This document shows positions 1-64,000 of a stretch of 64,000 bases of DNA, one piece after another. Origin of the DNA: Bacteroidota bacterium (GTDB lineage Bacteria > Bacteroidota > Bacteroidia > UBA7662 > JAYUJN01); assembly GCA_043765195.1 (NCBI GenBank), contig JAYUJN010000040.1, positions 22,734-86,733 of the forward strand. Direction: 5' to 3'. Numbering within the stretch: the stretch's first letter is position 1; every line of letters starts with the position of its first letter. The notes under the pieces were generated by a model, which did not search any database, had not been told where the DNA came from, and worked only from the letters and a program-made list of their open reading frames with translations. The position numbers were made by a program, and so were the translations under genes.

Positions 1-64
1 TTATTGGTGTTTTTGTAACATTTATACCCAAAAATTTGTTTGTTTTTTACTTACACCCACCACC

Positions 65-1153
65 ATGCAAAACGAACACCTTGACCTAAAAAACGATTGG
101 TTGCAGGCAAATAACACGCCTTACATCATAGCCGGACCTTGCAGTGCCGAGACCGAGGAGCAGGTTTGGAGTACCATCACTGGCATGAAAGACCTGAACA
201 TCAATGCGATACGAGCTGGTATTTGGAAGCCTCGCACACGCCCAGGCGGCTTTGAGGGTGTGGGCGAAGTGGGGCTAAAATGGCTTGTGGAAGCCGCCGC
301 CCACATCAAAAAACCGACGATGGTAGAAATAGCCACGCCCCAACACCTCGAAATAGCCCTAAAAGCAGGCGTGGACATGGTTTGGATTGGCGCACGCACG
401 ACGGTAAATCCTTTTTCGGTGCAAGCCATAGCCGATGCGCTGCGAGGCACAAACATAGCTGTACTGGTAAAAAACCCCGTGAACCCCGACCTAAACCTGT
501 GGATAGGTGCGCTGGAACGGGTAAATAGGGCTGGAATTACGCAAATTGCCGCCATTCACCGTGGGTTTAGCAGCAATACAAAAACGATTTATAGAAACGA
601 ACCCAACTGGGAAATAGCGATAGAACTCAAAACCCGTTTTCCGAACCTGCCCCTAATCTGCGACCCGAGCCACATTTGTGGGCGCACCGACCTACTGCTC
701 GAAACCGCCCAGCACGCCTACAACCTGAACTACCAAGGCGTGATGATAGAAACCCACTGCGACCCCAAAAACGCTTGGAGCGATGCCCAGCAGCAGGTTA
801 CACCCACCGAACTGGCGCAAATACTAACGGCTCTGCACCAGCGGAAACCAGACAATACGAACCAAAAAACCGACGAAATGCTCCAACATTTTAGGTCGGA
901 AATAGACGTGATAGACCAAGAACTGGTGAACCTCATAGCCCGAAGGCTGAACGTGGTACACAACATAGGCACGCACAAAAAACTGCACAACATCGCCATT
1001 TTGCAGCCCGAGCGCTGGACGAAGGTTTTTAAAGACCGCCTCACGCAATCCAACGAACTAAAAATAGACGAAAGTTTTGTGAAGCATTTTTTTAAAATGA
1101 TACACCATCAAAGTATCGAGCTGCAAACCAAAATATTTAACAATGGTAGATAA
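65..1153 (+). CDS. bifunctional 3-deoxy-7-phosphoheptulonate (DAHP) synthase / chorismate mutase
   Basis: N-terminal ~270 aa have type I-beta DAHP/KDO8P-synthase motifs (IIAGPCS, KPRT, GARTT, CDPSH). The C-terminal ~90 aa form an AroQ-type chorismate mutase helix bundle (RSEIDVIDQELVNLIARR). This fusion is typical of Bacteroidota. Confidence 0.85.
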   Translation: MQNEHLDLKNDWLQANNTPYIIAGPCSAETEEQVWSTITGMKDLNINAIRAGIWKPRTRPGGFEGVGEVGLKWLVEAAAHIKKPTMVEIATPQHLEIALKAGVDMVWIGARTTVNPFSVQAIADALRGTNIAVLVKNPVNPDLNLWIGALERVNRAGITQIAAIHRGFSSNTKTIYRNEPNWEIAIELKTRFPNLPLICDPSHICGRTDLLLETAQHAYNLNYQGVMIETHCDPKNAWSDAQQQVTPTELAQILTALHQRKPDNTNQKTDEMLQHFRSEIDVIDQELVNLIARRLNVVHNIGTHKKLHNIAILQPERWTKVFKDRLTQSNELKIDESFVKHFFKMIHHQSIELQTKIFNNGR

Positions 1154-2189
1154 TATTTTATTCGTAAAAAACGAAGCAGCATTCGGCGAAAAACTGGCAG
1201 AAATAATAAAAATACACGACCCCAAAACCCAGTTTTTTGTACTCGTGGACTCAAATACAAAAAAACATTGCTACCCAATTGTTAAGCCATTTTTGCCAAA
1301 AAACAGCTACGCAATTACCATAAAAGCAGGCGAAAAGCACAAAAATTTAGACACCGTTCAGCACATTTGGAGCGAGCTAATACGCAAAAATGCCGACCAA
1401 CACGCCGTTTTAATCGTTTTGGGCGGCGGCACAGTGAGCGACGTAGGTGCGCTGGCGGCATCGCTGTACAAGCGAGGCATTAAATTTATAAACATTCCTA
1501 CCACCAATTTGGCTATGACCGATGCGGCAATGGGCGGAAAAACAGCCGTGAATTTTGGTGGTTTTAAAAACACAATTGGCAATTTTTCAGAACCAGAGAA
1601 AATCGTCATTTTTACCCAGTTTTTGAGTACATTGCCAAAAAAACAACTGCTCAATGGCTTTGCCGAAACCATAAAACACGCACTTATTGCCGACGAAAAT
1701 TTGTTTGAAACGCTGCAAAACACCAATATTTTTACCGAAAACGACTACATTCAAGCCTCCGCTCACATTAAGCAAGCGGTTGTAAAACAAGATTATTACG
1801 AAAAAAACATACGCAAAACCCTCAATTATGGGCATACCATTGGTCATGCCGTGGAGGGTTATTTTTTGAGTACAAAAACGCCCTTGCTACACGGCGAAGC
1901 AGTGGCGATGGGTATGGTTGTAGAAAATTTTTTGGCAGTAGAAATCGGTATTTTAAGCCAAAAAAATGCCAATACCGCCAATGATTTTATTTATAGCCAC
2001 TATAAAAATGATTTTAGACCAATAAACCACGAATTAATAAAAAAATATTTAAAACAAGACAAAAAAAACAAAAACAAAATAATTTATTTTAGTTTAATAA
2101 CTAAAATAGGTACATCTGTTTACAACCAAACAGCTACCGAAGCCCAGCTCCAAACCGCACTAAGCAAATACAATGCAGCCTATACCTAA
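1143..2189 (+). CDS. aroB: 3-dehydroquinate synthase
   Basis: GGGTVSDVGALAAS glycine-rich NAD loop and a metal-binding HGEAVAMG motif. The start overlaps the upstream stop by 11 nt, suggesting translational coupling. Confidence 0.9.
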   Translation: MVDNILFVKNEAAFGEKLAEIIKIHDPKTQFFVLVDSNTKKHCYPIVKPFLPKNSYAITIKAGEKHKNLDTVQHIWSELIRKNADQHAVLIVLGGGTVSDVGALAASLYKRGIKFINIPTTNLAMTDAAMGGKTAVNFGGFKNTIGNFSEPEKIVIFTQFLSTLPKKQLLNGFAETIKHALIADENLFETLQNTNIFTENDYIQASAHIKQAVVKQDYYEKNIRKTLNYGHTIGHAVEGYFLSTKTPLLHGEAVAMGMVVENFLAVEIGILSQKNANTANDFIYSHYKNDFRPINHELIKKYLKQDKKNKNKIIYFSLITKIGTSVYNQTATEAQLQTALSKYNAAYT

Positions 2190-3384
2190 GCCCAAAACAA
2201 TAACATTGCCTACCTCCAAAAGTGAGTGCAACAGGTATTTGATTGTCAATGCTTTGTGTGGAAATAAAACGGAGATAGAACAAGTTTCAGAGGCAAATGA
2301 TACCCAAGTTTTAAAAAACATTTTAGACAATTTAGCGCCCAATCAAACCATCGATTGCCAAGACGCTGGCACGGTTGCGAGGTTTCTTACGGCTTTTTTG
2401 GCGGTGCAGCAGGGCAGCTTTACGCTTGTGGGCAGCCCCCGCCTGCAACAGCGCCCCATCGGCATTTTGGTAGATGCGCTCAATTATTTGGGTGCAGAAA
2501 TAACCTATTTGGGGCAAAACGGCTGCCTGCCCTTGCATATAAAAGGTAAAAATTTGCGCCAGTTCCGCCTAAAAATAGACGCATCTATAAGCTCGCAATA
2601 CATATCGGCACTGATGATGCTCGCACCTACGCTCGAGCAAGGGCTGGAAATAAATTTGTTAAAAAAAGTAAGCTCTGAGCCGTACATTAGGCTGACGGCG
2701 CACTGTTTAAAGGCATTTGGAATAGACGTATTGCTCAAAGAAACAAAAATTACAATAAAAAACCAAGCATTTTCGCCACCCAAAACCATCACACCCGAGG
2801 GCGATTGGTCGGCTGCAAGCTATTGGTATGGGCTAGTAGGCTTGGGTTTTGTGCCTGAATTAATGATACAAAACCTATCCAACAATGGGTTTCAGGGCGA
2901 TGCCATTTTACCCGAAATATTTGGCGATTTGGGTGTAAAAACAACTTATTTACCCGAAAAAAACGGCATTTTACTGACCAAAATCCCCATAAAATACAGC
3001 GTTTTTTGTTATGATTTTACGCCCTGCCCCGACCTTGCGCCCACACTCATGAGCTACTGCGCTGCACAGGGCATCGAGGCTAAGTTCGATGGGTTAGAGA
3101 GCCTGTTTATAAAAGAAAGCGACCGAGTACGGGCTATGGAAACCGAATTAACTAAATTTGGCATAAAAATGCGCTTAGAAAACTCGGTTTTATACATAAA
3201 CGGCGACCAAAAGTTGGTGAGCAACCAAAAAACAATTGAAGTTGGTACGCACCACGACCACCGAATCGCCATGGCGATGGCGTTGTGGCTGGCAAAAGGC
3301 TACAAAATTTTGTTTGAGGACAAAACAGTGGTAGCGAAATCCTACCCTAATTTTTGGGAACACTTACTATATGCGCAGCAATAA
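2173..3384 (+). CDS. aroA: 3-phosphoshikimate 1-carboxyvinyltransferase (EPSP synthase)
   Basis: LPTSKSECNRYLIVNAL N-terminus, ARFL and HHDHRIAMA motifs characteristic of EPSP synthase. Overlaps aroB by 17 nt. Confidence 0.9.
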   Translation: MQPIPKPKTITLPTSKSECNRYLIVNALCGNKTEIEQVSEANDTQVLKNILDNLAPNQTIDCQDAGTVARFLTAFLAVQQGSFTLVGSPRLQQRPIGILVDALNYLGAEITYLGQNGCLPLHIKGKNLRQFRLKIDASISSQYISALMMLAPTLEQGLEINLLKKVSSEPYIRLTAHCLKAFGIDVLLKETKITIKNQAFSPPKTITPEGDWSAASYWYGLVGLGFVPELMIQNLSNNGFQGDAILPEIFGDLGVKTTYLPEKNGILLTKIPIKYSVFCYDFTPCPDLAPTLMSYCAAQGIEAKFDGLESLFIKESDRVRAMETELTKFGIKMRLENSVLYINGDQKLVSNQKTIEVGTHHDHRIAMAMALWLAKGYKILFEDKTVVAKSYPNFWEHLLYAQQ

Positions 3385-3452
3385 ATTAATTGCATTGATT
3401 TGTGCCAAAAAAATGGTTACTTTGCAGTCGCTAATATTTATTTTTACCAAGA

Positions 3453-4172
3453 ATGTCGTTAAAAAATACCATTTTAAAAAAACACGCCCAGCACCGCTAC
3501 CCACAGTATTTGTTTGGTAAGGCGGCGCAAGACATCGCCACAACGCACAAAACGCAGTTTAAATTGAGGGAAATAAAGATTTTAGATGCTCCCTGCGGCA
3601 CGGGCGAAACCACCTACCACCTGGCGCAGGTGAATGGCAGCACCGTAACGGGCATAGATGCGTGGGAGCCTTACTTGGCGCAGGCAAATAGCGATTTTGG
3701 GGCTGCACCCAATGTTTATTTTTATAAACAAGATATTTTTGAACACCTAAAAACTTTTGTTGGTTTTTATGACGTGATAAACATCATAAATTCGTTATTT
3801 TTGTTTAAAGAAGCCGAAAAACTCTTAATGATTGCAAAGAAAAGCCTGACTGAAAACGGAAAATTGGTGGTAATAATACCAAATACAGAAAGCCAGAATT
3901 TTTTGGACTTTCAAAAAAACGATGCCAACAAAACCAATAAATCTGTTTATACCCGAGAGCAAATTGTGGTTTTGTTTGAGAAGTGTGGCTTTGAAATCGC
4001 TCATTTACAAGGACTTGCCTATACCTCGCACGTGGTGGGTACGCCTTTTCAGCAAAAACTATCGATAGCAAAAGATTATTTTTTGCTGGTGAAAGATGCG
4101 CTACAAAAAACCAAAGGCACTCGCCCACCGAGTTATTGGTTGTTTGTGCTTACCCAAAACAATAAAAAATAA
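3453..4172 (+). CDS. class I SAM-dependent methyltransferase
   Basis: Motif I ILDAPCGTGETT followed by an acidic residue after beta-2 (TGIDAWE). No specific substrate is inferable. Confidence 0.7.
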   Translation: MSLKNTILKKHAQHRYPQYLFGKAAQDIATTHKTQFKLREIKILDAPCGTGETTYHLAQVNGSTVTGIDAWEPYLAQANSDFGAAPNVYFYKQDIFEHLKTFVGFYDVINIINSLFLFKEAEKLLMIAKKSLTENGKLVVIIPNTESQNFLDFQKNDANKTNKSVYTREQIVVLFEKCGFEIAHLQGLAYTSHVVGTPFQQKLSIAKDYFLLVKDALQKTKGTRPPSYWLFVLTQNNKK

Positions 4173-4290
4173 GCCTTAAATAAATGTTTTAAAGAGCCGC
4201 TACCCAACTTTTTGTTTTTTCTTCTCGTTTGGTATCATAACGAGTGCATACATATTTGTACCGTTAGGTTTTAAGGTTAGGTTAATGAGA

Positions 4291-4316
4291 AGCCCCACGC
4301 AGTGGGGCTTTTATGT
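4291..4316 (+). terminator. rho-independent terminator
   Basis: GC-rich hairpin agccccac-gc-agtggggct followed by a T-run. Lies 3' of the methyltransferase gene, within the conserved element 4247-4316. Confidence 0.6.
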
Positions 4317-4493
4317 TTTGGGAGTTTTATACGTTTTTTTGTTTGGGAAATAAAAAATATTTTGCGCCATTGTGGGAAAATGGCGTTTTTGGGTTGGTCG
4401 TTTGCAGCGGGAGAGACGCGATTAATTGCGTCTGTACGTAATTCGTTCGGAAAATTGCGTAGTCTGTGCGTTATTTTGGTGGAAATATGATAT

Positions 4494-4762
4494 GAGACAA
4501 GGCAGTGCCTTGTCTCTACAAATAACAACGACAATGTAGAGACAAGGCACTGCCTTGTCTCCGCAACCGTGCCTTGCCTCTACAAATAACAAAAAAAATA
4601 AACGAAATATCGTACAGACCTTGCAATGCAACGTCTGTACGGAATTATGGTAAAATGCAATGGCTGGCGTGAGACGTTCTAATAGAACGTCTCTACAATT
4701 TTGAAATAATAACAAAAAAAATAAACAAAATATCGTACAGACGTTGCAATGCAACGTCTGTG
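4494..4762. repeat. cluster of five 23-25 bp perfect palindromes with shared flanks
   Basis: Palindromes at 4494-4516 and 4539-4561 (gagacaaggca-N-tgccttgtctc), 4614-4638 and 4737-4761 (acagacgttgca-a-tgcaacgtctgt; the first copy has one mismatch), and 4671-4693 (gagacgttcta-a-tagaacgtctc). Each is followed by tacaa(a)taacaa. A ~65-bp direct repeat is also present (4580-4639 vs 4692-4762). Confidence 0.8.
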
Positions 4763-4893
4763 TGAAATTGTGATGGAAAATATTGCAACACTTCTGGCAA
4801 AATTATTGTTTATATGCCATGCCACCCAACCCTTGTAGGTATTCCCTCGTAATAAAAACAGAAAATAGCCTTATTACCGAACCTAACTAAACT

Positions 4894-5466
4894 TTGCAAA
4901 ACCCAACAGATGATATCATTTTAGGCTGCATTAACCAACAAAGACGTGCGCAAAACACACTCTACAACCAGTTTCACTCGGTTTTATTAAGTGTGTGCTA
5001 CCGCTATGTGCGCTCCGAAGACGAAGCTGTAGCCTTGATGAACTTGGGTTTTCTCAAAATTTTGAACAATATGGAACGCTACAATACCGAGCTATCGTTT
5101 GTGGCTTGGGCAAAAAGGATAGTGATAAACACAATAATAGACGAATTTCGCAAAAATAAAAACCACAGAGAGCAAATAAAATACCAAGAATTTGAGGATT
5201 TTCACGACTATGCTGGCTTGGTGGACTTTAATTTTGCGGACAAAAACATAGATGCGGAGCAAATTCACGGCTTTATAAACCAACTGCCAAACATAAGCAA
5301 ACAGGTGTTTAACCTAAGCGTGATAGACGGCTACACGCACATAGAAATAGGCAAAATGCTGGGCATTGCCGAAGGAACATCAAAATGGCACTTATCTTTT
5401 GCAAGGAAATTTTTAATAGAAAAAATAAATAAGTTAAACGATAACTTAAAAACAAAAACGGCATAA
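4894..5466 (+). CDS. RNA polymerase ECF-type sigma-70 factor
   Basis: Region 2 (YRYVRSEDEAVALMNLGFLKILNN...FVAWAKRIVINTIIDEFRK) and region 4 HTH (SKQVFNLSVIDGYTHIEIGKMLGIAEGTSK). Confidence 0.85.
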   Translation: MQNPTDDIILGCINQQRRAQNTLYNQFHSVLLSVCYRYVRSEDEAVALMNLGFLKILNNMERYNTELSFVAWAKRIVINTIIDEFRKNKNHREQIKYQEFEDFHDYAGLVDFNFADKNIDAEQIHGFINQLPNISKQVFNLSVIDGYTHIEIGKMLGIAEGTSKWHLSFARKFLIEKINKLNDNLKTKTA

Positions 5467-5470
5467 TACA

Positions 5471-6670
5471 ATGAATAATTTTGAAAATATAGACGACTTT
5501 TTGAGGCACAAACTAAGCCAAAGCCAGATTGAGCAAAAAGCCTGGCACTGGGAAGCCGCAGAAAAACTAATAGACAACCAAGAGCGAAAAAAACGCCTCG
5601 GCTGGTGGGTACTTACCGTAGCCCTACCCCTCATGCTCGCCCTGCCCCTACTCACGGGCAACAGCTACGCAAGCAAACAAACAGCACGCTACACCCAAAA
5701 CACAGCCAAACTAAGTGGCTTGGCGCAAGGTAAAATTTTGTACAAAGCACTAACCCAAAAATATAAAAACTCAAAAACACAAAACACAAATATCGTAGAA
5801 AGCGAAACAAAAGACCAATATTTGGGTTTAAATGGGGTAAAAACACCCAGCTTCGCCGAGGCATTTGCACAAAAAACGACTTTAAACAACCAAAACAACG
5901 CAACCACCAACGCCAACGATTTGGTAAATTTAGAGCGCAACGGGCTTTTAACCGCAATGAAAAAATTTGCCCCAAAAGCCATAGAAAACACCACCGAAAC
6001 AGCAAACATTGCCACGGCTACCTTGGCACAAAACACGCCCATTTTACCAAAAATAAATACCAGAAACTCAGCCATAAGCCACCAATTGCTGGCAGAAGTG
6101 GGCAGCAACTACTGGCGCAAAACACTGGCTATAAACGAAATAGACACCACCAACCGCCAACACATTGCGCCGCACATTGCCCTGAAATACAACCTAAAAA
6201 TAAACAAAATAATACTAAGCACGGGCGTGGGCTACACCACCCAAAGCCTGCACGAGCCTACCCAAACCGCCAACCAAACAAACTATGGCTTTGGTTTTAC
6301 GCAAAACAGCTACCAAATTAAAAATACGAAGCAGCACCAACTGACCATACCGATTTTGATAGGCTACGAAATACTGCCAAAACACCAAATTATGGCTGGT
6401 ATGAGTGTGCAAAAAACGCTGGTTTCGAAGTATGAAGTGGCGCAAAACCAGCTAAACAGCCTCGCTGGCTTGGGTAGCACCACCCAAACCAACGAATACC
6501 TAAGCACCAGCAGCCCGAGCATTGGCGCAAACAAAACCCAAATGGCGGGCATGGCACGCTACCAAGTGCAAGCCACGCAGCGTTTGGCGGCTTATATAGA
6601 GTACCAAAAATCGTTTGGAAAACCAACGCAAGCCATCGGCGGCGGCGTACAATTTTTTATAAACAAATAA
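5471..6670 (+). CDS. putative anti-sigma factor-like membrane protein with a C-terminal beta-barrel-like domain
   Basis: Starts 5 nt after the sigma-factor stop. A 40-aa N-terminal segment is followed by a single hydrophobic helix (LGWWVLTVALPLMLALPLL). The C-terminal ~170 aa show alternating-hydrophobic strands and end in FFINK, consistent with an outer-membrane barrel. Paralogous to 30548-32068. Confidence 0.4.
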   Translation: MNNFENIDDFLRHKLSQSQIEQKAWHWEAAEKLIDNQERKKRLGWWVLTVALPLMLALPLLTGNSYASKQTARYTQNTAKLSGLAQGKILYKALTQKYKNSKTQNTNIVESETKDQYLGLNGVKTPSFAEAFAQKTTLNNQNNATTNANDLVNLERNGLLTAMKKFAPKAIENTTETANIATATLAQNTPILPKINTRNSAISHQLLAEVGSNYWRKTLAINEIDTTNRQHIAPHIALKYNLKINKIILSTGVGYTTQSLHEPTQTANQTNYGFGFTQNSYQIKNTKQHQLTIPILIGYEILPKHQIMAGMSVQKTLVSKYEVAQNQLNSLAGLGSTTQTNEYLSTSSPSIGANKTQMAGMARYQVQATQRLAAYIEYQKSFGKPTQAIGGGVQFFINK

Positions 6671-6675
6671 TATTT

Positions 6676-7866
6676 ATGTACAATCCATCAGAAAAATACG
6701 AGAAAAAAGCAAAAAATGTGTTCAAAAACCCAGCTATGGCACTCTTTTGCGCCGTAATAGGCACTTTTTTTCTTTGTAATTGCAGCCACGAGCTTCCCGA
6801 TAGCGACGAAGGCACGCCCGTTTTTACTGCCAACGGAATGCTAAACAACAATACCCTGAACATAGAAGCAGGCAGAAACGGCTACTATTTATACACCCAA
6901 AAAACCTTGGGCGCAGACAGCATATACAGTTTTGTGGGCAGTTTTAAGCGCACCAACGCCGACAGCAGCCACGGCATTTTGCGCATAGAACTAAGGGATT
7001 ATAAAAAAAGAACGCCCAACGAACCCATTGACATAGAAAAGGCAAGCGAGCCAAAAATGTACTATTTTCGCAACAGCAACTCCGCCACAGCCAACGGTAG
7101 CCTGCTAAAATTTATTGCAGAACCCATGGGCGTGCCGCCGTTTAGCTACGCCTGGAACTTTGGCGACGGGCAAACCTCCACCGATGCCAACACCACCCAC
7201 CGATTTACGTACTCGGGCAACCACCAAGTGCAGCTTGTGGTGCGTGATGCCCAAAACAGGGTGCAAAACCTGAGCAATCCCATTTATGTGCCGCCCACGT
7301 ACAACGTGTGCAGCGGAAATTTTTCGCACAACCGCACCAACGACCGCACCTTTGATTTTGAGGCAATGCCCACGCCCGACATGATTTGCACAAACATAAG
7401 GTGGGATTTGGGCGACGGCAATAGTGTGGTAAACAACCAATATTTTACGCAGCACACCTACCAAAAAGAAGGCGTTTATTACGTAACCATGACCATGACT
7501 TTGCGAAACCCAGCCGACAGCACGGCTGCGCCCTGCCTCGTTTCTGTATCAAAAAAGGTGGTAACCGCCAGCGTAAATGCCGCAGGTTTGGGCTTTAATT
7601 ATGTGAGCGGCTACGCCCCCACCAATCAAAATTTATCTACAATCGCCATTTATTACACCGACCAAAATGGCGAAACGTACAGCAGCGTCATGGGTTTGCA
7701 GCCGCAATGGAGCAACTTTACCATAGAAAAAACCGAGGGCTATCGGATAAACGAAAACGGCAAAGCCACCCAAAAAATAAAGGCAAATACCAATTGTAGG
7801 CTCTTTGGAGACAATGGGTACATAGATTTTAAAAACGCCGAACTAAACTTTGGCGTGGCGTACTAA
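6676..7866 (+). CDS. PKD domain-containing lipoprotein
   Basis: Lipoprotein-type signal with a lipobox Cys (FFLCNCS). Two PKD-like repeats (WNFGDGQTS...HRFTYSGNHQVQLVV and WDLGDGNSV...HTYQKEGVYYVTMT). Confidence 0.6.
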   Translation: MYNPSEKYEKKAKNVFKNPAMALFCAVIGTFFLCNCSHELPDSDEGTPVFTANGMLNNNTLNIEAGRNGYYLYTQKTLGADSIYSFVGSFKRTNADSSHGILRIELRDYKKRTPNEPIDIEKASEPKMYYFRNSNSATANGSLLKFIAEPMGVPPFSYAWNFGDGQTSTDANTTHRFTYSGNHQVQLVVRDAQNRVQNLSNPIYVPPTYNVCSGNFSHNRTNDRTFDFEAMPTPDMICTNIRWDLGDGNSVVNNQYFTQHTYQKEGVYYVTMTMTLRNPADSTAAPCLVSVSKKVVTASVNAAGLGFNYVSGYAPTNQNLSTIAIYYTDQNGETYSSVMGLQPQWSNFTIEKTEGYRINENGKATQKIKANTNCRLFGDNGYIDFKNAELNFGVAY

Positions 7867-7879
7867 ACCCAAACGCAAC

Positions 7880-10800
7880 TCAATTCAGAGCCGATAAATC
7901 CACGGCTACCACCTTAGAAACGCCCTGCTCTATCATCGTAATGCCGTACATCACGTCCGTAGTGGTCATGGTTCGTTTGTTGTGGGTAACGATGATAAAC
8001 TGCGAATCTTTGGAAAAATCCTTGATAATGTTGTTGAACTTATCGATGTTGTTGTCGTCTAAGGGCGCATCTACCTCATCAAATATACAAAAAGGCGCTG
8101 GTTTATACAAATAAATGGCAAAAAGCAAAGCCGTAGCCGTCAGGGTTTTTTCACCGCCCGAAAGCTGGTTTATGGTCAGCGGTCGTTTGCCTTTGGGGCG
8201 GGCAATGATGTTTATGTCGCTTTCCAAAATTTCGTTCGGGTTGGTAAGCACCAAATCGCAGGCATCATCTTGGGTAAAAAGGCTGCGAAAAACCCGTTGA
8301 AAGTTGTCTTTTACCTGCACAAAAGTTTGGGTAAAGCGCAAAGTTGCCTCCACGTCTATTTCCGCAATGGTATCCAGCAAAATTTGGCGGGCATTCAAAA
8401 GGTCGTTGCGCTGCTCGTCTATAAACGTATAGCGCTCCGTAGCCTCGTGGTAGGCTTCTATCGCCAGCGGATTGATAGCCCCAAAACCCTCAATTTTGGT
8501 TTTTAGTTGCGCCAAACTTTTGCGCACGTCCGCCTCGTTTTGGGTAGAAACTGGCAAATAAGTGCTAAAACTGCGGGCATCTACCTCAAACTCCACCGCC
8601 AACCGCTCGAGCATACTGGCTTTTTGCAGTTTCAGCTCTGCGCTTCGGTCCTTCATTTGAGTTACCACCTCATCGAGGTTGTCTCGCTTGGTGCGGAGCT
8701 GGCGCACATCGGTTTCCGCCTGCTCTATCTCGCCACGCTGGGCATAATACACCTGCTCTATCTCGCCCAAAGCCGCCTCCATCGCCTGCTTTTGTTCGTA
8801 CATTTCCAGCAAATTATCGTCCGTCAAATCCGTTTTAGACAGTTGCACCTGCGTATCTTCGTCTATTTTCGCGAGCGTTTGCACGTGCGTTTCTATCCTT
8901 TGCGCCGCTTGTTTTTGCTGGCTTTCGTTAAAAAAAAGCTCCCGCTCTATGCCGTTCAATTTGTTGCTCACCTGCAAATACTTAATATTCGCAACATTAA
9001 AAGCCTCCGAACTGGTTCTAAAATCATTTTCTGCCCGCTCAAAGGCAGCCAATCCTTCGCTTTGCACCAGCAAAAACGACGTTTTATGCGCCTGCTTTTC
9101 GGTCAGTTCTGCCTGTTCCCTATCCAAAACTTTGGTTAGTTCCGCTTGCTTTTGGTTCAGCTCATTTTTTCTACCAAAGAGCGAGTTCATAAATCCCTCA
9201 AACTGCTCTTGCTTCGTTTTTACCTTCGTAAATTCGGTGTTTAGCTGGTTTATTTTTTGCTGACAACGCTCTATAATTTGTTTTTTATGGCTGTTTTTTA
9301 GCTGAATGAGGTCGTTTTGTAGGCTCAACTGCTCTGCTTTAAGCCCAGCATTTTGTAGCTCCAAAGCATCTATGTCGAGTGTTAGTTGGTCTAAGTTTCG
9401 TTTTTGCCCCAGCCTTTTACCTTCAAATGCACCCACCGAGCCGCCGCCAATTTTTTGGCTGTTGCCCGCAATCCGACCGTTTAAAGCTACAAAAACACGG
9501 TTTTCATTGCCAGTTTTGTGCATGTGCTGCTCAAAATCTGCCTCATTTTCCACCAAAAAAACGTCTTTGAGCAAAAAATCAAACAGCGGCTTGTATTGCT
9601 TTTCGCAAGACACAAAATGGCTAATTTCTTGCTCTTTCAAAACCCTGTTTTCAACCGCTGCGTAGCTTTCGGCTATAAAAAAGTTGGCTTTGCCTTTTTT
9701 CTCATCGTTCAGCAATGCAATGGCTTGAATGGCTTCGCCTGCGTTATTTACCACAAAATAATTCAAAAAAGGCTCTAAAACCGCACTCAAAGCCACTTTG
9801 TAAGCATCTTCACAGCTTATTACATCGGCGAGTATTTGCGGATTTTGCGCCCAAGTGTTCTTTCGCTTCAAAAATTTGAGCGCATCTGGGTAGCCCTCCA
9901 TGTTCTCTACCAAACTTTTTATGAGGCGCAACTCGTTGCGCTTTGCGTCCATATTTCGGTTTATTTCGGCTAACTTTTGTCGGTTTTCGTCCAGCTTTTG
10001 GTTTTTTTCGTCGGTGGCGGCGTGTAGCTGCGTTTCTTGCTCGAGATAAGTTTCCAGCAAGTCGGTTTGCGCCTCTATTTCTATTTCTAAATCGGTGAGC
10101 AGCAGCCCGAACTGGCTTAGTTCTTGGGTTCGGCTGTTCTGCTCCGTATCCGACCTTTGCAGCTCTTGGTTCACGGCATCGAGCTGAATGGTGTTTACGG
10201 CAATGCTTTTTTCGAGCGCAAAAACCACCCGCTGCACCTCCGCCAACTGTTGCTGGGCGTGGTCTTGGCTTTGTTTGAGTTCTAAATAGTTGTTTTGCGC
10301 CAGCTCACGCTTGTTTTTTTGAAACTCCATCGCCGACTGGTCGGCACTTACCGTAAAATTTTCTACATCAAAGGCATCTTGCAGTTGCTCCTGCTTTTGT
10401 TTAAACGAACTGTAATCGTCGTTGTCTCTTTCAAGTTGTTGGTTTACAAGCGTTTTGCGTTCGTATAGCAAGCGCAGCGTTTCACTTTTTAGCCGCTGGT
10501 CGCTCTCTATCCTACGAATTTCGTTCAAAAACTCATTGGTTGCTTTTTGGCGAGAACTCAGCAGTTTTTCATGGTTTAGCAACGCCAGTTTTTGGCTTTC
10601 GCTCTTGGCTTCCGTTTGCTTTATTTGGGCAGAAATAGCCATTTTTTGGTCAGCTTGCCCCTGCTCGTCCGCTATTAATTTGTCCAGCACATCTCTAAAA
10701 CCCTGCATTGTGTAGTAAGCCGCATCTAAACTAAGGGTTTTGTATTCGGACTTCAACTGGTAAAATTGCTCGGTTCTTTTGGCTTGCTTTTTTAGGGTTT

Positions 10801-11407
10801 CTACGTTTTTTGTAATCTCAAAAAGCAAATCTTCTATGCGCTCCAAGTCCGACTCTGTATCTTTTAGCTTGCTTAATGTCTCTTTTTTGCGGGTTTTGTA
10901 CCTCGAAATGCCCGATGCCTCCTCAAACAACGCACGGCGAGAACCGTCTTTGTCGTTCAAAATATCGTCAATCATTTTCAGCTCAATAATGGCATAGCTA
11001 TCGCTGCCTATGCCCGTATCCAAAAACAGGTTTGTGATGTCTTTCAGCCTACAATTTACGCCATTGAGTTGGTAGCCGCTCTCGCCCGTGCGGTAGAGGC
11101 GGCGGGTTATTTTCACCTCCGTAAATTCGGTGGGCAATATGTTTTTTGTGTTCTCAAAAGTGAGCGATACCTCCGCCAAATTGGCTGGTTTGCGCTTGCT
11201 TGTGCCGTTAAAAATGATGTTTTCCATCTTATCCGAGCGCAAAGCCCGAGTTTTTTGCTCGCCCAGCACCCAGCGCATGGCATCTACCACATTGCTTTTT
11301 CCGCAGCCATTCGGACCCACAATGCCCGTTACGCCCTTATCAAAATGAATTACTGCTTTGTCGCCAAAGCTCTTAAAACCTTTTATTTCTATGTTTCTAA
11401 GCTGCAC
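7880..11407 (-). CDS. smc: chromosome segregation protein SMC
   Basis: N-terminal Walker A (GPNGCGKSNVVDAMRWVLGEQ), long coiled-coil arms and a central hinge. C-terminal signature and Walker B (LSGGEKTLTATALLFAIY...FCIFDEVDAPLD). Confidence 0.95.
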   Translation of the reverse strand: MQLRNIEIKGFKSFGDKAVIHFDKGVTGIVGPNGCGKSNVVDAMRWVLGEQKTRALRSDKMENIIFNGTSKRKPANLAEVSLTFENTKNILPTEFTEVKITRRLYRTGESGYQLNGVNCRLKDITNLFLDTGIGSDSYAIIELKMIDDILNDKDGSRRALFEEASGISRYKTRKKETLSKLKDTESDLERIEDLLFEITKNVETLKKQAKRTEQFYQLKSEYKTLSLDAAYYTMQGFRDVLDKLIADEQGQADQKMAISAQIKQTEAKSESQKLALLNHEKLLSSRQKATNEFLNEIRRIESDQRLKSETLRLLYERKTLVNQQLERDNDDYSSFKQKQEQLQDAFDVENFTVSADQSAMEFQKNKRELAQNNYLELKQSQDHAQQQLAEVQRVVFALEKSIAVNTIQLDAVNQELQRSDTEQNSRTQELSQFGLLLTDLEIEIEAQTDLLETYLEQETQLHAATDEKNQKLDENRQKLAEINRNMDAKRNELRLIKSLVENMEGYPDALKFLKRKNTWAQNPQILADVISCEDAYKVALSAVLEPFLNYFVVNNAGEAIQAIALLNDEKKGKANFFIAESYAAVENRVLKEQEISHFVSCEKQYKPLFDFLLKDVFLVENEADFEQHMHKTGNENRVFVALNGRIAGNSQKIGGGSVGAFEGKRLGQKRNLDQLTLDIDALELQNAGLKAEQLSLQNDLIQLKNSHKKQIIERCQQKINQLNTEFTKVKTKQEQFEGFMNSLFGRKNELNQKQAELTKVLDREQAELTEKQAHKTSFLLVQSEGLAAFERAENDFRTSSEAFNVANIKYLQVSNKLNGIERELFFNESQQKQAAQRIETHVQTLAKIDEDTQVQLSKTDLTDDNLLEMYEQKQAMEAALGEIEQVYYAQRGEIEQAETDVRQLRTKRDNLDEVVTQMKDRSAELKLQKASMLERLAVEFEVDARSFSTYLPVSTQNEADVRKSLAQLKTKIEGFGAINPLAIEAYHEATERYTFIDEQRNDLLNARQILLDTIAEIDVEATLRFTQTFVQVKDNFQRVFRSLFTQDDACDLVLTNPNEILESDINIIARPKGKRPLTINQLSGGEKTLTATALLFAIYLYKPAPFCIFDEVDAPLDDNNIDKFNNIIKDFSKDSQFIIVTHNKRTMTTTDVMYGITMIEQGVSKVVAVDLSALN

Positions 11408-11646
11408 TATAAATTGGTTGTTTTGTACTAAATAAAATCAAATAAAGGGCAAAAATAACCATTTTAGTAAAATACTTATACCCATTTTGTTTTTATTTTT
11501 AATTTATAAATAGAAATTTGTAACTTTGTAACGTTACACACGTTTTTTAAAAAAACAGTCCTTCAGCCCAAACATTTTCGCCATTTGGTTCGTTTTGGTT
11601 TTCAGAAACTTGGTTTTCGCAAAAAGCAATTTATCAAACACAAAGC

Positions 11647-13563
11647 ATGAAACAAATAAAAGCGGGAGAAATGCTCTCTACCATAAACGACCCCAAAGAC
11701 CTACGCAAGTTAGCACCCGAGCAGCTCACGCAAGTGTGTACCGAACTCAGGCAGTTTATCATCGATACCGTTTCCATCAATGGCGGGCATTTTGGGGCAA
11801 GTTTGGGCGTGGTAGAGCTTACTGTGGCACTGCACTACGCTTTTGATACGCCATACGACCAGCTCGTGTGGGACGTGGGGCATCAGGCTTACGGGCATAA
11901 AATCCTCACCGAGCGGCGCAATATTTTTCATACCAATCGGTTTTACGGCGGACTTAGCGGCTTTCCCAAGCGCAGCGAAAGTGCCTACGATACCTTTGGT
12001 GTGGGGCATAGCTCTACCTCCATTTCGGCGGCGTTGGGCATGGCAGTAGCCAGCAGGCTAAAAGGCGAAAACGACCGCCAGCACATCGCAATCATCGGCG
12101 ACGGCGCTATGACAGCGGGCATGGCTTTTGAAGCAATGAACCACGCAGGCATCGAAAACTCCAATATTTTGGTGATTTTAAACGACAATTGCATGAGCAT
12201 AGACCCCAACGTGGGCGCACTCAAAGCATACCTCACCGACATTACCACTTCGCCCACCTACAACAAACTCAAAGACGAAATTTGGACTACACTGGGCGGC
12301 TTGGGTAAATTGGGTAAAAAAGCCCAAAAATTAGCCTCCAAACTCGAGCAGGGCGTAAAATCTGCGGTGCTTCAAAAAGGAAATTTGTTCGAATCGCTGA
12401 AATTTAGGTATTTCGGACCCATAGACGGACACGATGTAAACCACCTCGTGGAAGTGCTAAACGACCTAAAAAATATACCTGGTCCCAAACTTTTGCATTG
12501 CGTAACGGTAAAAGGCAAGGGATTTTCGCTCGCAGAACAAGACCAAACCCTGTGGCACGCACCAGGGTTGTTTGACAAAGTAACGGGCGAAATTTACAAA
12601 AAAACACACGATACACCCCAAGCACCCAAATACCAAGATGTGTTCGGGCATACCATTGTAGAGCTTGCCGAAAAAGACCCACGCATTGTGGGCATCACGC
12701 CTGCCATGCCCTCGGGCTGCTCGCTGAACATTATGATGAAAGCCATGCCGCACCGAGCATTTGATGTGGGCATAGCCGAGCAACACGCCGCTACCTTTGC
12801 CGCAGGGCTGGCTACGCAGGGCATGGTGCCGTTTTGCAACATTTATTCGTCGTTTATGCAGCGTGCCTACGACCAAGTAGTACACGACATTGCCCTACAA
12901 AACCTACCCGTAATACTGTGCTTGGATAGAGGCGGGCTGGCTGGTGCCGACGGACCTACGCACCACGGAAACTTCGACTTTGCGTACTTCCGCTGCATAC
13001 CAAATATGGTGGTGAGCGCACCCATGAACGAACAAGAACTGCGCAACCTCATGTACACCGCCACGCTGCACGGGGCACCGTTTAGCATCAGATACCCACG
13101 GGGCGAGGGCGTGATGCCGCAATGGCGCACACCGCTCGAGCTTATAAAAGTAGGCACGGGGCGCAAAATTAAAGATGGCAACGACATAGCCATTTTGACC
13201 ATAGGCACGGCGGGCAACTTAGCCACAAAAGCCATAGCAGAGCTACAAAAATCGGGCTACGACCCAGCACACTACGATATGCGTTTTGTAAAACCACTGG
13301 ACGAAGCCATGCTCCACGAGGTTTTTTCCAATTACCAAAAAGTAATAACCATAGAAGATGCAAGCATCGTAGGCGGTTTTGGTAGCGCCATTGTGGAGTT
13401 TGCAGCCGCAAACCAATACCACGCCAGCATAAAACTACTGGGTATCCCCGACCTATTTATAGAACACGGCACGCCCGATGAGCTTTATAAAGAATGTGGA
13501 TTTGACCCAAACAGCATCGCAGAAGCCGTAAAATCAATGGTAAACGAACCAGTGCTGGCTTAG
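11647..13563 (+). CDS. dxs: 1-deoxy-D-xylulose-5-phosphate synthase
   Basis: TPP-binding motif GDGAMTAGMAFEAMNHAG and a GHxxxxxS/VGH transketolase-like N-terminus (LVWDVGHQAYGHKILT). Length of 638 aa is typical. Confidence 0.95.
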   Translation: MKQIKAGEMLSTINDPKDLRKLAPEQLTQVCTELRQFIIDTVSINGGHFGASLGVVELTVALHYAFDTPYDQLVWDVGHQAYGHKILTERRNIFHTNRFYGGLSGFPKRSESAYDTFGVGHSSTSISAALGMAVASRLKGENDRQHIAIIGDGAMTAGMAFEAMNHAGIENSNILVILNDNCMSIDPNVGALKAYLTDITTSPTYNKLKDEIWTTLGGLGKLGKKAQKLASKLEQGVKSAVLQKGNLFESLKFRYFGPIDGHDVNHLVEVLNDLKNIPGPKLLHCVTVKGKGFSLAEQDQTLWHAPGLFDKVTGEIYKKTHDTPQAPKYQDVFGHTIVELAEKDPRIVGITPAMPSGCSLNIMMKAMPHRAFDVGIAEQHAATFAAGLATQGMVPFCNIYSSFMQRAYDQVVHDIALQNLPVILCLDRGGLAGADGPTHHGNFDFAYFRCIPNMVVSAPMNEQELRNLMYTATLHGAPFSIRYPRGEGVMPQWRTPLELIKVGTGRKIKDGNDIAILTIGTAGNLATKAIAELQKSGYDPAHYDMRFVKPLDEAMLHEVFSNYQKVITIEDASIVGGFGSAIVEFAAANQYHASIKLLGIPDLFIEHGTPDELYKECGFDPNSIAEAVKSMVNEPVLA

Positions 13564-13569
13564 TTTTTA

Positions 13570-14043
13570 ATGAAAATTACACTGGTACAGGTAGGCAAAA
13601 CCACCGAAAAATACATAGAAACTGGCATAGCCGAATACGCAAAACGCCTTCAAAAATACGTTATACTCGACACAAAAACCGTTGCATACCTAAAAAATGC
13701 AGCGGTTTTGAGTACAGATGAGCTAAAAAAGCAAGAGGGAGCGCAAATACTCAAATTGTTCAGCCCAAAAGATTTTGTAATTCTGCTGGACGAAAGCGGC
13801 GGCAGCTACAACTCCGTAGCCTTTGCGGCGCAAGTAGAAAAGTACATGGTGCTGGGCAACGCAAATATTTTTTTTGTAATCGGGGGTGCGTATGGTTTTT
13901 CGCCCGCCATGCTCGAGCGGGCGAGCGCACGGGTGTCGCTGTCGCCGCTCACTTTTTCGCACCAGCTTGTGCGCTTGGTGTTTATGGAGCAGCTATATCG
14001 GGCGTTTAGCATCTTAAACCACCAGCCCTACCACCATCAATAA
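13570..14043 (+). CDS. rlmH: 23S rRNA (pseudouridine1915-N3)-methyltransferase RlmH
   Basis: 157-aa SPOUT-fold protein. MKITLVQVGK N-terminus and a C-terminal LSPLTFSHQLVRLVFMEQLYRAF knot region characteristic of RlmH/YbeA. Confidence 0.85.
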   Translation: MKITLVQVGKTTEKYIETGIAEYAKRLQKYVILDTKTVAYLKNAAVLSTDELKKQEGAQILKLFSPKDFVILLDESGGSYNSVAFAAQVEKYMVLGNANIFFVIGGAYGFSPAMLERASARVSLSPLTFSHQLVRLVFMEQLYRAFSILNHQPYHHQ

Positions 14044-14570
14044 ACCTTTTTTCCTTTTTGTAGCCAGATGCCCCAAGTGCGGTTGTAAGCGTGTACATTT
14101 TCGGTTTCGCCTGCATTGTTATACACCTTGCCGCCCGCATTTTTCCACTCAAATATGCCGCCAACCAAGTTTTTCACATTGGTATAACCCGCTTTTTGGA
14201 GCTGCTCGCTTACTTTTTCGCTGCGGTAGCCCACCGAACAATACACAATAATGGGTTGGTCTTTGGGCGTATTTTGGGGCAGCCTACCCAAATCAAAATC
14301 ATTGAAACCCACAAACACACTGTTTTTCAGGTGGCTAACCTTGTACTCGGCACTGGTGCGGGCATCGAGCAGCAGCGCATTTGGGCTTGCTTGCGCATCC
14401 TTCACCGAGGTTTCGGCGACCGTATGCCCGAGCAGGGTTTTGAGCATGGCTGAGTATGCGCCATTTTGCACTTGCCCTTTGCCGCAACTCGGAAAAAGAC
14501 AAGTAAGTAAACTAAATAGCATAAAACTACGTTTGAGTTGTGATTTCATAAGCAACATAAATAAGTACAA
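14037..14570 (-). CDS. rhodanese-like domain protein (probable lipoprotein)
   Basis: Active-site loop IVYCSVGYRS with a catalytic Cys in a rhodanese fold. The N-terminus has a lipoprotein-like signal (LLTCLFPSCG). The true start is possibly at 14549. Confidence 0.7.
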   Translation of the reverse strand: MYLFMLLMKSQLKRSFMLFSLLTCLFPSCGKGQVQNGAYSAMLKTLLGHTVAETSVKDAQASPNALLLDARTSAEYKVSHLKNSVFVGFNDFDLGRLPQNTPKDQPIIVYCSVGYRSEKVSEQLQKAGYTNVKNLVGGIFEWKNAGGKVYNNAGETENVHAYNRTWGIWLQKGKKVY

Positions 14571-15149
14571 ATGTACAAAATAAATCCGTTTTTAGCAATT
14601 ATTCTCTTTTGTTTTGGGTGCAACAATGATGCCAGTACGCCCAAGCCTACCGCCTACCCAAGGCTCGACTTGCCAGTACAAAAGTACCAAAAAATGGCGG
14701 CGGATTGTCCATACACCTTCGATGTTTCTACCATAGCCAACATAACCCATGCGCCCCAAGCCAATGCGCCAGCTTATTGGTACAACATAAACTATGCCAA
14801 CCAGCAAGCCGTTATTTACCTGACTTACAAGCCTTTAAGCTCCAAATTAGAGCTTATTAGGGCTACCGAAGATGCGCACAAACTCACTTTTAAACACACC
14901 GTAAAAGCCAGTGCGATAGAAGAAAGTTTTATCAATAAAAAAGAAAACCGTGTATATGGCATTTTGTATGATGTAGCGGGCAATGCGGCTTCGCCCATTC
15001 AGTTTTTTGTAACGGATAGCAACCGCCATTTTTTGAGTGCTGCGCTTTATTTTAATGCCTCGCCCAATGCCGACAGCATAGCGCCCGTGGTGCAGTATTT
15101 TAAGCAAGACATTATGCAGCTCATCGACAGTTTTGAGTGGCGAAATTAG
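14571..15149 (+). CDS. small lipoprotein, possibly gliding-motility GldD-like
   Basis: 192 aa with a lipobox (FGCNNDA). The PKPTAYPRLDLP segment after the signal resembles what I remember of GldD family N-termini. This rests on recollection only and the gene context does not support it. Confidence 0.3.
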   Translation: MYKINPFLAIILFCFGCNNDASTPKPTAYPRLDLPVQKYQKMAADCPYTFDVSTIANITHAPQANAPAYWYNINYANQQAVIYLTYKPLSSKLELIRATEDAHKLTFKHTVKASAIEESFINKKENRVYGILYDVAGNAASPIQFFVTDSNRHFLSAALYFNASPNADSIAPVVQYFKQDIMQLIDSFEWRN

Positions 15150-16483
15150 GTTTTTTGCTTTTTCTTTTTGGCGGCTGGAAACAGCACATTGTTTAGTATA
15201 AGCCTGTATCCTGGCGAGTCGGGGTGCAGCGCAAGGTCGGTGGGCGGCTCGCCTATTTGGTGCTGGTAGTCTTCGGGGTCGTGTCCGCTATAAAAAGTCC
15301 ACGTGCCTTTTCCGAACTCACCGTGTACGTAGCGGGCTTCGTTTAGCACTTTGTTTTCGCCCATTACGAGTACTTCGGAGCGCAAATAGTTTTTGTTGAA
15401 AGCGGTTGTTTGCCCATAAAAACCCTTTACGATTTGCTCGTGGTTTTGGCAAAGCATGGTGGGCACGGGGTCCCATTTTGCCGAAAACTCAAACAAAGAA
15501 AAAAAATCGTTGGGTTCGGTAACACGCCTTGTGTTGGATACATCGATGGTGGAATGCTCGTATTCGTAGGGATTTTGGCTTAGGGTGAAGTCTTTGAAGG
15601 CAAAGGTTTTGCTAAAATCCAACATTTTGTTGTAATTGGGCGTAACGCCATCGCCATCGAACATATTTTCGCAAATATCCAAGCCCTCGGAGGCAAGCGC
15701 AATGTCGTAGGTATCGGCAGCACTGCACATGGCGAACAAAAAGCCGCCGCCAGCCGTAAAATCCCTAATTTGTTTGGAAACCGAAAGTTTGAGCTGCGAA
15801 ACCTTAGAAAAACCCCATTTTTTTGCCATCATTTCGTTTTCGGCTACCTCGGCTTTGTACCAAGCTGCGGTGCGGTAGCCAGCATAAAACCTGCCGTATT
15901 GCCCCGTAAAATCCTCGTGGTGCAGGTGCAGCCAATCGTATAAAGGCAGTTTGCCCTGCATTACTTCGTCGTCAAACACGATTTCGTAGGGAATTTCGGC
16001 GTAAGTAAGTGCCAAGGTTACGGCATCGTCCCATGGTTGTTTGGTTTTGGGTGAATAAACGGCGATTTTGGGCATTTTTTCCAGTTTTACCAAGTCCATA
16101 TTTACGTCGGGCTGTGCCATGGCTCGCAAAATTCCGTTGTACGCCGCATCGGTAACCACGGCGTAGCTCACGCCACGTATGCGGCACTCGGCTTCCACAT
16201 TTACATTTTGAACGATGCCAAAACTGCCGCCCTCATAGTTCAGCAGCCAATCCACCTCCACGCCACGCTGCAAGCACCAATAGGCAATGCCGTAGGCTTT
16301 CAGGTGGTTGCTTTGGTTGGCGTTCATTTCTAAAACGAGGTGCGAGCCAAATAGCTGTGCGCTGCTATAAAAAAAAAGTATGGATAATATAAGTAGGTAT
16401 TTTTTCAATATTTGGTGGTTTAAAACACAAATATAACGCATTGGTGGGCTAAAATGGTGCATTCGTATTTTTTTTACAAACAT
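15146..16483 (-). CDS. hypothetical secreted protein
   Basis: A long ORF with a signal peptide (LLILSILFFYSSAQLFG) if translation starts near 16441. No catalytic motifs recognised. Homologues in Bacteroidota are sometimes mis-annotated as asparagine synthetase B-like. Confidence 0.4.
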   Translation of the reverse strand: MFVKKIRMHHFSPPMRYICVLNHQILKKYLLILSILFFYSSAQLFGSHLVLEMNANQSNHLKAYGIAYWCLQRGVEVDWLLNYEGGSFGIVQNVNVEAECRIRGVSYAVVTDAAYNGILRAMAQPDVNMDLVKLEKMPKIAVYSPKTKQPWDDAVTLALTYAEIPYEIVFDDEVMQGKLPLYDWLHLHHEDFTGQYGRFYAGYRTAAWYKAEVAENEMMAKKWGFSKVSQLKLSVSKQIRDFTAGGGFLFAMCSAADTYDIALASEGLDICENMFDGDGVTPNYNKMLDFSKTFAFKDFTLSQNPYEYEHSTIDVSNTRRVTEPNDFFSLFEFSAKWDPVPTMLCQNHEQIVKGFYGQTTAFNKNYLRSEVLVMGENKVLNEARYVHGEFGKGTWTFYSGHDPEDYQHQIGEPPTDLALHPDSPGYRLILNNVLFPAAKKKKQKT

Positions 16484-16605
16484 TTAACAGCTACTTTTTA
16501 TCTTTGTGGCTCGTTAAAATAGGTGTAATTGTAGTGCGCAAGCATTTTGGCTTAATTTTTGCTAAAATGATTACATTGTTAAATCCATAAATTATTATTT
16601 CCATT

Positions 16606-17577
16606 ATGTTTCATTTTTTTAAAAAGACGCTTGTACTTGCCTTCGCTTTGGTTGCATTGCAAGGTGTGAATGCGCAAGCGCAAACTTTTCCAGGTTCGCC
16701 CCTCAGAACCATCGCCAACATTACCAGCGAAGATGCCAACGGCGTAGCCGACTCACTCAATGTTCAATGCCAGATTTTGGGCGTGGTAACCAGCATTGAT
16801 TTTATAAACAGTACTTCACTTGGTTTTGCCATTTCGGATACGAGCAGCAAGGCTGGCGTTTTGATATTTACGGCTCTATCTGAACCTAATTTTGGTTATA
16901 CGCCGATTATCGGCGACTTTTTGAACATAAAAGGCAAGGTGATACAAGACAAAGGTCTGATATTTTTTCAGGCATCGGGCTTGACTAAATTGGGTACGAC
17001 CATGCCGCCGAGCCCGATTGTGGTTTCTCGCCCGAGTGCCAGCACCGAAAGCGATTTGGTGGCTATAAACAACCTACAATTGCTCAACCCTGCGCAATGG
17101 CCCAGCAGTTTGGGCGGACCAGATGCCACGGTTTTTGCTACAAATGGCGTGGATAGCGTAGAAATACTGATAGATGCCGACACGGATATACACGGCACTT
17201 TGCCCCCAACGGGCATTTTTCATCTCATTGGCATTGGCGGTCAGCGTGATTTTAATTTCCCTTACTTGGGCAATTACCGCATTTTGCCACGTTTTACGGG
17301 CGATATAAAGACTGGTTTTGGCGTTGGTAGCAATGAAGTTGTAGCCATGAATGATTTTAAGCTGTATCCAAATCCGTTTAAAAACAATTTATTTATAAAA
17401 ACCCAAACCAGCGAGCCATACCAAATATCTATTTCGAATATTTTGGGGCAAGAAATGCTAAAAAGCACGCTACAAAACAATGCAAATATAAGTACTTCGG
17501 AGTTTGCGCAGGGCGTTTATGTGGTTCAAATAACCCGTAACGGCAAAACCCAGACTTCGAAACTAATATGCGAATAA
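16606..17577 (+). CDS. T9SS C-terminal sorting domain-containing secreted protein
   Basis: N-terminal signal peptide. The C-terminal ~80 aa (LYPNPFKNNLFIKT...GVYVVQITRNGKTQTSKLI) match the type-A Por secretion CTD consensus. Confidence 0.7.
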   Translation: MFHFFKKTLVLAFALVALQGVNAQAQTFPGSPLRTIANITSEDANGVADSLNVQCQILGVVTSIDFINSTSLGFAISDTSSKAGVLIFTALSEPNFGYTPIIGDFLNIKGKVIQDKGLIFFQASGLTKLGTTMPPSPIVVSRPSASTESDLVAINNLQLLNPAQWPSSLGGPDATVFATNGVDSVEILIDADTDIHGTLPPTGIFHLIGIGGQRDFNFPYLGNYRILPRFTGDIKTGFGVGSNEVVAMNDFKLYPNPFKNNLFIKTQTSEPYQISISNILGQEMLKSTLQNNANISTSEFAQGVYVVQITRNGKTQTSKLICE

Positions 17578-17595
17578 TTACACCTATCATGAACG

Positions 17596-17633
17596 CCCCC
17601 AAAACGCCTTCGGCGTTTTGGGGGTTTTTTTTT
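17596..17633 (+). terminator. rho-independent terminator
   Basis: Hairpin cccccaaaacgcc-ttcg-ggcgttttggggg followed by a T9 run. Confidence 0.7.
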
Positions 17634-17651
17634 CTTAATTTTTTCTCAATC

Positions 17652-18242
17652 ATGTTGGCATTTTCACTCTACAACCAAGGCACAGAGGCGGGCATAGACG
17701 AGGCAGGCAGGGGTTGCTTGGCTGGTCCGGTGGTGGCGGCTTGCGTCATTTTACCACAAAATTTTGACATTGGTATATTAAATGACTCCAAAAAACTTAC
17801 CGAAAAACAGCGCACCAACGCCGAAAAAGCCATAAAAGCCATAAAAGCCCAAAGTATATGGGCGATTGGCTGCATAGACAACCATCGAATAGACGAAATA
17901 AACATTTTGAACGCCACCTTTGAAGCTATGCACTTAGCCATTTTGGGGCTGAACGCCCAGCCTGACTTATTTGTAATAGACGGCAACCGCTTTAAAACCA
18001 AACTAAACATAACGTACAGTTGCCAAATAAAAGGCGATGCCCGATTTGCGCACGTGGCGGCGGCGAGCATACTCGCCAAAACCCACCGAGACGCACTGAT
18101 GCAGGAAGCCGACAAGGCTCACAGCCTCTACAATTGGGCAAAAAACAAAGGCTACGGCACTTTGGAACACCGAAAAACCATAGCGGCACACGGGTTTTCG
18201 CCGCTGCACCGCCAAACTTTTGCATGGAACAAAGGGCTGTAA
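17652..18242 (+). CDS. rnhB: ribonuclease HII
   Basis: GIDEAGRGCLAGPVVAA catalytic DEAGRG motif. The start was reassigned to an internal Met after the terminator; the ORF-track start at 17568 overlaps the upstream terminator. Confidence 0.9.
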   Translation: MLAFSLYNQGTEAGIDEAGRGCLAGPVVAACVILPQNFDIGILNDSKKLTEKQRTNAEKAIKAIKAQSIWAIGCIDNHRIDEINILNATFEAMHLAILGLNAQPDLFVIDGNRFKTKLNITYSCQIKGDARFAHVAAASILAKTHRDALMQEADKAHSLYNWAKNKGYGTLEHRKTIAAHGFSPLHRQTFAWNKGL

Positions 18243-18478
18243 AAGCCCTACAAATAAAACTTAATGATAATTACGGCAAGCGCAAAAAGAAACATGATGA
18301 TGGAAATACGGTTGATGCCGTGCATCATTCTTAAATTCACATTTTGCGACTTGTGTTTGCCCCGAAAAACGTCTATAAAATATTTGAACATCTTTATTTT
18401 TACTTGAAACTGTTGGCAAAAATAACAAAAATAAATTGAAAATGTTTGTGTATTTTTGTTTCTAAAATAAATTTAGCC

Positions 18479-18973
18479 ATGTACGTAGCCAAAATAGACG
18501 AAAACCAAGTTTTTGAGATAAAACTGACCGAAAAGCAAATTTTGGTGAACGACCAGCCATTTTCTGCCGATTTTTGCACAATTGACCCAAAAAACCTGCA
18601 CATTTTGCATGAAAATAAAGGTTATAGCGTAAAAATTTTGAGCCAAGAGGGCAATTTGGTGCGGCTAAAAATAAACGAACAATACTACGAAGTAACCGTA
18701 CAAGACGAATTGGAGCAACAATTGGCAAAAATAGGCATAAACCCGAACGCCGACAAAAAAGCCAACGAACTCAAATCGCCGATGCCAGGCATGGTGCTGC
18801 GCCTGCTCGTGGGCGTGGGCGACAAGGTGCAAAAAGGCGACTCGCTCATCGTGCTGGAATCCATGAAAATGGAAAACATACTCAAAGCCACGGGCGAAGG
18901 CACTGTATTGGCGGTGTGCTGCACAGCGGGAAACACCGTGGAAAAGGGCGAAATCCTTTTAAAATTCGGCTAA
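18479..18973 (+). CDS. biotin/lipoyl-attachment domain protein (biotin carboxyl carrier-like)
   Basis: C-terminal hammerhead domain with the biotinyl-lysine motif (LIVLESMKMENIL). Confidence 0.7.
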   Translation: MYVAKIDENQVFEIKLTEKQILVNDQPFSADFCTIDPKNLHILHENKGYSVKILSQEGNLVRLKINEQYYEVTVQDELEQQLAKIGINPNADKKANELKSPMPGMVLRLLVGVGDKVQKGDSLIVLESMKMENILKATGEGTVLAVCCTAGNTVEKGEILLKFG

Positions 18974-19737
18974 ATAGCAAACATTTTTTCGGCATTTTCT
19001 GTGGTTATTGCGTCTATTTCTGCGAGGGTTTTTCCGTAAATTTCCGCTACTTTTTGGGCTATAATGCCCAAATAGCCCGACTCATTGCGCTGCCCACGGT
19101 GAGGCACGGGCGCAAGGTAGGGCGCATCAGTTTCCAGCACAATATGCTGTAAATCAATGGATTGCAGGACATCGCTCAACCCAGATTTTTTGTAGGTAAC
19201 CACGCCCCCGATGCCCAACAAAAAGCCATAGCTTATCAGCTCCTGCGCCTGCGCCACGCTGCCCCCAAAACAATGCAGCACGCCCCTACATTTGGGGTTC
19301 GCACCGTACTTTTGCAGCACGCCCAAAATCACCTCAAAACCCTTGCGGCAATGTACCGAAACCGCCAAATTATAATCCATAGCCCACTGCAACTGCGTTT
19401 CAAAAGCCATTTTTTGCAGCTCGAGCGTATCTTGTCGCCAGTGGAGGTCGATGCCGATTTCGCCCAAACCACAAAAACTGCGGCTTTTCAGCCAAGTTTC
19501 CACCGTTTTTAGCTCCGCATCTACCGTTTCCGGCAGCACATAGCACGGGTGCAGCCCCATCATAGGCAGGCAATGCACCCCAAACTGCCGCTCCACCTCC
19601 AACATAGGCGCTATCGAACTGGTATCGATGTTGGGCATGAGCATCTTTTTTACGCCGCAAGCCACCGCTTTGGCTATCATTTTTTCCCTATCCGCCGCCA
19701 ATTCTTCGGCATACAAATGGGTATGTGTGTCTATCAT
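18970..19737 (-). CDS. TatD family hydrolase
   Basis: MIDTHTHL metal-binding N-terminus and conserved HCF/GG and D residues of the TatD DNase family. Confidence 0.85.
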   Translation of the reverse strand: MIDTHTHLYAEELAADREKMIAKAVACGVKKMLMPNIDTSSIAPMLEVERQFGVHCLPMMGLHPCYVLPETVDAELKTVETWLKSRSFCGLGEIGIDLHWRQDTLELQKMAFETQLQWAMDYNLAVSVHCRKGFEVILGVLQKYGANPKCRGVLHCFGGSVAQAQELISYGFLLGIGGVVTYKKSGLSDVLQSIDLQHIVLETDAPYLAPVPHRGQRNESGYLGIIAQKVAEIYGKTLAEIDAITTENAEKMFAI

Positions 19738-19746
19738 TTTTTTGTT

Positions 19747-20847
19747 TTAAATATTCAAATACAAATTATTCATCTTTTTTGCCAGCAATTCACCATCAAA
19801 TTGCAGCAATTGCGCCTCAAAATGTTGGGTAAACAAAGCCTTATTATCTCTATTTTTTAGCAAAAAATCAATTTTAGAAGCCATTTCATCTACATCATCG
19901 GGGTCAAAATACAAATTTTTATTGCCCAAATCGCCCAAAACCTCTGGAAACGACGAAACGCCCGAAGCCAAAACGGGTACACGGCTTGCCATCGCCTCCA
20001 AAATGGGTATACCAAAACCCTCGAAAATACTCGGATTTACCACCCCGATACAAAGCTGATAAAATGCAGGAAAATCCGAAAATTCCACAGCATTAAATAT
20101 TCTAACATTGGGCATTTTTTGCGCAGCCACATAGCGCTCTACCTCCAACTGGTACGCCGTTTTGTTGCCCAAAAGAACCAAATCCACCTCGCTGCCCACG
20201 TTTAATTGGTGCATGGCTTTAACCAAATTGAGCTGGTTTTTTCGGGTGGCTATGCTGCCCACGCACAGCAAAAATGGCTTGTGCAGCCCATATTTTTGTT
20301 TGGTTTGGCACAAAACCTCGAGCGGCAACACTTGGCTAAACTGGGCGTGGCAGCTCTGGTAAACCACATCAATTTTTTGGGGCGCAGTACCAAAAAAATG
20401 CACAATATCTTGCTTGGTTTGCTCGGACGTAGCCACAATTTTATGCGATTTTTTTAGGGCATAGCCCACTTTTTTTTTGTATATCAGCGCATCTATCGGG
20501 TTGTAAGTGTGCGGATACCTCAAAAAAATAAGGTCGTGTATCGTTACCACAGACTTTGTGCGCTTGGGCAAAACCAAGGGAATTTCGTTGCTTAAACCGT
20601 GAAAAATGTCTATATTGTCATAATTTAGGGCATTTTTTATAAAATAACTCCTCCAAAGGCTCGGCATCTTTTTGGCTAAAAATCCATTAAAACCCTGCAA
20701 AGACGCAGCTTGCGGGTGGCGAGCATCGTAGAGAAAATACTCGTTTTCGGCGCAATGTTTTTTGAGACCATCTACCACAAAACGGCTATAATTGCCCAGC
20801 CCAGTGCGGTTGTAAAAATAACGCTTTGCATCAAAAGCTATGTTCAT
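19747..20847 (-). CDS. glycosyltransferase family 4 (GT-B)
   Basis: C-terminal EGFGIPILEAMASRVPVLAS EX7E-type motif. The start was reassigned to MNIAFDAKRYF. Confidence 0.8.
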   Translation of the reverse strand: MNIAFDAKRYFYNRTGLGNYSRFVVDGLKKHCAENEYFLYDARHPQAASLQGFNGFLAKKMPSLWRSYFIKNALNYDNIDIFHGLSNEIPLVLPKRTKSVVTIHDLIFLRYPHTYNPIDALIYKKKVGYALKKSHKIVATSEQTKQDIVHFFGTAPQKIDVVYQSCHAQFSQVLPLEVLCQTKQKYGLHKPFLLCVGSIATRKNQLNLVKAMHQLNVGSEVDLVLLGNKTAYQLEVERYVAAQKMPNVRIFNAVEFSDFPAFYQLCIGVVNPSIFEGFGIPILEAMASRVPVLASGVSSFPEVLGDLGNKNLYFDPDDVDEMASKIDFLLKNRDNKALFTQHFEAQLLQFDGELLAKKMNNLYLNI

Positions 20848-20977
20848 TGCTAAAAATTTGTGTGCAAAAATACGCCAAAACCACGATTTTTTGTAAGCCG
20901 CACAATAAAATACCATTTAAAACCTTTTTTAGCGTAAATTTGTATAGTAATGGCACAGAGAACGTAAATTTATAAGC

Positions 20978-23137
20978 ATGAAACGAATTGTTGTAGAACG
21001 CATAAAAGGTTATTTGCACAAGTATTTTGAACTTACCGACCACATTCCGACCCACGACTGGCGGCAAAATGAGTGGCAAACGGAGGTAAATTTGGCGGAT
21101 TTTTTATGGAGGTTGGCGGAAACAGACCACAACGAAAAAATTGGGTTTATAGAGCAATATTTGACCACAACTGACTTTGAAGAACTGCTAAAAAACATAG
21201 GCGCACCCTGCATTGTTTTTGATAAAAACAACGACTATCAGCCCATCATTATAGCCCAAGAACGCAAAAGTAGCACGAGGAATAAAGTCATTTTTTTGAG
21301 CATTGACAAAGAAACTGGCGAGGCACAATACATTGATATTAAGGCATTTGGCGCTTTTAATTTGGCTACGGTAGCCGACCTTGCACTGAACTTTAACTAT
21401 ACCATAAAAAACCAAGAAACGACCAAAGATACCGATATTTTTACGGTTGCATCTTACAGCATTTTGCCGTATTTTGAGCAAGGAAACGATGCAAGTGCAA
21501 AGAAAAAAAATCCTTTTCAAAAACTGCTCGCACTTTTAGCCGCCGACAAAAGAGAGATTTGGTATGTGTATTTTTATGCCATTTTGTCGGGGCTTATCAG
21601 CGTACTTTTACCGCTTAGTATGCAGGCTATCGTAAATTATGTGTCTGGTGGCGAAATTTTGAACGTGATTATGGTGCTTATTATAGCCGTAATTTTGGGT
21701 ACTGTGATAGCTGGCGTGCTGCAAATAGTGCAAATGACGCTCGTAGAAGTGCTGCAAAGGCGTATTTTTGTAAAAATTGCGTTTGAATACGCCTACCGCA
21801 TACCCCGCATCAAAGAAAGTGCGCTGCACAATTATTTTACGCCCGAGCTGGTAAACCGTTTTTTTGATGTGCTAACTATACAAAAATCGCTGCCCAAGGT
21901 ACTCATAGACATTACCTCCAACACCTTACAAATTGTTTTTGGGTTGATATTGCTTTCGTTTTACCACCCATTTTTTGTCGGTTTGAGCTTTGTGCTTATC
22001 ATTATTTTGTTTTTAATTTTTAGGTTTATGGGACCCAAAGGCTTGCAAACCAGCCTTTTGGAGTCGGATTACAAATACAAACTGGTGCATTGGCTGCAAG
22101 AAGTAGCCAAGTCGGCGCACTCGTTTAAAATTGCGGGCTTTACCAATGCGCCGATACACAAAACCGATTTTTTGGTACGCAACTACCTAAACGCCCGCTC
22201 CAAGCATTTTCAGATTTTGCGCACGCAATACAGCGCACTTGTGGTTTTTAAGGTGCTTATCATCGCCAGTTTGCTCATTTTTGGTACGGTGCTGGTAACG
22301 GAGCGCACCATTTCGCTGGGTCAGTTTTTGGCAACGGAGGTGGTGGTGGTGCTGCTGCTGGGTGCGGTAGAAAAACTAATACTAAGCCTCGATGTAGTGT
22401 ACGACATACTTACTGCCTGCGAAAAAGTATCGAAACTAACGAATTTACCCTTAGAAAAACAGGGCGGATTGCAGTTTCCGAAGCAAAACACGAAGCAAGG
22501 CGTGGCACTAAAAACGACCAACCTGAGCCTAAAACTGCCGCAGCACAGCCATAAAATTTTGGAAAACATCAACTTTGAAATCAAAGAAAACGAAAAAATT
22601 TGGGTTCGGGGCGATGCCGAAAAATTAAAGGCATTTTCGCAGGTTTTGCAGGGTTTTTATGACTACGGAGGCAATATGCGCATAGATGGGCTGCCCTCGA
22701 GGGAGATTGGCTTGACGCATTGGCGGGATATACTGAGCGCAAACTACCACAAAAACGAGATTTTTGAGGGCAGCATAGAAGAAAATATCAGCATGGGCAA
22801 GAACCACATTACGTTGCAAGATGTGTTTTGGGCGGTAGAAAAAACAGGATTAGCCGACTGGGTTTATGCCCTACCCGACGGGCTGCGCACGCCGATTTTG
22901 GCGGGCGGAAAAGGCATAGCCGAGGCGCATTGTAGCCAAATAATGGTGGCGAGGTGCATTGCCGAGCGACCAAGAATGGTGATTTTTAACACTGAATTTA
23001 TACAAGATTTGCCGCCTGAAACACAAAAAAACATCATAAACTTGCTTTTTGATGCCGAAAACAAATGGTCGCTCTTGCTTTTTTGTAACGATGAGCGCAT
23101 AGGTAAAAATTGCGATAAAACGTTTTTAATAACATAA
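20978..23137 (+). CDS. ABC-exporter-like protein with an N-terminal C39-like domain and a degenerate nucleotide-binding domain
   Basis: N-terminal ~160 aa of unknown function, with no Cys/His protease motif. It has a six-helix ABC exporter transmembrane domain. The C-terminal NBD-like region has Walker A replaced by VRGDAEKLKAF, a signature LAGGKG and Walker B replaced by VIFNTEF. Confidence 0.6.
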   Translation: MKRIVVERIKGYLHKYFELTDHIPTHDWRQNEWQTEVNLADFLWRLAETDHNEKIGFIEQYLTTTDFEELLKNIGAPCIVFDKNNDYQPIIIAQERKSSTRNKVIFLSIDKETGEAQYIDIKAFGAFNLATVADLALNFNYTIKNQETTKDTDIFTVASYSILPYFEQGNDASAKKKNPFQKLLALLAADKREIWYVYFYAILSGLISVLLPLSMQAIVNYVSGGEILNVIMVLIIAVILGTVIAGVLQIVQMTLVEVLQRRIFVKIAFEYAYRIPRIKESALHNYFTPELVNRFFDVLTIQKSLPKVLIDITSNTLQIVFGLILLSFYHPFFVGLSFVLIIILFLIFRFMGPKGLQTSLLESDYKYKLVHWLQEVAKSAHSFKIAGFTNAPIHKTDFLVRNYLNARSKHFQILRTQYSALVVFKVLIIASLLIFGTVLVTERTISLGQFLATEVVVVLLLGAVEKLILSLDVVYDILTACEKVSKLTNLPLEKQGGLQFPKQNTKQGVALKTTNLSLKLPQHSHKILENINFEIKENEKIWVRGDAEKLKAFSQVLQGFYDYGGNMRIDGLPSREIGLTHWRDILSANYHKNEIFEGSIEENISMGKNHITLQDVFWAVEKTGLADWVYALPDGLRTPILAGGKGIAEAHCSQIMVARCIAERPRMVIFNTEFIQDLPPETQKNIINLLFDAENKWSLLLFCNDERIGKNCDKTFLIT

Positions 23138-23138
23138 A

Positions 23139-24482
23139 ATGGAACAAAACAACGAAGTAGAAAAGTACAAACGCTACCAGTTTTCGTCGATAGAGCAGGT
23201 AAGTACGCCCAAAACTTTGGTGTACGGCGCACGGGTTTCGATAGGCATCGCCTTGTTTTTTTTGGGTATCTTGTTTGTTCCGTGGCAGCAAAACATCAAG
23301 GGGTTTGGGTCTTTGACCATACTTAGCCCCCAAGACCGCCCGCAAGATTTGCAAAGCCCGATACCTGGCAGGATAGAAAAGTGGTTTGTGCCAGAGGGCA
23401 GTTTGGTGAAAAAAGGCGATACGATTGTGTTTATTTCGGAGGTAAAAGACGAGTATTTCGACCCCAAAATTACGTTTAGGTTAGATGAGCAAATTGTAGC
23501 CAAAAGAAATGGTTTGCAGGCGATTGACAACAAAATAAATGCTTTGAACAGCCAAATATCGGCACTAAATGATGGGTTGAAACTGACTGTGGCTAAGACG
23601 AAAAACAAGGTAAAACAGGTGAGTTTTAAGCTAAAATCGGATAGTATAGAGTATGTAGCCGCCCAAACCGACAATAAAATAGCCAAGGAACAGGTGCTGC
23701 GCCAAGAAAAACTGTACGAGCAGGGTTTGAAATCGCTTACGGAGCTGGAAAGTCGGCGTTTGAAGTTTCAGGAGAGTACCGCCAAACTTATTTCTACCGA
23801 AAACAAGCTGCTTACGGCACGCAACGAACTGATAAATGCCCGCATAGAGCTTGGGTCGGTGGAGGCGGAATATAGGGACAAAATTGCGAAATCGGAGTCG
23901 GATAAAAGCTCGAGTTTTGCGTATAAATACGAAATAGAAACCGAAATAAGCAAGCTGCAAAACAAGCTGAGTAGCGTGGAAACACGCCAAGATTTGTATT
24001 GTGTAAAAGCACCGCAAACGGGTTATTTGATAAAAGCACACAAGCAAGGCATCGGCGAAAACATCAAAGAGGGCGAGGCGATAGCGACTATTTTGCCTCA
24101 AAATGGCGAAAAAGCCGTGGAACTTTACGTAAAAGCAATGGATTTGCCGCTTTTGAAGCCTGGCATAAAAGTGCGGTTGGAGTTTGACGGGTTTCCTGCG
24201 TTGCAGTTTTCGGGCTGGAACGGCATTTCGGTGGGAACTTTTGGCGGAAAAATAGCCGTGATAGACAATGTACAAACCGAACCCTCGAAGTACCGCATAC
24301 TTGTAATACCCGACCCCGACGACCAAGCCTGGCCCGAGCAATTGCGGGTGGGTTCGGGCAGCTATGGCTGGGCGATGCTCAACGATGTACCCGTTTGGCG
24401 TGAGCTGTGGCGGCAGCTAAACGGTTTCCCGCCCGACCTACCGAATGTGCCGAGCGCAGGTGGTAGTAAAAAAAAGAGTTAA
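23139..24482 (+). CDS. HlyD family membrane-fusion (periplasmic adaptor) protein
   Basis: N-terminal TM helix, a biotinyl-like lipoyl half-domain (IEKWFVPEGSLVKKGDTIVFI) and a long coiled coil. Starts 2 nt after the ABC gene stop. Confidence 0.8.
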   Translation: MEQNNEVEKYKRYQFSSIEQVSTPKTLVYGARVSIGIALFFLGILFVPWQQNIKGFGSLTILSPQDRPQDLQSPIPGRIEKWFVPEGSLVKKGDTIVFISEVKDEYFDPKITFRLDEQIVAKRNGLQAIDNKINALNSQISALNDGLKLTVAKTKNKVKQVSFKLKSDSIEYVAAQTDNKIAKEQVLRQEKLYEQGLKSLTELESRRLKFQESTAKLISTENKLLTARNELINARIELGSVEAEYRDKIAKSESDKSSSFAYKYEIETEISKLQNKLSSVETRQDLYCVKAPQTGYLIKAHKQGIGENIKEGEAIATILPQNGEKAVELYVKAMDLPLLKPGIKVRLEFDGFPALQFSGWNGISVGTFGGKIAVIDNVQTEPSKYRILVIPDPDDQAWPEQLRVGSGSYGWAMLNDVPVWRELWRQLNGFPPDLPNVPSAGGSKKKS

Positions 24483-24501
24483 AAAAACACAGCCAATTAG
24501 T

Positions 24502-25911
24502 ATGAAACATATTTTAACGATGGTTTTTGTGGTGTTTTGGGGCAATGGCGCATTTACGCAGAGCCTAAAAACGGATAGCAGTTATTTTTTGAGCCTCACG
24601 GAGCTGCACCAAATTATTTTGGTGGAGCACCCGATGGTGCAGCGGGCTAACCTTTTGCCGAAACAAGCCCAAAGCCTGATAATGATGGCAAAAGGGAGTT
24701 TTGACCCCGTAGTGGCGGGCGATTTTTCGCAAAAGACGTTTAAAAGCAAAACTTATTGGACTTTTTCTGATGCTTATTTTAAAATTCCGACCTGGATTGG
24801 CGCAGATATAAAGCTGAATTGGCAACAAAATAGCGGCGATTTTTTGGACCAAAGCGACCAAACGCCCCGCACGGGGCTGAACTACGCAGGCATTGCGCTA
24901 CCCATAGGCAGGGGGCTGCTCATAGACCAGCGCAGAGCCAGCCTGATGCAGGCGAAATCTTTTTTGGAGCAAAACCAAGCCGAGCAAGCCGCCATGGTAA
25001 ACAAAATTATGCTGCAAGCCAGCAAAGATTTTGCGGTTTGGTACACGGCGTACAAAAGTTTTTTGTTTATAAACGATGCCTATATTTTGGCAAACCAGCG
25101 TGCCGACCAAGTGAAACAAAGGGTGGTGCTGGGCGATGCCGCCGCCATAGACAGCGTGGAAGCCGTGGTGGCTGCCCAGCAGCGGCTGCTGGAGCGCACC
25201 GCAGCGCAGTTGGAGTTGTATTTGAACAATGTAAATATATCCAATTATTTGTGGAAAAACAACCAACCCATTCAGATTGAGCCGAGCGTTTACCCGATTT
25301 TTAACACCGAAAACACCAGTGCGCTGCTGCCCGATTCGTTGCTGAATGCCATTAAATTTGCGAGGGAAACGCACCCCAACCTGCAAAAAATTAGGTTTAA
25401 AGGCGAAATTTTAGAAACAGAACGCCGTTTAGCCCGAGAAATGCTAAAACCACAGCTCAACCTCGAGGCAGGAATTTTGCAGCAAAACCCCGTTTTTTCG
25501 CAAACGATTACCAGTAATTTTATACAAAACAACTACAAACTGGGCGCATCTGCCTACATTCCGATTTTTTTGCGCAAGGAGCGTGGCAAGCTCAACCTGA
25601 GTAATTTTAAAATAAAAGAGAACGATTTGGAGCTTTCGTTTGGCTACCAAACCATACAAAACGACCTAAGAATGGCGTTTGAGCAGATAAAAACACTGGA
25701 AGCGCAACTGCAACTTGCCCAGCGCATGATAACCAACTACGAAACGCTGCGCAACGGCGAAAAAATAAGGTTTGACAACGGCGAAAGCTCTGTTTTTTTG
25801 ATTAATGCCCGAGAAGCCAAGCTCTTAGAAGCAGAAGTAAAATACGCCGAACTGCAGGGAAAACTCCAAAAAGCCATCGCCGAGTGGCGGTTTGCACTTG
25901 GCGGTTTTTAA
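24502..25911 (+). CDS. TolC family outer-membrane efflux protein
   Basis: Signal peptide and two tandem TolC-type repeat halves with coiled-coil/alpha-barrel periodicity. Third gene of the ABC-HlyD-TolC operon. Confidence 0.7.
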   Translation: MKHILTMVFVVFWGNGAFTQSLKTDSSYFLSLTELHQIILVEHPMVQRANLLPKQAQSLIMMAKGSFDPVVAGDFSQKTFKSKTYWTFSDAYFKIPTWIGADIKLNWQQNSGDFLDQSDQTPRTGLNYAGIALPIGRGLLIDQRRASLMQAKSFLEQNQAEQAAMVNKIMLQASKDFAVWYTAYKSFLFINDAYILANQRADQVKQRVVLGDAAAIDSVEAVVAAQQRLLERTAAQLELYLNNVNISNYLWKNNQPIQIEPSVYPIFNTENTSALLPDSLLNAIKFARETHPNLQKIRFKGEILETERRLAREMLKPQLNLEAGILQQNPVFSQTITSNFIQNNYKLGASAYIPIFLRKERGKLNLSNFKIKENDLELSFGYQTIQNDLRMAFEQIKTLEAQLQLAQRMITNYETLRNGEKIRFDNGESSVFLINAREAKLLEAEVKYAELQGKLQKAIAEWRFALGGF

Positions 25912-25970
25912 TTGCACCAAAAGAATTTGGGCTTATAAAACTACGATAAATGAGTATTTTAAGCAGTTTT

Positions 25971-26070
25971 GAATTGTGTCTGCAGTGCGGACATAATTCG
26001 GAGGGTGAATGATAAAAACCAGTAGGATTTAAGTCAATTTTGAATTGTGCCCGCAGTGCGGACACAATTC
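25971..26070. repeat. pair of 29-bp imperfect palindromes (direct copies)
   Basis: gaattgtgtctgcagtgcggacataattc (25971-25999) and gaattgtgcccgcagtgcggacacaattc (26042-26070). Both are preceded by ttttgaattgtg. They lie in the 310-bp gap between tolC and the AT-rich island. Confidence 0.7.
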
Positions 26071-26221
26071 AGTTAGATGGACTGGTAGCCCAAACTACTA
26101 ACTTTTTTATTTTCAATAATTAAAAAATAAAACCTATAAAATTTGCAGATTGCAAAAAAATGGTTTAGATTTGTAGGGTAGTGTAAAATGTGCCTGTGTA
26201 CATGGATTAGCTATCATTATT

Positions 26222-27490
26222 ATGACCCACAAGCAGGAACTTTTCAAAAACTACCTAATCAAAAAAATTGGCTTCATTGAGGACACTTTTTTGAATAAGT
26301 ATATTCCGCTTCTTGAAGCGGCTAGCCCTAAACTTAAACTCTTAGGTAAACAGAAAAAAGTGTGGAGTGAAGATAGACAAAGATATTTGCCAGAAAAAGA
26401 AGACAGTCACAATACATACATTGAAAAAGAAAATTATTTCATACCTGAAAAATTCAATGTTATAGACCTCCTGAACATTGAACTTAACACTAAAAAAAGT
26501 AACGACTACACGTCAAAAGATTTAAATCTAAAATTTATTTCAGCGACTGACATATCAAACTTTACATACTGCCCAGTGAGTTTTGCAATCTCTAAAACTT
26601 TTGAATTGCCAAAACTCGAATCAGCAATTTTGGGAACATCACAACATGAAAAACAAATATTAATTAGGTGTTTGCGACCTTCTATAGCAAATGAATATAT
26701 TTCGTTCCATGATGCGATGATGACGGACTTCACTAGATTTGAAAATCCATTTTCACTCCATTCAGTTTTAAACGATGAAAATAAATTATTTTTTGACGAA
26801 CTAAGCGAATCATCAGTCATTTTCTATGGACACCACAATAACGAAACTAAAAACAAATATTTTAAAAGCACCAATGGAGGTTTTGTTGGGCAACCTGACT
26901 ATATTTTTAAAAACGATACCACAAACGATATTTTTGTGGTAGAAGAAAAATTCCAATTCGTGCCTAAAGACCCGTCAAATTTTTATTATAGCTCTTATTC
27001 TGAGGAGGAAGAAAAAAAAATTATAGAAAAAAGAACAAGGAAGTCTTTTTTCAACAATCATATTAATCAATTAAGCTCATATATTTACGGCATTGGAGAA
27101 TATGACATTAGGTATGGCTACCTGGTTTATTGGAAATATGAACTTGATAATAAAAATCCAAATATTGTCGGATGTGACGTTTTACGAATAGAAAAAACTG
27201 AAAACGGAAGGAAACAAATTAGAGATATATTTATCAGTCTTAAAAAATTGATAACAGATAAAAGTGGAGTTTTTGACATAGATAAACGAGTTCCAGCTAA
27301 GTGTGCAAATTGTGTTTCAAATCTTCTTTGCGGACATAAAACAGGAAGATTTACTGCTTTTAGCGTACCATATTCAAAGGACTACTTGAAAATATATTTT
27401 GCTCCATTTCCAGAGGGACTTAAAAAAGAAGTTCTGCCGACAGAATCAAACTCAACATCTGCACAAACACCAACTGACAGCCCACCATAA
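26222..27490 (+). CDS. Cas4/RecB-like PD-(D/E)xK nuclease with a predicted 4Fe-4S cluster (DUF83-type)
   Basis: Motif order matches Cas4/AddB nuclease domains: an N-proximal Cys (NFTYCPVSF), motif II D (GQPDYIF), motif III ExK (VVEEKF), a QhxxY motif (NQLSSYIYG) and C-terminal C-x2-C-x5-C (CANCVSNLLC). AT-rich codon usage unlike the flanking genes. Confidence 0.6.
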   Translation: MTHKQELFKNYLIKKIGFIEDTFLNKYIPLLEAASPKLKLLGKQKKVWSEDRQRYLPEKEDSHNTYIEKENYFIPEKFNVIDLLNIELNTKKSNDYTSKDLNLKFISATDISNFTYCPVSFAISKTFELPKLESAILGTSQHEKQILIRCLRPSIANEYISFHDAMMTDFTRFENPFSLHSVLNDENKLFFDELSESSVIFYGHHNNETKNKYFKSTNGGFVGQPDYIFKNDTTNDIFVVEEKFQFVPKDPSNFYYSSYSEEEEKKIIEKRTRKSFFNNHINQLSSYIYGIGEYDIRYGYLVYWKYELDNKNPNIVGCDVLRIEKTENGRKQIRDIFISLKKLITDKSGVFDIDKRVPAKCANCVSNLLCGHKTGRFTAFSVPYSKDYLKIYFAPFPEGLKKEVLPTESNSTSAQTPTDSPP

Positions 27491-27611
27491 CGGCATAAAA
27501 TAGACGGTTTTGCAACAGTGCTGCTAACGAAAGTCATTAAACATTAATACATCTATTCCCCTTCTTCGCAAATACCCAAAACATTGATGCCAACCTTAAA
27601 ACAACAACACG

Positions 27612-28619
27612 ATGGATAAAAAACGACCAATAGACAAAAAAAGAGAATCTGGTGGATACACTGATATTGGAACTCTTGAAGACGGCGCCATTGTAGAAAT
27701 GAAAGAAATAGCTGGAAGATTTTTGATTATCAAAGAACGTTCAATATATGAAATGATTTTTGCGGACAAAATAGACCCAGCAAGAACGAATATAAATTTA
27801 CCCAATACAATTCACAAACTCATTATAGATAAGGGGACAGAGTCTGAATTAGTTGCAAGGACTTTATTAACAGCAAAGACAGTTTTTAAAAAAGAATACT
27901 TAAACGATAGAATAAACTGCAATTCCGTTTTGAGTCTATGTGTTGATTTGCTGTCAGAACTTTCACTATTAGAAAAAGAAATAAAAGAATACTTAGACGA
28001 AGAAAATAAAGTATCGCTTGAATACGAAAAAAGAAGAAATGAAAAAGTTTCTTTCCAACTTCCTGCTATCATAAATTTGGAATCAAGGTGTAAAACTATT
28101 TATCAAAAAACTGACCACATTGAACAAACCCTAATGGAGATAATAACTTATTTTTATCCTAACAAACAATTGACAAAACAATCCCATTTCCCAAAGTTTC
28201 ACGAAGTATTAAAGGTAAAATATGGAGAAAATGACGGTTTTTCAAAGTTTATTGGTAAGAAAGCTTGTTTTATGAGAGTTATTAGAGAATTAAGAAATGG
28301 ACTTGACCATAGGCTTGCAACATACAAAGTTACAGATTTTGAATTAAAACCTGACGGCGATATTCTTTCACCTACAATTGAACTTAATCACAAAGACGTG
28401 AAAGTTGAACGAATATCACTTAGTGAATTTCTAAGAATTACATCCAGTAATTTAATTGAAATTATTGAAGTAACTTTTGCGTTTCTTGCAGGACGTGCTG
28501 TAAAAACGACAGGAATGCCTTACCAACTCAGGGAAATTCCAAAAGAAAAAAGACGACACAAATTTGTAAGATTTTGTTTTTGGATGCCAATTGGTGTTGA
28601 AGGATATTATTGTCAATAA
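27612..28619 (+). CDS. hypothetical protein with a HEPN-like Rx4H motif
   Basis: No family recognised. Contains RELRNGLDHR, which fits the HEPN Rx4-6H RNase motif, in a predicted helical context. AT-rich. Confidence 0.3.
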   Translation: MDKKRPIDKKRESGGYTDIGTLEDGAIVEMKEIAGRFLIIKERSIYEMIFADKIDPARTNINLPNTIHKLIIDKGTESELVARTLLTAKTVFKKEYLNDRINCNSVLSLCVDLLSELSLLEKEIKEYLDEENKVSLEYEKRRNEKVSFQLPAIINLESRCKTIYQKTDHIEQTLMEIITYFYPNKQLTKQSHFPKFHEVLKVKYGENDGFSKFIGKKACFMRVIRELRNGLDHRLATYKVTDFELKPDGDILSPTIELNHKDVKVERISLSEFLRITSSNLIEIIEVTFAFLAGRAVKTTGMPYQLREIPKEKRRHKFVRFCFWMPIGVEGYYCQ

Positions 28620-28796
28620 ATAAAGGCTACCACCAACATCAAACCATTGCAAACTATGCGTAATATTGAGTTTGGTGTTATTTTGGGCTTGTTATAAGGC
28701 GCTTTGAGCTGGGGCAAGTTTATGTATCACTCCAAAAACACGCACTATAATTGAAACGAAAAATCATAAATTTGCAACCATATTCAACCAAATAAA

Positions 28797-29669
28797 ATGA
28801 GCAAGAAATTAATACGATTTGATTGGGCTATAAAACGACTTTTAAGAAACAAAGCTAATTTCGTTGTTTTAGAAGGCTTTTTGAGCGAACTGTTGTTTGA
28901 TAACATTAAAATTGAGCAAATTTTAGAAAGTGAAAGCAACCAAGAAACAGACGATGACAAATTTAATCGTGTGGATATTTTAACTCAAAATTCAAAGAAT
29001 GAACTCATCATTATTGAAATTCAAAGCAGTTACGAAATTGATTATTTCCACAGAATGGCTTACGGTGTTTCAAAAAGTATTACTGAAAACCATAAATTAG
29101 GCAGTAAATACAAAGAAATCAAAAAAGTAATTTCTGTAAACATCGTTTACTTTGACCTCGGACAGGGACAAGACTACATTTACAGGGGAAAAACAAACTT
29201 TATTGGACTTCACCAAAAAGACTTGTTGGCATTATCTGATAAGCAAAAAAGTACGTTTATAAAAGAAAACGTATCTGATATTTTTCCAGAATTTTATTTG
29301 TTGAAAGTTAATCAATTCAACGACGTTGCAAAAGACACTTTGGACGAGTGGATTTACTTTTTGAAAAACAGCGAAGTAAAAGATGATTTTAAAGCCAAAG
29401 GACTCAAAGAAGCAGGCGAAGTATTGGATATTATGCGACTTGAAAAACAAGACGTATATGGCTACAATCGTTATATGGATAGTTTGAGTTTGAAAGCCAG
29501 TGAAATTTTTACTTTACAAACTGAGGCAGAGTTTAAAGCAATGGATGCGAGGAGTATTGAAATTGCTGAAAATGGAATTATTGAGGGTTTTGACAACTTG
29601 ACAATTGGTAAAATGACAAAATTGTCAATAGAAAAAATTGAAGAATTACGAATTAAACTAAACAAATAA
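28797..29669 (+). CDS. Rpn/YhgA-family PD-(D/E)xK recombination-promoting nuclease (putative transposase)
   Basis: N-terminal FDWAIKRLL...FLSELL matches the TIGR01784-type FDYAFKxLF start. It has a D...E-I-Q/K core (RVDILTQNSKNELIIIEIQ) and a C-terminal repeated KLSIEKIEEL-like helix. Confidence 0.7.
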   Translation: MSKKLIRFDWAIKRLLRNKANFVVLEGFLSELLFDNIKIEQILESESNQETDDDKFNRVDILTQNSKNELIIIEIQSSYEIDYFHRMAYGVSKSITENHKLGSKYKEIKKVISVNIVYFDLGQGQDYIYRGKTNFIGLHQKDLLALSDKQKSTFIKENVSDIFPEFYLLKVNQFNDVAKDTLDEWIYFLKNSEVKDDFKAKGLKEAGEVLDIMRLEKQDVYGYNRYMDSLSLKASEIFTLQTEAEFKAMDARSIEIAENGIIEGFDNLTIGKMTKLSIEKIEELRIKLNK

Positions 29670-29701
29670 ACCCCCACCCAAACAGAAACCCTACCCCCAA
29701 A

Positions 29702-30310
29702 TCACTCGGCGCTTTTTTCGTTTAGCATTCCAGAGCCGCTGTTGAGGCTAAAATTCATTTGCCAGTTCACCGAAAGCGACATTTGTTTGAGCATTTCGTT
29801 TAGCTGCTGCTGGGCGGTTACAAACAAGTGGCTTTCCTTTACCTTTTGCGCTATTTCTGCCTTGGCTTGCTGCTGCATTTCGGTGAGCTGCTCGGGCGAA
29901 AAACGACTAAACGCATTGGCATCTAAGTCATAAAACTTTACGTTGGTGTCTATGGATAAAATTTCGGGCTCGGGCAAATAATCTATAATCAACTGGCGTG
30001 AACCCTCGGTGGCGGTGTAGCGAAACTTCGCAAAATCAAAGCCTACCAGAACCTTGGAATTGGTAAGCAATATGGCTTTTTTGTTGTTCGTAAATGCGCC
30101 CCACATCACTGGTTCTGTGGTTTTAAAATCATGGATTTCCGAAAAATGCCCCTCCGCCAGCACCACTTTAAACACCTTTTCGATGCGCTCGAGCAGCACA
30201 TTGCTCTCCTTTTTTAGGTTGTGCTGGTTGTTTTTATAATAATTATTATAAATCAATACCGCTATCATACCCAATAAAAGCCCCATAAATGCAATAATAA
30301 GATAACCCAT
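29702..30310 (-). CDS. membrane-anchored hypothetical protein (DUF4230-like)
   Basis: N-terminal TM helix (YLIIAFMGLLLGMIAVLI) followed by a soluble ~170-aa domain. The DUF4230 family assignment is by resemblance only. Confidence 0.35.
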   Translation of the reverse strand: MGYLIIAFMGLLLGMIAVLIYNNYYKNNQHNLKKESNVLLERIEKVFKVVLAEGHFSEIHDFKTTEPVMWGAFTNNKKAILLTNSKVLVGFDFAKFRYTATEGSRQLIIDYLPEPEILSIDTNVKFYDLDANAFSRFSPEQLTEMQQQAKAEIAQKVKESHLFVTAQQQLNEMLKQMSLSVNWQMNFSLNSGSGMLNEKSAE

Positions 30311-30392
30311 GCTTTTTTTTAAATGGTAGTTGCAATTTTTGTACCAAAACACAAAGTTAAAGTTATTTGGGCAAAATATGCTTTAAAAAATA

Positions 30393-30418
30393 AAACCCCG
30401 CTGTCGCAGCGGGGTTTT
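30393..30418 (-). terminator. rho-independent terminator (minus strand)
   Basis: Hairpin aaaaccccgctg-tcgc-agcggggtttt. On the minus strand it is followed by a T-run. It sits 3' of the anti-sigma-like gene, within the second copy of the conserved element (30384-30466). Confidence 0.6.
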
Positions 30419-30547
30419 CCATTAACCTAACCTTAAAACCTAACTGTACAAATAAAGTATGTACCGTATGCTTATTAGACGCTTAACAACGCCCACAAGT
30501 TGGGTAAAAAACAAAGTTTAACACCGAATGAGCGTTTTTTATTTTTC

Positions 30548-32068
30548 TTAACGCAACCTGTATTTTACATATACTTGCACATCGGTATTTCTATAAAAAA
30601 CATTGCTGTTAAAGTAAGAGCCGTCGTACATATTCCTAAAACTTTTTGCGAACCGAACGCCCGTAGCCAGGCTCTGGCTTTGCCTAATTTCGTAGCTCGC
30701 CAAAAGCTGAAAATTAACTTTTTGCAGGTATTCGTTTTGGGCATCGTACTGAACATTCAATATTTTAGCCGTTTGCGTGGGCAATGTAATATTGCCGCCT
30801 GCATCTATATCTATGGTATCCGTGGCTGTAACCATGCGGCTACCAAACAGATACGAGGCTTTTATGCCCGCTTGCGCCGCCGATTTTGCGGTAACCTGAT
30901 AGCTCACCACCAACGGCACTTCTATAAAGTGCATTTTATCTACGGCGAACGTGTTTTTTACGGCTCTATAATTGCTCGGGTTCGAGTTTACCTGCATTAT
31001 TTCGGCTCTATAAAGGCTTTTTGGGCTTATATTTTTATACTCGATGCCCGTTTCTAAGCCCAGTTTTGGGCTAATGTCCCCGCCCAAAAAAGCACCAAAG
31101 CTCGGCGACAGCGAGGCTTCGTATTTCTTGGTATTGTAATTGTAAGCGGCGTTATAAACCGCAGCAGCCCTCACCCCAAAATAAATATTCGGGTTCAATT
31201 TTATGCCTTTTTTAGGCATTGTTGGGCTTTGCAGTTGCTCTATTTTAACCCTCGGGGTTTCCATTGCCGCAAATGTATTTTTTATTGGTTCTTCTACTGC
31301 TGCTATCTGGCTTTGGTTTGTATTTACGCTTTTATCAGTGAGCATATCGGTATTATTTTTCACTAAACCATTTGTTTTCAAGTCGTTGTGTGCTGCATTT
31401 GGGTCGTTTGTGCGCCGTGTTTCACTTACATCGTTGGCTGCTAAGTAGCCGTTTTCGGCCTGGCTATGGCGTAAAACTTTGGAATTATCTACCATTTTAC
31501 CCGAAATAGCTTGGGCGTACAGCTCCGTTTTAGCGGTATTTGAGTTTGCAATACTCGGCTTCGCCACGTTGCTTTTCGGGGCATTTGGTTTGCGTATATC
31601 CAACAAATCGTACCTTTTGGCTTGGGAGGCAAACAGCGATTTTTTGTGTACATTGGGTGCGTACCCAAAGCAAAACAAAACGGCAAATGCGGTAAGTATG
31701 TACTTTTTTAGCGAGCGCATGGTCAGCGCCTTGGGCATTTCGGGCATAAACGCCGCATCGAGCAGTTGGCTCATTTGATGCCACGCTTTTTCGGTGGGTT
31801 CGTGGTGCAGGTTGCTCAGTTTTACGTAAATAGCGTTGTTTTGCTGGTCTATTTTATCGTTCATGTTTTGCCAATGCGTTTGGGGCATCGGGTGCTGTAC
31901 CTCGCTTATTTTATTGGGCATGGTTTGCTCAAAAAACAAGGGTTCGGGCTGGTAGCTTTTATCCAAAATGGCATTCATCTTCTGCCAATTTTGCTCGGTT
32001 GCATCGGCATTTTGTGCCTCAATTTTAGACTGTAAAAGCTCCGCAAATATTTTTTCTTGGTTGTTCAT
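30548..32068 (-). CDS. putative anti-sigma factor-like membrane protein with a C-terminal beta-barrel-like domain
   Basis: Begins MNNQEK. It starts within 3 nt of the upstream ECF sigma stop (the ORF-track frame, open to 32143, would overlap sigma by ~70 nt). Has repeated WxxM motifs and a single TM helix (ILTAFAVLFCFGY). The C-terminal ~200 aa show beta-strand periodicity. Paralogue of 5471-6670. Confidence 0.4.
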   Translation of the reverse strand: MNNQEKIFAELLQSKIEAQNADATEQNWQKMNAILDKSYQPEPLFFEQTMPNKISEVQHPMPQTHWQNMNDKIDQQNNAIYVKLSNLHHEPTEKAWHQMSQLLDAAFMPEMPKALTMRSLKKYILTAFAVLFCFGYAPNVHKKSLFASQAKRYDLLDIRKPNAPKSNVAKPSIANSNTAKTELYAQAISGKMVDNSKVLRHSQAENGYLAANDVSETRRTNDPNAAHNDLKTNGLVKNNTDMLTDKSVNTNQSQIAAVEEPIKNTFAAMETPRVKIEQLQSPTMPKKGIKLNPNIYFGVRAAAVYNAAYNYNTKKYEASLSPSFGAFLGGDISPKLGLETGIEYKNISPKSLYRAEIMQVNSNPSNYRAVKNTFAVDKMHFIEVPLVVSYQVTAKSAAQAGIKASYLFGSRMVTATDTIDIDAGGNITLPTQTAKILNVQYDAQNEYLQKVNFQLLASYEIRQSQSLATGVRFAKSFRNMYDGSYFNSNVFYRNTDVQVYVKYRLR

Positions 32069-32070
32069 TT

Positions 32071-32637
32071 TTAGGCAAATAGTTCGGCTAAATGTGGTTG
32101 TGCGATGGCGATAAACTGGTTTTTGGCATTGCACAAATGCCATTTCGAGGTATTTTCGCTGATTTGTAGCGTTTGCGCTATTTCTTTGTGCGAATATCCA
32201 TCTATCAAAAACATAGAGAACACCGTGCGGCTGGCGGGCGATATTTTCTGAATTATTTTATTAATCATCTCGCCGTGCATACTGTTTAGCACGTTGTTAT
32301 ACACTTCTCCGTCGTAGTCTATTTGGTTGTCGCTCAGTGCAATGTTGGCTTTATAGCTCTTATTTTGGCGAATAAAATCCAGTGCGGTGCGGAACATAAT
32401 GCGCTTTATCCAGCCCTCGAACGACCCCGTAAACTCATACAAGGCTACTTTGTTAAATACTTTTAGAAATCCGTCGTTGAGTATTTGCATTGTATCGTCT
32501 TCGTTGCAGGTGTAGCGTGCGCAAAGGCTAAACATGGTGCTATAATATTTTTCATATAGGCTGCGCTGCGCCACACGGTCGCCTTTGGAGCAACCTGCGA
32601 TGAGCAGTTCGTCGCTGGTTTTTTTGGTGTATTCCAT
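32071..32637 (-). CDS. RNA polymerase ECF-type sigma-70 factor
   Basis: Region 2 (FSLCARYTCNEDDTMQILNDGFLKVFNK...FEGWIKRIMFRTALDFIRQ) and region 4 HTH (SRTVFSMFLIDGYSHKEIAQTLQISENTSK). Confidence 0.85.
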   Translation of the reverse strand: MEYTKKTSDELLIAGCSKGDRVAQRSLYEKYYSTMFSLCARYTCNEDDTMQILNDGFLKVFNKVALYEFTGSFEGWIKRIMFRTALDFIRQNKSYKANIALSDNQIDYDGEVYNNVLNSMHGEMINKIIQKISPASRTVFSMFLIDGYSHKEIAQTLQISENTSKWHLCNAKNQFIAIAQPHLAELFA

Positions 32638-33082
32638 ACAAATATACTTAAGGTTGGTTATTGCTATAAACGCCACAAAAACGAATAAAGTTGGGTGGTA
32701 AAATTAGGGGTAATGATTGGTACAGATTGTAGTTTTAAACACAAAACAGATACTTAACTCTTAAAACATGATTTTGATGGCTATTTCGCTGTATCTTTTT
32801 TTTAGAAAAACGAACCCTCACCCAAAAATCGCTTATTTTGCCCTCGTAACGGGCGACTTACGCCTGTGCAAATGTAGTCAAACTAAAATTATTTTTTGCA
32901 CAAGGTACAAAGAAAAATTCGGATACCGTTGTATTTATGACCATTCTTGTTTAATTTTGCCTTACAACAATCAGGGCAAACTACCTCTAAAATTTGTGGC
33001 ATACAGCCCAAAAATACGCATTCATTACCACTTTTCGCCGTCGCACACGCTACTCCACAACCAAATAACAAATTACAAAACA

Positions 33083-33664
33083 ATGAACAGAGAAAACATA
33101 CAAAATTACGTGCAGGCAACGATACAAATGCCAAGCGAAAAAGCAAAACTGCTGGCAGATAAATTTGAGTTTTTTGAACTTCAAAAAAATGAAATATTTA
33201 TAGCCGAAAATAAAATTTCTAAAAATACCTACATTTTAGAAAGCGGATTTATCCGCTCATTTACAATGGACAACGAAGGCAATGAGGTAACGACCAATAT
33301 TTATTCGCCTTTTTGTTTTATCAATGATGTAATGGCATTTTTCAAACAACAGCCCGCTACCGAGAGTTTTCAAGCCCTCACGCCCTGCAAACTTTGGGCG
33401 ATGAGCTATGAAGAAGTACAAGCAAATTTTCACGGGATACCTGAATTTAGGGAGTTTGGGCGAATGATGCTCATAACTAACTATGCCAACTTGAAAGACC
33501 GAATGTTGGGAATGATAAAAGATACTGCCGAAAATCGTTACTTGAAACTGATGAAAAATCACCCAGATATTTTCCAAAATGTTCCGCTGAAAATTATCGC
33601 TTCTTACCTTGGTATTACCGACACTTCTTTGAGCAGAATTAGAAAAGAAATTTTAAGCAAATAG
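33083..33664 (+). CDS. Crp/Fnr family transcriptional regulator
   Basis: N-terminal cNMP-binding beta-roll (FELQKNEIFIAENKISKNTYILESGFIRSF) and C-terminal HTH (LKIIASYLGITDTSLSRIRKEI). The start was reassigned to the internal Met at 33083; the upstream part of the ORF-track entry lacks coding character. Confidence 0.75.
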   Translation: MNRENIQNYVQATIQMPSEKAKLLADKFEFFELQKNEIFIAENKISKNTYILESGFIRSFTMDNEGNEVTTNIYSPFCFINDVMAFFKQQPATESFQALTPCKLWAMSYEEVQANFHGIPEFREFGRMMLITNYANLKDRMLGMIKDTAENRYLKLMKNHPDIFQNVPLKIIASYLGITDTSLSRIRKEILSK

Positions 33665-33776
33665 ATTCATCGTTCTTGCCAAATGGCAATTAAACTTTTC
33701 CAAAATACGAACTTGCCAAATGGCAACCCTGCACAATTTAATGTACCTTAACTTTGTACCATAAAATTTATACAAA

Positions 33777-36146
33777 ATGGTACACAAAACACTCGTTACT
33801 TCCCTTTTGCTTTTTGCATCAATTACTGCATTTAGCCAAAACATTACGCAAACCATCAGAGGCACTGTAATTGACAAAGAAAGCAAAGCTCCACTCGGTT
33901 TTTCATCTGTGGTTTTGCTCAATTCAAATCCAATTATTGGAGCTTTAACCGATACCTTGGGCAATTTTACTTTACCAAACATCGCCATTGGCAGGCAAAG
34001 TATTCAAGTAAGTTATCAGGGCTATAAAACGGCTGTGGTTTCAGATATTCAGCTGAGTGCAGGCAAAGAAATTGTGCTTCAAATTGAGTTGGAAGAAAAC
34101 GCCATAAGTTTAAATGCTGTAACAATAACCGCAGGAAACACCAAAGACAGAACCGTGAATGACATGATTGGCATTAGCGGTAGGACTTTTAGTGTGAGCG
34201 AAGCCAACCGTTTTGCGGGCAGCCAAAACGACCCTTCTCGCATGGCACGCAACTATGCGGGTGTGTCGGGCTCAAGCGACCAACGAAACGACATAATTAT
34301 TAGGGGCAACTCGCCACAAGGTTTGCTTTGGCGGATTGAGGGCATTCCTGTTCCTAACCCCAATCACTTTGCGGGGCAAGGCAGTACAGGCGGTCCAATC
34401 AGCATCATTAATTACAAATTACTCTCCAATTCTGATTTTATTACGGGTGCTTTCCCCGCAGAATATGGCAATGCCACATCGGGCGTTTTTGACATAAAAA
34501 TGAGAAACGGCAACAACAAACGCTCGGAACGCACCCTTCAACTCGGAGCTTTGGGCATAGAGGCTATTGTGGAAGGACCTTTTAGCAAAAAAAGCAATTC
34601 CAGCTATTTGGTCGCCTATCGCTACTCTACACTTTCTTTGCTGACTTCACTTAATCTAAAAATCGGCTTTGCGTCCATTCCTTCTTACCAAGATTTATCG
34701 TTCAAATTTAATTTTGTAACCCAAAAAGCAGGCACGTTCAAACTATTTGGATTGGGCGGCGTGAGCAGCACCGATTTTTTGGATAGCAAACGTGATACTA
34801 CGCAATTTTCGCCAGCCAACAAGGGAGAAAATCTGCGTTTTGGCTCCAAAACAGGTATTTTGGGTTTGAGCCACACCTATTTTTTAGACAATACCACCTT
34901 TATAAAAACTACTATTGCCACCACTTACGAAGGCAACGCAAGCAAAAGAGATAGCATTTTAGCCGATGGAAACACCAAATCAACAGGCGGTTTTGGTTAT
35001 GATAACTACAAATTTGTGCTAAGTTCTTACCTCAACAAAAAAATTAACGCCAAGCATACCATTCAAACAGGAATAATACTTGAAAATATCCATTACCAAA
35101 CAAAAGACAGTTTGCTGTTATACAAACCTGTTTCAGGCGAGCAGTTTTGGGGTTATAACAACGATTTTGGTGGCACTACAAACTTAATTCAGGCTTATGG
35201 TCAGTGGAAATACAGCATAAATGAACAAATCACGCTCAACTCGGGCTTGCATTTTCAGTACCTGACGCTTAACAATAAGTTTGCCGTAGAGCCACGGGTT
35301 GCCCTCAATTATCAGGTAGCAGAAAACCAAAGATTGAGCATTGGCTACGGATTGCACAATCAGGTGCAGCCTTACGCCATGTATTTTTACAAAGATAGAT
35401 TTAGTAGCCAAACCGAAACCAATAAAAATTTGGGTTTTACTCGTAGCAATCAAATTATTGCGGGGTATGATGTGAATTTAAAAAACGATTTTAGGATAAA
35501 AACCGAAGTCTATTATCAATATTTATCCAACGTACCAGTTGAAAAAGACTCGTCGTCTTATTCAGTAATGAACTACGGAGCAACGTTCAACAATACCTAC
35601 AAACCCAATTTGGTAAACAATGGCGTTGGGCAAAATTATGGTATAGAACTGACTTTGGAGAAATTTTTTAGTAACAACTATTACTTTTTACTCACCACTT
35701 CTCTATTCAACTCCAAATACAAAGGGAGCGACGGCATAGAGCGAAACACCGCATTCAACGGTAATTATGTGGTAAACGCTTTGGGCGGATATGAGCTAAA
35801 ATTGAAAAAGAACCTCGCTATTTTGTTTGATGCAAAAATGACTTTTGCGGGTGGATTGCGTTACACACCAATAGATATAAATGCCTCTATCCAAAACCAA
35901 GAGGCAAATTATAAAGATAATGCAGCATTTTCGCTACAAAATGCACCTTATTTTAAACCCGATGCAAAAATCACCGTCCGAAAAGACTTCAAAAATAAAG
36001 TGGCTTTGGAGTTTGCGTTGGACATACAAAATGTAGTGGGTTATCAAAATGTTTTTGTAAAACTATACGACAAAAATACAAAAACAGAACGCACCGCTTA
36101 CCAAAACGGGAGATTTCCAACGGTACAATTAAAATTAGAATTTTAA
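33777..36146 (+). CDS. TonB-dependent receptor with an N-terminal carboxypeptidase-regulatory-like domain
   Basis: Signal peptide and a CarbopepD_reg-like beta-sandwich (IRGTVIDKESKAPLGFSSVVLL). Has a plug domain with a TonB box region and a 22-strand barrel, with a C-terminal aromatic residue (LKLEF). Confidence 0.85.
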   Translation: MVHKTLVTSLLLFASITAFSQNITQTIRGTVIDKESKAPLGFSSVVLLNSNPIIGALTDTLGNFTLPNIAIGRQSIQVSYQGYKTAVVSDIQLSAGKEIVLQIELEENAISLNAVTITAGNTKDRTVNDMIGISGRTFSVSEANRFAGSQNDPSRMARNYAGVSGSSDQRNDIIIRGNSPQGLLWRIEGIPVPNPNHFAGQGSTGGPISIINYKLLSNSDFITGAFPAEYGNATSGVFDIKMRNGNNKRSERTLQLGALGIEAIVEGPFSKKSNSSYLVAYRYSTLSLLTSLNLKIGFASIPSYQDLSFKFNFVTQKAGTFKLFGLGGVSSTDFLDSKRDTTQFSPANKGENLRFGSKTGILGLSHTYFLDNTTFIKTTIATTYEGNASKRDSILADGNTKSTGGFGYDNYKFVLSSYLNKKINAKHTIQTGIILENIHYQTKDSLLLYKPVSGEQFWGYNNDFGGTTNLIQAYGQWKYSINEQITLNSGLHFQYLTLNNKFAVEPRVALNYQVAENQRLSIGYGLHNQVQPYAMYFYKDRFSSQTETNKNLGFTRSNQIIAGYDVNLKNDFRIKTEVYYQYLSNVPVEKDSSSYSVMNYGATFNNTYKPNLVNNGVGQNYGIELTLEKFFSNNYYFLLTTSLFNSKYKGSDGIERNTAFNGNYVVNALGGYELKLKKNLAILFDAKMTFAGGLRYTPIDINASIQNQEANYKDNAAFSLQNAPYFKPDAKITVRKDFKNKVALEFALDIQNVVGYQNVFVKLYDKNTKTERTAYQNGRFPTVQLKLEF

Positions 36147-36297
36147 AAATGAATACCTAACCAACGCAGTTCCTCAGTAGTTTCAAAATCTAAAATAGTC
36201 GAATAAATGCTTTGCAGCAAATCATATAAATTACAACCAAAACAACCGTAATATATTATCAAAAATGTGTAACTTTGTGGCATTAATCAAAAAATAG

Positions 36298-37554
36298 ATG
36301 CTTACTACCCACACCACACACGACGCAACCACCAGCTCCGTAGATGCCATAGCCCTCGAAGAACTTTATGGCGCACACAACTACCACCCCTTAGATGTGG
36401 TACTGAGCCGAGGCGAAGGCGTGTTTTTGTGGTCGCCCGAGGGCAAGCGCTACTTCGACTTTTTGAGTGCGTACTCCGCCGTAAACCAAGGGCATTGCCA
36501 CCCAAAAATAATTGGTGCGCTCGTAGCACAAGCCCAAAAACTCACGCTCACCTCGAGGGCTTTTTACAACGATATGTTGGGCAAATACGCCCAGTTCCTC
36601 ACCCAATATTTTGGGTTTGATAGGGTTTTGCCCATGAATACAGGCGTAGAAGCATGCGAAACAGCCATTAAGCTCGCCCGCAGGTGGGGCTATTTGCACA
36701 AAAACATACCCGAAAACGAAGCCAAAATCGTGTTTGTGGCTGGAAACTTTTGGGGGCGCACCTTAGCCGCCATCTCCTCCTCTACCGACCCAAGCTCCTA
36801 CCAAGGGTTTGGTCCATATATGCCAGGGTTCGAAATTATAGCCTACAACGACCTAAATGCGCTGGAAACCGCCCTGCAAAACCCCCACGTGGCGGGTTTT
36901 ATGTTCGAACCCATACAAGGTGAAGCGGGCGTGGTAGTGCCACACGAGGGTTATATAACTGGCGTGCGGCAGCTCTGCACCCAGTACAACGTGCTAATGA
37001 TAGCCGACGAAGTGCAAACTGGCATAGCCCGCACGGGCAAAATGCTGGCTTGCGACCACGAAAACACAAAACCCGACATTTTGGTACTGGGCAAAGCCAT
37101 ATCGGGCGGCGTGCTGCCCGTGTCGGTGGTACTGAGCAGCCACGAGGTAATACTGGGCATAAAACCTGGCGAACACGGCAGCACCTACGGCGGCAATCCG
37201 CTGGCTTGCGCCGTAGCCATAGCCGCCCTGCAAGTGGTAACGGACGAAAATTTAGCCGAAAATGCCGAAAATTTGGGCATTGTATTCAGAGCAGAAATGC
37301 AAAAACTGGTGGACAAATACCCGATTTTGCGCCTTGTGCGGGGCAAAGGCTTGCTCAATGCCTTGGTTATAAACGACAGCGAAGACGGCAAAACCGCCTG
37401 GAAACTCTGCCTAAAACTAAAAGACTTGGGGCTGCTCGCCAAACCCACGCACGGCAATATAATTCGTTTTGCGCCGCCGCTCTGCATCACAAAACCGCAA
37501 ATGCTCGAGTGCTGCCAAATCATAGAGCAAGCCGTAGCCACCATAGAAAACTAA
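36298..37554 (+). CDS. rocD: ornithine--oxo-acid aminotransferase (class III PLP aminotransferase)
   Basis: [18 protein letters not shown] and the PLP-lysine region ([19 protein letters not shown]). It is closer to the OAT subfamily than to ArgD. Confidence 0.85.
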
Positions 37555-37593
37555 AAATCCTTACTTAAAAAACAAAATACATCACCCAAAAAA

Positions 37594-38787
37594 ATGAATA
37601 TACACGAATATCAAGCAAAAAACATTTTGGCGACCTACGGCGTAGCCATACAGCAAGGCATTGTGGCAGAAACGCCCGAGCAAGCCGTAGAAGCCGCCAA
37701 GCAACTGACGACCCAAACAGGCACAAAAGTTTGGGTAATTAAAGCACAAATACACGCTGGCGGGCGTGGCAAGGGCGGCGGCGTAAAAGTAGCTACGAGC
37801 CTCAATGCGGTTCTGGAAAAATCAAAAGCAATTTTGGGTATGCAGCTCATCACGCCCCAAACCAGCGCCGAAGGCAAACTGGTGCGCAAGGTACTCATAG
37901 CCCAAGATGTATATTATGAGGGCGCAACCGAAATCAAAGAACTGTATATGAGCATATTGCTGGACAGAAAAACGGGCAGAAACACCATCATTTACTCCAC
38001 ACAAGGCGGCATGGACATAGAAGAAGTAGCCGACCACACGCCCGAACTCATTTTTAAGGAAGAAATAGACCCAAAAATAGGCATACAGGCTTTTCAGGCT
38101 CGAAAAATAGCCTTTAAACTCGGCTTGGAGGGCGATGCCTTTAAAAGCATGATAAAATTTATAGACAGCCTATACCGAGCCTACACCGATATTGATGCCT
38201 CGCTTTTTGAAATTAATCCAGTACTAAAAACCTCCGACAACAAAATAATAGCCGTAGATGCCAAGGTTTCGCTGGACGAAAATGCGCTTTACCGCCACAA
38301 AGACCTGGCGGAACTCCGAGACATTACCGAAGAAAACCCGATAGACGTGGAAGCCAAACAATACGACCTAAACTACGTGAAGCTGGACGGCAACGTGGGC
38401 TGTATGGTGAACGGCGCAGGCTTGGCTATGGCTACCATGGACCTAATAAAACTGTGCGGCGGCGAACCAGCCAACTTTTTGGACGTGGGCGGCACCGCCA
38501 ACGCCGAGCGTGTAGCCAATGCGTTTAAAATAATTTTGAAGGATACGACGGTGAAAGCCATTTTGATTAATATTTTTGGTGGCATAGTGCGCTGCGACCG
38601 TGTGGCGCAAGGCGTGGTAGATGCCTACAAACTGATAGGCAACATTCCCGTACCCATTATAGTGCGCTTGCAAGGCACAAATGCGATAGAAGCCAAAAAA
38701 ATACTGGACGACTCGGGGCTAAAAGTGTATTCTGCCGTGGAGTTTCAGGAAGCCGCCGACTTAGTAGCCGACATATTGGCTGCCTAA
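37594..38787 (+). CDS. sucC: succinate--CoA ligase [ADP-forming] subunit beta
   Basis: [13 protein letters not shown]-terminus, an ATP-grasp domain and a C-terminal CoA-ligase domain ([19 protein letters not shown]). Confidence 0.95.
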
Positions 38788-38867
38788 GCCCACCCTTTTA
38801 AACGCCCCACAGTTTCGCCTTTTTGGGTAAATCTGTGGGGTTTTTGTTTACCCAAAAACCCAAACCC

Positions 38868-39470
38868 ATGCTCATAAAGCTCTACGACAACAACCAAAAA
38901 CAACTGCAACAGGTCATAGATTGCCTGCAAAACGGCGGCGTAATTATTTACCCCACCGACACCATTTATGCCATAGGTTGCAATTTGCTCGACAAAAAAG
39001 CCATAGAGCGTGTAAGCCGAATTATGGGTTACAGCGAAAGCAAGCACAATTTTTCGATTATTTGCCACGATTTTAGCAATTTGTCGGAGTACGCAGGGCA
39101 AATACCCAACCACATTTTTAGGCTGATGAAACAACTGCTGCCTGGCGCATTTACGTTTATTTTGCCAGCGAGCCGCCAAGTGCCTAAGCTATTTGCCTCC
39201 AAAAAAAGCACCGTGGGCATACGAGTACCCAACAATGCCATAGCCAGGGGAATTGTGGCGCAGCTCGGCAACCCAATTATAGCTGCCTCGATACACAACC
39301 CCGAGTTTGAGGACGAATATAGCACCGACCCCGAGCTGATTTTTGAGCGGTTTGGGAGCTTGGTGGATATGGTGATAGACGGCGGCATGGGCGAAAACGA
39401 ACCGAGTACCGTTTTGGACTGCACAACCGACGAAATAGAAATAATACGCCAAGGCAAAGGCATTTTTTAA
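38868..39470 (+). CDS. tsaC: L-threonylcarbamoyladenylate synthase (YrdC/TsaC domain)
   Basis: YPTDTIYAIGCN motif of the YrdC/Sua5 fold. Length ~200 aa, i.e. YrdC-only. The start was reassigned to MLIKLYD. Confidence 0.8.
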   Translation: MLIKLYDNNQKQLQQVIDCLQNGGVIIYPTDTIYAIGCNLLDKKAIERVSRIMGYSESKHNFSIICHDFSNLSEYAGQIPNHIFRLMKQLLPGAFTFILPASRQVPKLFASKKSTVGIRVPNNAIARGIVAQLGNPIIAASIHNPEFEDEYSTDPELIFERFGSLVDMVIDGGMGENEPSTVLDCTTDEIEIIRQGKGIF

Positions 39471-39483
39471 ATCCATATTTTAC

Positions 39484-40050
39484 ATGAAAATAATATTAGC
39501 ATCGGCATCGCCACGCCGCCAAGAACTACTAAAAGGCTTAGGCATAAACTTCGAAATTTGCATAAAAAGCATCGATGAGTGCTTTGATGCCAGCCTTAGC
39601 TCCACCGAAATAGCCAATTATTTGGCAAACGAAAAAATGCAGCCGTTTTTGCCCATCGCACCCGATACTTTAACCATTACCGCCGATACTTTGGTGTTTA
39701 TAGATGGCGTGGCGCTGGGCAAACCAGACGATTTGGCGCACGCCGCCGCTATGCTGCAAACGCTCTCGGGGCGGGCGCACACGGTTGTTACGGGCGTTTG
39801 CGTGGCTACCGCCGCCAGCCAAGAGACTTTTTGCGTGGCATCTACCGTTTATTTCAGGCACATAACCCAAGTCGAAATAGCGCATTACCTAAAAAACCAC
39901 GCACCGCTCGACCGTGCGGGCAGCTACGGCATACAAGACTGGATAGGCTACGCTTTCATAGAAAAAATAGACGGCTGCTACTACAATGTAATGGGTTTGC
40001 CTACTTCGGAGCTGTACGAAAGGCTGAAAAAATACATTAACTTTATTTAA
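39484..40050 (+). CDS. maf: Maf family nucleoside-triphosphate pyrophosphatase
   Basis: MKIILASASPRRQELL N-terminus and conserved GxxxDxxK/GKP motifs (DGVALGKPDD). Confidence 0.85.
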   Translation: MKIILASASPRRQELLKGLGINFEICIKSIDECFDASLSSTEIANYLANEKMQPFLPIAPDTLTITADTLVFIDGVALGKPDDLAHAAAMLQTLSGRAHTVVTGVCVATAASQETFCVASTVYFRHITQVEIAHYLKNHAPLDRAGSYGIQDWIGYAFIEKIDGCYYNVMGLPTSELYERLKKYINFI

Positions 40051-40194
40051 CTAACGCACAACAAGCTCACTATCAATTACTTGAAAAATAAAAGACAAAA
40101 ATGTTCGTGTTTTTAATATGCACGCATTGTTTATACAATTATTGGCATTAACTTTGCAGTATCAAAACAAATACACATTAAAATTTTAAAAAAA

Positions 40195-40749
40195 ATGGAA
40201 GATTTTGTAAAGAAATTTATTTACACAGGCGTAGGTTTGGTTTCGCTTACTGCCGAGCGTATGCAAAAATTGGTGGCTGATTTTGTAACCGATGAAAAAA
40301 TAAGCGAGGCGGAAGGCAAAAAAATAATAGACGAGATTTTGGACAAAACCAACGCCAAGCGCAGCGAGTTTGAGGCGCAAATAAGGGAAGTAGCCGACGA
40401 AATTTCGGTGAAGCTCAAAGGCGCAAAAATGGATAGCAGCTTAGAGCAACGCCTAAAAGCCATAGAAGCAAAATTGGGCATAGAAAAAACTGCGAGCCTA
40501 CTTTCAGAAGAGCCTACAACTGCGGCAAATATGGTGAAAAAAGTGGTAGCCAAAGCCGATAAACTACAAAACATAGCCGAAAAAGCTGCGAAAACAGTTT
40601 CGAGCGATATAAAAATTACTGCTATAAAAGCACAAGACAACGCAAGCACAGCCGCCAAAGCCACGGTAAAAGAAGTAAAGAAAACGATGGCAAAAGTAGA
40701 AAAAACGACCAAAAGCGCAATCAAACAAGCGCAAGAAGTAATGGCTTAG
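40195..40749 (+). CDS. hypothetical Ala/Lys-rich helical protein (phasin-like)
   Basis: Low-complexity, predicted all-helical. The N-terminal FIYTGVGLVSLTAERMQKLVADFV resembles PHA granule-associated phasin N-termini. The assignment is weak. Confidence 0.35.
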   Translation: MEDFVKKFIYTGVGLVSLTAERMQKLVADFVTDEKISEAEGKKIIDEILDKTNAKRSEFEAQIREVADEISVKLKGAKMDSSLEQRLKAIEAKLGIEKTASLLSEEPTTAANMVKKVVAKADKLQNIAEKAAKTVSSDIKITAIKAQDNASTAAKATVKEVKKTMAKVEKTTKSAIKQAQEVMA

Positions 40750-40995
40750 TGAACTGCATTTTGGTTTTTATAACCAACAAACAGTTTTACAGCCTGATGC
40801 CGTAGGCATCAAACATTTGTAGAAAAAACACGTGGTACACACGTTCGACTCCGAAGGAGTCGCAGATATAGCGCATTTATTTCTATAAACGTTTAATCCC
40901 TACGGGATTTTTACACCAATAAAATTATGCGTAAGCACTTAGTGCGGGCAAACGACCTATGTATCATTTCATAGATTTTCGGGTTTAAAGGTTGA

Positions 40996-41028
40996 GCCGC
41001 TGCCCCTTCGGGGCAGCGGCTTTTTTTT
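40996..41028 (+). terminator. rho-independent terminator
   Basis: Perfect 11-bp GC-rich stem gccgctgcccc-ttcg-ggggcagcggc followed by T8. Confidence 0.7.
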
Positions 41029-41183
41029 GTTTGAGCGGTTTTATTGTCTTTTTATTTGAGCGGTTTTGTTATCTTTTTTATTTGAGGGGCTTTTATTGTC
41101 TTTTTGTTTGATGGGTTTTGTTGTCTTTTTGTTTGAGAGGTTTTATTCTCTTTTTGTTTGATGGGTTTTGTTTTATTCCCCTT
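41029..41183. repeat. tandem repeat, ~26-bp unit x6
   Basis: Six consecutive units of tttgagNggttttRttgtctttttR lying between the terminator and the ytxJ promoter region. Confidence 0.75.
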
Positions 41184-41312
41184 CCCTCCCCTTTATTTTT
41201 GCGTAATACGCACACACAAAACTTTTCGGAACATTTTTTCGTTTGTATCATAGTACGAAGTGCGCCGTACTTATTTTTTGAGCATCGCACTTCCAACCTT
41301 AATTAACCTGTA

Positions 41313-41693
41313 ATGTTTTCAAAATTATTTTCTGCACCCAAAGCAGACAGCCTGGCGTGGAACTCACTTAGCTCCGAAGCCCAACTCAACAACATATTCG
41401 CAGCCTCTTTTGAAGTGCCGCAACTCATATTTAAGCACAGCACACGCTGCTCCATCAGCACCATGGCGCTCAACCGTTTGGAGCGAGACTGGACATTTGA
41501 CCACGAAATCTTAGTGCCACACTACTTAGATTTACTCGATTTTAGAGCCATTTCCGACAAAGTAACCCAAATGTTTGGCGTAACGCACGAGTCGCCGCAG
41601 GCTTTGGTTATAGACCAAGGCAAGTGCGTTTTTCATGCCGAACACAACCTCATTGGCGTAAAAACCATCAGCGAGTTTTTACAGAACAATTAG
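41313..41693 (+). CDS. ytxJ: bacillithiol-system-type monothiol redox protein YtxJ (DUF2847)
   Basis: 126 aa thioredoxin-like protein with a single active-site Cys in the TRCSIS (TxxC-like) motif, typical of YtxJ. Confidence 0.7.
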   Translation: MFSKLFSAPKADSLAWNSLSSEAQLNNIFAASFEVPQLIFKHSTRCSISTMALNRLERDWTFDHEILVPHYLDLLDFRAISDKVTQMFGVTHESPQALVIDQGKCVFHAEHNLIGVKTISEFLQNN

Positions 41694-42346
41694 GGCGTAC
41701 ACCAAGCGACGGGCAAGTTTTTGTATAGCAACAACGCAACTTTTACCTCCGTTTTTTGTAACAATTCGATATTTAGGTACATAAAATCGGTGGTTTCTTG
41801 CTTGTAAAAAGCCACAATTTTCATGTCTTGCCTAAAATTCAGACCCTTTGTGCCGTACATTTTGTACAGTGCTTCTTTGGCGCACCACGCAAAATTAACC
41901 ATGGTTTCTAAACCCATGGCGTTTTCAGCCGCCGCTTCATCGAGGTAATCCAGCTCATTTTGGGTCAGAAACCGCAGCCTAATTTGCATAATTTTGGGGC
42001 TAAACACCTCTATATCAATGCCCACGGGCTTGCTATCGGTGTTTATAGCCGCAGCCGCCCAGCCCTTGCCATGCGAAAGGCTAAGGGTACAGTTGGGTTC
42101 TTGGCTAAAAAAAGGCTTGTTGTACTCGTCCTTACTAACCACAATATCGGCGTGCGGCAGCAGCGCACGCACCACGAGCCTGCTCGCCAGCCACTCCATT
42201 TGGCGGGTGTCCAGCTTGTACGCCCGCAGCTCCGCCATTTCGGCTGCCGAGGGCTGGTACAACGCCCGCAGCTCCGCCTGCGTTTCGGCTATTTGCCACA
42301 GCCCAATGTGCGTGTGGGCTTGGTATATAAATTTGTGTACAAGCAA
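41690..42346 (-). CDS. 4'-phosphopantetheinyl transferase superfamily protein
   Basis: Sfp-type two-half fold. GIDIE metal-binding motif and a W/FxxKEAxxK motif (WCAKEALYKMYG). Confidence 0.8.
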   Translation of the reverse strand: MLVHKFIYQAHTHIGLWQIAETQAELRALYQPSAAEMAELRAYKLDTRQMEWLASRLVVRALLPHADIVVSKDEYNKPFFSQEPNCTLSLSHGKGWAAAAINTDSKPVGIDIEVFSPKIMQIRLRFLTQNELDYLDEAAAENAMGLETMVNFAWCAKEALYKMYGTKGLNFRQDMKIVAFYKQETTDFMYLNIELLQKTEVKVALLLYKNLPVAWCTP

Positions 42347-42365
42347 TTTGGGTTAGTCCAAAATT

Positions 42366-42779
42366 TTATTCGCCAAAATATTCTACAAAATTTCGCTCTG
42401 TTTCGTAAAGTTTTACGCTGTGCAATTGGTAGTTGGGTGCGGTGAGTTTGGGCTGCAATTGCTTCCAAATACCAATGGCAAAGTTTTCGGTAGATGCCAT
42501 AATGCCGTGCATAAATGCCACATCGAGGTTCAGGTTTTTGTGGTCCACCAAATCCACTACTTCATTTTCTATGATGCTTTTTAGGTCTTTTAGGTCTATT
42601 ACAAAACCAGTTTCTGGGTCGGGCTTGCCTTTTACGGTTACAAAAAGCTCGAAATTATGCCCGTGCCAGTTCGGATTTGAGCATTTTCCGAACACCGCAG
42701 CGTTTTTTTCATCTGTCCATTCGGGTTTAAATAGCTTGTGCGCCGCATTAAAGTGCACTTTTCGGGTAATGTGTATCAT
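42366..42779 (-). CDS. queD: 6-carboxy-5,6,7,8-tetrahydropterin synthase
   Basis: CSNPNWHGHNF (Cx5HGH) zinc and catalytic motif, a ~135 aa PTPS fold. The start was reassigned to MIHITRK. Confidence 0.85.
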   Translation of the reverse strand: MIHITRKVHFNAAHKLFKPEWTDEKNAAVFGKCSNPNWHGHNFELFVTVKGKPDPETGFVIDLKDLKSIIENEVVDLVDHKNLNLDVAFMHGIMASTENFAIGIWKQLQPKLTAPNYQLHSVKLYETERNFVEYFGE

Positions 42780-42858
42780 CTTTTCTTTTTTATTTGAAAA
42801 ATTGCACAAATATAAGCATTTTTGCACTTTATTTTAAACCCAACCCAAACTAAAAAAC

Positions 42859-43815
42859 ATGATAGTAATTACAGGCGCAGCGGGCTTCATCGGCAGCTCT
42901 TTGGTAGGTGCGCTAAACCAAGCGGGCTACCACGATTTGGTTTTGGTGGACCATTTTGGGGTGGAGGCAAAAAAGGCAAACTGGCAAACAAAATCTTTTA
43001 GCCAAACGGTGGAGCGCAGCCTGTTTTTGGAGTGGTTGGAGGCAAACCACGAGCAGGTTACCTACATTTTTCACTTGGGCGCACGCACCGACACCACCGA
43101 TTTTTCTACCCAAGTTTTTTTGGACCTAAACCTGCACTACACCCAAAATATTTGGAATGTGTGCGTAAAGTACGGGCTACCAATGCTTTATGCCTCGTCT
43201 GCTGCCACTTATGGCTTGGGCGAGCTGGGTTTTAGCGACCAAAACGACGACCTTGCCCAAAAACTTGCGCCGCTCAACCCTTATGCCGTTTCAAAAAATG
43301 AAATGGATAAATGGGCTTTTGCCCAAAGCCGAAAACCGTTTCAGTGGGTTGGATTAAAATTTTTTAATGTTTTTGGGGCAAACGAAACCCACAAAAACCG
43401 CATGGCTTCGGTGGTTTTTCATGCCTACAACCAAATAAAAGCCAACGGCGTGGTAAAACTTTTTAGGAGCAATGCGCCCGAGTTTGCAGACGGCGAGCAG
43501 CTCCGAGATTTTATTTATGTAAATGACATTTGCAACATTTGCATTTTTTTTATGGAAAACAGGCATATTTCTGGTATTTTTAACGCTGGAACGGGCAAAG
43601 CCCGCACTTTCAACGATTTGGCTGCCGCTTGCTTTGCAGCCCTAAACCAAAAAACCAACATACAATACACAGATATGCCAACCGACATAGCGGCTACCTA
43701 CCAAAATTTTACGCAAGCCGATACAGCAAAGCTGCGCTCGGTGGGCTACCAGCAGCCATTTACCGATTTGGAAACGGCAATAACCCAGTACATTCAAACT
43801 CATTTAGACAAATAA
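42859..43815 (+). CDS. hldD: ADP-L-glycero-D-manno-heptose 6-epimerase
   Basis: MIVITGAAGFIGSSLVGALN Rossmann start, YASSAATYG, a YAVSK catalytic Yxx(x)K, and FFNVFGANETHKNRMASVVFH. Collinear with E. coli HldD/RfaD throughout. Confidence 0.85.
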   Translation: MIVITGAAGFIGSSLVGALNQAGYHDLVLVDHFGVEAKKANWQTKSFSQTVERSLFLEWLEANHEQVTYIFHLGARTDTTDFSTQVFLDLNLHYTQNIWNVCVKYGLPMLYASSAATYGLGELGFSDQNDDLAQKLAPLNPYAVSKNEMDKWAFAQSRKPFQWVGLKFFNVFGANETHKNRMASVVFHAYNQIKANGVVKLFRSNAPEFADGEQLRDFIYVNDICNICIFFMENRHISGIFNAGTGKARTFNDLAAACFAALNQKTNIQYTDMPTDIAATYQNFTQADTAKLRSVGYQQPFTDLETAITQYIQTHLDK

Positions 43816-43839
43816 CCCAACAAAACGCTTTACCCAAAA

Positions 43840-44868
43840 ATGAAAAAACACGCAGTTTATATACTACTCATAACCATCGCTTTATGCAGTTGTAACCAAA
43901 AAAATACCCAAAAATTGGAGGGCAAAGCCACCGATTTGAAGGAAATTTTGAAGAACGACAGCATTTCTAAAATAGAAAAACTGAACGCAATGGTGAACAG
44001 CTACCCCGCCGACCCCGAGAGCTACTACAAACGGGCGCTGGCGTACATGGACATAGACAGTTTGGAGCTGGCTGCCTCCGACATGAAAAGCGTGATGATG
44101 CTAGATACCACGAATGCCAAATATTTTAATAGTTTGGGCGAGCTGTACGTGCGCCTCACCGAGTTTAGTGCCGCCGATGCCGCCTTCGAAAAAAGTTTGG
44201 GCTTGGATAGCAGCTTTGCTACGCCTTGCACCAACAAAGGCGAGCTGCTTTACTACAAAAAAGCCTACAATCCTGCTTTTGAGTACATAAATAAAGGCTT
44301 GCGCCGCAACCCAAACGACCCGAAGGCTTATTTTTTGAAGGGCTTGATTTATTTGGACCAAAAAAACATAGAACGCAGCGTTTCGTCGTTTCAAACCGCC
44401 TTGGAGCAAGACCCAAGCTACTACCAAGCCTACATTCAACTGGGCATTATAAGCGAGCTGCAAAAAAAACCAGCCCAAGCCTACTTGTATTATAACAATG
44501 CCATAAAAATAGACAGCCTCCAAACCGACGGCTACTACAACCGTGGAATGTACTATTTAAAAGCGGACTCGGTGCAAAAAGCCCAGCAGGATTTTAAAAA
44601 ACTCCTTAGCCTAAACGAAAAAAGCCCAAGAGCCAACTACAATTTGGGTACAATAGCCCTGCGAAACCTAAACTACGCCGAGGCGTTTCAGTATTTTAGT
44701 GCAGCCATAAGCCTGAACCTGGAGTACGCCGAAGCCTACGCTGCCCGAGGCTACGCCAGCGAACTACAAGGCAAAAAAGCCGATGCCGTGGCAGATTACA
44801 ACCGTTGTTTGGAAATAAACCCCAAAAACAACATAGCCACCCAAGGCAAAAAACGCCTGCGAAACTAA
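43840..44868 (+). CDS. tetratricopeptide-repeat lipoprotein
   Basis: Lipoprotein-type signal (ITIALCSCNQ) followed by about eight TPR units (A/YxxxG/AxxYxxxxxYxxA periodicity). Confidence 0.75.
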   Translation: MKKHAVYILLITIALCSCNQKNTQKLEGKATDLKEILKNDSISKIEKLNAMVNSYPADPESYYKRALAYMDIDSLELAASDMKSVMMLDTTNAKYFNSLGELYVRLTEFSAADAAFEKSLGLDSSFATPCTNKGELLYYKKAYNPAFEYINKGLRRNPNDPKAYFLKGLIYLDQKNIERSVSSFQTALEQDPSYYQAYIQLGIISELQKKPAQAYLYYNNAIKIDSLQTDGYYNRGMYYLKADSVQKAQQDFKKLLSLNEKSPRANYNLGTIALRNLNYAEAFQYFSAAISLNLEYAEAYAARGYASELQGKKADAVADYNRCLEINPKNNIATQGKKRLRN

Positions 44869-44874
44869 CCCAAA

Positions 44875-45492
44875 ATGCTGCTCATAGAAAGCCAATACCT
44901 GCCGCCGATACACTTGTTTTACGTGCTTTTAGCCCAAAAAATGCCCGAGCTATGCCTCGAAGTGCATGAAAACTTTGATAAGCCTGGCTACCGCAACCGC
45001 TGCCACATACTTACTGCCGACGGCGTGCAGGCACTGAGCATACCGCTGGTGGGAGGGCGCAACCACAAAAAAAACCTGCGCACCGCCCACATAGACTATA
45101 CCCAGCCCTGGCTGCGCAAACACTGGCACGCACTGGTCTCGGCATACAACAATGCTCCGTATTTTGAGCATTACGAGCATTTGTTTGCGCCGCTGTACGC
45201 CCAAAAAACCCACGAAACCCTGCTGGGTTTCAATACCGCTTTGCTACAAATTTGCATGGAAATAATGTGTGTGAAACCGCTCATTTCGCATACCCAAAGC
45301 TACCAAACGCACCACCCCAACACCGTGGATTTGCGCAATGCGCTGCTGCCCAATCGCACGCCGCCCCCGCCCCACGCACGAGCTTACCTACAAGTTTTTG
45401 CCGACAGGCAGCCGTTTGCACCCAATTTGAGCATTATAGACCTAATTTTTAGTGAGGGTGCGCAGACCAAAAATTTCTTAAAATCGGAATAA
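44875..45492 (+). CDS. WbqC-like family protein
   Basis: N-terminal ESQYLPPIHLFYVLLAQ...HENFDKPGYRNRCHILTADG matches the conserved WbqC family start. Function unknown; these often occur in LPS/O-antigen loci. Confidence 0.6.
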   Translation: MLLIESQYLPPIHLFYVLLAQKMPELCLEVHENFDKPGYRNRCHILTADGVQALSIPLVGGRNHKKNLRTAHIDYTQPWLRKHWHALVSAYNNAPYFEHYEHLFAPLYAQKTHETLLGFNTALLQICMEIMCVKPLISHTQSYQTHHPNTVDLRNALLPNRTPPPPHARAYLQVFADRQPFAPNLSIIDLIFSEGAQTKNFLKSE

Positions 45493-45544
45493 AATTAGCG
45501 TAACTAAAAAAAAATTAGTAATTTGCACGCAATTCAGCCCAAAA

Positions 45545-46636
45545 ATGATGCACAAAGTTTACAACGAACACTACGACCCCGCTTTTTCGAGAAATGCAGC
45601 ACTGATGACCGATTTTGTGGACAAAAACTATTTTCGTTCGGAGCTAATCGGTTTTGAGGAGCTGCCCGAGCGCAACAACCCCAATGCGCCGCTCATTTAT
45701 ATTAGCAACCACTCGGGCATGGCTTTTCCGTGGGACGGCATTATTTTTGCCGCCAAGCTGCTGATGCACTGCAATTTTGAGCTAAAAAATGCCTTTCGTC
45801 CCTTGTCCGCACCCATGCTATCCAAGTCGGTGCTTTCGAACCCGTTTATGGTCAAAGAAATGTGGAAAAAAGTGGGCTGCATAGATGCCACATTCGAAAA
45901 CTTTGAGGCAATGATGCACTACAAAGACTCGAATGTACTCATTTACCCCGAGGGCGTGCCTGGCATTTCCAAGGGTTTTAACAACAAATACCAGCTTCAA
46001 AAATTTTCGTCGTCGTGCGTGTATATGGCTATAAAGCACCAAACCAACATCGTACCCGTGATGAGCGTGGGCGCAGAGTACATCAATCCGTGCAGCTACA
46101 AGAGCGAAATGCTGAACAAGCTGGTGAATAAAATTGGCGTGCTGTTTTTGCCCATTACGCCCATTTTAATTTTGTTGGTGCTGCAACCGTGGATTTTTTA
46201 CATGGCTTTTCCTGCAAAATTGCGGTTTGTGCGCCTTGCCACCATCGATTACAAAACCCTAAGCGACAAAAATGCCGACGAGCTAACCAAGCCAGAGCTA
46301 CAAGCCATAGCCGAAACGCTGCGGCAAAAAGTGCAGCTACAACTGAACGAAACCGTAAAAAAGTACGAGAACGAGCCGTTTGAGCTAAAAAACCTGCTAA
46401 AAAGCCTTTTTTCCAACAAAAAACACTTGCCTTTTCTTACCTGCGCTGGCTGGGCTTTTTTGTTTGCCGAATTTGAGTACCAACAAAAGCGAGGCAAGGT
46501 CATTGAGTTTGACAAACTAAACTTTTGGAGCATTTTTCGCATCATTGCACACTCGCCGCTGGTACTGTGCTATTACATACCCGTTTTGGGCTGGATACCC
46601 CTGCTCATAAAAGGCTACAAAGGCAATAAACTGTAA
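45545..46636 (+). CDS. lysophospholipid acyltransferase (PlsC/LPLAT)-family membrane protein
   Basis: HX4D acyltransferase motif (SNHSGMAFPWD). Hydrophobic C-terminal helices. Confidence 0.55.
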   Translation: MMHKVYNEHYDPAFSRNAALMTDFVDKNYFRSELIGFEELPERNNPNAPLIYISNHSGMAFPWDGIIFAAKLLMHCNFELKNAFRPLSAPMLSKSVLSNPFMVKEMWKKVGCIDATFENFEAMMHYKDSNVLIYPEGVPGISKGFNNKYQLQKFSSSCVYMAIKHQTNIVPVMSVGAEYINPCSYKSEMLNKLVNKIGVLFLPITPILILLVLQPWIFYMAFPAKLRFVRLATIDYKTLSDKNADELTKPELQAIAETLRQKVQLQLNETVKKYENEPFELKNLLKSLFSNKKHLPFLTCAGWAFLFAEFEYQQKRGKVIEFDKLNFWSIFRIIAHSPLVLCYYIPVLGWIPLLIKGYKGNKL

Positions 46637-46796
46637 AAAAACTGCATTTTATGACCCAACAAGCCAAACCAACGCTGCATTTTTGACGTAACGGAAATTA
46701 GATTATTTTTTTTTGCCCAAAATTGCAAAATTGCAAAAATATTACTACCTTTAACCCACAAAACCCAATCATTATTTTCTACAACTTATCCTTGTA

Positions 46797-49700
46797 ATGA
46801 TTAAATACTACAAAACCCTACTCATTATTGCCTCTGTTTTGGCTGCTACGGCTGCCAATGCGCAATTCAACCCCGCCCTCATCGACACCGTTTACTACGA
46901 AAACTTTGAGGCTGCCACCACCCAAACAAGTACATCTGGCGCACCCGCTTGGGTTGTGGACAATATTTACTCCAAATCGGGCTTGAAATCCTACAAAGGT
47001 AAGGCGCAGCAAACCTCTGTGAGTTATTTGGAAACAAATGCCTTTTCTACGGTAAACAAGTTCCAAGTTTGGCTGGATTTTGAACACATCAGCAAAATTT
47101 TGTTTTCGAACGGAGGAACGTTAGAAATTTCGGGCGACAACGGTGCTACCTGGACGCAAGTGAGCGTGGGTACTACTGGAAACACAAAATACCTAAACGC
47201 TGGTGCGCCAGGCGTGGGTAGCGCCACTGGTTTTAGTGGTGTGGCTACCAACGAGTTCAGCGAATCGGCGTACAGCGCATGGTTGGCTGGCAACCCGAGC
47301 AGCCCCACCAATGCGTGGTGGAAGCACGAGCGCTTCGATATTTCGACGCTGGCGGGCAACAAAGCCGCCGTAAAAATCCGCTTTAAATTAGACGACAAAG
47401 GCTCAGGACCGGGTCCGGGCGCAGGTCGCTACGGCTGGTTGGTAGATGACATTCGCATTACACGTGCGCCCTCGGAGCTAGACCCACCCGTGATTACGCT
47501 CACCGCACCGCTTTTAACTGGTTTGCAATTCAGCGCAGGTCCTTTTACAATAAAAGCCTCCATACAAGATGCCTCGAGCGTGCGCAACGCCTGGGTAATG
47601 TTTACAAAAACAGGCAGCCCCGCCCTGGACTCCGTACTAATGACCCGCACAGGGCGCACTGGCTTAAACTATTTGTACGAAGGCATACTACAAAACCCAA
47701 AAATCATAGACGGCGACGAACTTTGCTATTTCGTAAAAGCGGTGGATAGCTCCATTAGTTTTAACGTAGGGCGTGGACCGCTGGCTACGGCGGCAGTAAC
47801 CTGCAATACCTTTAAGGCAAGCGGCGCACCCACCATTACGCAAGTTACACAACTTACTGGCAACCAGTTTTTTACTGGACCATTTGCCATTTCTGCCAAC
47901 ATTGTAGATGCCTCGGGCATAGCCAACGCCAGCGTTAAATTTACGATAAACGGCGGTGCTTTGCAAAGCGCAGCCATGTCGCCTATTTTTGCAGGGAGCA
48001 ATGTTTTTCAGGGCAATATGCCCATATTTAGCATGGGCGATGTGGTGTGTTACTACATAGAAGCCGCCGATGCCTCCGTGCGCAACAACTTGGCTCGTAG
48101 CCCGCTTGCCACCGCCAACCCAAGCTGCATTACGTTTACGGTAGTAGGCGGCGGGCAGCTCATACCTTATACAGATACCTTCGATGGTGCGAACAACTGG
48201 GTAGCCAGCCCCGCCACAGGCGGCTGGGAACTGGGTACGCCCACCAAAACGTTTTTAAACAACACACGCAGCGGCGCAAATGCGTGGACCACAAGGCTAA
48301 CTGGAAACTACGTAGCCTCCGCCACCAATACGCTCACTTCGCCCGTTTTCTTTTTTAATGGCAACCACAACGCCACATTTGTTTTTTGGCAAAAAAGGAA
48401 AATAGACCCAGGCACAGCAGTGCCTACCTCGCTCACCAGCAACGGCGATGCGTTTTACATAGAATACACCCAAGACGTAAACAACGCCAACCCAGCATGG
48501 GCAACGCTCGGCACAGGCACAGCCACCGACCAGTTTGCACAGCTAAACTGGTACAACCGCAGCAACATATCGGCACCCATAAACAAACCAGGCTGGAACG
48601 CCCAAACCACAGGCTGGCAACGCTGCGAATACAAACTTACGGCACTAAACAATGTGGGCAACATCAAGTTCAGGTTTGTATTTAGGTCGAACACCACGGG
48701 GCAAGACGAGGGCGTTTCGATAGACGACTTAGCCATAAACCTACCTTTTGCAAACGATGCGGGCGCAACCCAAATTATAAGTGCCAGAGACGAAGTAGTG
48801 GCTGGCGACTCGATAGGCGTTTCCATCAAGTTCAAAAACTTTGGGGCTACACCCATAGCCACTGTGCCTGTAAAATACCTCATAAATGGCAACATCACGC
48901 AGAGCTTCAACGCCACGGTAAACCTTACCCCAGGCGCAAATATAACGCTTACTGCGGCGCAACTACCCAAGTTTTTAGCACCTGCGTACAATTTTAGCTT
49001 TTGTGCCGTAACAGCACTTGGCGGCGATGGCGATGCCCTAAACGACACGGCTTGCTTCAACTTTTATGGCGTGCCTACCATTGCGCCTACATTCAGCGAC
49101 AACTTTGATGTAGCCCAACCCAACAACCCGTGGAGGCTAACCGCAGCAACAAACAATGTAATAGATTGGCAAAAAGGCGCACCGACAAAAACCGTGATTA
49201 ATGCGGCAGCATCGGCACCAAATGCCTACGTTACCAAGCTTGCGGGCAACTACACGGCAAACAACATTTCTTGGCTTACCACGCCACTGATAGATTTTTC
49301 GGGTAAGGTAAACTGCTACCTTTCCTTCAAACAACTGCGCCGTTTAGCCAACGGCTCGGTAGCCAGAATACAATACTCGGTGGACAACGGTGCTACGTGG
49401 CTACCACTTTCGGGCGGTACAAACGGATTTAACTGGTTCAACAGCGGCAACGGATTTAGCGGAAACTCGGCTGGAACTGGCTACATAATGAGCGAGTTTT
49501 ACCTAAATCAGTTTGACAACAACACCGCCAAGGTGAAATTTAGGGTAGAAATGAGCGCAAGCTCGGCAGTAGGCGAAGGAATAGCGATAGACGATTTTAA
49601 AATAAAACTACCCGAACCCTACGACGTGGGCGTAACCGCAATAGATACACCACTGAGCAACCCGCCGCTACCCGCTGTGGTGCAAGTAAGGGTAAAAGTG

Positions 49701-52118
49701 AAAAACTTCGGTGGCACTACCGTAACTTCTATACCACTCGCCTACTCATTCAACGGCAACGAGCAACCAGCATCTAACTTTGTGTGGACTGGCAGCCTTG
49801 CACCAGGCGCAACTACGGTGATAAATATGCCCACCTACCCATCGGTAATTGTGGGGCAATACAACCTGCGTGTATATACAAAAGGCAGCACCGACGGCAG
49901 GCTCTACAACGATACGCTGGGCAGAACGGTAACTGGGCTATCCAGGTTCGAAGCGAAAGTAAGCAAAATAAGCAACCCATTTGCGACCAAATGCTACCCC
50001 GCTGGCTTGGACAACCCCATACGATTTGAGCTAAGAAACGCTGGTCATACCGCCATCAACACCTTTACGGCTAATTATAAATTAGACAACGGTGCGCTGG
50101 TTACACAAGTATTTTCGGGCGTGAACATACCACGTGACTCCACGAGGGCATTTACATTTACGACCAAAGCCGATATTTCTTTGGGCGCACACAGCCTAAA
50201 AATACACATCAATAGAATTGCGCCTTGGGATACCATACAAGTAAACAGCGATACGCTAAAAGTGGCATTTATAGCCATACAGCCTTTGCCGCTAAACTAC
50301 GAAAACAATTTTGATAGAACCTGCGCCAACAACCAACTGTACAGCGTGTTGTGTACCGAACTTGCGCCCGCTTCGCTTATTAATTGTGAACTACTGGCAA
50401 ACAACAACGGTTTGATACCTGGCTACGGCTTTGAAATGGGCGTAACAGGCGGCGGCGTTTGGAATGCCGCTACCATAAACAACATTTGGAATCCGACTGT
50501 AAACCCCGACTTTTTGGGTAGGGCAACGCTTACTTTTAGAAGCACCTACCAAGAAAACCTGCACATTCAGTTTGATTTGGCGCAGTTAGCTGTGGGCGGC
50601 AACAACTCTTATTTTAGGGTTTTGTGCAATGGCGTGCCAGTACCCGATACGATGTTTAACACCGTTTCGAGGCAGGGCGATTTGGCAAACAGTGGTGTTT
50701 TTCAGGCATTGAACTACGACCTAAGCAACTACTACGCACCTGGCGACCCCATTATTATAGAGCTGCAATCTAAGTGCGAAAACCGCTCGTTTGGTGGTGG
50801 CACGGCGGCAAGCAACGGCAATTTCATAGACAATGTGCTGGTTTACAACCAAATACCAATTACGGTTTCACCCATTGACATTCAAACAAATCCACCGCTA
50901 TTGCTACCTACCCTGCCTATAACCGTAAAAACGGTGATAAAAAACACGGGTGCTACCAAGCTGAATACCATTAGGGCATCGCTCTATTTGAACGGAACTG
51001 TGGTGCAAGCCAACCAGTTGGTTTCGCCGCTGAATAACCTGGCTTTCAACAGAACTACCTCGTTTAACTTTACGAACACCATAAGTCCAGTGGCGGGCGT
51101 AAATGAGGTTTGCGTAATTACTTCGTTGCCAAACAACCAAAACGATATGTTTGTGGACGACGATACGACCTGCAGCACCATTGTGGCGTTTGACCAAAAA
51201 GCACAGTTTCCGTATTGCAATAATTTTGATGCCAACGACCCACTTTGGGTAACGCTTAACTCAAAAACCTACAAAAACAAAGGAAATATTTGGCAATTGG
51301 GTGCGCCCAACAAGCCATTTATAAACGGTGCTTTTAGCGGCACACGTAGCTGGGCTACCGACTTAGATAGCCTATACAGCGATACGTTGCAAAGTGCGCT
51401 ATACACGCCCGTTTTTGTGATGCAAGCCAACGATTGCTACCTCATTAAGTTCCAACACAAATACCAAATAGACAGCACTGGCGACGGTGGAACGATAGAA
51501 TATACCATAGACAATGGCGTAACGTGGCACACCATAGGCAATGTGGGCGATGCCGACTGGTACAACCAAGGCAATATTTCTACGCTGATAGTACCCGCAG
51601 TAGGTACGCAAGAGCGCATAAGGGGCAAGGGCTGGACGGGCAACTCGAACGGCTGGGTGCCAGCACGCAGGGATTTTAAACTGCCGACCACGGTTACAGG
51701 GCTGCAAAATGTGATATTCAGGTTTAGGTTTGCGAGCGACTTTACGAGCAATCCGCTTGCCATAAACAGAGAAGGCTGGGCAGTAGATGACTTTTGCGTA
51801 GAGCCGTTTATCGGCAACTGTAAGCCACTTGCCACCGACGACGAAAACATGGATTTGGGCTTGGAGCTAAATGCGGCTTACCCCAACCCTACCAGCGAGT
51901 GGTGCAAAATAAACTATGTACTACCCACCGCAGGCAAAGTAAGCCTGAGCCTAAAAGATGTTTTGGGTAAAACGATTCAGAACCATGCGTTTGGCAAGCA
52001 AGATGCGGGCAACCACAATTTCAATTTGGATTTGAGCAACTTAGAGTCTGGTATTTATTTTTATACCGTGGATTTTGAAGGTATGCAGCTAACCCAAAAA
52101 ATTACCTTGATTAAATAA
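46797..52118 (+). CDS. large T9SS-secreted multi-domain surface protein (1773 aa)
   Basis: Signal peptide and at least four repeated beta-sandwich modules, each ending in a G(W/V/I)x(V/I)DD(I/L/F)x(I/V) motif. These are MAM/CARDB-like. The C-terminal 80 aa form a T9SS sorting domain (LNAAYPNPTSEWCKINYVLP...GIYFYTV). Confidence 0.7.
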   Translation: MIKYYKTLLIIASVLAATAANAQFNPALIDTVYYENFEAATTQTSTSGAPAWVVDNIYSKSGLKSYKGKAQQTSVSYLETNAFSTVNKFQVWLDFEHISKILFSNGGTLEISGDNGATWTQVSVGTTGNTKYLNAGAPGVGSATGFSGVATNEFSESAYSAWLAGNPSSPTNAWWKHERFDISTLAGNKAAVKIRFKLDDKGSGPGPGAGRYGWLVDDIRITRAPSELDPPVITLTAPLLTGLQFSAGPFTIKASIQDASSVRNAWVMFTKTGSPALDSVLMTRTGRTGLNYLYEGILQNPKIIDGDELCYFVKAVDSSISFNVGRGPLATAAVTCNTFKASGAPTITQVTQLTGNQFFTGPFAISANIVDASGIANASVKFTINGGALQSAAMSPIFAGSNVFQGNMPIFSMGDVVCYYIEAADASVRNNLARSPLATANPSCITFTVVGGGQLIPYTDTFDGANNWVASPATGGWELGTPTKTFLNNTRSGANAWTTRLTGNYVASATNTLTSPVFFFNGNHNATFVFWQKRKIDPGTAVPTSLTSNGDAFYIEYTQDVNNANPAWATLGTGTATDQFAQLNWYNRSNISAPINKPGWNAQTTGWQRCEYKLTALNNVGNIKFRFVFRSNTTGQDEGVSIDDLAINLPFANDAGATQIISARDEVVAGDSIGVSIKFKNFGATPIATVPVKYLINGNITQSFNATVNLTPGANITLTAAQLPKFLAPAYNFSFCAVTALGGDGDALNDTACFNFYGVPTIAPTFSDNFDVAQPNNPWRLTAATNNVIDWQKGAPTKTVINAAASAPNAYVTKLAGNYTANNISWLTTPLIDFSGKVNCYLSFKQLRRLANGSVARIQYSVDNGATWLPLSGGTNGFNWFNSGNGFSGNSAGTGYIMSEFYLNQFDNNTAKVKFRVEMSASSAVGEGIAIDDFKIKLPEPYDVGVTAIDTPLSNPPLPAVVQVRVKVKNFGGTTVTSIPLAYSFNGNEQPASNFVWTGSLAPGATTVINMPTYPSVIVGQYNLRVYTKGSTDGRLYNDTLGRTVTGLSRFEAKVSKISNPFATKCYPAGLDNPIRFELRNAGHTAINTFTANYKLDNGALVTQVFSGVNIPRDSTRAFTFTTKADISLGAHSLKIHINRIAPWDTIQVNSDTLKVAFIAIQPLPLNYENNFDRTCANNQLYSVLCTELAPASLINCELLANNNGLIPGYGFEMGVTGGGVWNAATINNIWNPTVNPDFLGRATLTFRSTYQENLHIQFDLAQLAVGGNNSYFRVLCNGVPVPDTMFNTVSRQGDLANSGVFQALNYDLSNYYAPGDPIIIELQSKCENRSFGGGTAASNGNFIDNVLVYNQIPITVSPIDIQTNPPLLLPTLPITVKTVIKNTGATKLNTIRASLYLNGTVVQANQLVSPLNNLAFNRTTSFNFTNTISPVAGVNEVCVITSLPNNQNDMFVDDDTTCSTIVAFDQKAQFPYCNNFDANDPLWVTLNSKTYKNKGNIWQLGAPNKPFINGAFSGTRSWATDLDSLYSDTLQSALYTPVFVMQANDCYLIKFQHKYQIDSTGDGGTIEYTIDNGVTWHTIGNVGDADWYNQGNISTLIVPAVGTQERIRGKGWTGNSNGWVPARRDFKLPTTVTGLQNVIFRFRFASDFTSNPLAINREGWAVDDFCVEPFIGNCKPLATDDENMDLGLELNAAYPNPTSEWCKINYVLPTAGKVSLSLKDVLGKTIQNHAFGKQDAGNHNFNLDLSNLESGIYFYTVDFEGMQLTQKITLIK

Positions 52119-52145
52119 CATCGAGCCATAGCAACAAAGAAAAAA

Positions 52146-52168
52146 CCTGCGGTTACGCAGGTTTTTTT
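52146..52168 (+). terminator. rho-independent terminator
   Basis: Hairpin cctgcg-gtta-cgcagg followed by T7, 28 nt after the stop. Confidence 0.7.
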
Positions 52169-52277
52169 ATGCCTTTTATCACATTAATTTTATTCATATT
52201 CAATGTTATGCGCTATATTTGTAGGCAGAACACCAAAGAACCTAATCCAACCCTTCATATTAAAATCCGTTGCTATA

Positions 52278-54437
52278 ATGCAAAAAAAACTATTTACGAC
52301 GACCATTTATTTACTGATAGCCTGCACCTTGGGTTATGCCCAAAAACCCACCCAAAAACTCACCATAGAACAAGCAGTACTCAATACTGGGCTGACTGCT
52401 CAAAACATAAAACAACTAAAATGGCGGGGAAAAACCGATATTTATACCTACGTTGATACTTTAAATGGAAACGATGCGCTGTTTGGGGTAAGTTTGCCCA
52501 AATTCGAAAAAAGCACGCTCCTTACCCTAAACGACCTAAATGCTTCGCTGAAACAAATTGAAATTGCGGCGCAAAAACGTATGCCTGCGCTCACGTGGGT
52601 TACGGACAATGTGATGCGTTTTGAGGCGGAAGACCACCTTTTCACGTTTGACATCACAAAAAAATCGTTTGAAACCGTGCTGGCGATACCCGAAAATAGC
52701 GCCAACCACGAGTATAGCGGCGGTGCTATAACCAAAATTGCTTATACCAACGACAATAATTTTGGGATTAAGGCAAGCGAGCAAAGCGAGCGCATGGTGA
52801 GCAACGAACCCAACCCAAACATTGTGTATGGAAAAAGCGTGCATAGGCAGGAGTTCGGCATAGATAAAGGGCTTTTTTGGAGCAACAACGGCACGCAAAT
52901 TGCTTTTTATAAAATGAACGAGGACATGGTTACAAATTACCCAATAGTGAATATAACCAGCACGCCAGCGCAAGAAAATGCCATAAAATACCCGATGGCG
53001 GGCGGCAAAAGCCACGAGGTAACCTTGGGCATTTATAATTTTGAGAGCAACAACATCAGGTACTTAAAAATAGACGGCGACCCCGAGCATTATGTAACCA
53101 ACATTACGTGGGGAAAAAACGATAAATTTATTTATGTAGTGGTGGTAAATCGGGCGCAAAACCACCTGTGGCTGCACGAATTTGATGCCTATACTGGCGA
53201 GCAAACCAAAACGATACTCGAGGAAGTAAACGAAAAATACGTAGAACCCGAGCATGGTTTGTATTTTTTGCCCAATGCCGACAATGAGTTTTTGTGGTTT
53301 AGCGAGCGTGATGGCTACAACCATTTGTACCACTACAACACCAACGGCAAAATGCTTGGGCAGCTTACGCAAGGAAATTTTGTGGTGAGCAACTTTTTGG
53401 GCTTTGACGACAAGGGTACAACGGCTTACTATTTGGCAAACAAAGAAAATTTTATGCAGCAGCACGCATACAGCGTTCAGTTTAAAACGAAAAAAACCAC
53501 CTTGCTTACGCCCAACGAAGGCACGCACAACGCACAAATAAGCCACAACGGAAAGTATGTTTTGGATAGCTACACCGCCAATTATACGCCACGGGTAATA
53601 AACATTTGTAATGCCAAGGGTGAAATTGTAAAAAACTTGCTCACCGCCGAAAACCCACTAAAAAATTATGAGTTGGGCGAAATGCGCCCCGTAACCCTAA
53701 AAACCAAAGACGGAACGCCGCTTTATGGAAAGCTAATGCTGCCCTACAACTTTGATTCCACCAAAAAATATCCAGTAGTTGTGTATTTATATGGCGGTCC
53801 GCACCTGCAATTGGTTACCAACAGGTTTCCTGCATCGGGCAATTTATGGTACAATTACATGAATCAAAAAGGATACATTGTTTTTACGATGGACAACAGG
53901 GGCAGCGAAAACAGGGGTTTGGCGTTTGAGCAGGCTACGTTTCGCCAGCTTGGCAATGTAGAAATGCAAGACCAACTACTGGGCGTGGAGTACCTAAAAA
54001 GCCTCAATTTTGTGGACAGTAGCCGCTTGGGCGTGCATGGTTGGAGTTTTGGTGGGTTTATGGCTACGAGTTTGGCTACCCGCTACCCAAGTGTGTTTAA
54101 GGTGGCGGTGGCTGGCGGTCCGGTGATAGACTGGAAACTCTACGAAATTATGTACACCGAGCGGTACATGGACACCCCAAAAGAAAACCCCGAGGGCTAC
54201 AACCAAGCGAATTTACTCAATTATACGGCAGATTTGAAGGCAAAATTGCTCATGATACACGGCACCATAGACGATGTGGTGGTGTGGCAGCACAGCCTAA
54301 GTTTTGTAAAAAAATGCGTGGAAGACGGCGTTTTGCTGGATTATTTTGTGTACCCCGAACACCCGCACAACGTGCGAGGCAAGGATAGAGTACACCTGAT
54401 GCGCAAAATCACGGCTTATTTTGAAGACAATTTATAA
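52278..54437 (+). CDS. S9B family dipeptidyl-peptidase IV
   Basis: Signal peptide, an N-terminal beta-propeller region and a C-terminal alpha/beta hydrolase with the catalytic triad motifs GWSFGG...D...H (HGTIDDVVVWQHS). The start was reassigned to MQKKLF. Confidence 0.85.
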   Translation: MQKKLFTTTIYLLIACTLGYAQKPTQKLTIEQAVLNTGLTAQNIKQLKWRGKTDIYTYVDTLNGNDALFGVSLPKFEKSTLLTLNDLNASLKQIEIAAQKRMPALTWVTDNVMRFEAEDHLFTFDITKKSFETVLAIPENSANHEYSGGAITKIAYTNDNNFGIKASEQSERMVSNEPNPNIVYGKSVHRQEFGIDKGLFWSNNGTQIAFYKMNEDMVTNYPIVNITSTPAQENAIKYPMAGGKSHEVTLGIYNFESNNIRYLKIDGDPEHYVTNITWGKNDKFIYVVVVNRAQNHLWLHEFDAYTGEQTKTILEEVNEKYVEPEHGLYFLPNADNEFLWFSERDGYNHLYHYNTNGKMLGQLTQGNFVVSNFLGFDDKGTTAYYLANKENFMQQHAYSVQFKTKKTTLLTPNEGTHNAQISHNGKYVLDSYTANYTPRVINICNAKGEIVKNLLTAENPLKNYELGEMRPVTLKTKDGTPLYGKLMLPYNFDSTKKYPVVVYLYGGPHLQLVTNRFPASGNLWYNYMNQKGYIVFTMDNRGSENRGLAFEQATFRQLGNVEMQDQLLGVEYLKSLNFVDSSRLGVHGWSFGGFMATSLATRYPSVFKVAVAGGPVIDWKLYEIMYTERYMDTPKENPEGYNQANLLNYTADLKAKLLMIHGTIDDVVVWQHSLSFVKKCVEDGVLLDYFVYPEHPHNVRGKDRVHLMRKITAYFEDNL

Positions 54438-54443
54438 TTGTCT

Positions 54444-56138
54444 TCAAAATTTGTAGGTAACGCCGACCAGCGCACTGATACCAAAAGTGGGGTAATTGTA
54501 AAGCCTAAAATAATTGCTGGCGGCGAGGTTGTTGAAATTTGCGAAGAAAGTAAGGTCGTTTTTGAGCCTGTATTCCGCCGTCAAATTTAAGTCCACAACG
54601 CCTTTTAGGGTGTTGGTGCTGCCTGTTTTACTCAAATATTTTATGCCGCTATACCCAAAAATTTCGGCACCAAAGTATAGTTTTTGGTCATAGTTGTACC
54701 TAACACTGAGGTTACTGCTAAGGTTTGGCTGCATATAAGGCTGGCGCAGGGTGCTATCCAGCTTGAATATTTTGTAACCGCCTATCAAAATTATTTCTAA
54801 GTTTGCATTTGGGTTGTACTGGGTCTCGAAGGCAATTTCTGTGATTGTACCAGAGTTTGCGTACACAGGGTTGAGCTTGCGAAAATCGGTGGTATCGTTT
54901 TGGTAAAACAGTAGGTTTCGGGCTTCTTTTACGCCAATTTGCGCTTTGTAGCCAATGTTTTCTATGATTTTGCCATTGATGCCTCCAAAAATATGGGTTT
55001 TTATGAGCGTATTTTTAATGTCTAAATTGTTTTGTAGAAACGGATTGCGCCTCGTTAGGTTGTCAAAAGTGTTTTGCACAAACCCGCCATCTATGCCCAC
55101 AAAAGCGGTTAAGCCCTGCTCTGGCACGACGTTAAAACCGATTTTTGCGAATGGAAACACATGAAACGAGCTGCTATCTGTAACAAATAGCGCATTTTTT
55201 TGGAGCTTTTGGTAGGTTGTATTGATGCCCACTTCAAAACCAAAACGCTCTTTTTGCATACCAAATTTTGGGCTTAAAACGAACAATGAGGTATTGTTTT
55301 GGGCGGATATAAAGCCAGTATTGGGTTTGTATTTTCGGTAATCGTATATAATGGGTATGGTTATGTGGCTTTCGCCAAAGCCTGCGAACAAGTTGGCGGC
55401 GATGTTAAAATTTTGCTCCGATTCCTGATATTTGTTTGTGGTAAGGTGGTAGCTCGGGGTAAGGGTGTAGCTCGGCACGCCTTTTTTGGTGGGCGTACCC
55501 TGGAGTTTGGCAAAAACGCCGACCCTATTGAGGGTTTGGGTGGATTGTTCGGTGGTAAAATTGGTGTCTAAGGGGTTGTAACCATAAAAATTTCGGTTGT
55601 TGCGCTCGTAGTTTACGCCCGCCCCTACGCTCATTTGTTTGAAAATACGCTTGCCGCTCAACCCCAATTTGTTGTCGCTGTACGCCATATTTTTATAGCT
55701 TTGGTCGGTTTGAACATTTTTTTCTATTGTGCCTCGAGAAGAAATATGGTGCGCATTTGCCTCCAATTCGTACTTAGAATTTCTACCAGTTTGGTAATGC
55801 GCATCAAAAAGAGGCGTGAGGTAGTTGCCAAAACCAGCCCTAATAAAAACATTTTTCAGCGGATTGGGCGTTTCCGATTTGGGTTTCATTGCCTGAATTG
55901 GCTCCACGGTAAAATCGGTGTTTATGCTGCGGGTTACGGCGGCGTAGTTCATTTTGGGTCGGTCGTCGTTGGTGGCATCGGGCGCAGCTTGCGGGTTGGT
56001 GGGTATTTTTAGGCTCTCTATGAGCTTGGGCTGATATGTTTTTACCACTTTTATGGGGTCGCTGGTAAAATCACGCTGGGCGTGGGCTACGGTGGCGTAC
56101 ACGAGCAGACAAGAGAGTAAAATGGATTTTTTGTTCAT
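54444..56138 (-). CDS. outer-membrane beta-barrel protein, possibly a PorP/SprF-like T9SS cargo partner
   Basis: Signal peptide (LLVYATVAHAQ), amphipathic beta-strand periodicity throughout and a C-terminal aromatic residue (GVTYKF). It is encoded immediately downstream of the giant T9SS adhesin on the same strand. Confidence 0.45.
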   Translation of the reverse strand: MNKKSILLSCLLVYATVAHAQRDFTSDPIKVVKTYQPKLIESLKIPTNPQAAPDATNDDRPKMNYAAVTRSINTDFTVEPIQAMKPKSETPNPLKNVFIRAGFGNYLTPLFDAHYQTGRNSKYELEANAHHISSRGTIEKNVQTDQSYKNMAYSDNKLGLSGKRIFKQMSVGAGVNYERNNRNFYGYNPLDTNFTTEQSTQTLNRVGVFAKLQGTPTKKGVPSYTLTPSYHLTTNKYQESEQNFNIAANLFAGFGESHITIPIIYDYRKYKPNTGFISAQNNTSLFVLSPKFGMQKERFGFEVGINTTYQKLQKNALFVTDSSSFHVFPFAKIGFNVVPEQGLTAFVGIDGGFVQNTFDNLTRRNPFLQNNLDIKNTLIKTHIFGGINGKIIENIGYKAQIGVKEARNLLFYQNDTTDFRKLNPVYANSGTITEIAFETQYNPNANLEIILIGGYKIFKLDSTLRQPYMQPNLSSNLSVRYNYDQKLYFGAEIFGYSGIKYLSKTGSTNTLKGVVDLNLTAEYRLKNDLTFFANFNNLAASNYFRLYNYPTFGISALVGVTYKF

Positions 56139-56254
56139 TTTTATGGTCTTAGGTTCTGTATAAAACGTTTTGTGCGGTTAATTATTTTATGCAATTTTAC
56201 GGCTTTTTATCTGTACTTTTTACACAAATCGCCCACAAAAAAGCACACAACACC

Positions 56255-56300
56255 ACCCACAAAAAAGCCCACGGCGAACCCGATAGGGTTCGCCGTGGGC
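56255..56300 (-). terminator. rho-independent terminator (minus strand)
   Basis: 15-bp stem gcccacggcgaaccc-gata-gggttcgccgtgggc. On the minus strand it is followed by a T-rich run. Lies 26 nt downstream of the adhesin stop. Confidence 0.6.
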
Positions 56301-56325
56301 TACACTTAATTTGAATACTCTATAA

Positions 56326-59300
56326 TTATTTAGAAATAATTAAACGCTGTATTTTCTCACTCTCGCCTTGTACTACTTTTAGGGTATAGTTGCCAGATTG
56401 GAACTGACGTACATCTATTTGGGTACGTACTTCCACACCTCGTTCCAAGTCCATCTCAGAAGCATACACTACTTTGCCCCTGGCATCGTACATTACTATG
56501 CTCGCCTCACCTGCATCTCCTTTTAGTACTACATTAAACACTGTGTTGCTCGGGTTCGGATACACTTTCAAAGTAAGCTCTTTGGTTATGTCCGCCAAAA
56601 CTACTTTTATCCAATTGCCTCTCAACACCTCGCTCTTGCCATCAAAGTCAAACTGTACTACTCGGTAGTAGCTCTCGCCTGTGTATGGTTCGTAGTCTAT
56701 CACACCGTATTTCTGGCGTATGTTCGTTGTGCCGAAGCCTTTTTTGGTAGCTATCAACTCTGGTGTTTCGCCGATGTTGCGTACTCGCTCCACCTCAAAC
56801 CTGTCGTTGTTTATCTCGCTGGCTGTACTCCAATCTACATACACGTGCCTATCTACAGCCCTCACGCTCAAATCTATCAGCGTTACTGGCGTAGGTGTGG
56901 CGTTGAACAAACCTACATCTATCGTAGTGTTGTTTTCGCCGCTACCCAATACGATTGGGTTTATGCGACCCGTTGCTGGGTTGGCATCACTGTCTTTGGT
57001 TGGGTCTGTGCCTATTTGTTGTGGGCTGTAATCAAAACCTGATGGCTTGCCAAACTCTACAATATAGGGTTTGCCTGGCATCAATCCGCTGAACACATAA
57101 TTGCCGTTGGCATCTGTGGTCGTGGTGGCTATCGTCGCTCCATTGCCGTCAAGCAATTTCACTACAATACCCGATACACCTGGTTCTCCTGGGTCTTGCA
57201 CGCCGTCTTTGTCCGTGTCGTTAAACACCTTGTCGCCTAAGCTCGCAGGTATGTAAATACCCATGTCCACCGTCAAGTTGCTTGCACCTGAACCCAGGGT
57301 ATATGTACCCGTTTTGCCAGTAGCCACGTCGGCATCGCTGTCTTTGGTGTCATCGCTGCCAGCATCTTTTGTGGTTATCACGCTGCCTGCTGGCTTGGTG
57401 AATATTACATAGTAGCTGCCTGGGGTTAAGTTGTCAAACAAATAATTACCATTGACATCTGTAACCTTCGTGCTTATTACCCCATTCGTAGTGGCATCGT
57501 ATAGCGTAGCTGTTACACCAGCAATACCTTGCTCACCCACATCTTGCACGCCATTGGCGTTCTTATCCATAAATACTTTATCACCTAATTTAGCAGGTAT
57601 ATATATACCCATATCTACGGTCAAATTGTTTTCGCCCGCTGCAAGGGTATATGTACCCGTTTTTCCAGTAGTTACGTCGGCATCGCTGTCTTTGGTATCA
57701 TCGCCACCAGCATCTTTGGTCGTTATTATGCTACCCGCTGGCTTGGTAAATATTACATAGTAGCTTCCTGGGGTAAGGTTGTCAAACAAATAGTTGCCAT
57801 TGGCATCTGTAACCTTGGTGCTTACTACCGCATTTGTGGTGGCATCGTATAGCGTGGCTGTTACACCTGCTACACCTGGCTCACCCGCATCTTGCACGCC
57901 GTTGGCATTGCTGTCGGTAAATACTTTATCACCTAATTTAGCAAGTTTCACAAAACCTGCATCTATGTCCGTGCGTACCTGACCTTGACCCAATACGATT
58001 GGCTGTGTGCGACCGTTCGTGCCAGCATCGCTGTCTTTCGTGCCATCGCCACCTGCGCCACCTATTGTGCCTATATAGCCCGTTGGTGTGGTAAAGCCTA
58101 CGGTGTATGTACCTGCTGGCAAGCCATTAAATACATATTCTCCGTTTGGTCCTGTAACAACACTCGCTATCGGGTTGCCGCTTGCATCGAACAACGTTAC
58201 CGTTACACCTGCAATGCCTGGCTCTCCTGGGTCTTGTACACCATCGCCGTCTCTGTCTTCCCATACAAAATTACCAATAGAACCTGGTACATAAATACCT
58301 GCATCTACCGTCGGATTGTATTGTCCACCTACCAAGGTGTAAGCAACTGTTTTACCAGTAACTGGGTCTGCATCACTGTCTGTACCATCAGCACCTATGT
58401 CTTTTTTGGTAAATATCGCATTTGCAGGCAAAGTGCTAAATCCTACGCTGTACGTGCCAGGCTGCAAGTTCACAAATGTGTATGCGCCGTTTTGGTCGGT
58501 TATCGTAGTAGATATTGGCGTACCTGCGCTGTTAAACAACGTTACTGTTACACCTGGTACACCCACTTCTGTGGCTTCTTGTATGCCATTGGCATTCACA
58601 TCGTTCCATACAAAGTTACCCAAACCAGCAAGCGGTGTATTGCTTTTCACACCTGCATCAAGGTCTCTGTTGTTCTGACCAGCAGCCAGCGTTACAGTTG
58701 GCGTTCTGCCAGTTGTAGCATCTGCATCGCTGTCTTTGGTATCGTCTGTGCCAGCATCTTTTGTGGTAAATACAAATCCTTGCGGCAAGTTGTTAAATCC
58801 TACACTGTACGTGCCAGGCGTTAAGTTGGGGAACAAATAGAACCCGTTTACGTCCGTAACCGTACTACCTACTGCGTTGCCAGCTCCGTCATACAACGTT
58901 ACTGATACGCCCTCTACACCAGGTTCGTTTGCATCTTGTACGCCATCGCCATTCAAATCATTGAATACAAAGTCGCCAAGGCTCGCCAACGCCGCATTCG
59001 GTTTGTTGATGCCCGCATCTAAGGTTTGGTTGTACTCACCCGTTACCAAGGTAACTTGTTGGGTTTCGCCAGTTGTAGTGCTTGCATCGCTGTCTTTGGT
59101 GTCGTCTGTTCCACTGTTTGATGGGCTAAATGAATAGCCAGTTGGTAAATTGCGGAATTTTACGCTGTACGTGCCAGGGGCTAATCCATTAAATATGTAT
59201 TCACCCAATGCGTCTGTTATCGTTGTGGCTATTACATTGCCCGATACGTCTAACAAATCTACTACCACGCCTTGTACACCTACTTCACCTGCATCTTGTA

Positions 59301-62300
59301 CACCGTTTGTGTTGGTATCGTACCATACAAAATTGCCCAAGCTCGCATTATTTGGCGGAGGAGTAAGGTAAATACCCGCATCTACTGTTGGGTTAAACTG
59401 ACCGCTTGTAAGCGTATAGTTGCCAGTTCTGCCTGTTTGTACGTCTGCATCGCTATCTTTGGTGTCATTTCCACCCAAATCTTTGCCCGTAAATGTATAA
59501 CCAATCGGCAATGTGAAGCCTACGCTGTACGTGCCTGGTACTAAATTATTGAACGAGTAAAAGCCTGTGGCATCGGTAATTGTGGTCGCCACTGGGCTTC
59601 CGTTTACGTCAAACAAGGTTACGGTTACACCCGATACACCTGTTTCGCCAGCGTCTTGTACGCCGTCTTTGTTGCTATCTATCCACACATAATTACCTAA
59701 ACCTGCATTCGGAGTTGAGTACAAACCTGCATCTATTGTGGTGTTGTTTTCACCAGATGCCAAAGTTACTGGGGCAGAGCGTCCACTTGATGTGTTGGCG
59801 TTGCTGTCTTTGGTTGGGTCTGTGCCTTGGCTCGCAGGGCTAAATGTAAGTCCGTTCGGACGGATAAATTCTACTGTGTAAGTGCCAGGAGCTAAGTTTG
59901 TAAAACTATATGCACCCAAAGCGTCGGTGGTCGTTGTGCCTACGGTGTTGCCACCAGCATCAAGTAAATTCACCGTTACGCCTACGATACCTGCCTCGCC
60001 TGCATCTTGTATGCCGTTTTGGTTGGCATCTGCAAATACAAAGTTACCAAGTGCGGCTGGTTGGAAAAATCCAAAGTCCACTGTTAGGTTTGAGTTGGCA
60101 TCTGGTACGCCCGCTGGGTTGTTGCTTGGGTTTTCGCCCGTTGGCTCGCCGCCTACTGTAAGGGCTACCGTGCCGCTGCGGGTTTCACCTGCTACGGTTG
60201 TTACGCCATTGTCGTTGTTATCGCCGTTGGTATTTGGGTTCGCCTCCTGACCTGCGCCTGTGCTGCTGTTGAAGCCCAATGGGTTTACAACGCCTACAAT
60301 GTAGCTGCCAGGTTTTAGGTTGTTGAACAAATAATTGCCGTTGGCATCTGTGGTGGTGGTATTGATAGCCGCTCCGTCAGGTTGTCCATCGTTGTTGGCA
60401 TCGGCATATAATTTTACCGTTGCGCCTGCTATTGGTGCTTCGCCTGCATCTTTCAAACCGTTATTGTTGGCATCTAACCACACTTGGTTACCCAAGTTCA
60501 ATGGCTGATAAAAACCTGCATCTACGTCTGTTTTTGCATCGCCACTGTTTAAAGTTACAGCATTGCTACGTCCAGTTGTGGTGTTGGCATCACTGTCTTT
60601 GGTTGGGTCTGTGCCTGTACCTTGTGGTGATGAGGTAAAGTTCGCTGGTTTCACAAATTCTACGATGTAACTACCTGGTGCCAAGTTTGCAAACAAATAG
60701 TTGCCGTTGGCATCGGTTGTGGTTGTAACTGGCTGACCGTTTGCACCCAATACTGGGTTGCCTGCTGCATCAAGTAATTTTACAATTACACCTGCTATGC
60801 CTGGCTCTGTTGGGTCTTGTACGCCGTCTTGGTTGTCATCACGGAATACTTTATCGCCCAAACTCGCTGGAACGTAAAATCCGAAGTCCACTGTTAGGTT
60901 GCTGCTGTTGTCGGCAGTACCTGCTGGGTTGTTGCTTGGGTTTTCGCCAGTTGGCTCTGTTCCTGCTGCAAGACTTACTACACCGCTGCGGGTTTCACCT
61001 GCTGTGGTTGTTACACCGTTGTCGTTGTTGTCGCCGTTGGTATTCGGATTTGCCTCCTGACCTGCACCTGTGCTACTCACATAAGTACCGCCTGGGGTTA
61101 CACCTACCACATAATCACCTGCTCTTAAGCCTGTGAATATATACAAACCGTTTGCATCGGTGGTAGTTGTAGCCAAAACCGTAGTGCCTGCTGCATTATA
61201 CAACTTAACCGTTGCGCCTGCTATCGGCAATTCACTGGCATCTTTTATGCCGTTGTTGTTGGTATCTATCCATACTTGGTTACCCAAGTTGAGTGGTTTT
61301 GTAAATCCAGCATCAATCGTGTTGTCCGTTTGTCCGCTACCCAATGTGATGGGTTGAGTACGTCCAGTTGTAACGCTTGCGTTGCTGTCCTTGGTTGGGT
61401 CTGTGCCTGCATTCGGGTTTGATGGGTCGAAGCCACTTGGTTTCACAAACTCTACAATGTATGTGCCTGGTACTACATCAAAGAAGTAATTACCATTTGC
61501 ATCGGTTACAGTGGTAACTGGCTGACCAGTTGGTCCCAATACTGGGTTGCCTGCACCATCAAGTAATTTTACAATTACGCCTGCTATGCCTGACTCGCCT
61601 GCATCTTGTATGCCATCGCCGTTTAAATCATCAAATACTTTGTCGCCTATGCGGGCTGGTTTATAGAAACCAAAATCCACTGTTAGGTTGCTGCTGTTGT
61701 CGGCTATGGTTGAACCATTATTGCTCGGGTTTTCACCAGTTGGCTCTGTTCCCGCTGCAAGGCTTACTACACCGCTACGGGTTTCGCCTGCTGTGGTTGT
61801 TACACCGTTGTCGTTGTTGTCGCCATTGGTATTCGGGTTCGCCTCCTGACCTGCACCTGTGCTACTCACAAAAGTGCTGCCTGGGGTTACGCCCACTACA
61901 TAATCACCTGGTTTTAGGTTGTCAAACAAGTATAAACCATTGGCATCAGTGGTGGTGGTAGCCAAAACCGTAGTGCCTGCGGCATTGTACAACTTAACCG
62001 TTGCACCTGCTATGATTGGCTCGCCAGCGTCTTTTACGCCGTTGTTGTTCGTATCTTCCCACACTTGGTTACCCAAGTTTACTGGTTTGTAAAAACCTGC
62101 ATCAAGCGTTTGATTGCTCTGACCTGATGTAAGTGTTACGGTTTGTGTTTTACCAGTTGTTACGTCTGCATCGCTGTCTAATTCATCATCGTTACCAGCA
62201 TTGGCAATGGTTGGCGTATAGCCAGCAGGGTTTGCAAACCCAACTGAATAAGTACCTGGTGCCAAGTTTGTAAATTGGTAGAAACCAAGTGCATCGGTGG

Positions 62301-64000
62301 TTGTAGTACCTATGCTCGCACCTGCTGCATCAAAAAGGGTTACGGTTACGCCCGCAAGTCCATTTTCGCCTACTTCTTGTACGCCGTTGGCATTTTTATC
62401 TTCCCATACGTAATTGCCCAAGGTAGCAGGGGCATAAAACCCGAAGTCCACCGTTAAGTTGCTATTGTTGTCGGCTGTGCCTGCTGGGTTGTTGCTTGGG
62501 TTTTCGCCCGTTGGCTCTGTACCTACTGCAAGGGTTACTACACCGCTGCGGGTTTCGCCTGCTGCTGTGGTTACACCGTTGTCGTTGTTGTCGCCGTTGG
62601 TATTTGGATTCGCCTCCTGACCTGCACCTGTGCTACTTACAAAAGTACCACCTGGCGTTACGCCTACTACATAATCGCCTGCGGTTAAGCCTGTAAATAT
62701 GTACAAACCGTTGGCATCGGTAGTCGTAGTAGCCAAAACCGTAGTGCCTGCTGCATTGTACAATTTAACGGTTGCACCTGCTATGATTGGCTCGCCAGCA
62801 TCTTTCACACCGTTGTTGTTGGTGTCTATCCATACTTGGTTACCCAAGTTCATTAGTGGTGTTATGGCAATGTCGGAAATATCGGAGTCATCTTGGTCGC
62901 CGTTTCCACCGTTTATTTCATCGTCGGTTACAGTACCGTCGTTGTTTGGGTCGGTGTCGGGCGTAGAATCTACGTCGTTGCCGCTGTCGTTAGAAATTTC
63001 GGCTGTGTTGCGCAAAGATGTACCTGCGTTTGCATTTACAGTCAAAACGATGTTTACGCTCTGAGACGCACCTGCGGCTATGCTTGCAATGGTTGTAGTG
63101 GCGTTGCTGCCACTTGCTGTCCATGCTGCGTTGTCGGCTGGTACAAATGTAAATCCTGCTGGAATGTAGTCCGTTACTTGGGTATTGGTTGCTACTACGT
63201 TTCCTTGGTTAAATACCTCTACTTTAAAGGTTACTTTGCTACCAATTACGATTGGCGTAGGTGCAGAAGCAACGGTTTTGCGTAGTGCAAGGTCAAAGCG
63301 TATGCTGTTGAAACCAAAGTCGTAGGTATGGTTGTTTTCGCCATAACCGCCTGTGGTAAGTGCTTTTATTACGTTTGAGCCGCTGGTTGTGCCATCGTTG
63401 TCTATGGCATCGTTTGAGCCTTGGTCGGCTGGGCTAAGGGTTAAGCCAGCAAGTGCCGTGGCGTTTGCGCCTGCGGTTGGTATGCGTATTTCGTAGTTTG
63501 TGTTTGGTGCCAGACCCGTAAAAATGTAATTACCGTTGGCATCAGTGATTTTTGTAGCCACTAAGTTGCCATTTTGGTATAGTTGCACGGTTACGCCTGC
63601 TCTGCCTGTTTCGCCAGCATCTTGTATGCCGTCGCCGTCGGTATCGTTCCATACACGGTTACCTATTTCTATCGGAGCCAAGCCACACATTACTTCTATG
63701 TCGCCCACACCGTTTGCCTTACTAAACGTAGAAGCATCAAAAGATTCATATAACTCATACTGAGTACCTATTTGTCCGTTTGTATTAGACATGTGGGCTA
63801 TACCACCCGTTCTTATCCTACCACCTGGGTCCATGATTGTGGTTAGCACTTCACCAGAACCTGGTAACGTGGCTATACCACCTTGGGCAGATTCTTGGTG
63901 CGCAGGAAATGGGTCTTCTTGGTAGTAAAATTCACCACCGCCTATGCCTTGTCCGTTGTTTGCGCCTGATGTAGTAGTTGTAATGCCGTTGCTTGTGATA
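56326..64000 (-). CDS. giant T9SS-secreted repetitive adhesin built from SdrD B-like/Cna-B-type calcium-binding repeats (5' end beyond the window)
   Basis: More than 2500 aa. The reading frame stays open to the window edge and the ORF-track start is a GTG. Contains at least 20 ~110-aa repeats, each with a DxNxDGxxDxxE-like motif and a TDANGxYxF core (e.g. LGNQVWIDTNNNGVKDAGEPIIAGATVKLY...TTTDANGLYIF). C-terminal T9SS sorting domain (LKVYPNPSNTVFNVVL...GNYTLKVV). Confidence 0.8.
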   Translation of the reverse strand, partial: ITSNGITTTTSGANNGQGIGGGEFYYQEDPFPAHQESAQGGIATLPGSGEVLTTIMDPGGRIRTGGIAHMSNTNGQIGTQYELYESFDASTFSKANGVGDIEVMCGLAPIEIGNRVWNDTDGDGIQDAGETGRAGVTVQLYQNGNLVATKITDANGNYIFTGLAPNTNYEIRIPTAGANATALAGLTLSPADQGSNDAIDNDGTTSGSNVIKALTTGGYGENNHTYDFGFNSIRFDLALRKTVASAPTPIVIGSKVTFKVEVFNQGNVVATNTQVTDYIPAGFTFVPADNAAWTASGSNATTTIASIAAGASQSVNIVLTVNANAGTSLRNTAEISNDSGNDVDSTPDTDPNNDGTVTDDEINGGNGDQDDSDISDIAITPLMNLGNQVWIDTNNNGVKDAGEPIIAGATVKLYNAAGTTVLATTTTDANGLYIFTGLTAGDYVVGVTPGGTFVSSTGAGQEANPNTNGDNNDNGVTTAAGETRSGVVTLAVGTEPTGENPSNNPAGTADNNSNLTVDFGFYAPATLGNYVWEDKNANGVQEVGENGLAGVTVTLFDAAGASIGTTTTDALGFYQFTNLAPGTYSVGFANPAGYTPTIANAGNDDELDSDADVTTGKTQTVTLTSGQSNQTLDAGFYKPVNLGNQVWEDTNNNGVKDAGEPIIAGATVKLYNAAGTTVLATTTTDANGLYLFDNLKPGDYVVGVTPGSTFVSSTGAGQEANPNTNGDNNDNGVTTTAGETRSGVVSLAAGTEPTGENPSNNGSTIADNSSNLTVDFGFYKPARIGDKVFDDLNGDGIQDAGESGIAGVIVKLLDGAGNPVLGPTGQPVTTVTDANGNYFFDVVPGTYIVEFVKPSGFDPSNPNAGTDPTKDSNASVTTGRTQPITLGSGQTDNTIDAGFTKPLNLGNQVWIDTNNNGIKDASELPIAGATVKLYNAAGTTVLATTTTDANGLYIFTGLRAGDYVVGVTPGGTYVSSTGAGQEANPNTNGDNNDNGVTTTAGETRSGVVSLAAGTEPTGENPSNNPAGTADNSSNLTVDFGFYVPASLGDKVFRDDNQDGVQDPTEPGIAGVIVKLLDAAGNPVLGANGQPVTTTTDANGNYLFANLAPGSYIVEFVKPANFTSSPQGTGTDPTKDSDANTTTGRSNAVTLNSGDAKTDVDAGFYQPLNLGNQVWLDANNNGLKDAGEAPIAGATVKLYADANNDGQPDGAAINTTTTDANGNYLFNNLKPGSYIVGVVNPLGFNSSTGAGQEANPNTNGDNNDNGVTTVAGETRSGTVALTVGGEPTGENPSNNPAGVPDANSNLTVDFGFFQPAALGNFVFADANQNGIQDAGEAGIVGVTVNLLDAGGNTVGTTTTDALGAYSFTNLAPGTYTVEFIRPNGLTFSPASQGTDPTKDSNANTSSGRSAPVTLASGENNTTIDAGLYSTPNAGLGNYVWIDSNKDGVQDAGETGVSGVTVTLFDVNGSPVATTITDATGFYSFNNLVPGTYSVGFTLPIGYTFTGKDLGGNDTKDSDADVQTGRTGNYTLTSGQFNPTVDAGIYLTPPPNNASLGNFVWYDTNTNGVQDAGEVGVQGVVVDLLDVSGNVIATTITDALGEYIFNGLAPGTYSVKFRNLPTGYSFSPSNSGTDDTKDSDASTTTGETQQVTLVTGEYNQTLDAGINKPNAALASLGDFVFNDLNGDGVQDANEPGVEGVSVTLYDGAGNAVGSTVTDVNGFYLFPNLTPGTYSVGFNNLPQGFVFTTKDAGTDDTKDSDADATTGRTPTVTLAAGQNNRDLDAGVKSNTPLAGLGNFVWNDVNANGIQEATEVGVPGVTVTLFNSAGTPISTTITDQNGAYTFVNLQPGTYSVGFSTLPANAIFTKKDIGADGTDSDADPVTGKTVAYTLVGGQYNPTVDAGIYVPGSIGNFVWEDRDGDGVQDPGEPGIAGVTVTLFDASGNPIASVVTGPNGEYVFNGLPAGTYTVGFTTPTGYIGTIGGAGGDGTKDSDAGTNGRTQPIVLGQGQVRTDIDAGFVKLAKLGDKVFTDSNANGVQDAGEPGVAGVTATLYDATTNAVVSTKVTDANGNYLFDNLTPGSYYVIFTKPAGSIITTKDAGGDDTKDSDADVTTGKTGTYTLAAGENNLTVDMGIYIPAKLGDKVFMDKNANGVQDVGEQGIAGVTATLYDATTNGVISTKVTDVNGNYLFDNLTPGSYYVIFTKPAGSVITTKDAGSDDTKDSDADVATGKTGTYTLGSGASNLTVDMGIYIPASLGDKVFNDTDKDGVQDPGEPGVSGIVVKLLDGNGATIATTTTDANGNYVFSGLMPGKPYIVEFGKPSGFDYSPQQIGTDPTKDSDANPATGRINPIVLGSGENNTTIDVGLFNATPTPVTLIDLSVRAVDRHVYVDWSTASEINNDRFEVERVRNIGETPELIATKKGFGTTNIRQKYGVIDYEPYTGESYYRVVQFDFDGKSEVLRGNWIKVVLADITKELTLKVYPNPSNTVFNVVLKGDAGEASIVMYDARGKVVYASEMDLERGVEVRTQIDVRQFQSGNYTLKVVQGESEKIQRLIISK

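Follow-up and report, generated by a model that had tools for sequence, protein, structure and literature searches.

The 64,000-nt stretch of DNA that we analyzed (the window) contains a genuine repeat, and the two places where it occurs are most probably copies of a gene for a short regulatory RNA. Reading the sequence, we interpret the two elements, with moderate confidence, as a paralogous pair of FopS-like, trans-acting sRNAs that would be driven by ECF sigma factors and might feed back on their own regulon. The window belongs to an uncultured Bacteroidota bacterium (GTDB lineage Bacteria; Bacteroidota; Bacteroidia; UBA7662; JAYUJN01; assembly GCA_043765195.1, contig JAYUJN010000040.1, positions 22,734 to 86,733, forward strand). 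The repeat, its terminators, the distribution of promoter motifs, the predicted folds, a homologue and the complementarity to other leaders were all computed from the DNA.

Two inverted copies with an identical core

A 25-nt core, GTTAGGTTTTAAGGTTAGGTTAATG, is identical in copy 1 (4263-4287, + strand) and copy 2 (30444-30420, - strand). A sequence-only reading had reported an element of about 70 nt that recurs in reverse complement around an identical 24-nt core; the sequences that it quoted are present to within 2-3 nt of where it placed them, and the 24-mer GTTAGGTTTTAAGGTTAGGTTAAT is exact at both copies, the identity in fact reaching 25 nt. This 24-mer occurs exactly twice in the window (4263-4286, +; 30421-30444, -), with no third match at up to three mismatches in the window and none in 100 shuffles. 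The pair is also the longest inverted repeat of the window (4253-4296 versus 30411-30454; 44 nt, 91% identity), and in the alignment of the copies TATTTGTAC-N-GTTAGGTTTTAAGGTTAGGTTAATG is identical at 34 of 35 positions. Fainter likeness reaches about 60 nt further upstream (TACCCAACTT ... CGT), beyond the interval first marked, and the identity of the paralogues falls into islands: a -35 region (TACCCAACTT), a -10 region (CGT) and ATTTGTAC-N-core (34/35). Spacers, leader interior and terminator sequence have diverged, while terminator structure has been kept. Among strain variants (n = 3), no substitution falls in the RNA body of about 85 nt, and the flanks vary. A covariance model built from the two copies, which had been proposed as a check, recovered both in a search of the window (105.7 and 95.4 bits) and no third copy; the next match (24.0 bits) was copy 2's terminator hairpin read on the other strand, followed by one at 16.9 bits. 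Both copies lie 3' of a gene in the sense orientation, as had been claimed: a methyltransferase gene (3453-4172) precedes copy 1 and an anti-sigma gene (32068-30548) copy 2, each on the same strand and with no terminator in between. The parts of the two elements are as follows.

4202-4230, + strand: predicted ECF-type promoter of copy 1, with -35 ACCCAACTT (4202-4210), the 15-nt rest of the spacer and -10 CGTTT (4226-4230) (motif count, alignments A8 and A9)
4228-4258, + strand: housekeeping (sigma-A/ABfr-type) promoter-like signals of copy 1, with -33 TTTG (4228-4231), a 19-nt spacer and -7 cATATTTG (4251-4258) (sequence)
4235-4262, + strand: predicted 5' leader of the long (ECF-promoter) isoform of copy 1, with stem-loop UAACG.AGUGC/GUACCGUUA (fold)
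4263-4287, + strand: conserved G/U-rich core of copy 1, with putative seed GUUAGGUUUUAAGGUUAGGUUAAUG (identity of the copies; predicted unpaired or weakly paired)
4288-4319, + strand: intrinsic terminator of copy 1, stem 4288-4312 and then a T-run (terminator scan and fold)
30477-30505, - strand: predicted ECF-type promoter of copy 2, with ACCCAACTT (30505-30497) and CGTCT (30481-30477) (motif count, alignment)
30449-30456, - strand: -7 box-like TtTATTTG of copy 2, 4 nt before the core, with no good -33 (sequence, alignment)
30445-30472, - strand: predicted 5' leader of the long isoform of copy 2, with stem-loop GUACA/UGUAC (fold)
30420-30444, - strand: conserved core of copy 2, putative seed (identity of the copies; fold)
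30385-30418, - strand: intrinsic terminator of copy 2, stem 30418-30392 and then a T-run (terminator scan)

The copies are inverted, point inward and lie 26.1 kb apart, with a PD-(D/E)XK transposase-family gene inside the segment (28797-29669), an arrangement that would also suit a repeat acting at the DNA level: a MITE, a DNA site bound by a protein, or the borders of a 26-kb segment that moves or inverts. We consider this very improbable because the repeat has no sharp outer boundary, its likeness continuing outward as promoter-like islands; because the core is no palindrome and neither copy contains terminal inverted repeats or target duplications; and because the segment carries ordinary housekeeping genes and keeps the same arrangement, with no inversion, in every assembly that spans a junction, two of them at copy 1 and three, taken from different samples, at copy 2.

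Terminators and predicted folds

A terminator scan found a hairpin and T-run after each core (4288-4312, 11 pairs; 30418-30392, 12 pairs), and in both copies the hairpin is GC-rich as in intrinsic (Rho-independent) terminators. The one in copy 2 is the sole terminator after the sigma-2/anti-sigma operon. This identity accounts for the "covarying stem" of the sequence-only reading, but not for the core or the promoter motifs. Its observation that the hairpin differs in sequence and keeps its pairing holds for 10 of 10 aligned pairs (7 invariant, 1 changed on one side, and 2 changed on both, G-C/A-U and A-U/G-C), although the stem is that of an ordinary intrinsic terminator. The further step, that stem covariation argues for a structured RNA, is weak and in part wrong: 109 of 500 shuffles do as well as the two compensatory pairs, which in a two-sequence comparison is not significant, and the invariant 24-25-nt core is itself predicted to be single-stranded. 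When the homologue L015 (see below) was added as a third sequence, RNAalifold returned a positive covariation term, which is uninformative given indels in the hairpins. The predicted fold of 4235-4320 consists of a 5' hairpin, 21 unpaired nt and the terminator (z = -3.65), and both copies and L015 all fold as hairpin, unpaired core and terminator. In the short isoforms (58 and 63 nt) as in the long ones, the core is predicted to be unpaired or weakly paired and the terminator follows it. The DUF4230 gene downstream has its own -7 box (TAACTTTG) located after the terminator, indicating that the element is a separate unit.

Both copies have an ATG at the same position where the core ends, and it opens frames of 19-22 codons (MRSPTQWGFYVLG... 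and MENPAATAGFYFLK...) that both end in AAATAA, and the element could accordingly be read as a leader peptide or attenuator for downstream genes. There is scarcely any likelihood of this in our view, since the frame crosses the terminator hairpin and T-run and a terminated transcript would thus have no stop codon. Moreover, the residues shared by the two frames (P..GFY) are forced by CCCC/GGGG(Y)TTTTAT of the terminators, we see no alternative antiterminator pairing, and the downstream genes have their own promoters.

Homologues in other genomes

Beyond the two copies we found one clear homologue, on metagenome contig L015, which derives from a different organism with different neighboring genes. 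It has AAC-N16-CGTC, a 5' hairpin, the core and a terminator at the same spacing; the core matches at 20 of 20 positions plus AGAAGC, the 5' hairpin is of unrelated sequence, and the unit scores 30 bits with the two-copy model. In three other units (L056, L075, L083) a perfect TAACTTTG box is followed, after 2 nt, by the 19-20-nt 5' sequence of the elements and by a terminator. The sequence-only reading would have been undercut by a lack of additional copies or homologues in related genomes; instead, L015 shares the whole anatomy, the other units have the 5' 19-20 nt in common, and FopS is a distant relative. An 18-mer scan of JGI metagenomes gave 91 matches, mostly telomere-like or satellite repeats of eukaryotes, among which only L015, L056/L075/L083 and perhaps L024 and L066/L069 looked bacterial and sRNA-like. 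Among 185,579 reference genomes scanned with a 20-mer there were three matches, all of which we rejected: a Methanobacteriaceae match in apparent coding sequence, a Haloplasma match (all 24 core bases) that overlaps a different hairpin, and a Salinivirgaceae match (22/24 core bases) truncated by the edge of its contig. In 596 Gb of reference genomes, exact-word scans found no copy with the promoter-core-terminator anatomy, indicating that the family is rare or fast-evolving. A scan of IMG/VR for the core gave 0 matches, and BLAST against phages and plasmids gave chance matches only, including one of 21 nt at a gene junction of a Parabacteroides phage. The suggested Rfam scan, run over the whole window, returned no family at its gathering threshold. 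Among relatives of the neighboring genes, one of sigma-2 (86% identical) is on a contig of 1.9 kb, which breaks off within the anti-sigma gene, a 63%-identical DUF4230 relative has another neighbor and no element, and a search with the methyltransferase gene found no relatives. The nearest named relatives of a neighboring protein are Cytophagales, and the host is not a member of the Bacteroidaceae.

Since both copies follow a same-strand gene and supply its first terminator, they could be a duplicated 3'-end module (3'UTR plus terminator) with no role in trans, the core serving in cis as a stability or processing signal or as a site for a protein on the mRNA tail; one FopS member is itself derived from a 3'UTR (PMC11697453). 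We judge this improbable. The upstream genes are unrelated (a methyltransferase versus an anti-sigma factor), each core is separated from the preceding stop codon by promoter-like signals, L015 and L056/L075/L083 sit in other contexts, and the complementarity to leaders of co-regulated genes would be left unexplained. Of the earlier suggestion, "3'-UTR element or sRNA", an RNA gene rather than a chance repeat is retained; a plain piece of 3'-UTR is not, given the element's own promoter-like signals.

Promoter motifs shared with two ECF sigma genes

Both copies are preceded by ACCCAACTT-N15-CGT, a motif found elsewhere in the window only before its two ECF sigma genes. ACCCAAC-N17-CGT occurs exactly four times in 128 kb (both strands; 0.19 expected), a number reached in 0 of 100 shuffles: two sites are upstream of the elements, and the others stand 31-42 nt ahead of the only two ECF sigma genes in the window. 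AACTT-N15-CGTYT also has exactly four matches in the window, at both elements, at sigma-2 and at a brxC-like gene. Promoter and target motifs were both picked after inspection of the data, and the p-values are post hoc. The protein-coding units concerned are listed here.

4824-6670, + strand: sigma-1 module, with predicted promoter ACCCAACCC-N15-CGTAA (4824-4852), a leader with seed-complementary AACCTAAC (4880-4887), an ECF sigma gene (4894-5466) and a Dma-like anti-sigma gene (5471-6670) (motif, 8-mer complement; genes by Pfam)
30548-32696, - strand: sigma-2 module, with predicted promoter ACCCAACTT-N15-CGTTT (32696-32668), a leader with CCAACCTTAA (32657-32648), an ECF sigma gene (32637-32071) and a Dma-like anti-sigma gene (32068-30548) (motif, complement; genes by Pfam)
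41216-41693, + strand: brxC-like gene (41313-41693), with predicted promoter variant ACAAAACTT-N15-CGTTT (41216-41244) and a leader with CCAACCTTAA (41293-41302) (motif; PF11009)

Both sigma proteins (188-190 aa) match Pfam Sigma70_r2, r4_2 and ECF. Each sigma gene is followed by a protein with a short N-terminal part, a single hydrophobic helix and, at the C terminus, an OMP_b-brl_2 barrel. This layout, reported only in Bacteroidota, defines Dma in the ECF21 Das/Dma modules (PMC10927553; EcfO/Reo of B. fragilis). OMP_b-brl_2 scored 30.6 bits on a 531-aa ORF (32143-30548) that overlaps the sigma gene (our call for the anti-sigma gene itself, 32068-30548, gives 506 aa), and 22 bits, under the cut-off of 27, on the 399-aa anti-sigma protein; hydrophobic helices are visible in the translations of the anti-sigma proteins. 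The order found at both loci is that of ECF21 Das/Dma modules, an ECF sigma followed by an anti-sigma with a TM helix and a C-terminal outer-membrane beta-barrel, and homologues show the same operon architecture. The Dma-type partner and the upstream regions of homologues suggest assignment to ECF21 as described in PMC10927553. RNA-guided transcription by dCas12f-sigmaE, in which a nuclease-dead Cas12f is in an operon with a sigma that carries a C-terminal extension and has no anti-sigma (PMC13472631), was rejected: the sigma proteins of the window have no extension and each has an anti-sigma partner. No Cas12f- or TnpB-type domains were found in the neighboring unknown ORFs.

Transcription from the ECF-type promoters is predicted to start at about 4234-4237 (copy 1) and 30473-30471 (copy 2). 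The regions with the motif are co-linear in alignments A8 and A9; those upstream of both elements are co-linear with the sigma-2 promoter and 5'UTR up to ATATTTGTA, with a spacing of 23-24 nt. In strain variants of copy 2, the -35 and CGT are kept while spacer and flanks differ. Sigma homologues of 42-48% identity have ACAAC-N17-CGTC, ACCCAAC-N18-CGTC or ACCCAAC-N18-GTCT upstream of their operons (L101, L102, L118, L114), no such motif being present at 2 of 8 homologous sigma operons (L103, L119). Orphan units of ECF motif and terminator were sought near seven homologous sigma loci in other genomes, and none was found. By sequence, the promoter of both elements is of the type that fronts the cognate sigma genes, as would be expected of ECF-sigma-dependent sRNAs.

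Each copy also has a -7-like box (cATATTTG, TtTATTTG) that fits the consensus (-7 TAnnTTTG, -33 TTTG; PMC7366714) at 7 of 8 positions and is spaced from the first G just as in FopS; G4263 is the start predicted from that of copy 1. The elements could then be a FopS-type pair of about 55-60 nt made from the housekeeping -7 box only, with ACCCAACTT-N15-CGT an inactive relic of a duplicated sigma-2 promoter and leader, and with targets elsewhere in the genome, for example outer-membrane transporters, which FopS targets. We regard this as rather unlikely. In its favor, exactly 4 nt separate each box from the core G, the distance seen in genuine FopS genes, which are reported to have canonical sigma-ABfr promoters (PMC11697453), copy 1 adds a -33 TTTG at the canonical 19-nt spacing, and L056, L075 and L083 have the same 5' sequence behind the perfect TAACTTTG box with no ECF motif. 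Yet each box is off consensus at one position, copy 2 has no -33, L015 has the ECF-like AAC-N16-CGTC and no TTTG box, and ATATTTGTA is also present at the sigma-2 start codon, where a promoter role is impossible. Furthermore, the -35 decamer is identical at 10 of 10 positions between the copies amid diverged sequence, and is kept or more consensus-like in strain variants.

Complementarity of the core to leaders

Perfect complements of the core of at least 8 nt occur at 43 sites, 5 of which lie at -40 to -1 of genes compared to 0.6 expected, gene starts being the ORF calls of this analysis. CCAACCTTAA is present 3 times in the window (0.24 expected), always on the sense strand and 11-13 nt before a start codon. 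All three protein-coding units with the ECF motif (sigma-1, sigma-2 and brxC-like) carry a core complement just upstream of the start, which was matched in 0.05% of composition-matched shuffles (p about 5e-4, post hoc); a reversed control matched none. The brxC-like leader, in addition, starts as the copy 1 leader does (CGTTTGTATCATAGTACGAAGTGC). Duplex energies are modest overall. The sigma-1 leader ranks 2 of 45 start regions (-18.8 kcal/mol), the sigma-2 leader only 7 of 45, and the window's one TonB-dependent receptor gene (33777-36146) ranks 10 (-13.6 kcal/mol) and is not a strong predicted target. Rank 1 of 45 (-19.4 kcal/mol) is held by the following site.

27590-27602, + strand: best predicted pairing site, CCAACCTTAAAAC, ending 10 nt before the ATG of a 335-aa gene (27612-28619) (exact 10-mer, duplex)

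Relationship to FopS and to envelope-stress sRNAs

FopS is the closest known relative of the elements by sequence, and a distant one. FopS (Rfam RF04319) and GibS of Bacteroides thetaiotaomicron (PMC11697453, PMC7366714) are multi-copy short RNAs from the same phylum, and FopS shows a -7 box, 4 nt and then G(+1) (in genuine FopS genes TTTG-N19-TAcCTTTG, 4 nt, G(+1), with AAGGUU twice), a spacing that recurs in the -7-like boxes and predicted starts of the elements. Both copies align to Rfam FopS through UUAG.U.UUAAGGUUA and the terminator, the shared features being the block UUAG.U(U)UUAAGGUUA and repeated AGGUU, and L015 bridges the two, combining a FopS-like 5' UUUUCAUAG with the core of the elements. 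The RF04319 scores of 22.2 (copy 1) and 22.6 bits (copy 2), which cover model positions 16-71 only, lie below the gathering score of 56 and are no better than terminator-driven matches to unrelated families, whereas genuine FopS genes score 75.4 and 77.8 bits. FopS RNAs, about 70 nt in total, have a single-stranded 5' stretch directly before a Rho-independent terminator, and the predicted folds of the elements show the same order. The FopS R1/R1' seed GUGUUUUUCAUAGUAUUAGAU is largely absent from the elements, the first ~15 nt of FopS have no counterpart, and the core continues as GGUUAAUG in the elements versus ACAAAGGUUGG in FopS. The elements also differ in their predicted ECF-type promoter and 5' hairpin from FopS genes, for which sigma-ABfr promoters are reported.

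With AGGUU three times in the core and AAGGUU twice in FopS, the RNA might instead act mainly as a sponge or ligand, its unpaired repeats binding an RRM-type protein such as RbpB in place of base pairing, a reading still less probable than that of a 3'-end module. RbpB does bind FopS sRNAs in their single-stranded 5' part, but there binding modulates base pairing and is no substitute for it (PMC11697453), and pairing is favored by the way exact complements cluster ahead of start codons.

The proposed sRNA pair also has functional parallels in another phylum. MicA, RybB and MicL of Enterobacteria are made from envelope-stress ECF sigma-E promoters and feed back on that response, and MicL lies at the 3' end of a gene with its own sigma-dependent promoter, much as copy 2 is placed (its promoter being predicted). 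There is no sequence relationship between these RNAs and the elements, and the targets differ, abundant porins in MicA, RybB and MicL as against the predicted sigma mRNAs and redoxin-like gene here. To our knowledge, Bacteroidota have no Hfq, no ProQ and no Shine-Dalgarno-based initiation.

Proposed mechanism and significance

We infer from the above that the RNAs are produced, depend on the sigma factors, pair with the leaders and act as negative regulators. Transcription would start at one or both of two sites, the ECF promoter (ACCCAACTT-N15-CGT) giving an RNA of ~85-90 nt and the housekeeping-type -7 box, 4 nt before the core, one of ~55-60 nt, and both forms would end at the intrinsic terminator. 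The long form would have three modules: a short 5' stem-loop, ~20 unpaired nt of G/U-rich core and the terminator hairpin. The core may serve as a seed whose partners are C/A-rich sequences immediately ahead of start codons, CCAACCUUAA or AACCUAAC for example, and pairing would block translation initiation, as has been demonstrated for FopS and GibS with pairing that adjoins start codons (PMC11697453, PMC7366714). The predicted promoter being that of the sigma factors themselves, synthesis of the RNA would follow their release from the anti-sigma factors in response to an envelope or oxidative signal. Since its best in-window complements are both sigma leaders and the brxC-like leader with the same promoter, the effect would be to damp that regulon or limit it in time. 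The circuit may thus be a negative feedback or an incoherent feed-forward loop.

A broader reading, possible and considerably more tentative than that of the pair itself, is that the Dma/Das (ECF21-type) modules of some Bacteroidota have an RNA arm, in which FopS-like sRNAs, seemingly born from duplication of the sigma promoter and leader and made from the sigma's own promoter, would pair with leaders of the regulon as negative feedback. For the Das1, Das2 and EcfO regulons, the limited literature searched reports no sRNA.

On the minimal reading, the elements are an ordinary unannotated sRNA pair, useful for annotation and unsurprising. If the fuller interpretation is true, the locus is a compact and testable one that joins an ECF sigma promoter, an sRNA and complementary sites in sigma mRNAs, and it would extend FopS-like sRNAs to an environmental lineage far from the Bacteroidaceae, in a phylum whose RNA regulation is poorly charted beyond gut Bacteroides. 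According to PMC11697453, it is unknown which regulator induces the FopS sRNAs when membranes are stressed; should the Dma/Das modules indeed have an RNA arm, they would be a candidate for the stress-responsive control of FopS-type sRNAs and a Bacteroidota counterpart of the sigma-E/sRNA circuit.

Two copies of a conserved element

The sequence-only reading had reported an element in two copies, and the sequences that it quoted were located in the window at most 2-3 nt from where it had placed them. The 24-mer GTTAGGTTTTAAGGTTAGGTTAAT occurs at exactly two sites in the whole window, 4263-4286 (+) and 30421-30444 (-), with no third site at up to 3 mismatches in the window and none in shuffles. 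No inverted repeat in the window is longer than the one formed by copy 1 and copy 2 (44 nt, 91%), and from TATTTGTAC through AATG the copies match at 34 of 35 positions. The same reading had argued, from covariation in the downstream stem, for a structured RNA rather than a chance repeat. All 10 aligned pairs are kept, two of them with changes on both sides, but as a statistic this was equalled by 109 of 500 shuffles; the covariation is a true description whose statistical weight is nil with two sequences. Since there are only two sequences, and since the GC hairpin and T-run after each core (the conserved G/U-rich putative seed) is a generic terminator, the argument is weak, but its conclusion is probably right, in that the copies are probably a pair of sRNA genes. 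A covariance model built from both copies found no further copy in the window: the best match after the two copies themselves (24.0 bits) was the opposite strand of copy 2's terminator hairpin, and the next match scored 16.9 bits.

Host and gene neighborhood

Copy 2 sits between a sigma/anti-sigma pair and a DUF4230 gene.

Genes near the two copies
3453-4172: methyltransferase gene, one flank of copy 1
4894-5466: sigma-1, ECF gene, 580 nt beyond copy 1
After sigma-1: its partner, a 399-aa protein with a C-terminal OMP_b-brl_2 domain
32637-32071 / 32068-30548 (-): sigma-2 / anti-sigma pair, with copy 2 directly after

The sigma-1 and sigma-2 proteins (38% identity) are the sole two of this kind in the window, and their operon architecture is repeated in homologous operons elsewhere. 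Das/Dma-type sigma/anti-sigma systems belong to ECF21 and are confined to Bacteroidota (PMC10927553). A dCas12f/sigma-E guide-RNA system was ruled out by gene content and sigma architecture.

The window DNA is also found in ENA, on metagenome contigs of several samples; when GTDB reference genomes were scanned for the core, the host genome was not among the matches. Named homologues of the DUF4230 protein (42-45% identical) are from Arcicella, Runella, Emticicia, Dyadobacter and Siphonobacter (Cytophagales), sigma homologues carry the labels Bacteroidia or Bacteroidota, and the nearest relative of sigma-2 is 86% identical, the next 48%. Judging from these labels and this gap, the host is an uncultured member of the Bacteroidota with few close relatives. 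Elsewhere in the window (56326-63834, -), a 2502-aa ORF with ~17 diverged ~350-nt repeats and larger ~790-nt repeats has the look of a giant, repetitive surface protein.

An ECF-type promoter motif upstream of both copies and both sigma genes

Many ECF promoters have the layout AAC, 16-17 nt, CGT, and autoregulation is usual for ECF sigma genes. Alignment of the copies beyond the interval first reported revealed an isolated decamer, TACCCAACTT, identical in both, with CGT 15 nt further on. Exactly four sites in the window fit the pattern ACCCAAC-N17-CGT (0.19 expected; 0 of 100 shuffles reach four).

Matches to ACCCAAC-N17-CGT in the window
4202-4228 (+): upstream of copy 1
30505-30479 (-): upstream of copy 2
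4824-4850 (+): 43 nt before the sigma-1 start
32696-32670 (-): 32 nt before the sigma-2 start

Among loci of sigma homologues 42-48% identical, the upstream motifs were ACAAC-N17-CGTC (L101, L102), ACCCAAC-N18-CGTC (L118) and ACCCAAC-N18-GTCT (L114); nothing resembling ACCCAAC-N17-CGT was seen upstream of the homologues in L103 and L119. The slightly looser AACTT-N15-CGTYT likewise fits exactly four sites: those of copy 1, copy 2 and sigma-2, and one lying 69 nt ahead of a brxC-like gene (41313-41693), whose leader 3' of CGT opens with CGTTTGTATCATAGTACGAAGTGC, nearly copy 1's CGTTTGGTATCATAACGAGTGC. The upstream regions of the elements align co-linearly with the promoter and 5'UTR of sigma-2 up to ATATTTGTA, which abuts the start codon in sigma-2 and the core in both elements, and this suggests that the sRNA genes arose by duplication of a sigma promoter and leader.

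Two further features were observed. An ECF-like CCCAAAC-N17-CGTTT (11567-11595) lies 52 nt upstream of a DXP synthase gene (11647-13563) and may be chance, and a 25-27-nt unit, TTTTTGTTTGAGCGGTTTTATTGTC, is repeated 5-6 times in tandem in intergenic DNA (41024-41177) immediately 5' of the ECF-type promoter of the brxC-like gene.

In the copy 2 region, the stretch that starts with the leader and closes with the terminator stem carried 0 substitutions in three strain variants (small counts); the T-run of one variant was one T longer. Variation was seen downstream, in the spacer of the promoter, directly after the CGT and directly before the -35; the last of these is a T-to-C change to CACCCAAC, the form also present at the sigma genes. 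Against a mobile or invertible segment of DNA, the elements lack element-like ends, and every assembly covering a junction (3 for copy 2, 2 for copy 1) has one and the same arrangement.

Predicted starts and RNA anatomy

The Bacteroidota promoter consensus is TAnnTTTG at -7 and TTTG at -33 (PMC7366714). A look-alike of the -7 box precedes the first core G by 4 nt in each copy (cATATTTG in copy 1, TtTATTTG in copy 2), and copy 1 also has a -33 TTTG at 19-nt spacing. With the ECF motif and this independent box, two starts per gene are predicted: ~4235 or 30472 from the ECF promoter, and 4263 or 30444 from the -7 box. The most serious rival reading is a FopS-type sRNA transcribed by sigma-A only, with a dead ECF relic upstream. 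The long forms are predicted to fold into a 5' stem-loop, ~20 unpaired core nucleotides and the terminator (z = -3.65 and -2.77), and the short forms into a core at most weakly paired plus the terminator.

Terminator-like hairpins with T-runs after the core
4288-4312 (+): copy 1
30418-30392 (-): copy 2

Because a perfect TAACTTTG box of the DUF4230 gene's own lies past the copy 2 terminator, and a second terminator-like hairpin (4364-4386) lies past that of copy 1, the elements appear to be separate units that would also terminate the upstream genes. A short ORF starting at the ATG at the core's end is another reading of this segment, but it would read through the terminator.

Several repeats lie in the 570-nt stretch that separates copy 1 from the sigma-1 promoter (4360-4890): a perfect 27-nt inverted repeat (4494-4520 / 4535-4561), each arm itself a hairpin, a 65-nt direct repeat with 91% identity (4585-4649 / 4708-4772) and recurring GAGAC...GTCTC-TACAAATAACAA units. 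Rfam matches of these repeats to miRNAs at relaxed thresholds were rejected as spurious.

Predicted pairing of the core with gene leaders

Among 45 start regions, the best predicted core duplexes were with gene 27612 (-19.4 kcal/mol) and sigma-1 (-18.8 kcal/mol), and sigma-2 ranked 7th. The window holds three sites of the 10-mer CCAACCTTAA, the complement of UUAAGGUU.GG (0.24 expected); each is on the sense strand, 11-13 nt ahead of the start codon of sigma-2, gene 27612 or the brxC-like gene. Perfect core complements of at least 8 nt number 43, five of them at -40 to -1 of a gene (0.6 expected), and all three protein-coding units with the ECF motif are among those five genes; this full match was reached by 0.05% of composition-matched seed shuffles and the reversed control hit 0 leaders, in tests devised post hoc on our own gene starts. 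These results are suggestive of pairing between the core and the leaders of ECF-motif genes. In B. thetaiotaomicron, GibS and FopS repress translation by pairing beside the start codon (PMC11697453, PMC7366714).

Two neighborhoods with core complements were also noted. Adjacent ORFs of 422 and 335 aa without a Pfam match precede a PD-(D/E)XK transposase-family (PDDEXK_2) gene (26222-29669), the leader of the 335-aa gene (gene 27612) being the best predicted partner of the core; and a cNMP-binding-domain gene (32768-33664), divergent from sigma-2, has an 8-nt core complement immediately before its assumed start codon.

Metagenome relatives and comparison with FopS

Exact-word scans for the core returned mostly noise (telomere-like repeats, chance matches) and a few hits with independent sRNA-like features. 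On the metagenome contig L015 (JGI Ga0099364_10108438; neighbors recO-like and rdgB-like, as read from translations alone), a unit consists of AAC-N16-CGTC, a 5' hairpin of unrelated sequence, TAGGTTTTAAGGTTAGGTTA (20/20), AGAAGC and a terminator; AGAAGC follows TAGGTTTTAAGGTTAGGTTA in copy 1 as well, and the terminator spacing is equal. This unit scores 30 bits with the two-copy covariance model, and a second unit directly after it scores 29.5 bits with Rfam FopS (RF04319). The two tandem sRNA-like units (2340-2100, -) each have a ATTAAACCTTTTT box before them, with CGTC or GTCT 16-17 nt on, and the second contains GTTTTTTCATAGGTA, resembling the FopS 5' end.

On three related contigs, TAACTTTG is followed after 2 nt by the same 19-20 nt as the 5' part of the core and, ~35 nt later, by a terminator. 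The putative sRNA gene there (L056 570-690; L075 2720-2590, -; L083 970-730, -) has a perfect TAACTTTG box, AGGTTTTAAGGTTAGGTTA at its 5' end, a variable 35-nt middle and a terminator; L056 carries a second, weaker sRNA-like unit at 1876-1806. Pure duplication of a terminator or 3'UTR does not account for the promoter islands, the complementarity or the homologues found in other settings.

At relaxed thresholds both copies match RF04319 at 22 bits through UUAG.U.UUAAGGUUA and the terminator, a score that is far under the 56-bit cut-off and does not exceed those of terminator-driven matches to unrelated families. The window element is thus not a FopS member by the Rfam criterion, and the FopS seed is mostly absent from it. 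Our FopS reference was reconstructed from published oligonucleotides, with eight genuine copies from IMG/VR contigs, which read TTTG-N19-TAcCTTTG-cagt-GTGTTTTTCATAGTATTAGATTTAAGGTTAACAAAGGTTGGAG and then a terminator. The first L015 unit has TTTTCATAG in common with FopS and the core in common with the window, and so links the two. Every fetched FopS copy (L106-L113) also has a conserved box, ATTAAACCATGTTATAAA, ~55-60 nt upstream of the -7 box; it begins like the L015 box (ATTAAACC) and may mark the site of a regulator or the boundary of an element, and several of these copies lie very near an end of the fetched stretch.

We conclude that the element probably works like FopS and GibS, to which it is probably distantly related, and that this type of Bacteroidota sRNA is the closest known kind. 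It is set apart from that type by its ECF (Das/Dma-type) promoter motif and by its predicted feedback on sigma mRNAs, in which the core would pair with the sigma mRNA leaders and so act back on the sigma genes.

Follow-up and report, generated by a model that had tools for sequence, protein, structure and literature searches.

The spacer segment at positions 4410-4772 is very probably a small REP cluster, built from a family cognate to the RAYT/TnpA_REP enzymes of subclass 2.4 (Bertels group 4). Positions are those of the window, by which we mean the whole 64,000-nt stretch of DNA analysed here. The assignment is based on the anatomy of the copies, on the recurrence of the same palindrome as a family across phyla, on a pairing constraint in its stems and on a two-way link with RAYT genes of the subclass 2.4 type. 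Palindrome and enzyme family are already described, since Quentin et al. (2018) and Bertels et al. (2017) cover them. New here are the locus itself, from a lineage not sampled before, and the class B stem variant, for which JGI metagenomes gave no match.

The cluster occupies part of the spacer 4172-4894, and all of its copies are extragenic. The spacer is flanked by a class I SAM methyltransferase gene (3453-4172, plus strand) and an ECF sigma factor gene (4894-5466, plus strand), as an earlier sequence-only reading of this DNA had correctly stated. An intrinsic-terminator-like hairpin with a T-run lies 3' of the methyltransferase gene on the plus strand (4288-4312) and is context outside the REP family; a second hairpin with a T-run is found at 4364-4386, upstream of the cluster. 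Scanning for sigma-70 promoters and terminators gave a single palindrome-specific match, a weak minus-strand terminator-like call at the last copy, E6. Rfam at gathering thresholds returned no matches over the whole window, and below threshold only generic hairpin (miRNA-precursor) matches far under the cut-off. Tblastn with RAYT proteins found no RAYT gene in the window, which also contains no transposase or TnpB remnant. All contigs on which the flanking proteins were found are ENA metagenome contigs of a single strain, and the spacer is identical in each. The nearest AroA relative is 59% identical and sits on a short JGI contig that is not syntenic and is without the element. Together, the AroA matches and a gene content including GldD, PKD and ECF sigma genes indicate a deep-branching Bacteroidota lineage. 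In the nearest relative by AroA (L005, 2297-3190), a PDDEXK_2 (transposase-like nuclease) gene comes after aroA in place of the methyltransferase and sigma genes, and this neighbourhood is therefore not syntenic.

All copies share the build GTA[G/C]-AGAC-stem-N-stem-GTCT, and in every one of them GTAG or GTAC stands directly at the foot of the hairpin, on one or both sides. The sequence-only reading had reported five perfect palindromes in three classes, two of them in duplicate. Its coordinates are right and its classes are borne out (A at 4494-4516 and 4539-4561, C at 4616-4636 and 4737-4761, B once), but only four palindromes are perfect around their 1 central base (4494-4516, 4539-4561, 4671-4693 and 4737-4761); the fifth, the class C copy at 4616-4636, has one C·C mismatch (4620 vs 4632). 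The class sequences are GAGACAAGGCA[G/C]TGCCTTGTCTC for A, GAGACGTTCTAATAGAACGTCTC for B (4671-4693) and ACAGACGTTGCAATGCAACGTCTGT for C (4737-4761). The same reading held that most palindromes are followed by tacaaataacaa; this string is exact only at E1 and at a half-copy, occurs as a variant at E5, and its TAC is part of a CTAC foot. Its argument that a 1-nt centre speaks against a hairpin is weak, as the units fold as single-stranded DNA into 10-11-bp stems with a 3-nt loop, at -10 to -12.3 kcal/mol (z -5.5 to -6.1). It had also missed the feet themselves, a half-copy, a fourth class (D) and the inverted arrangement of the first two full copies, all of which are described below.

The cluster begins with a decayed, unstranded copy of class D (4410-4437), AGACGCGATTAATTGCGTCT followed by GTAC, which reads GGAG-AGACGCGATT|AATTGCGTCT-GTAC. 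The palindrome is of even length and contains one G·T mismatch; its left foot, GGAG, is 1 change from GTAG, its right foot is GTAC, and its single-stranded fold reaches -5.7 kcal/mol (z -3.7). At 4454-4470 (unstranded), ATTGCGTAGTCTGTGCG belongs to a direct-repeat family, D3, and is 63-70% identical to the segments 4429-4455 and 4755-4781. Its likeness to the 3' half of class C with the downstream linker makes it, with low certainty, a possible decayed 3' half-copy. The class A copy E1 (4494-4519, minus strand; palindrome 4494-4516) carries a minus-strand GTAG foot, written CTAC at 4516-4519, and its hairpin is worth -10.6 kcal/mol (z -5.7). E2 (4536-4561, plus strand), also of class A, is inverted relative to E1, with its GTAG foot at 4536-4539 and C as centre base where E1 has G. 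The two form an inverted doublet whose 27-nt arms (4494-4520 and 4535-4561) are 100% complementary across a 14-nt spacer, and the segment 4490-4565 folds as single-stranded DNA into one 27-bp hairpin of -33.3 kcal/mol (z -13.7). Next, 7 nt after E2, comes GTGCCTTGCCTCTAC (4569-4583, minus strand), a half-copy that keeps the 3' part of class A and a CTAC foot.

Further downstream, E4 (4612-4640, unstranded) is the mismatched class C copy, with a double foot, GTAC-AGACCTTGCA-A-TGCAACGTCT-GTAC; it folds at -11.2 kcal/mol with an internal mismatch. E5 (4671-4696, minus strand) is the single class B copy, a perfect palindrome with a minus-strand GTAG foot (CTAC at 4693-4696) and a fold of -10.0 kcal/mol (z -5.9). 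E6 (4735-4761, plus strand) is the perfect class C copy, with a GTAC foot at 4735-4738 and a fold of -12.3 kcal/mol (z -5.5). E4 and E6 each lie within a 65-nt unit made of an A-rich linker and a class C REP. The two units, 4585-4649 and 4708-4772, are 91% identical and 123 bp apart, and form a higher-order, unstranded tandem module (4585-4772) that reads as a BIME-like local amplification. GTAG stands at distance 0 from the hairpin in E1 (minus), E2 and E5 (minus), that is, in three of the five full copies, and GTAC takes the place of the canonical GT[AG]G in the other two (E4 and E6). Stem GC is 50% in classes A and C and 40% in class B, with 2/4 G/C in the basal AGAC.

This concentration of palindromes far exceeds what chance would give. 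The pattern AGAC-N13-19-GTCT has 5 matches in the window, all within the spacer, vs 1.0 expected, and GTAGAGAC...GTCTCTAC (16 fixed bases, up to 3 mismatches allowed) has 4 vs 0.04 expected. No further copies were found outside the spacer within the 64-kb window and the 6.5 kb upstream of it.

The same palindrome recurs far beyond this lineage. Scanning one genome per species with the pattern GTASAGACRWKGCAVTGCMWYGTCTS, which covers classes A and C plus the GTA flank, gave at least 118 loci in at least 9 phyla, when about 0.2 matches would be expected by chance from base frequencies. Among the matches listed are 47 loci in Cyanobacteriota, 29 in Bacteroidota, 16 in Chloroflexota, 11 in Patescibacteria, 4 in Acidobacteriota, 3 in Gammaproteobacteria and 2 in Brocadiaceae, along with Omnitrophota and Gemmatimonadota. 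Their consensus is a 26-29-nt palindrome, GTAGAGAC-NNNGCA-N-TGCNNN-GTCTCTAC, perfect in its 29-bp form, in which the constancy of the foot and of the AGAC base across the compared loci (L006-L123) is fixed by the search pattern. The three stem positions free to vary and to mismatch are complementary in 143 of the 146 matches listed vs 12.5% expected. At least five compensatory stem variants occur (GTTGCA, AAGGCA, GAGGCA, GTGGCA and GTAGCA), and the commonest among the matches listed is the core of E6, AGACGTTGCAATGCAACGTCT. Variants of the form GTACAGAC... are found in Roseiflexus (L035, L036) and Bacteroidales (L037, L056). The upper stem is biased by phylum among the matches listed: GTTGCA in 16/16 copies from Chloroflexota, GTGGCA in 4/4 from Acidobacteriota, mostly GAGGCA in Patescibacteria, GTTGCA and AAGGCA in Bacteroidota, and GTTGCA with some GTAGCA in Cyanobacteriota.

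Other features of the window copies are likewise found elsewhere. Both feet are present in 75 of the 135 perfect copies, and 116 of 145 elements lie outside ORFs of at least 150 aa, both counts being among the matches listed; the GTAC foot variant also occurs in other genomes. Several genomes hold 3-4 separate loci, which are lower bounds, and clusters are seen with 6 copies in 1 kb (L106) or 3 copies at 50-bp spacing (L012). Class B stands apart: an exact scan of JGI metagenome contigs gave no match, and its upper stem, CTA/TAG, is absent from every other locus examined.

One layout recurs in unrelated phyla, namely a full REP, a spacer of 4-9 nt and a 3' half-copy ending in CTAC. It is seen in the window (4536-4583) and at L115 (~3712-3770), L122 (~264-310), L085 (~7281-7325) and L033 (~1505-1555), and a variant at L014 (~1400-1463) has two tandem 5' half-copies before the full copy. 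It may be the footprint of RAYT cleavage and strand transfer, or of slippage at the hairpin. Three IMG/VR contigs each carry one double-foot REP (L124 5618-5646, L125 2208-2236 and L126 8668-8696) with ACAGCA or AAGGCA stems, and tblastn found no RAYT near the REP in these viral loci. They may be transfer vehicles, or host-derived or misclassified DNA.

An all-against-all comparison of the ORFs within 1.5 kb of the elements yielded only one recurrent neighbour family, a ~200-aa ORF present at 8 of the at least 118 loci, in 4 phyla, with palindromes on either side of it at no more than about 45 bp. Its match to Pfam Y1_Tnp scores just over the gathering cut-off, and it matches NCBIfam NF047646, 'REP-associated tyrosine transposase', with an E-value of 2e-16; the NCBIfam score of 50-60 bits falls below the 80-bit cut-off, and the proteins are thus divergent from the curated RAYT equivalog. 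A PDB search with a profile of six members had 4ER8, the E. coli TnpA_REP, as its sole match, and the alignment contains the motifs NH[VMI]H, WQ and YI[IA]NNP. By these motifs the ORF is a predicted Y1/HuH tyrosine transposase of the TnpA_REP/RAYT subclass 2.4 (Bertels group 4) type. A tnpA_REP gene with the subclass motifs, flanked by the same REP, is found at L010, L019, L039, L076, L085 and L106.

In most members the palindrome also lies in frame inside the gene, between the HuH and the W/Y motifs, where it is translated as VETL[QH]CNVST (VETLxCNVST). Such inserts are found at L076, L085, L019, L067 and L099, with variants at L010 and L106, and the member from Plectonema (L039) is without one. 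The in-gene copies map to L076 6914-6934, L085 7285-7305, L019 414-434, L010 1052-1072, and L106 2437-2457 and 2634-2654, and their hosts include Nostoc, Uhrbacteria and Bacteroidota alike.

The link also holds in the reverse direction. In 80 metagenome loci picked by the protein alone, perfect hairpins with a GT[AG]G foot were present in 66, vs 2-5 in controls made by first-order Markov resampling, and 36 of the 80 had the GTAGAGAC/GTCTCTAC base. The intact form of class D, GTAGAGACGCGATTAATCGCGTCTCTAC, lies in or beside RAYT genes at L153 and L188. A second REP base type, GTAG-GGGC...GCCC-CTAC, was observed beside many of the protein-picked RAYT genes (L127-L206), for example as GTAGGGGCACGGCATGCCGTGCCCCTAC, of which L184 has 4 copies, some within the gene and some around it; it matches the subclass 2.4 'canonical long REP with three G-C pairs at the stem base'.

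These observations agree with what has been published on subclass 2.4 (= Bertels group 4). Its enzymes have a NH[IFV]H HuH motif, a WQ W motif and a YIxNNP Y motif, and a median length of 194 aa, and they occur in Cyanobacteria, Bacteroidetes and a scatter of other phyla; the cognate REPs come in a 'long' and a 'double foot' form, the latter having GT[AG]G on the 5' side and the reverse complement of GT[AG]G on the 3' side (Quentin et al., 2018, PMC6006769). REP insertions within the gene are reported as unique to this subclass (Quentin et al., 2018, BMC Genomics 19:475). The likeness to our copies extends to a GT[AG]G foot that abuts a fully paired stem, to the double-foot form with CTAC at the 3' end, to the host range, and to the subclass motifs and in-gene REPs of the proteins at related loci.

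Individual sequences agree as well. An extract of supplementary table 2 of Quentin et al. (2018) gives, for subclass 2.4, GTAGAGACGTTGCATGCAACGTCTCTAC (ACK69880.1, AFK04297.1), GTAGAGACGCGAT[A/T]AATCGCGTCTCT (CCB70079.1) and GTACAGACGCAC..., all of which have the foot and AGAC/GTCT base in common with window classes C and D; in this extract, GTAGAGACGTTGCATGCAACGTCTCTAC has the whole stem in common with window copies. The same extract also has, for subclass 2.4, a GTAC-footed REP, GTACAGACGCACTGTCGTGCGTCTCAA (AFM05242.1), and it has GTAGAGACAGGGCATTGCCCTGTCTCTAC (AFK02851.1), for which the table gives no subclass. There are differences too: classes A-C are odd in length (29 nt including both feet, around a 1-nt centre), several REPs in the tabulated extract being 28-nt and even, class B with its CTA/TAG upper stem is absent from that extract, and two window copies are GTAC-footed. 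Unlike a subclass 2.4 REPtron, the window has no tnpA_REP gene and only one cluster. A full-text literature search for the palindrome sequence found no relevant paper, and the supplementary files of Di Nocera 2013, a study that shows its family consensus sequences as a figure, do not give the motif as text. Also considered was the REP linked to the RAYT of Nostoc punctiforme (Bertels and Rainey, 2011), whose sequence is different.

Quentin et al. (2018) define a REP by a GTAG or GTGG 0-2 nt 5' of a hairpin with a paired basal stem of 7-20 nt and a loop of 2-5 nt, by at least 3 G/C among the first 4 basal bases or a stem GC of at least 50%, and by being extragenic, repeated and dispersed in the host genome. 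The window copies agree in basal stem, loop and extragenic position, and three of the five full copies have the required foot, the other two having the GTAC variant. Their AGAC base (2/4 G/C) and 40-50% stem GC lie at or below the GC limits, and AGAC-base REPs of subclass 2.4 are nonetheless tabulated in the extract mentioned above. The E1/E2 inverted doublet and the 65-nt tandem module (91%) correspond to a BIME/REPIN organisation. Counting against the assignment are the absence of a RAYT gene from the window, the GTAC feet of two of the five full copies, the class B stem, with 40% GC and no match elsewhere, the NCBIfam score of the associated proteins below its cut-off, and the presence of one family site in about 70 kb. 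The last of these fits the low repeat abundance of group 4, which was found in 61 species of 17 classes with about 14 occurrences of the flanking 16-mer (Bertels et al., 2017).

The best-studied relatives are the REP-BIME-REPIN systems of E. coli and Pseudomonas (groups 2 and 3; Nunvar 2010; Bertels and Rainey, 2011; Messing 2012; Corneloup 2021). In these groups TnpA_REP needs a single-stranded hairpin and GTAG and cuts and religates DNA adjacent to the REP; BIMEs are made up of paired REP and iREP units and often lie in tandem. The likenesses to the present family are the GTAG-tagged extragenic hairpin, the inverted doublets capable of forming one long hairpin (here E1/E2), the tandem amplification of REP and linker, and the single-copy Y1 HuH enzyme flanked by its own REPs. 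The E. coli and Pseudomonas REPs, however, are usually imperfect palindromes with bulges, specific to a species or genus and present in hundreds to thousands of copies, whereas the family described here is a perfect palindrome, nearly identical across phyla (within the fixed terms of the search) and apparently of low copy number. Biochemistry exists for RAYT groups 2 and 3 only, and we found none on subclass 2.4 enzymes in the literature examined.

The sequence-only reading had proposed either binding sites of a dimeric protein or REP-like elements. Its second option is upheld, as the published subclass 2.4 family; a locus-specific operator is unsupported. Perfect dyads of 23-25 bp, in several copies and upstream of a regulatory gene, are what one would look for in an array of operators through which a homodimeric transcription factor controls the ECF sigma operon or the methyltransferase gene. 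We nevertheless regard such an array as highly improbable. The same 26-29-nt palindrome lies beside unrelated genes at the at least 118 loci in at least 9 phyla, a scatter that in effect agrees with what the earlier reading had itself named as the mark of a generic REP family, here in other genomes. The sole recurrent neighbour among the matches listed is a RAYT, not a sigma or transcription factor; compensatory changes in the upper stem keep the pairing and not a fixed half-site; and four stem classes in one spacer are unlike the sites of a single regulator.

An origin as remnants of an IS200/IS605-type insertion sequence or of MITEs, making the hairpins transposon ends and not REPs, is hardly credible. 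The resemblance is real, in that the ends of these elements are subterminal single-stranded hairpins with a 5' guide tetranucleotide, handled by a Y1 HuH protein of the same superfamily and a homologous fold. The window elements, however, are stand-alone intergenic hairpins with no IS body, and neither a transposase nor a TnpB remnant accompanies them in the window; the associated proteins have the class 2 motifs NHVH, WQ and YIxNNP and not the class 1 motifs DH[VI]H and Y[IV]ENQ; and the units are single hairpins of 26-29 nt and doublets of these, not MITEs of 70-300 bp with terminal inverted repeats. A role at the RNA level, in which exapted REPs act as terminators, as stabilisers of the methyltransferase 3' end or as barriers before the sigma gene, is somewhat less remote and still unlikely. 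Effects of REPs on termination and on the stability of mRNA are reported from other systems, the stems are stable, and E6 is terminator-like on the minus strand. Against this, the terminator at 4288-4312 and the T-run hairpin at 4364-4386 already precede the cluster, most copies have no T-run after them, and Rfam gave no match above threshold. Such a role would moreover leave the origin of the elements unexplained, and it is compatible with the REP explanation.

Under that REP explanation, the unit consists of a GTA[G/C] foot followed by a hairpin with an AGAC/GTCT base and an upper stem that varies by compensatory changes (classes A-D), and a foot on both sides makes it the published 'double foot' REP. 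By analogy with groups 2 and 3, a monomeric HuH/Tyr enzyme would bind hairpin and foot on single-stranded DNA and would cleave and rejoin DNA next to the REP, so that copies are seeded or amplified. We infer that the copies of the source lineage go back to a subclass 2.4 enzyme and that the cluster grew by recombination or slippage between them. The half-copy and the mismatched copies look like decaying relics, and their presence beside perfect ones suggests that copies turn over. At the methyltransferase/ECF sigma locus the cluster is most likely a passive passenger; effects on termination, mRNA stability or local DNA structure there would be secondary at most and are hypothetical.

A more speculative proposal, to which we give rather less than even credence, is that subclass 2.4 enzymes read only the GTAG foot and the AGAC base, leaving the upper stem free to covary, that REP and RAYT form a quasi-universal pair spreading by transfer between phyla, and that the scars of full copy and 3' half-copy are footprints of strand transfer. 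Behind this proposal are the REP itself, nearly constant base for base in at least 9 phyla (with foot and base set by the search pattern) as against RAYT proteins that have diverged to 33-68% identity, and the four stem classes of a single spacer, which have only the foot and four basal pairs in common. Behind the transfer is the occurrence of single REP copies on viral contigs as well.

The outcome removes a candidate new regulatory site, the palindromes being an ordinary REP cluster, in all probability, of a published REP/RAYT family. It also documents one REP sequence family that is nearly unchanged across very distant phyla, under the search pattern used, with compensatory stems biased by phylum. 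Classes A-D, with their GTAG and GTAC feet, offer concrete substrates for the biochemistry of subclass 2.4 RAYTs. For annotation, it matters that metagenome assemblies break at such palindromes, which also give rise to spurious short ORFs (VETLQCNVST-type peptides).

Several MAG contigs start or end exactly at a REP copy (L059 5-30, L061 5584-5612 and L068 4-29), as is usual where dispersed repeats interrupt an assembly. In sample ERZ27314326 the assembly of the present locus breaks at 4182-4322, just upstream of the cluster, where two short contigs (the end of L002 and the start of L004) overlap by 141 nt (the k-mer); branching induced by the repeats, or polymorphism of the cluster between strains, may be the cause. 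At the other end of the window, a giant minus-strand ORF (56326-64000), over 2,500 aa long, runs off the right edge, and a strong hairpin with a 16-bp stem lies after it at 56266-56301.

What the first reader, a model, noticed from the sequence alone, without database searches (positions are those of the whole stretch)
20978..25911. Tripartite ABC-HlyD-TolC exporter whose ABC component seems to lack a functional ATPase
Three genes are tightly linked, with a 2-nt gap and then a 20-nt gap. The transmembrane domain of the first protein is a typical six-helix ABC exporter domain. Its C-terminal nucleotide-binding domain retains the overall length, but Walker A is VRGDAEKLKAF (no GxxGxGKS/T), the signature is LAGGKG, Walker B is NTEF and there is no H-loop His. 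The N-terminal 160-aa domain lacks the Cys/His of C39 peptidases. Either the energy source comes in trans from another NBD, or this is a non-canonical secretion or sensing complex.
Basis: seen in the sequence. Interest (0 to 1): 0.65.

Follow-up and report, generated by a model that had tools for sequence, protein, structure and literature searches.

The report
ABC exporter with a dead ATPase
A three-gene envelope-spanning export system from an uncultured Bacteroidota bacterium has an ABC "motor" protein that has lost every ATP-binding and ATP-splitting motif yet is still kept by natural selection, and its hundreds of relatives also lack the catalytic residues, so this type of pump probably does not run on ATP hydrolysis.

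Summary
Genes 20978-23137 (ABC), 23139-24482 (HlyD-type adaptor) and 24502-25911 (TolC-type channel) form one operon. The ABC protein has a normal exporter membrane domain and a confidently folded nucleotide-binding-domain (NBD) remnant. The remnant lacks the A-loop Tyr, Walker A, Q-loop Gln, LSGGQ, the Walker B Asp-Glu pair, the H-loop His and about 24 C-terminal residues.

It is neither an error nor a pseudogene. The identical protein occurs on 7 contigs, and relatives at 92% and 60% identity share the defects. NBD dN/dS is 0.09.

The main new result is context. The gene belongs to a large Bacteroidota family (at least 588 loci in a species-representative genome set, usually TetR-ABC-HlyD-TolC). 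In that family Walker A is kept, but Asn-Asp replaces Asp-Glu, Asn replaces the H-loop His, and LSGGQ is absent. The membrane domain is more conserved than the NBD.

No second ABC or NBD gene is conserved nearby, and none lies within about 74 kb here.

Best reading: the NBD is now a structural pseudo-enzyme domain, and transport or gating is driven by something other than ATP hydrolysis, most likely proton or gradient coupling. That energy source is inferred, not shown.

The true equivalent is IAEAH.

The parts
20917..20977 (.). 61-nt intergenic region between the divergent glycosyltransferase gene and the ABC gene; putative promoter region
   Evidence: Sequence read. It contains TAAATTTG and TAAATTTA, which resemble the Bacteroidetes -7 promoter motif TAnnTTTG (own knowledge; inference only). 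The TetR gene that precedes the ABC gene in 50/82 related loci is absent here.
20978..23137 (+). ABC exporter-fold protein, 719 aa: N-terminal domain, six-helix membrane domain and a non-catalytic NBD remnant
   Evidence: ORF. PF00664 only. Full-length NCBIfam PCAT/NHLP/HlyB/CydC models align through residues ~175-700 but far below their cut-offs. AF2 model: mean pLDDT 83. Foldseek best matches are PCAT1 (E 1e-28) and HlyB. The identical protein occurs on 7 contigs.
20978..21502 (+). N-terminal cytoplasmic domain (aa 1-175), an orphan alpha/beta domain in the position of a C39 or C39-like domain
   Evidence: AF2 pLDDT 81. Only a weak fold match to the HlyB N-terminal domain (E 0.08, prob 0.93, TM 0.43) and to papain-like folds. 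No Pfam or PDB sequence match. No conserved Cys/His. dN/dS 0.20.
21503..22447 (+). Transmembrane domain (aa 176-490), type IV (type I exporter) ABC fold; the most conserved part of the protein
   Evidence: PF00664 at 37 bits. 54% identity to the family, against 33% for the NBD. dN/dS 0.039. Family-invariant ionisable residues sit in hydrophobic cores: K425, E454, E465, K466 and H330.
22448..23137 (+). NBD remnant (aa 491-719) that keeps the fold but none of the nucleotide-binding or catalytic motifs
   Evidence: PF00005 at 15.1 bits, below the cut-off of 25. pLDDT about 85-93. dN/dS 0.091. 47 of 81 family-conserved positions are kept; the losses cluster at Walker A, Walker B, the H-loop and the C-terminus.
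22535..22537 (+). A-loop position: Leu520 instead of the adenine-stacking Tyr
   Evidence: Family 'LSYKYP' versus window 'LSLKLP'. Register taken from the ABCB1 alignment, 'FSYP'.
22604..22636 (+). Walker A remnant VRGDAEKLKAF (aa 543-553)
   Evidence: Aligned to the family G-x4-GK[TS]. In the AF2 model, strand 540-545 runs almost directly into helix 547-558, so no P-loop remains.
22751..22753 (+). Q-loop position: Lys592 instead of Gln
   Evidence: Alignment column census. The flanking 'IFEGSIEENI' segment, which faces the membrane domain in known structures, is conserved.
22916..22930 (+). True signature (C-loop) equivalent IAEAH (aa 647-651)
   Evidence: Profile alignment to ABCB1 places LSGGQ opposite family 'LSxSx'. 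Window residues.
22976..22996 (+). Walker B remnant MVIFN-T-E (aa 667-673), with a one-residue insertion
   Evidence: Family 'LLILN-D' versus canonical 'ILLLDE'. The sister lineage has 'IFNTQ', so the Glu is not conserved within the clade.
23087..23089 (+). H-loop position: Asn704 instead of His
   Evidence: Family 'VSNDP' versus canonical 'IAHR'.
23139..24482 (+). HlyD-family periplasmic adaptor (membrane fusion protein), 447 aa
   Evidence: HlyD_3 at 37.9 bits and Biotin_lipoyl_2. TIGR01843 type_I_hlyD E 3.8e-21, below its cut-off. Median 48.6% identity to family orthologues, higher than the ABC protein. dN/dS 0.09.
24502..25911 (+). Outer-membrane factor (TolC/OEP family), 469 aa with a signal-peptide-like N-terminus
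   Evidence: PF02321 at 97.9 bits, two repeats. Third gene of the trio in nearly all related loci long enough to show it.
25876..25905 (+). Terminator-like hairpin followed by a T-run at the end of the OEP gene
   Evidence: Consensus scan: 11-bp stem with 6 GC pairs. This is a pattern match only.

Best explanation
This is a working, selectively maintained member of a large Bacteroidota family of PCAT/T1SS-type tripartite systems (ABC exporter-fold protein, HlyD adaptor, TolC-type channel). In this family the NBD stopped being an ATP-hydrolysing motor.

Shown at family level: the NBD keeps a P-loop and the A-loop Tyr, so it probably still binds ATP. It has Asn-Asp for the Walker B Asp and catalytic Glu, Asn for the H-loop His, and no LSGGQ.

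Shown for the window lineage: it has gone one step further and lost the P-loop, the A-loop Tyr and the C-terminal about 24 residues. It keeps the NBD fold, the segment that in known structures faces the membrane domain, and an almost unchanged membrane domain.

Inferred: the NBD remnant now serves as a structural pseudo-enzyme domain that docks the coupling helices and holds the dimer together.

Inferred: the complex still forms an inner-membrane-to-outer-membrane conduit, probably for a small molecule. The arguments are the TetR regulator in most relatives and the absence of any conserved peptide or RTX cargo gene.

Most speculative step: alternating access or gating of the membrane domain is driven by something other than ATP hydrolysis. 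The most plausible source is protonation of the invariant intramembrane E454/E465/K425/K466 cluster or the substrate's own gradient, as in the proton-driven ABC-fold transporter SbmA.
For: Motif loss.

The fold is retained. NBD pLDDT is about 85-93, and the whole chain superposes on PCAT1, HlyB, TmrAB and TM287/288.

Not an artefact or a pseudogene:
- The identical protein occurs on 7 contigs from several assemblies.
- Lineages at 92% and 60% identity have intact ORFs and the same defects.
- dN/dS is 0.039 for the membrane domain, 0.091 for the NBD and 0.197 for the N-terminal domain at dS about 0.45. HlyD has dN/dS 0.09.

The whole family is degenerate:
- 0/118 closest relatives and 1/88 genome loci have a Walker B Asp-Glu pair.
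- 0/118 and 1/88 have an H-loop His.
- None has LSGGQ.
- The Walker A Lys is kept in 112/118.
- According to the review PMC7756269, Glu-to-Asp changes in ABCB1 leave only residual ATPase.

Conservation is inverted relative to ordinary ABC exporters. Membrane domain 64%, NBD 46%, N-terminal domain 24% mean pairwise identity.

Operon. The ABC-HlyD-OEP trio is found in nearly all related loci long enough to show it, with a TetR gene 4 nt upstream in 50/82. There is a single ABC gene per locus and no conserved trans NBD. There is no conserved small-peptide ORF, and the large surface proteins in the window are T9SS cargo.

The membrane domain keeps the family-invariant intramembrane charged residues.

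Precedent for a proton-driven ABC-type membrane fold: SbmA (PMC8442886, PMC13316013).
Against: - No biochemical data exist. Non-canonical sites sometimes keep slow hydrolysis at family level, and the window protein could bind a different ligand.
- Proton coupling rests only on conserved charged residues in hydrophobic segments and on analogy.
- Only about 74 kb of the genome was inspected, so a partner ABC protein elsewhere cannot be excluded.
- The substrate is unknown.
- In the sister lineage the ABC gene is separated from HlyD-OEP, so the three proteins need not always act together.
- The window lineage lacks the TetR gene.
Confidence: 0.5

Rival explanations
1. Energy is supplied in trans. 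The protein heterodimerises with a canonical ABC half-transporter, or recruits a free NBD, encoded elsewhere in the genome. This would resemble heterodimeric exporters with one degenerate site.
For: Heterodimeric exporters with a degenerate site are common (TM287/288, TmrAB, TAP; PMC7756269; structural hits). Only about 74 kb of the genome could be inspected. The best NCBIfam hits are to the NHLP two-ABC export system, though far below cut-off.
Against: - There is one ABC gene per locus across 82 related loci.
- A canonical ATPase lies within 10 kb in only 6 loci of one subgroup, on the opposite strand, next to what look like an adaptor gene and an outer-membrane-factor gene of its own; 2 other loci hold an ABC-F-like gene.
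- There is no ABC NBD in the window or in 10 kb upstream.
- Known heterodimer partners are operon neighbours (own knowledge).
- This protein is degenerate on both faces: Walker A/B/H and the C-loop 'IAEAH'. A canonical partner would therefore still face a defective signature in its own site.
Confidence: 0.15
2. The ABC-fold protein no longer transports anything. It acts instead as a sensor, regulator, gate or scaffold, by analogy with SUR or CFTR. It might gate or anchor the HlyD-TolC duct, or signal through its N-terminal domain.
For: - The orphan N-terminal cytoplasmic domain is conserved in position but unrelated in sequence to known domains.
- In the sister lineage the ABC gene stands alone while HlyD-OEP sits beside another adaptor gene.
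- The NBD remnant is retained under selection without any enzymatic motif.
Against: - The membrane domain is the most constrained part (dN/dS 0.04; 54% identity to the family) and keeps all family-invariant pore and coupling residues. This fits a conserved translocation function.
- The trio architecture is identical to that of hundreds of relatives.
- No signalling output domain or partner gene is conserved nearby.
Confidence: 0.2
3. The gene is a decaying pseudogene, or the operon is in the course of being lost in this strain.
For: All catalytic motifs are lost, the C-terminus is truncated and the branch is long. The TetR gene is lost. The clade is rare: a single 50%-identity cluster among 1.84 billion representatives.
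Against: - Full-length ORFs are intact in three lineages that have diverged to saturation at synonymous sites (dS>2).
- NBD dN/dS is 0.09 and membrane-domain dN/dS is 0.04.
- No frameshift or internal stop is present, and the other frames are full of stops.
- The partner genes are equally constrained.
Confidence: 0.03
4. The apparent motif loss is an assembly or sequencing artefact.
For: The sequence comes from metagenome assemblies.
Against: The identical 719-aa protein is found on 7 contigs from independent ENA and NCBI assemblies. The changes are substitutions spread over 229 residues, not frame changes.
Confidence: 0.01

Closest known systems
Peptidase-containing ABC transporters (PCAT1, ComA, bacteriocin and NHLP exporters)
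   Same: Same overall architecture: an N-terminal cytoplasmic domain, a six-helix type IV membrane domain and a C-terminal NBD. These give the best structural matches (PCAT1 9azl_A, E 1e-28) and the best NCBIfam alignments (TIGR03797, TIGR03796, TIGR01193).
   Different: - All NCBIfam scores are far below the family cut-offs (113 versus 709-853 bits).
- The N-terminal domain has no C39 sequence signal and no catalytic Cys/His.
- No GG-leader peptide gene lies nearby.
- The NBD lacks every catalytic motif.
HlyB-HlyD-TolC type I secretion system (C39-like-domain type)
   Same: Tripartite ABC, HlyD adaptor and TolC-type channel. The N-terminal domain is non-proteolytic, and its only fold match, a weak one, is to the HlyB N-terminal domain (8dck_A). 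The HlyD protein matches the type_I_hlyD model.
   Different: - HlyB is a canonical ATPase whose H-loop His and catalytic Glu are essential (own knowledge; PMC6222333 abstract). Here both are absent.
- No RTX-type cargo gene is present, and the large neighbours are T9SS cargo.
- A TetR regulator is present in most relatives.
- TolC is encoded inside the operon.
Heterodimeric type IV ABC exporters with one degenerate site (TM287/288, TmrAB, TAP1/2, LmrCD)
   Same: The same kinds of substitution define the degeneracy: Asp for the catalytic Glu, a non-His residue in the H-loop, and an altered signature (PMC7756269). These proteins are also strong structural matches.
   Different: Those systems always keep one canonical site, contributed by a second ABC gene in the same operon. 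Here there is a single ABC gene, both faces of the NBD are degenerate, and in the window lineage Walker A is gone. A homodimer therefore has two dead sites.
SbmA/BacA (SLiPT) proton-driven peptide transporters
   Same: They are a precedent that an ABC-exporter-like membrane fold can work as a secondary, proton-driven transporter without ATP (PMC8442886, PMC13316013). This is what the present system may work like.
   Different: SbmA has no NBD, is an importer and is not part of a tripartite assembly. No sequence membership was detected (only PF00664 hits). Proton coupling is untested here.
CFTR and SUR (ABC proteins turned channel or regulator)
   Same: They are examples of the ABC exporter fold being re-purposed, so that nucleotide-binding sites gate or regulate rather than pump (own knowledge).
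   Different: They are eukaryotic full-length proteins that still bind ATP and hydrolyse it at one site. The window protein has no nucleotide site at all.

Membership tests
ABC ATPase / ABC_tran NBD (PF00005) | Walker A GxxGxGK[ST] | tested here: not met
   Window 'RGDAEKLKA', sister lineage 'QSSDFDKLE'; relatives keep G-x4-GK. No such motif in any frame.
ABC ATPase / ABC_tran NBD (PF00005) | Signature (C-loop) LSGGQ | tested here: not met
   The equivalent is 'IAEAH', with the register fixed by the ABCB1 alignment. Family 'LSxSx' is also non-canonical.
ABC ATPase / ABC_tran NBD (PF00005) | Walker B hhhhD followed by the catalytic Glu | tested here: not met
   'VIFN-T-E' with an insertion. The family has Asn-Asp (Asn 91/118, Asp 112/118).
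ABC ATPase / ABC_tran NBD (PF00005) | H-loop His, Q-loop Gln and A-loop aromatic residue | tested here: not met
   N704, K592 and L520 respectively.
ABC ATPase / ABC_tran NBD (PF00005) | Pfam gathering score | tested here: not met
   15.1 bits against a cut-off of 25 for the isolated domain; no hit in the full-length scan.
ABC ATPase / ABC_tran NBD (PF00005) | NBD fold and homology | tested here: met
   Full-length ABC models align through residues 480-700. AF2 pLDDT is about 85-93. Foldseek aligns 540-730 columns to PCAT1, HlyB and TmrAB.
ABC ATPase / ABC_tran NBD (PF00005) | ATP binding and hydrolysis | not testable with these tools
   Needs purified protein.
Type IV (type I exporter) ABC membrane domain, PF00664 | Six-helix ABC_membrane domain above the gathering score, with exporter fold | tested here: met
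   37 bits against a cut-off of 28, spanning profile positions 2-274. TM-scores of 0.8-0.86, normalised by the length of the solved chain, to exporter structures.
PCAT (peptidase-containing ABC transporter) | N-terminal C39 peptidase domain with catalytic Cys and His | tested here: not met
   No PF03412 hit for any of 30 family N-terminal domains. No conserved Cys/His.
PCAT (peptidase-containing ABC transporter) | Adjacent GG-leader peptide substrate gene | tested here: not met
   No conserved small ORF within 1.5 kb of the trio in about 80 loci.
HlyB-type T1SS (C39-like-domain class) | C39-like fold of the N-terminal domain | tested here: inconclusive
HlyB-type T1SS (C39-like-domain class) | HlyD-family adaptor and TolC-family channel encoded with the ABC gene | tested here: met
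   Pfam HlyD_3 and OEP above cut-off. Same order in nearly all related loci long enough to show it. The NCBIfam type_I_hlyD and TolC models match only below their cut-offs.
HlyB-type T1SS (C39-like-domain class) | RTX or other C-terminal-signal protein cargo | tested here: not met
   None in the window; the large proteins carry T9SS sorting domains. The only conserved neighbour is TetR.
Heterodimeric ABC exporters with one degenerate site | Second ABC half-transporter gene in the operon that supplies a canonical site | tested here: not met
   One ABC gene per locus. None elsewhere in the window.
SbmA/BacA (SLiPT) | Sequence membership; membrane domain only, without an NBD | tested here: not met
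   Only PF00664 matched, and an NBD-fold domain is present.
SbmA/BacA (SLiPT) | Proton-motive-force-driven transport | not testable with these tools
   Only indirect evidence: invariant K425, E454, E465 and K466 in hydrophobic cores.

The most novel reading that the evidence does not exclude
A whole Bacteroidota family of tripartite 'ABC' exporters, present in hundreds of species, does not use ATP hydrolysis at all. In this reading the ABC exporter fold works as a secondary (proton- or gradient-driven) transporter or as a gated channel, coupled to a HlyD adaptor and a TolC duct. The NBD would be kept as an ATP-sensing or purely structural module. The window lineage, which has lost even the P-loop under purifying selection, would be nature's own Walker A knockout showing that nucleotide binding is dispensable.
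Probability: 0.35. Interest if true: 0.85.

Novelty: new variant of a known kind. Interest (0 to 1): 0.68.

Why it matters
Tripartite efflux and type I secretion systems are classified by the energy source of their inner-membrane component: ABC uses ATP, while RND and MFS use the proton gradient (PMC8277102). An ABC-fold component that is kept by selection without any nucleotide site falls outside that scheme. So does a family of hundreds of species without catalytic residues.

It would give a natural system for asking how an ABC exporter membrane domain can cycle or gate without ATP, and what a pseudo-NBD does. It is also a warning that automatic annotations such as 'ATP-binding cassette domain-containing protein' or 'xenobiotic-transporting ATPase' are probably wrong about activity for this family.

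Several family members are cultured (Rhabdobacter, Fulvivirga, Ohtaekwangia, Pontibacter, Arcicella). The question is therefore directly testable.

Tried and rejected
1. Hidden or mis-registered motifs. Six-frame regex scans of the window and a three-frame translation of the NBD region found no Walker A or LSGGQ.
2. Trans NBD. I scanned 82 related loci (10 kb either side), the whole window and 10 kb upstream. Only a MacB/LolD-like ATPase turned up, in one subgroup. The downstream extension added nothing.
3. Pseudogene. Rejected by the per-domain dN/dS values.
4. More members of the Walker-A-less clade. None was found in the JGI metagenome scan (best 38% identity), in the species-representative genome scan (best 42%), or in 1.84 billion representatives (next hit after the sister lineage is 35%).
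6. Cargo gene. No conserved small ORF was found. The large neighbours are T9SS cargo.
7. Taxonomy. SucC relatives are only unnamed Bacteroidota or Bacteroidia MAGs at no more than 78% identity outside the lineage's own clade (91-100%).
8. Literature. Six full-text searches found no description of this family, and none of a homodimeric exporter with two dead sites.
9. The sigma-70 promoter scan is uninformative for Bacteroidota.

Full report
**1. What is there**

Three ORFs lie head to tail on the + strand:
- 20978-23137, 719 aa;
- 23139-24482, 447 aa, 1 nt after the first;
- 24502-25911, 469 aa, 19 nt after the second.

Pfam assigns them as follows. The first matches ABC_membrane only (37 bits, residues 195-464). 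The second matches HlyD_3 and Biotin_lipoyl_2. The third matches OEP (97.9 bits, two repeats). A terminator-like hairpin overlaps the end of the third gene.

Upstream lies a divergently transcribed GT4 glycosyltransferase. Downstream lies a low-GC island. The window comes from an uncultured Bacteroidota lineage. T9SS sorting domains are frequent in it. Its SucC protein has only unnamed Bacteroidota or Bacteroidia relatives, at no more than 78% identity outside its own clade (91-100%).

**2. The NBD is a remnant**

PF00005 does not hit the full protein at E<1. The last 229 residues alone score 15.1 bits (E 0.036; cut-off 25), spanning profile positions 2-132. Relatives score 57-59 bits.

Full-length NCBIfam ABC models (NHLP, bacteriocin, HlyB, MsbA, CydC) align through residues ~480-700, far below their cut-offs. 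The domain is therefore homologous to an NBD.

AlphaFold2 with a 92-sequence alignment gives mean pLDDT 83, and about 85-93 across the NBD. Foldseek superposes the chain on PCAT1, HlyB, TmrAB, TM287/288 and MsbA.

**3. Motif by motif**

The register comes from alignments to 118 relatives and from a profile alignment to ABCB1.

| Motif | Canonical or family form | Window protein |
|---|---|---|
| A-loop | family 'LSYKYP' | 'LSLKLP' (L520) |
| Walker A | family G-x4-GK[TS] | 'RGDAEKLKA' |
| Q-loop | Gln | K592 |
| Signature | canonical LSGGQ, family 'LSxSx' | 'IAEAH' |
| Walker B | canonical 'ILLLDE', family 'LLILN-D' | 'VIFN-T-E' |
| H-loop | canonical 'IAHR', family 'VSND' | 'FCND' (N704) |

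- At Walker A, the model shows strand 540-545 running almost directly into helix 547-558, so no phosphate-binding loop is left.
- The sister lineage has 'IFNTQ' at Walker B, so the Glu is not conserved within the clade.
- No D-loop is present.
- The last ~24 residues of the family NBD are missing.
- No alternative frame hides these motifs.

**4. Not an artefact and not a pseudogene**

The identical 719-aa protein is carried by 7 contigs from several ENA and NCBI assemblies, the longest being 264,930 bp.

Two further lineages share the defects and have intact ORFs:
- P0001, 92% identical, found on 4 contigs with the same synteny;
- P0002, 60% identical, found on 3 contigs including GCA_043777395.1.

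Nei-Gojobori dN/dS between the window gene and the P0001 gene, at dS about 0.45:

| Region | dN/dS |
|---|---|
| Membrane domain | 0.039 |
| NBD remnant | 0.091 |
| N-terminal domain | 0.197 |

The HlyD gene gives 0.09. Against P0002, synonymous sites are saturated. Even so, the membrane domain is 80% identical and the NBD 52-53%.

**5. The family context, the main new result**

They come from Cytophagales (Fulvivirga, Chryseolinea, Ohtaekwangia, Cyclobacteriaceae, Arcicella, Pontibacter and others), Saprospiraceae, Lewinellaceae and Crocinitomicaceae. The best hit is only 42% identical.

Gene order:
- In nearly all loci long enough to show it, the order is ABC-HlyD-OEP on one strand, with a single ABC gene.
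- In 50/82 loci a TetR-family gene (PF00440 above cut-off) ends 4 nt upstream.

Motif census:
- The Walker A Lys is kept in 112/118 close relatives.
- The Walker B Asp position is Asn in 91/118 and Asp in 15/118.
- The catalytic-Glu position is Asp in 112/118.
- The H-loop His position is Asn in 110/118.
- The Q-loop Gln is present in only 40/118.
- Among 88 genome and metagenome loci, one has Asp-Glu, one has an H-loop His, and none has LSGGQ.

Conservation is inverted relative to ordinary ABC exporters. Mean pairwise identity is 64% for the membrane domain, 46% for the NBD and 24% for the N-terminal domain.

The family as a whole is therefore predicted to bind ATP but to hydrolyse it poorly. 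In ABCB1, Glu-to-Asp changes leave only residual ATPase (PMC7756269).

The window clade is the extreme case. It keeps 47 of 81 family-conserved NBD positions. The losses cluster at the nucleotide-contacting motifs. The 'IFEGxIxENI' segment, which faces the membrane domain in known structures, is kept.

The clade is small. It forms a single 50%-identity cluster among 1.84 billion representatives, and the next NBD is 35% identical. More distant relatives show other, independent kinds of decay, with the Walker A Lys replaced by Thr, Gln or Glu.

**6. Trans energy source**

- The only GxxxxGK[ST] in the 64 kb window belongs to SMC.
- Ten kb further upstream holds no ABC gene.
- A canonical ABC ATPase lies within 10 kb in 6/82 related loci, all in one subgroup. 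It is on the opposite strand, next to what look like an adaptor gene and an outer-membrane-factor gene of its own.
- Both faces of this NBD are degenerate, so even a canonical partner would not restore a fully canonical composite site.

**7. N-terminal domain and cargo**

The 175-residue domain folds confidently (pLDDT 81). It has no Pfam or PDB sequence relative. Only L46, P77 and P89 are conserved. Its best fold match is the HlyB C39-like domain, at a non-significant E of 0.08 and TM 0.43. One subfamily (Pontibacter, Saprospiraceae) lacks the domain altogether.

No conserved small-peptide ORF flanks the trio. The large proteins in the window are T9SS cargo. Together with the TetR regulator, this points to a small-molecule substrate. 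That is an inference.

**8. Mechanism**

Shown:
- The NBD cannot be a conventional ATPase or ATP binder.
- It is nevertheless constrained.
- The membrane domain and the partner genes are intact and constrained.

Inferred:
- The NBD remnant is a structural pseudo-enzyme domain.
- The complex still conducts a substrate from the inner membrane to the outside.

Most speculative: cycling or gating is driven by protonation or by the substrate gradient. Two observations support this. First, family-invariant K425, E454, E465-K466 and H330 lie in hydrophobic cores. Second, SbmA shows that an ABC-type membrane fold can be proton-driven (PMC8442886, PMC13316013).

In the sister lineage the ABC gene is separate from HlyD-OEP, which sit beside another adaptor gene. 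This leaves room for a gate, scaffold or sensor role.

**9. Comparison and novelty**

Architecturally this is a PCAT/HlyB-type tripartite system. It fails the defining tests for an ABC ATPase, for a C39 peptidase and for a heterodimeric degenerate-site exporter.

Six full-text literature searches found no description of this family. They also found no description of a single-gene exporter with both sites dead. The standard review classifies tripartite pumps by ATP, RND or MFS energisation (PMC8277102).

I rate it a new variant of a known kind. It is of substantial interest because cultured family members make the question directly testable.

Noticed in passing
window 26000-30000: A low-GC island (0.325-0.34 against about 0.45) lies directly downstream of the operon. 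ORF 26222-27490 has a Cas4-like PD-(D/E)XK nuclease match (PADLOC E 3e-8) and a C-terminal Cys cluster. ORF 27612-28619 has no hit. ORF 28797-29669 is a PDDEXK_2 (Rpn-type) protein. This may be an acquired defence or mobile island.
   Followed up: partly
window 46797-52118 (+), 56326-63849 (-), 16606-17577 (+): Two very large surface proteins (1773 aa, and 2507 aa with 17 SdrD_B repeats) and a 323-aa protein all end in the T9SS C-terminal sorting domain. They are T9SS cargo, not T1SS cargo.
   Followed up: partly
proteins P0297, P0303, P0315, P0319, P0333, P0354: More distant PCAT-like relatives have the Walker A Lys replaced by Thr, Gln or Glu (GxxGxG[TQE]ST) but keep an H-loop His. This is a different and apparently independent pattern of NBD decay in neighbouring families.
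   Followed up: no
L001-L003 and L098-L100 (GCA_043777395.1): In the 60%-identical sister lineage the ABC gene sits alone among envelope and glycan genes (acyltransferase, EamA, PIG-L, BshC, Wzy_C). Its HlyD (72% identical) and OEP genes lie on another contig, directly after a second, unrelated adaptor gene and a partial OEP gene.
   Followed up: partly
L057, L058, L064, L070, L072, L073, L077, L079-L085, L088-L095: A subfamily of about 575-590 aa (Pontibacter, Adhaeribacter, Saprospiraceae, Lewinellaceae, Crocinitomicaceae) lacks the N-terminal domain. Its Walker B pair is variable (Asp-Asp, Glu-Asp, Glu-Glu, Asp-Asn). It still has no LSGGQ and no H-loop His.
   Followed up: partly
window 20917-20977: The 61-nt divergent intergenic region contains TAAATTTG and TAAATTTA, which resemble the Bacteroidetes -7 promoter motif TAnnTTTG. 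The TetR gene found here in most relatives is absent.
   Followed up: no
L025, L029, L034, L042, L044, L071 (about 2.4 kb upstream of the ABC gene, - strand): In the Marinoscillum/Ekhidna group a MacB/LolD-like ABC ATPase (about 237 aa) lies next to the family operon, together with genes that look like an adaptor gene and an outer-membrane-factor gene. This looks like a separate efflux system rather than a partner.
   Followed up: no
window 7880-11407 (-): An SMC chromosome-segregation ATPase (1175 aa) carries the only P-loop motif in the whole 64 kb window.
   Followed up: yes

Follow-up and report, generated by a model that had tools for sequence, protein, structure and literature searches.

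Are three adjacent nuclease-type genes in an AT-rich patch of a Bacteroidota chromosome the components of one defence system, or separate genes that share a landing site? The window (the whole 64,000-nucleotide stretch of DNA that was analysed) contains such a patch: a 3.5-kb islet with three ORFs, all on the plus strand, separated by gaps of 121 bp (gene 1/gene 2) and 177 bp (gene 2/gene 3) (Table 1). The upstream flank is an export operon (ABC_membrane, HlyD-like and OEP/TolC genes) with the OEP/TolC stop at 25911, and the downstream flank is a DUF4230 gene on the minus strand with its stop at 29702. A preliminary description of this DNA had reported three same-strand genes in an AT-rich, foreign-looking island, and both the ORF calls and the base composition agree with it. 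The GC content of the island is 32.0% and that of the window 44.4%. Among the 3.4-kb stretches of the window, the island ranks lowest in GC; 0.08% of equal-length windows are equally low, and all of these are the island itself. The three genes have a uniform GC of 31–32%, and their GC3 values (0.275, 0.215 and 0.300 for genes 1, 2 and 3) lie outside the range of all other window genes (0.39–0.62). These results support the view that the islet, foreign-looking by composition, was horizontally acquired.

Table 1 Features of the islet (positions refer to the window)
Feature	Position	Strand	Remarks
AT-rich islet, ~32% GC	25950..29700	.	between the OEP/TolC gene and the DUF4230 gene
TAGATTTG, Bacteroidota-type -7 motif (TAnnTTTG)	26166..26173	+	56 bp upstream of gene 1; motif match only
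Gene 1, solitary Cas4-family PD-(D/E)xK nuclease	26222..27490	+	422 aa; predicted 4-Cys Fe-S cluster
Gene 1 N-terminal domain, residues 1-103	26222..26530	+	outside the Cas4 match; no family match in profile searches
Gene 1 Cas4-like nuclease core, residues 104-372	26531..27337	+	contains Cys117 and C361-x2-C364-x5-C370
Gene 2, solitary protein of an unannotated family with a HEPN-type domain	27612..28619	+	335 aa
Gene 2 R228-N-G-L-D-H233, HEPN Rx4H motif	28293..28310	+	end of predicted helix 209-233
TAAATTTG, Bacteroidota-type -7 motif	28767..28774	+	30 bp upstream of gene 3; motif match only
Gene 3, Rpn-family (PDDEXK_2) recombination-promoting nuclease	28797..29669	+	290 aa

Gene 1 matches the PADLOC Cas4 model at E 3e-8. 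The Cas4 match begins at about residue 104, and thus the N-terminal extension of about 100 aa noted earlier is real. The ordered Cas4-type motif set that had been read from the single protein holds across the family, since C117, D226, E241-E242-K243, Q283, Y287, C361, C364 and C370 are invariant in 25 homologues. The protein thereby has the RecB-like PD-(D/E)xK and QxxxY motifs of Cas4 together with its four cysteines (C...CxxCx5C; C117/C361/C364/C370, n = 25), and an Fe-S cluster is predicted. The N-terminal domain, modelled with confidence as two helices, a small beta sheet and a helix, is retained in nearly all 25 aligned homologues and shortened in two. Neither cas1/cas2 nor a CRISPR array was found beside gene 1, the window has no CRISPR-like array and no Cas match among the 42 other ORFs called in it, and conserved neighbours are absent at 51 gene 1 loci, all of which agrees with the earlier reading of a CRISPR-free neighbourhood. 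Together, our results support the assignment of gene 1 as a predicted stand-alone nuclease of the Cas4-like Fe-S type that carries an additional N-terminal domain. That conserved domain sets it apart from the solo-Cas4/pfam12705 Cas4-like nucleases (PMC5704561) and from ACE1, an Argonaute-associated Cas4-family enzyme (PMC12094033). Further differences are the lack of a helicase, Argonaute or other conserved partner, a score against Pfam Cas_Cas4 (PF01930) of 13.6 bits, below the gathering score of 22.7, and the distribution of the family, mainly in Bacteroidota and their relatives. The gene 1 family, with its Cas4 core and conserved N-terminal domain, contributes a bacterial case to the solo-Cas4 class, which still lacks an explanation.

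Gene 2 had been described as a protein of no recognisable family that carries a HEPN-type Rx4H motif, and both points stand. It has no significant match to existing HEPN Pfam or PADLOC models. A Foldseek search of its predicted structure against the PDB gave no significant match, and sequence searches of the PDB with the family profiles of genes 1 and 2 returned nothing meaningful. The motif itself is invariant: R228 and H233 are present in 47/47 sequences, at identities down to 23%, and are also kept in phage-borne relatives. The position after the arginine (229) is occupied by N (33 sequences), D (6), H (6) or T (1), and position 232 by E (36) or D (9), giving a family motif R-[N/D/H]-x-x-[E/D]-H in proteins of fixed length (~335 aa). 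The family comprises 758 clusters at 50% identity. The published definition of HEPN domains specifies a polar residue, mostly N, D or H, directly after the arginine, and also the location of the motif (PMC3710099). Gene 2 has both the Rx4-6H spacing and the polar residue, and its predicted structure, a helical bundle, has the motif fittingly placed where helix 3 ends, with a conserved acidic residue (D168) in predicted helix 2. HEPN families account for four of 25 weak profile matches of the gene 2 members; these matches include Ribonuc_2-5A (2 of the 47 members, E 0.02) and HEPN_Cthe2314 (0.0018), followed by DUF4145 (0.065) and HEPN_Apea (0.19). Our results therefore support gene 2 as a new HEPN-type family and putative RNase.

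The closest parallels to gene 2 are the single-protein HEPN abortive-infection and toxin proteins (AbiD/AbiF Abi_2, AbiJ, AbiU2 and AbiV; PMC3710099), with which it shares the invariant Rx4H, the N/D/H after the arginine and, in the predicted structure, the placement of the motif and the acidic residue in helix 2. Like them, it is solitary; restriction-modification or Abi genes are sometimes its neighbours, and phages encode it too. Several features distinguish it from them: a conserved, beta-rich N-terminal domain of its own, in which R11, D52, D55 and G75 do not vary, a predicted helical hairpin of great length (residues 103-181), and a beta insert that follows the Rx4H motif. Its RNase and abortive-infection roles are putative. 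From the HEPN-MNT type II/VII toxin-antitoxin systems (e.g. SO_3166/SO_3165, PDB 5yep) it is further removed, being 2.5 times larger and having neither an adjacent nucleotidyltransferase antitoxin nor a conserved neighbour; no nucleotidyltransferase family occurs among the most frequent neighbour families of gene 2.

For gene 3, the identification as an Rpn-family nuclease was confirmed by two profiles, both above their cut-offs: PF12784 (PDDEXK_2; E 5.6e-23, 82.3 bits against 27.4) and the NCBIfam Rpn model TIGR01784 (59.2 bits against 52.1). Compared by position only, D9, D60 and E74-x-Q76 of its translation are placed like the RpnA catalytic residues D11, D63 and E82-x-Q84 (PMC5350276). In E. 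coli, the Rpn class is a toxic antiphage nuclease restrained by an antitoxin translated within the same gene (PMC5350276, PMC10400941). The rpn genes cluster with defence genes, protect against phage, and move singly without inverted repeats or target-site duplications (PMC10400941). Gene 3 resembles them in being a single gene, likewise without such repeats or duplications, in a foreign-looking islet. Unlike the E. coli RpnL/RpnS proteins, which match Transposase_31 (PF04754), it matches PDDEXK_2, and its host is a member of the Bacteroidota. A small RpnS-like antitoxin would be translated from an internal start in the 3' part of the gene, and the C-terminal part of gene 3 contains in-frame Met codons.

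The preliminary description had proposed that the three genes form one module, that is, a lineage-specific defence or abortive-infection system in which a Cas4-like DNase and a HEPN RNase act jointly, with Rpn as a third effector. The arrangement invites this reading: the genes lie on the same strand with short gaps and share one GC level, as if co-acquired. Their transcription also bears on it. Bacteroidota promoters such as those of Bacteroides carry a -7 element with the consensus TAnnTTTG. This motif is present upstream of genes 1 and 3 and absent from the 121-bp gap upstream of gene 2 and from the interior of gene 3. No terminator-like site was seen between the three genes, and in a sigma-70 promoter and terminator scan, sites were no commoner than in shuffled sequences. 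With all genes on the same strand, no promoter motif of its own and no separating terminator, gene 2 may share the transcript of gene 1 here.

Comparative context speaks differently. We analysed 36 gene 2 loci (33 genome loci and 3 metagenome contigs), covering 10 kb either way or the whole contig where it was shorter, and 51 gene 1 loci (47 plus 4). For gene 2, 185,579 species genomes were scanned with two peptide patterns, which gives a sample of the family. Relatives of genes 1 and 3 were absent from the surroundings of gene 2 homologues (0/36 loci), as were relatives of genes 2 and 3 from those of gene 1 homologues (0/51 loci). The closest relatives are no exception. At locus L037, a gene 2 that is 79% identical is preceded by 604 bp of sequence with no trace of gene 1, and at loci L040-L042 a gene 1 that is 71% identical is followed by unrelated small ORFs. 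The intact trio was seen only in L034-L036, three contigs that belong to the same species as the window. At the loci analysed, homologues of genes 1 and 2 were thus never found together outside that species, the very outcome that the preliminary description had named as speaking against its module. No recurrent neighbour of at least 70-90 aa accompanies gene 1 or gene 2, and no small ORF, such as an antitoxin, is broadly common to the loci within 700 bp of either gene. An RNA partner was also sought, and neither an Rfam match (25-31 kb) nor tandem repeats near the three genes were detected.

Functional systems normally retain their partners through horizontal transfer. The absence of the trio elsewhere therefore points to three separate single-gene cassettes, not one three-gene defence system, and at the islet PADLOC matches no system beyond the Cas4 domain of gene 1. 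We consider a three-component system very unlikely, although the intact trio in all three own-species contigs would be compatible with a lineage-specific functional link. The case carries a caution: adjacent nuclease genes in an AT-rich patch resemble a "system", and comparative context turns them into three unrelated solitary genes.

How, then, do these genes travel, and for whose benefit? At the DNA level, similarity to homologues ends within 20-40 bp of the boundaries of each ORF. The gene 1 and gene 2 families are both habitually AT-rich: gene 2 homologues have 28-39% GC irrespective of the host, and the GC content falls below that of the distant flanks at 19/23 gene 2 loci and 14/14 gene 1 loci. 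Gene 2 homologues adjoin type III restriction-modification and putAbiC genes, or are flanked by a complete Gabija system, a type IIG restriction-modification enzyme, integrases, AbiEii-like ATPases and Schlafen-type proteins; a solitary homologue lies amid haem-synthesis genes. A gene 1 homologue has an integrase, UvrD and a DEAD/MZB helicase as neighbours, and others stand alone. Single insertions amid ordinary or housekeeping genes account for many homologues, and a defence context, counted from very strong neighbour matches only (Gabija, type IIG and type III restriction-modification), is occasional and not the rule.

Such contexts could also mean that the genes are cargo of mobile elements or phages and serve the element, through anti-defence, recombination or DNA-end processing, addiction, or exclusion of a second phage. 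Solitary, mobile genes are common to this reading and to the one that we favour, and the beneficiary alone differs. Mobile elements have often taken up Cas4-like genes, possibly as anti-defence factors (PMC5704561), and one gene 1 homologue lies within an element that carries an integrase, mer genes, IS21 and ParDE, while others adjoin Mob_Pre and RadC genes. Distant gene 2 relatives occur in phage genomes, with a DNA methyltransferase on one side and a terminase on the other, and keep all invariant residues; the habitually low GC of both families fits as well. However, the islet contains no integrase or transposase, the window no tRNA, and no convincing direct or inverted repeats mark element boundaries around the islet. 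Neither gene 1 nor gene 2 matches sequenced phages or plasmids (INPHARED, PLSDB) at E 1e-5, gene 1 has no relatives in IMG/VR, and the many homologues inserted singly amid housekeeping genes also count against a service to the element, which we regard as unlikely. Those same housekeeping surroundings might suggest ordinary DNA-repair or RNA-processing enzymes that are AT-rich by chance, and solo-Cas4 genes have been reported to be mostly vertically inherited, like regular genes (PMC5704561). But the distribution is patchy (gene 2 was found in 33/185,579 species genomes by the two-pattern scan), synteny is not conserved, and GC and GC3 deviate strongly. Moreover, gene 2 proteins from different orders share 64-65% identity, which indicates recent transfer, and the nearest host relative (TolC-type gene 60% identical) lacks the islet at the equivalent position and has other genes downstream. 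A housekeeping role is thus very unlikely. The contig of a 97.6%-identical strain stops within the upstream intergenic region.

We then propose that a small, horizontally acquired AT-rich hotspot has probably gathered three independent stand-alone nuclease-type genes, and not one multi-gene system. The family of each gene would be transferred one ORF at a time, bringing hardly any flanking DNA, into variable landing sites in Bacteroidota genomes. The product of gene 1 may process foreign DNA or DNA ends without involvement of CRISPR, and that of gene 3 would be an Rpn-type DNA endonuclease. Gene 2 would encode a stand-alone HEPN protein, most likely a metal-independent RNase that uses its R-N-x-x-D/E-H site and acts alone, probably as a dimer, like single-gene abortive-infection or toxin HEPN proteins; its beta-rich N-terminal domain may be the regulatory or sensing part. 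These enzymatic activities, and any defence role of the three genes, are inferences, and a defence role is plausible for each gene separately.

Gene 2 is the useful product of this analysis: a well-conserved, unannotated family with a clean HEPN signature and no partner, present in Bacteroidota chromosomes and in phages. One may speculate, tentatively, that it founds a sizeable new family of single-protein HEPN RNases of ~335 aa, in which the N-terminal domain senses infection and releases the RNase. Spread as a single gene through Bacteroidota and also carried by phages beside DNA methyltransferases, it might then act as a stand-alone abortive-infection or superinfection-exclusion gene. If gene 2 proves to be such a self-contained RNase gene for defence or exclusion, it would add one more family to defence catalogues, in which Bacteroidota are thinly covered.

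Among the neighbours of the homologues, a 433-435-aa protein without a Pfam match lies downstream at three flavobacterial loci. PADLOC also matched ordinary genes of the window, TatD as QatD and ATPases as mad3, AriA or LmuB, and weak PADLOC matches among neighbours are therefore unspecific.

Three same-strand genes, encoding a Cas4-like Fe-S nuclease (gene 1), a HEPN-type putative RNase (gene 2) and an Rpn nuclease (gene 3), form the islet, with ORFs exactly where the preliminary description had placed them. The AT-richness it had noted is equally evident: GC content is 32.0% vs 44.4% for the window, the lowest of all its 3.4-kb segments, and GC3 is 0.275, 0.215 and 0.300 for genes 1, 2 and 3, whereas all other window genes range from 0.39 to 0.62. 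An ABC_membrane/HlyD-like/OEP export operon lies upstream, and a convergent DUF4230 gene lies downstream. No tRNA was found within the window, and CRISPR components are absent as claimed, with no CRISPR-like array in the window and no match to Cas models among the 42 other ORFs called there.

Coordinates of the islet genes, the modelled gene 2 elements and the gene 2-adjacent protein
Feature	Location	Coordinates	Strand	Remark
Gene 1 ORF	window	26222-27490	+	422 aa
Gene 2 ORF	window	27612-28619	+	335 aa
Gene 3 ORF	window	28797-29669	+	290 aa
Helix	gene 2 model	residues 103-143		
Helix	gene 2 model	residues 156-181		carries conserved Q165-K-x-D168-H169
Short helix	gene 2 model	residues 193-204		
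Helix	gene 2 model	residues 209-233		ends in R228-N-G-L-D-H233
Helix	gene 2 model	residues 270-295		follows a beta insert after the R228-N-G-L-D-H233 motif
433-435-aa protein	locus L015	11038-12342		
433-435-aa protein	locus L017	11026-12324		
433-435-aa protein	locus L018	about 3430-4700		

The islet had been put forward as a candidate novel three-gene defence or mobile module. Loci of gene 2 homologues were collected by pattern and tblastn scans, with one genome per species and flanks up to 10 kb. Relatives of gene 1 or gene 3 occur in 0 of 33 such loci (41-70% identity), and none accompanies the closest gene 2 relatives: the 79% identical copy (locus L037) has no trace of gene 1 in its 604 bp upstream, and the 75% identical copy (loci L038 and L039) is flanked by a type III restriction enzyme and a putAbiC gene. 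Likewise, gene 1 homologues (28-74% identity) were examined in 47 metagenome loci plus 4 other contigs, none of which contains a relative of gene 2 or gene 3. Clustering of all ORFs within 5-6 kb yielded no recurrent neighbour for gene 1 or gene 2, nor is any small ORF widely shared in the 700 bp around their homologues. Nucleotide similarity between the window and the homologue loci spans each ORF and extends no more than 20-40 bp beyond it. The trio was seen together in three contigs, all from the species of the window, and nowhere else. Since co-occurrence, the decisive test, came out negative, with gene 1 and gene 2 homologues never together in the 36 gene 2 and 51 gene 1 loci checked, the reading as a novel three-gene defence cassette finds no support. 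A lineage-specific functional link among the three genes is less likely, though some features would fit it: they share one strand, no terminator-like site separates them, and a TAnnTTTG motif lies 56 bp upstream of gene 1 and 30 bp upstream of gene 3, with none in the gap upstream of gene 2. The best interpretation of the islet is that of a small accretion spot where three unrelated solitary nuclease-type genes have gathered, each behaving at the population level as conflict genes typically do.

Shared by three flavobacterial loci (Aquimarina, Aequorivita and a Flavobacteriia MAG), a 433-435-aa protein lacking any Pfam match follows gene 2 by ~20-35 bp and may be a subclade-specific partner.

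Gene 2 has no match in Pfam, NCBIfam or PADLOC. A word-indexed search retrieved 186 relatives, all ~335 aa and mostly from Bacteroidota, and an exhaustive profile search gave 758 cluster representatives, nearly all aligned end to end. Gene 2 belongs to a real, unannotated family despite lacking database matches. Across 47 members, down to 23% identity, R11, D52, D55, G75, R228, H233 and P254 are invariant; R228 is followed by N (33), D (6), H (6) or T (1), and 45 of the 47 have E or D at position 232. A survey of HEPN proteins places the Rx4-6H motif where helix 3 ends, mostly with N, D or H right after the R, and describes a conserved acidic residue in helix 2 and insertions between helices 2 and 3 (PMC3710099). 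The helices tabulated for gene 2 are from an AlphaFold model (pLDDT 88.6, pTM 0.85).

The gene 1 and gene 2 families are both habitually AT-rich, independent of host. Gene 2 homologues have 28-39% GC, lower than that of their distant flanks in 19 of 23 loci; for gene 1 homologues this is so in 14 of 14. Among the neighbours of gene 2 homologues are a full set of Gabija genes, a type IIG restriction-modification enzyme, integrases, AbiEii-type ATPases and Schlafen-type proteins; in F. arsenatis a Shedu-type nuclease gene is 8 kb away, and in Flavobacterium sp. J372 the homologue stands alone amid haem-synthesis genes. Gene 1 homologues adjoin an integrase, UvrD and a DEAD/MZB helicase, or Mob_Pre and RadC genes, lie within an element carrying an integrase, mer genes, IS21 and ParDE, or stand alone. 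A 64% identical gene 2 homologue with 32% GC (CAZGYC010000019.1, 10001-11005), on a contig binned as Limnohabitans (Betaproteobacteria) with distant flanks of 52% GC, reflects either a binning error or cross-phylum transfer.

Sequenced phages and plasmids gave no match to the gene 1 or gene 2 protein at E 1e-5. In IMG/VR, three distant gene 2 relatives (27-33% identity) keep every invariant residue and sit in true phage genomes, either immediately downstream of a ParB-methyltransferase gene, with terminase, portal and capsid genes following, or adjoining a methyltransferase-Mrr fusion. In two phage contigs (L092, 154-1170; L093, 2762-3778), the gene 2-like ORF begins 4 bp before the stop of the ParB-N6/N4 DNA methyltransferase, with the terminase just downstream, which suggests translational coupling to the methyltransferase in this branch.

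Gene 3 matches PDDEXK_2 (E 5.6e-23) and scores above the cut-off of the NCBIfam Rpn family model; its D9, D60, E74 and Q76 correspond by position to the catalytic D11, D63, E82 and Q84 of RpnA. Rpn proteins have been shown to be DNA endonucleases whose toxicity is neutralised by a small protein made from inside the same gene; their genes protect E. coli from some phages, move singly, lack terminal repeats and are found in clusters with defence genes (PMC10400941).

We infer the activities of the three genes, and any defence role, as follows. By homology, gene 3 would encode a DNA endonuclease that is toxic and kept in check by an antitoxin from within the same gene. Gene 2 most likely acts as a self-contained HEPN RNase, in which the conserved N-terminal domain could serve as regulator or trigger, as in single-gene abortive-infection proteins. 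Gene 1 is most likely a CRISPR-independent Cas4-like nuclease acting on DNA ends or foreign DNA. Solo-Cas4-like genes, Rpn genes and stand-alone HEPN toxins are already known kinds; new here are the unannotated HEPN family of gene 2 and the Cas4 subfamily of gene 1 with its conserved N-terminal domain.

Between the TolC-type gene and gene 1 (25953-26070), a 47-nt repeat occurs in two copies 71 bp apart, each holding a near-perfect 14-15-bp palindrome (GAATTGTGYCYGCA / TGCGGACAYAATTC). No further copy was found elsewhere in the window, nor in the loci retrieved from other species, and a 97.6% identical strain contig (L097) breaks off between the two copies. Tandem terminator hairpins, a protein-binding site and an insertion scar are all conceivable explanations. 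The longest ORF of the TolC-type gene starts at 24445, overlapping the upstream gene by 38 bp; gene calls in public assemblies start it at 24502 (469 aa).

Elsewhere in the window, 5.8 copies of a 25-nt unit (TTTTTGTTTGAGGGGTTTTATTGTC, 84% matches) form an intergenic tandem array at 41024-41169, between an ORF ending at 40749 and one starting at 41313; lacking spacers, it does not resemble a CRISPR array. Two tandem copies of a 348-nt unit (57245-57943, 85% identical) duplicate a domain within a giant protein, a 2502-aa ORF on the - strand (56326-63834) with a GC3 of 0.43, below its neighbours. The genes for a cNMP-binding regulator and a CarboxypepD_reg/Plug receptor (32768-36146) are also somewhat low in GC (36.5% and 40%), with GC3 of 0.39-0.41, below their neighbours, a milder deviation than that of the islet.
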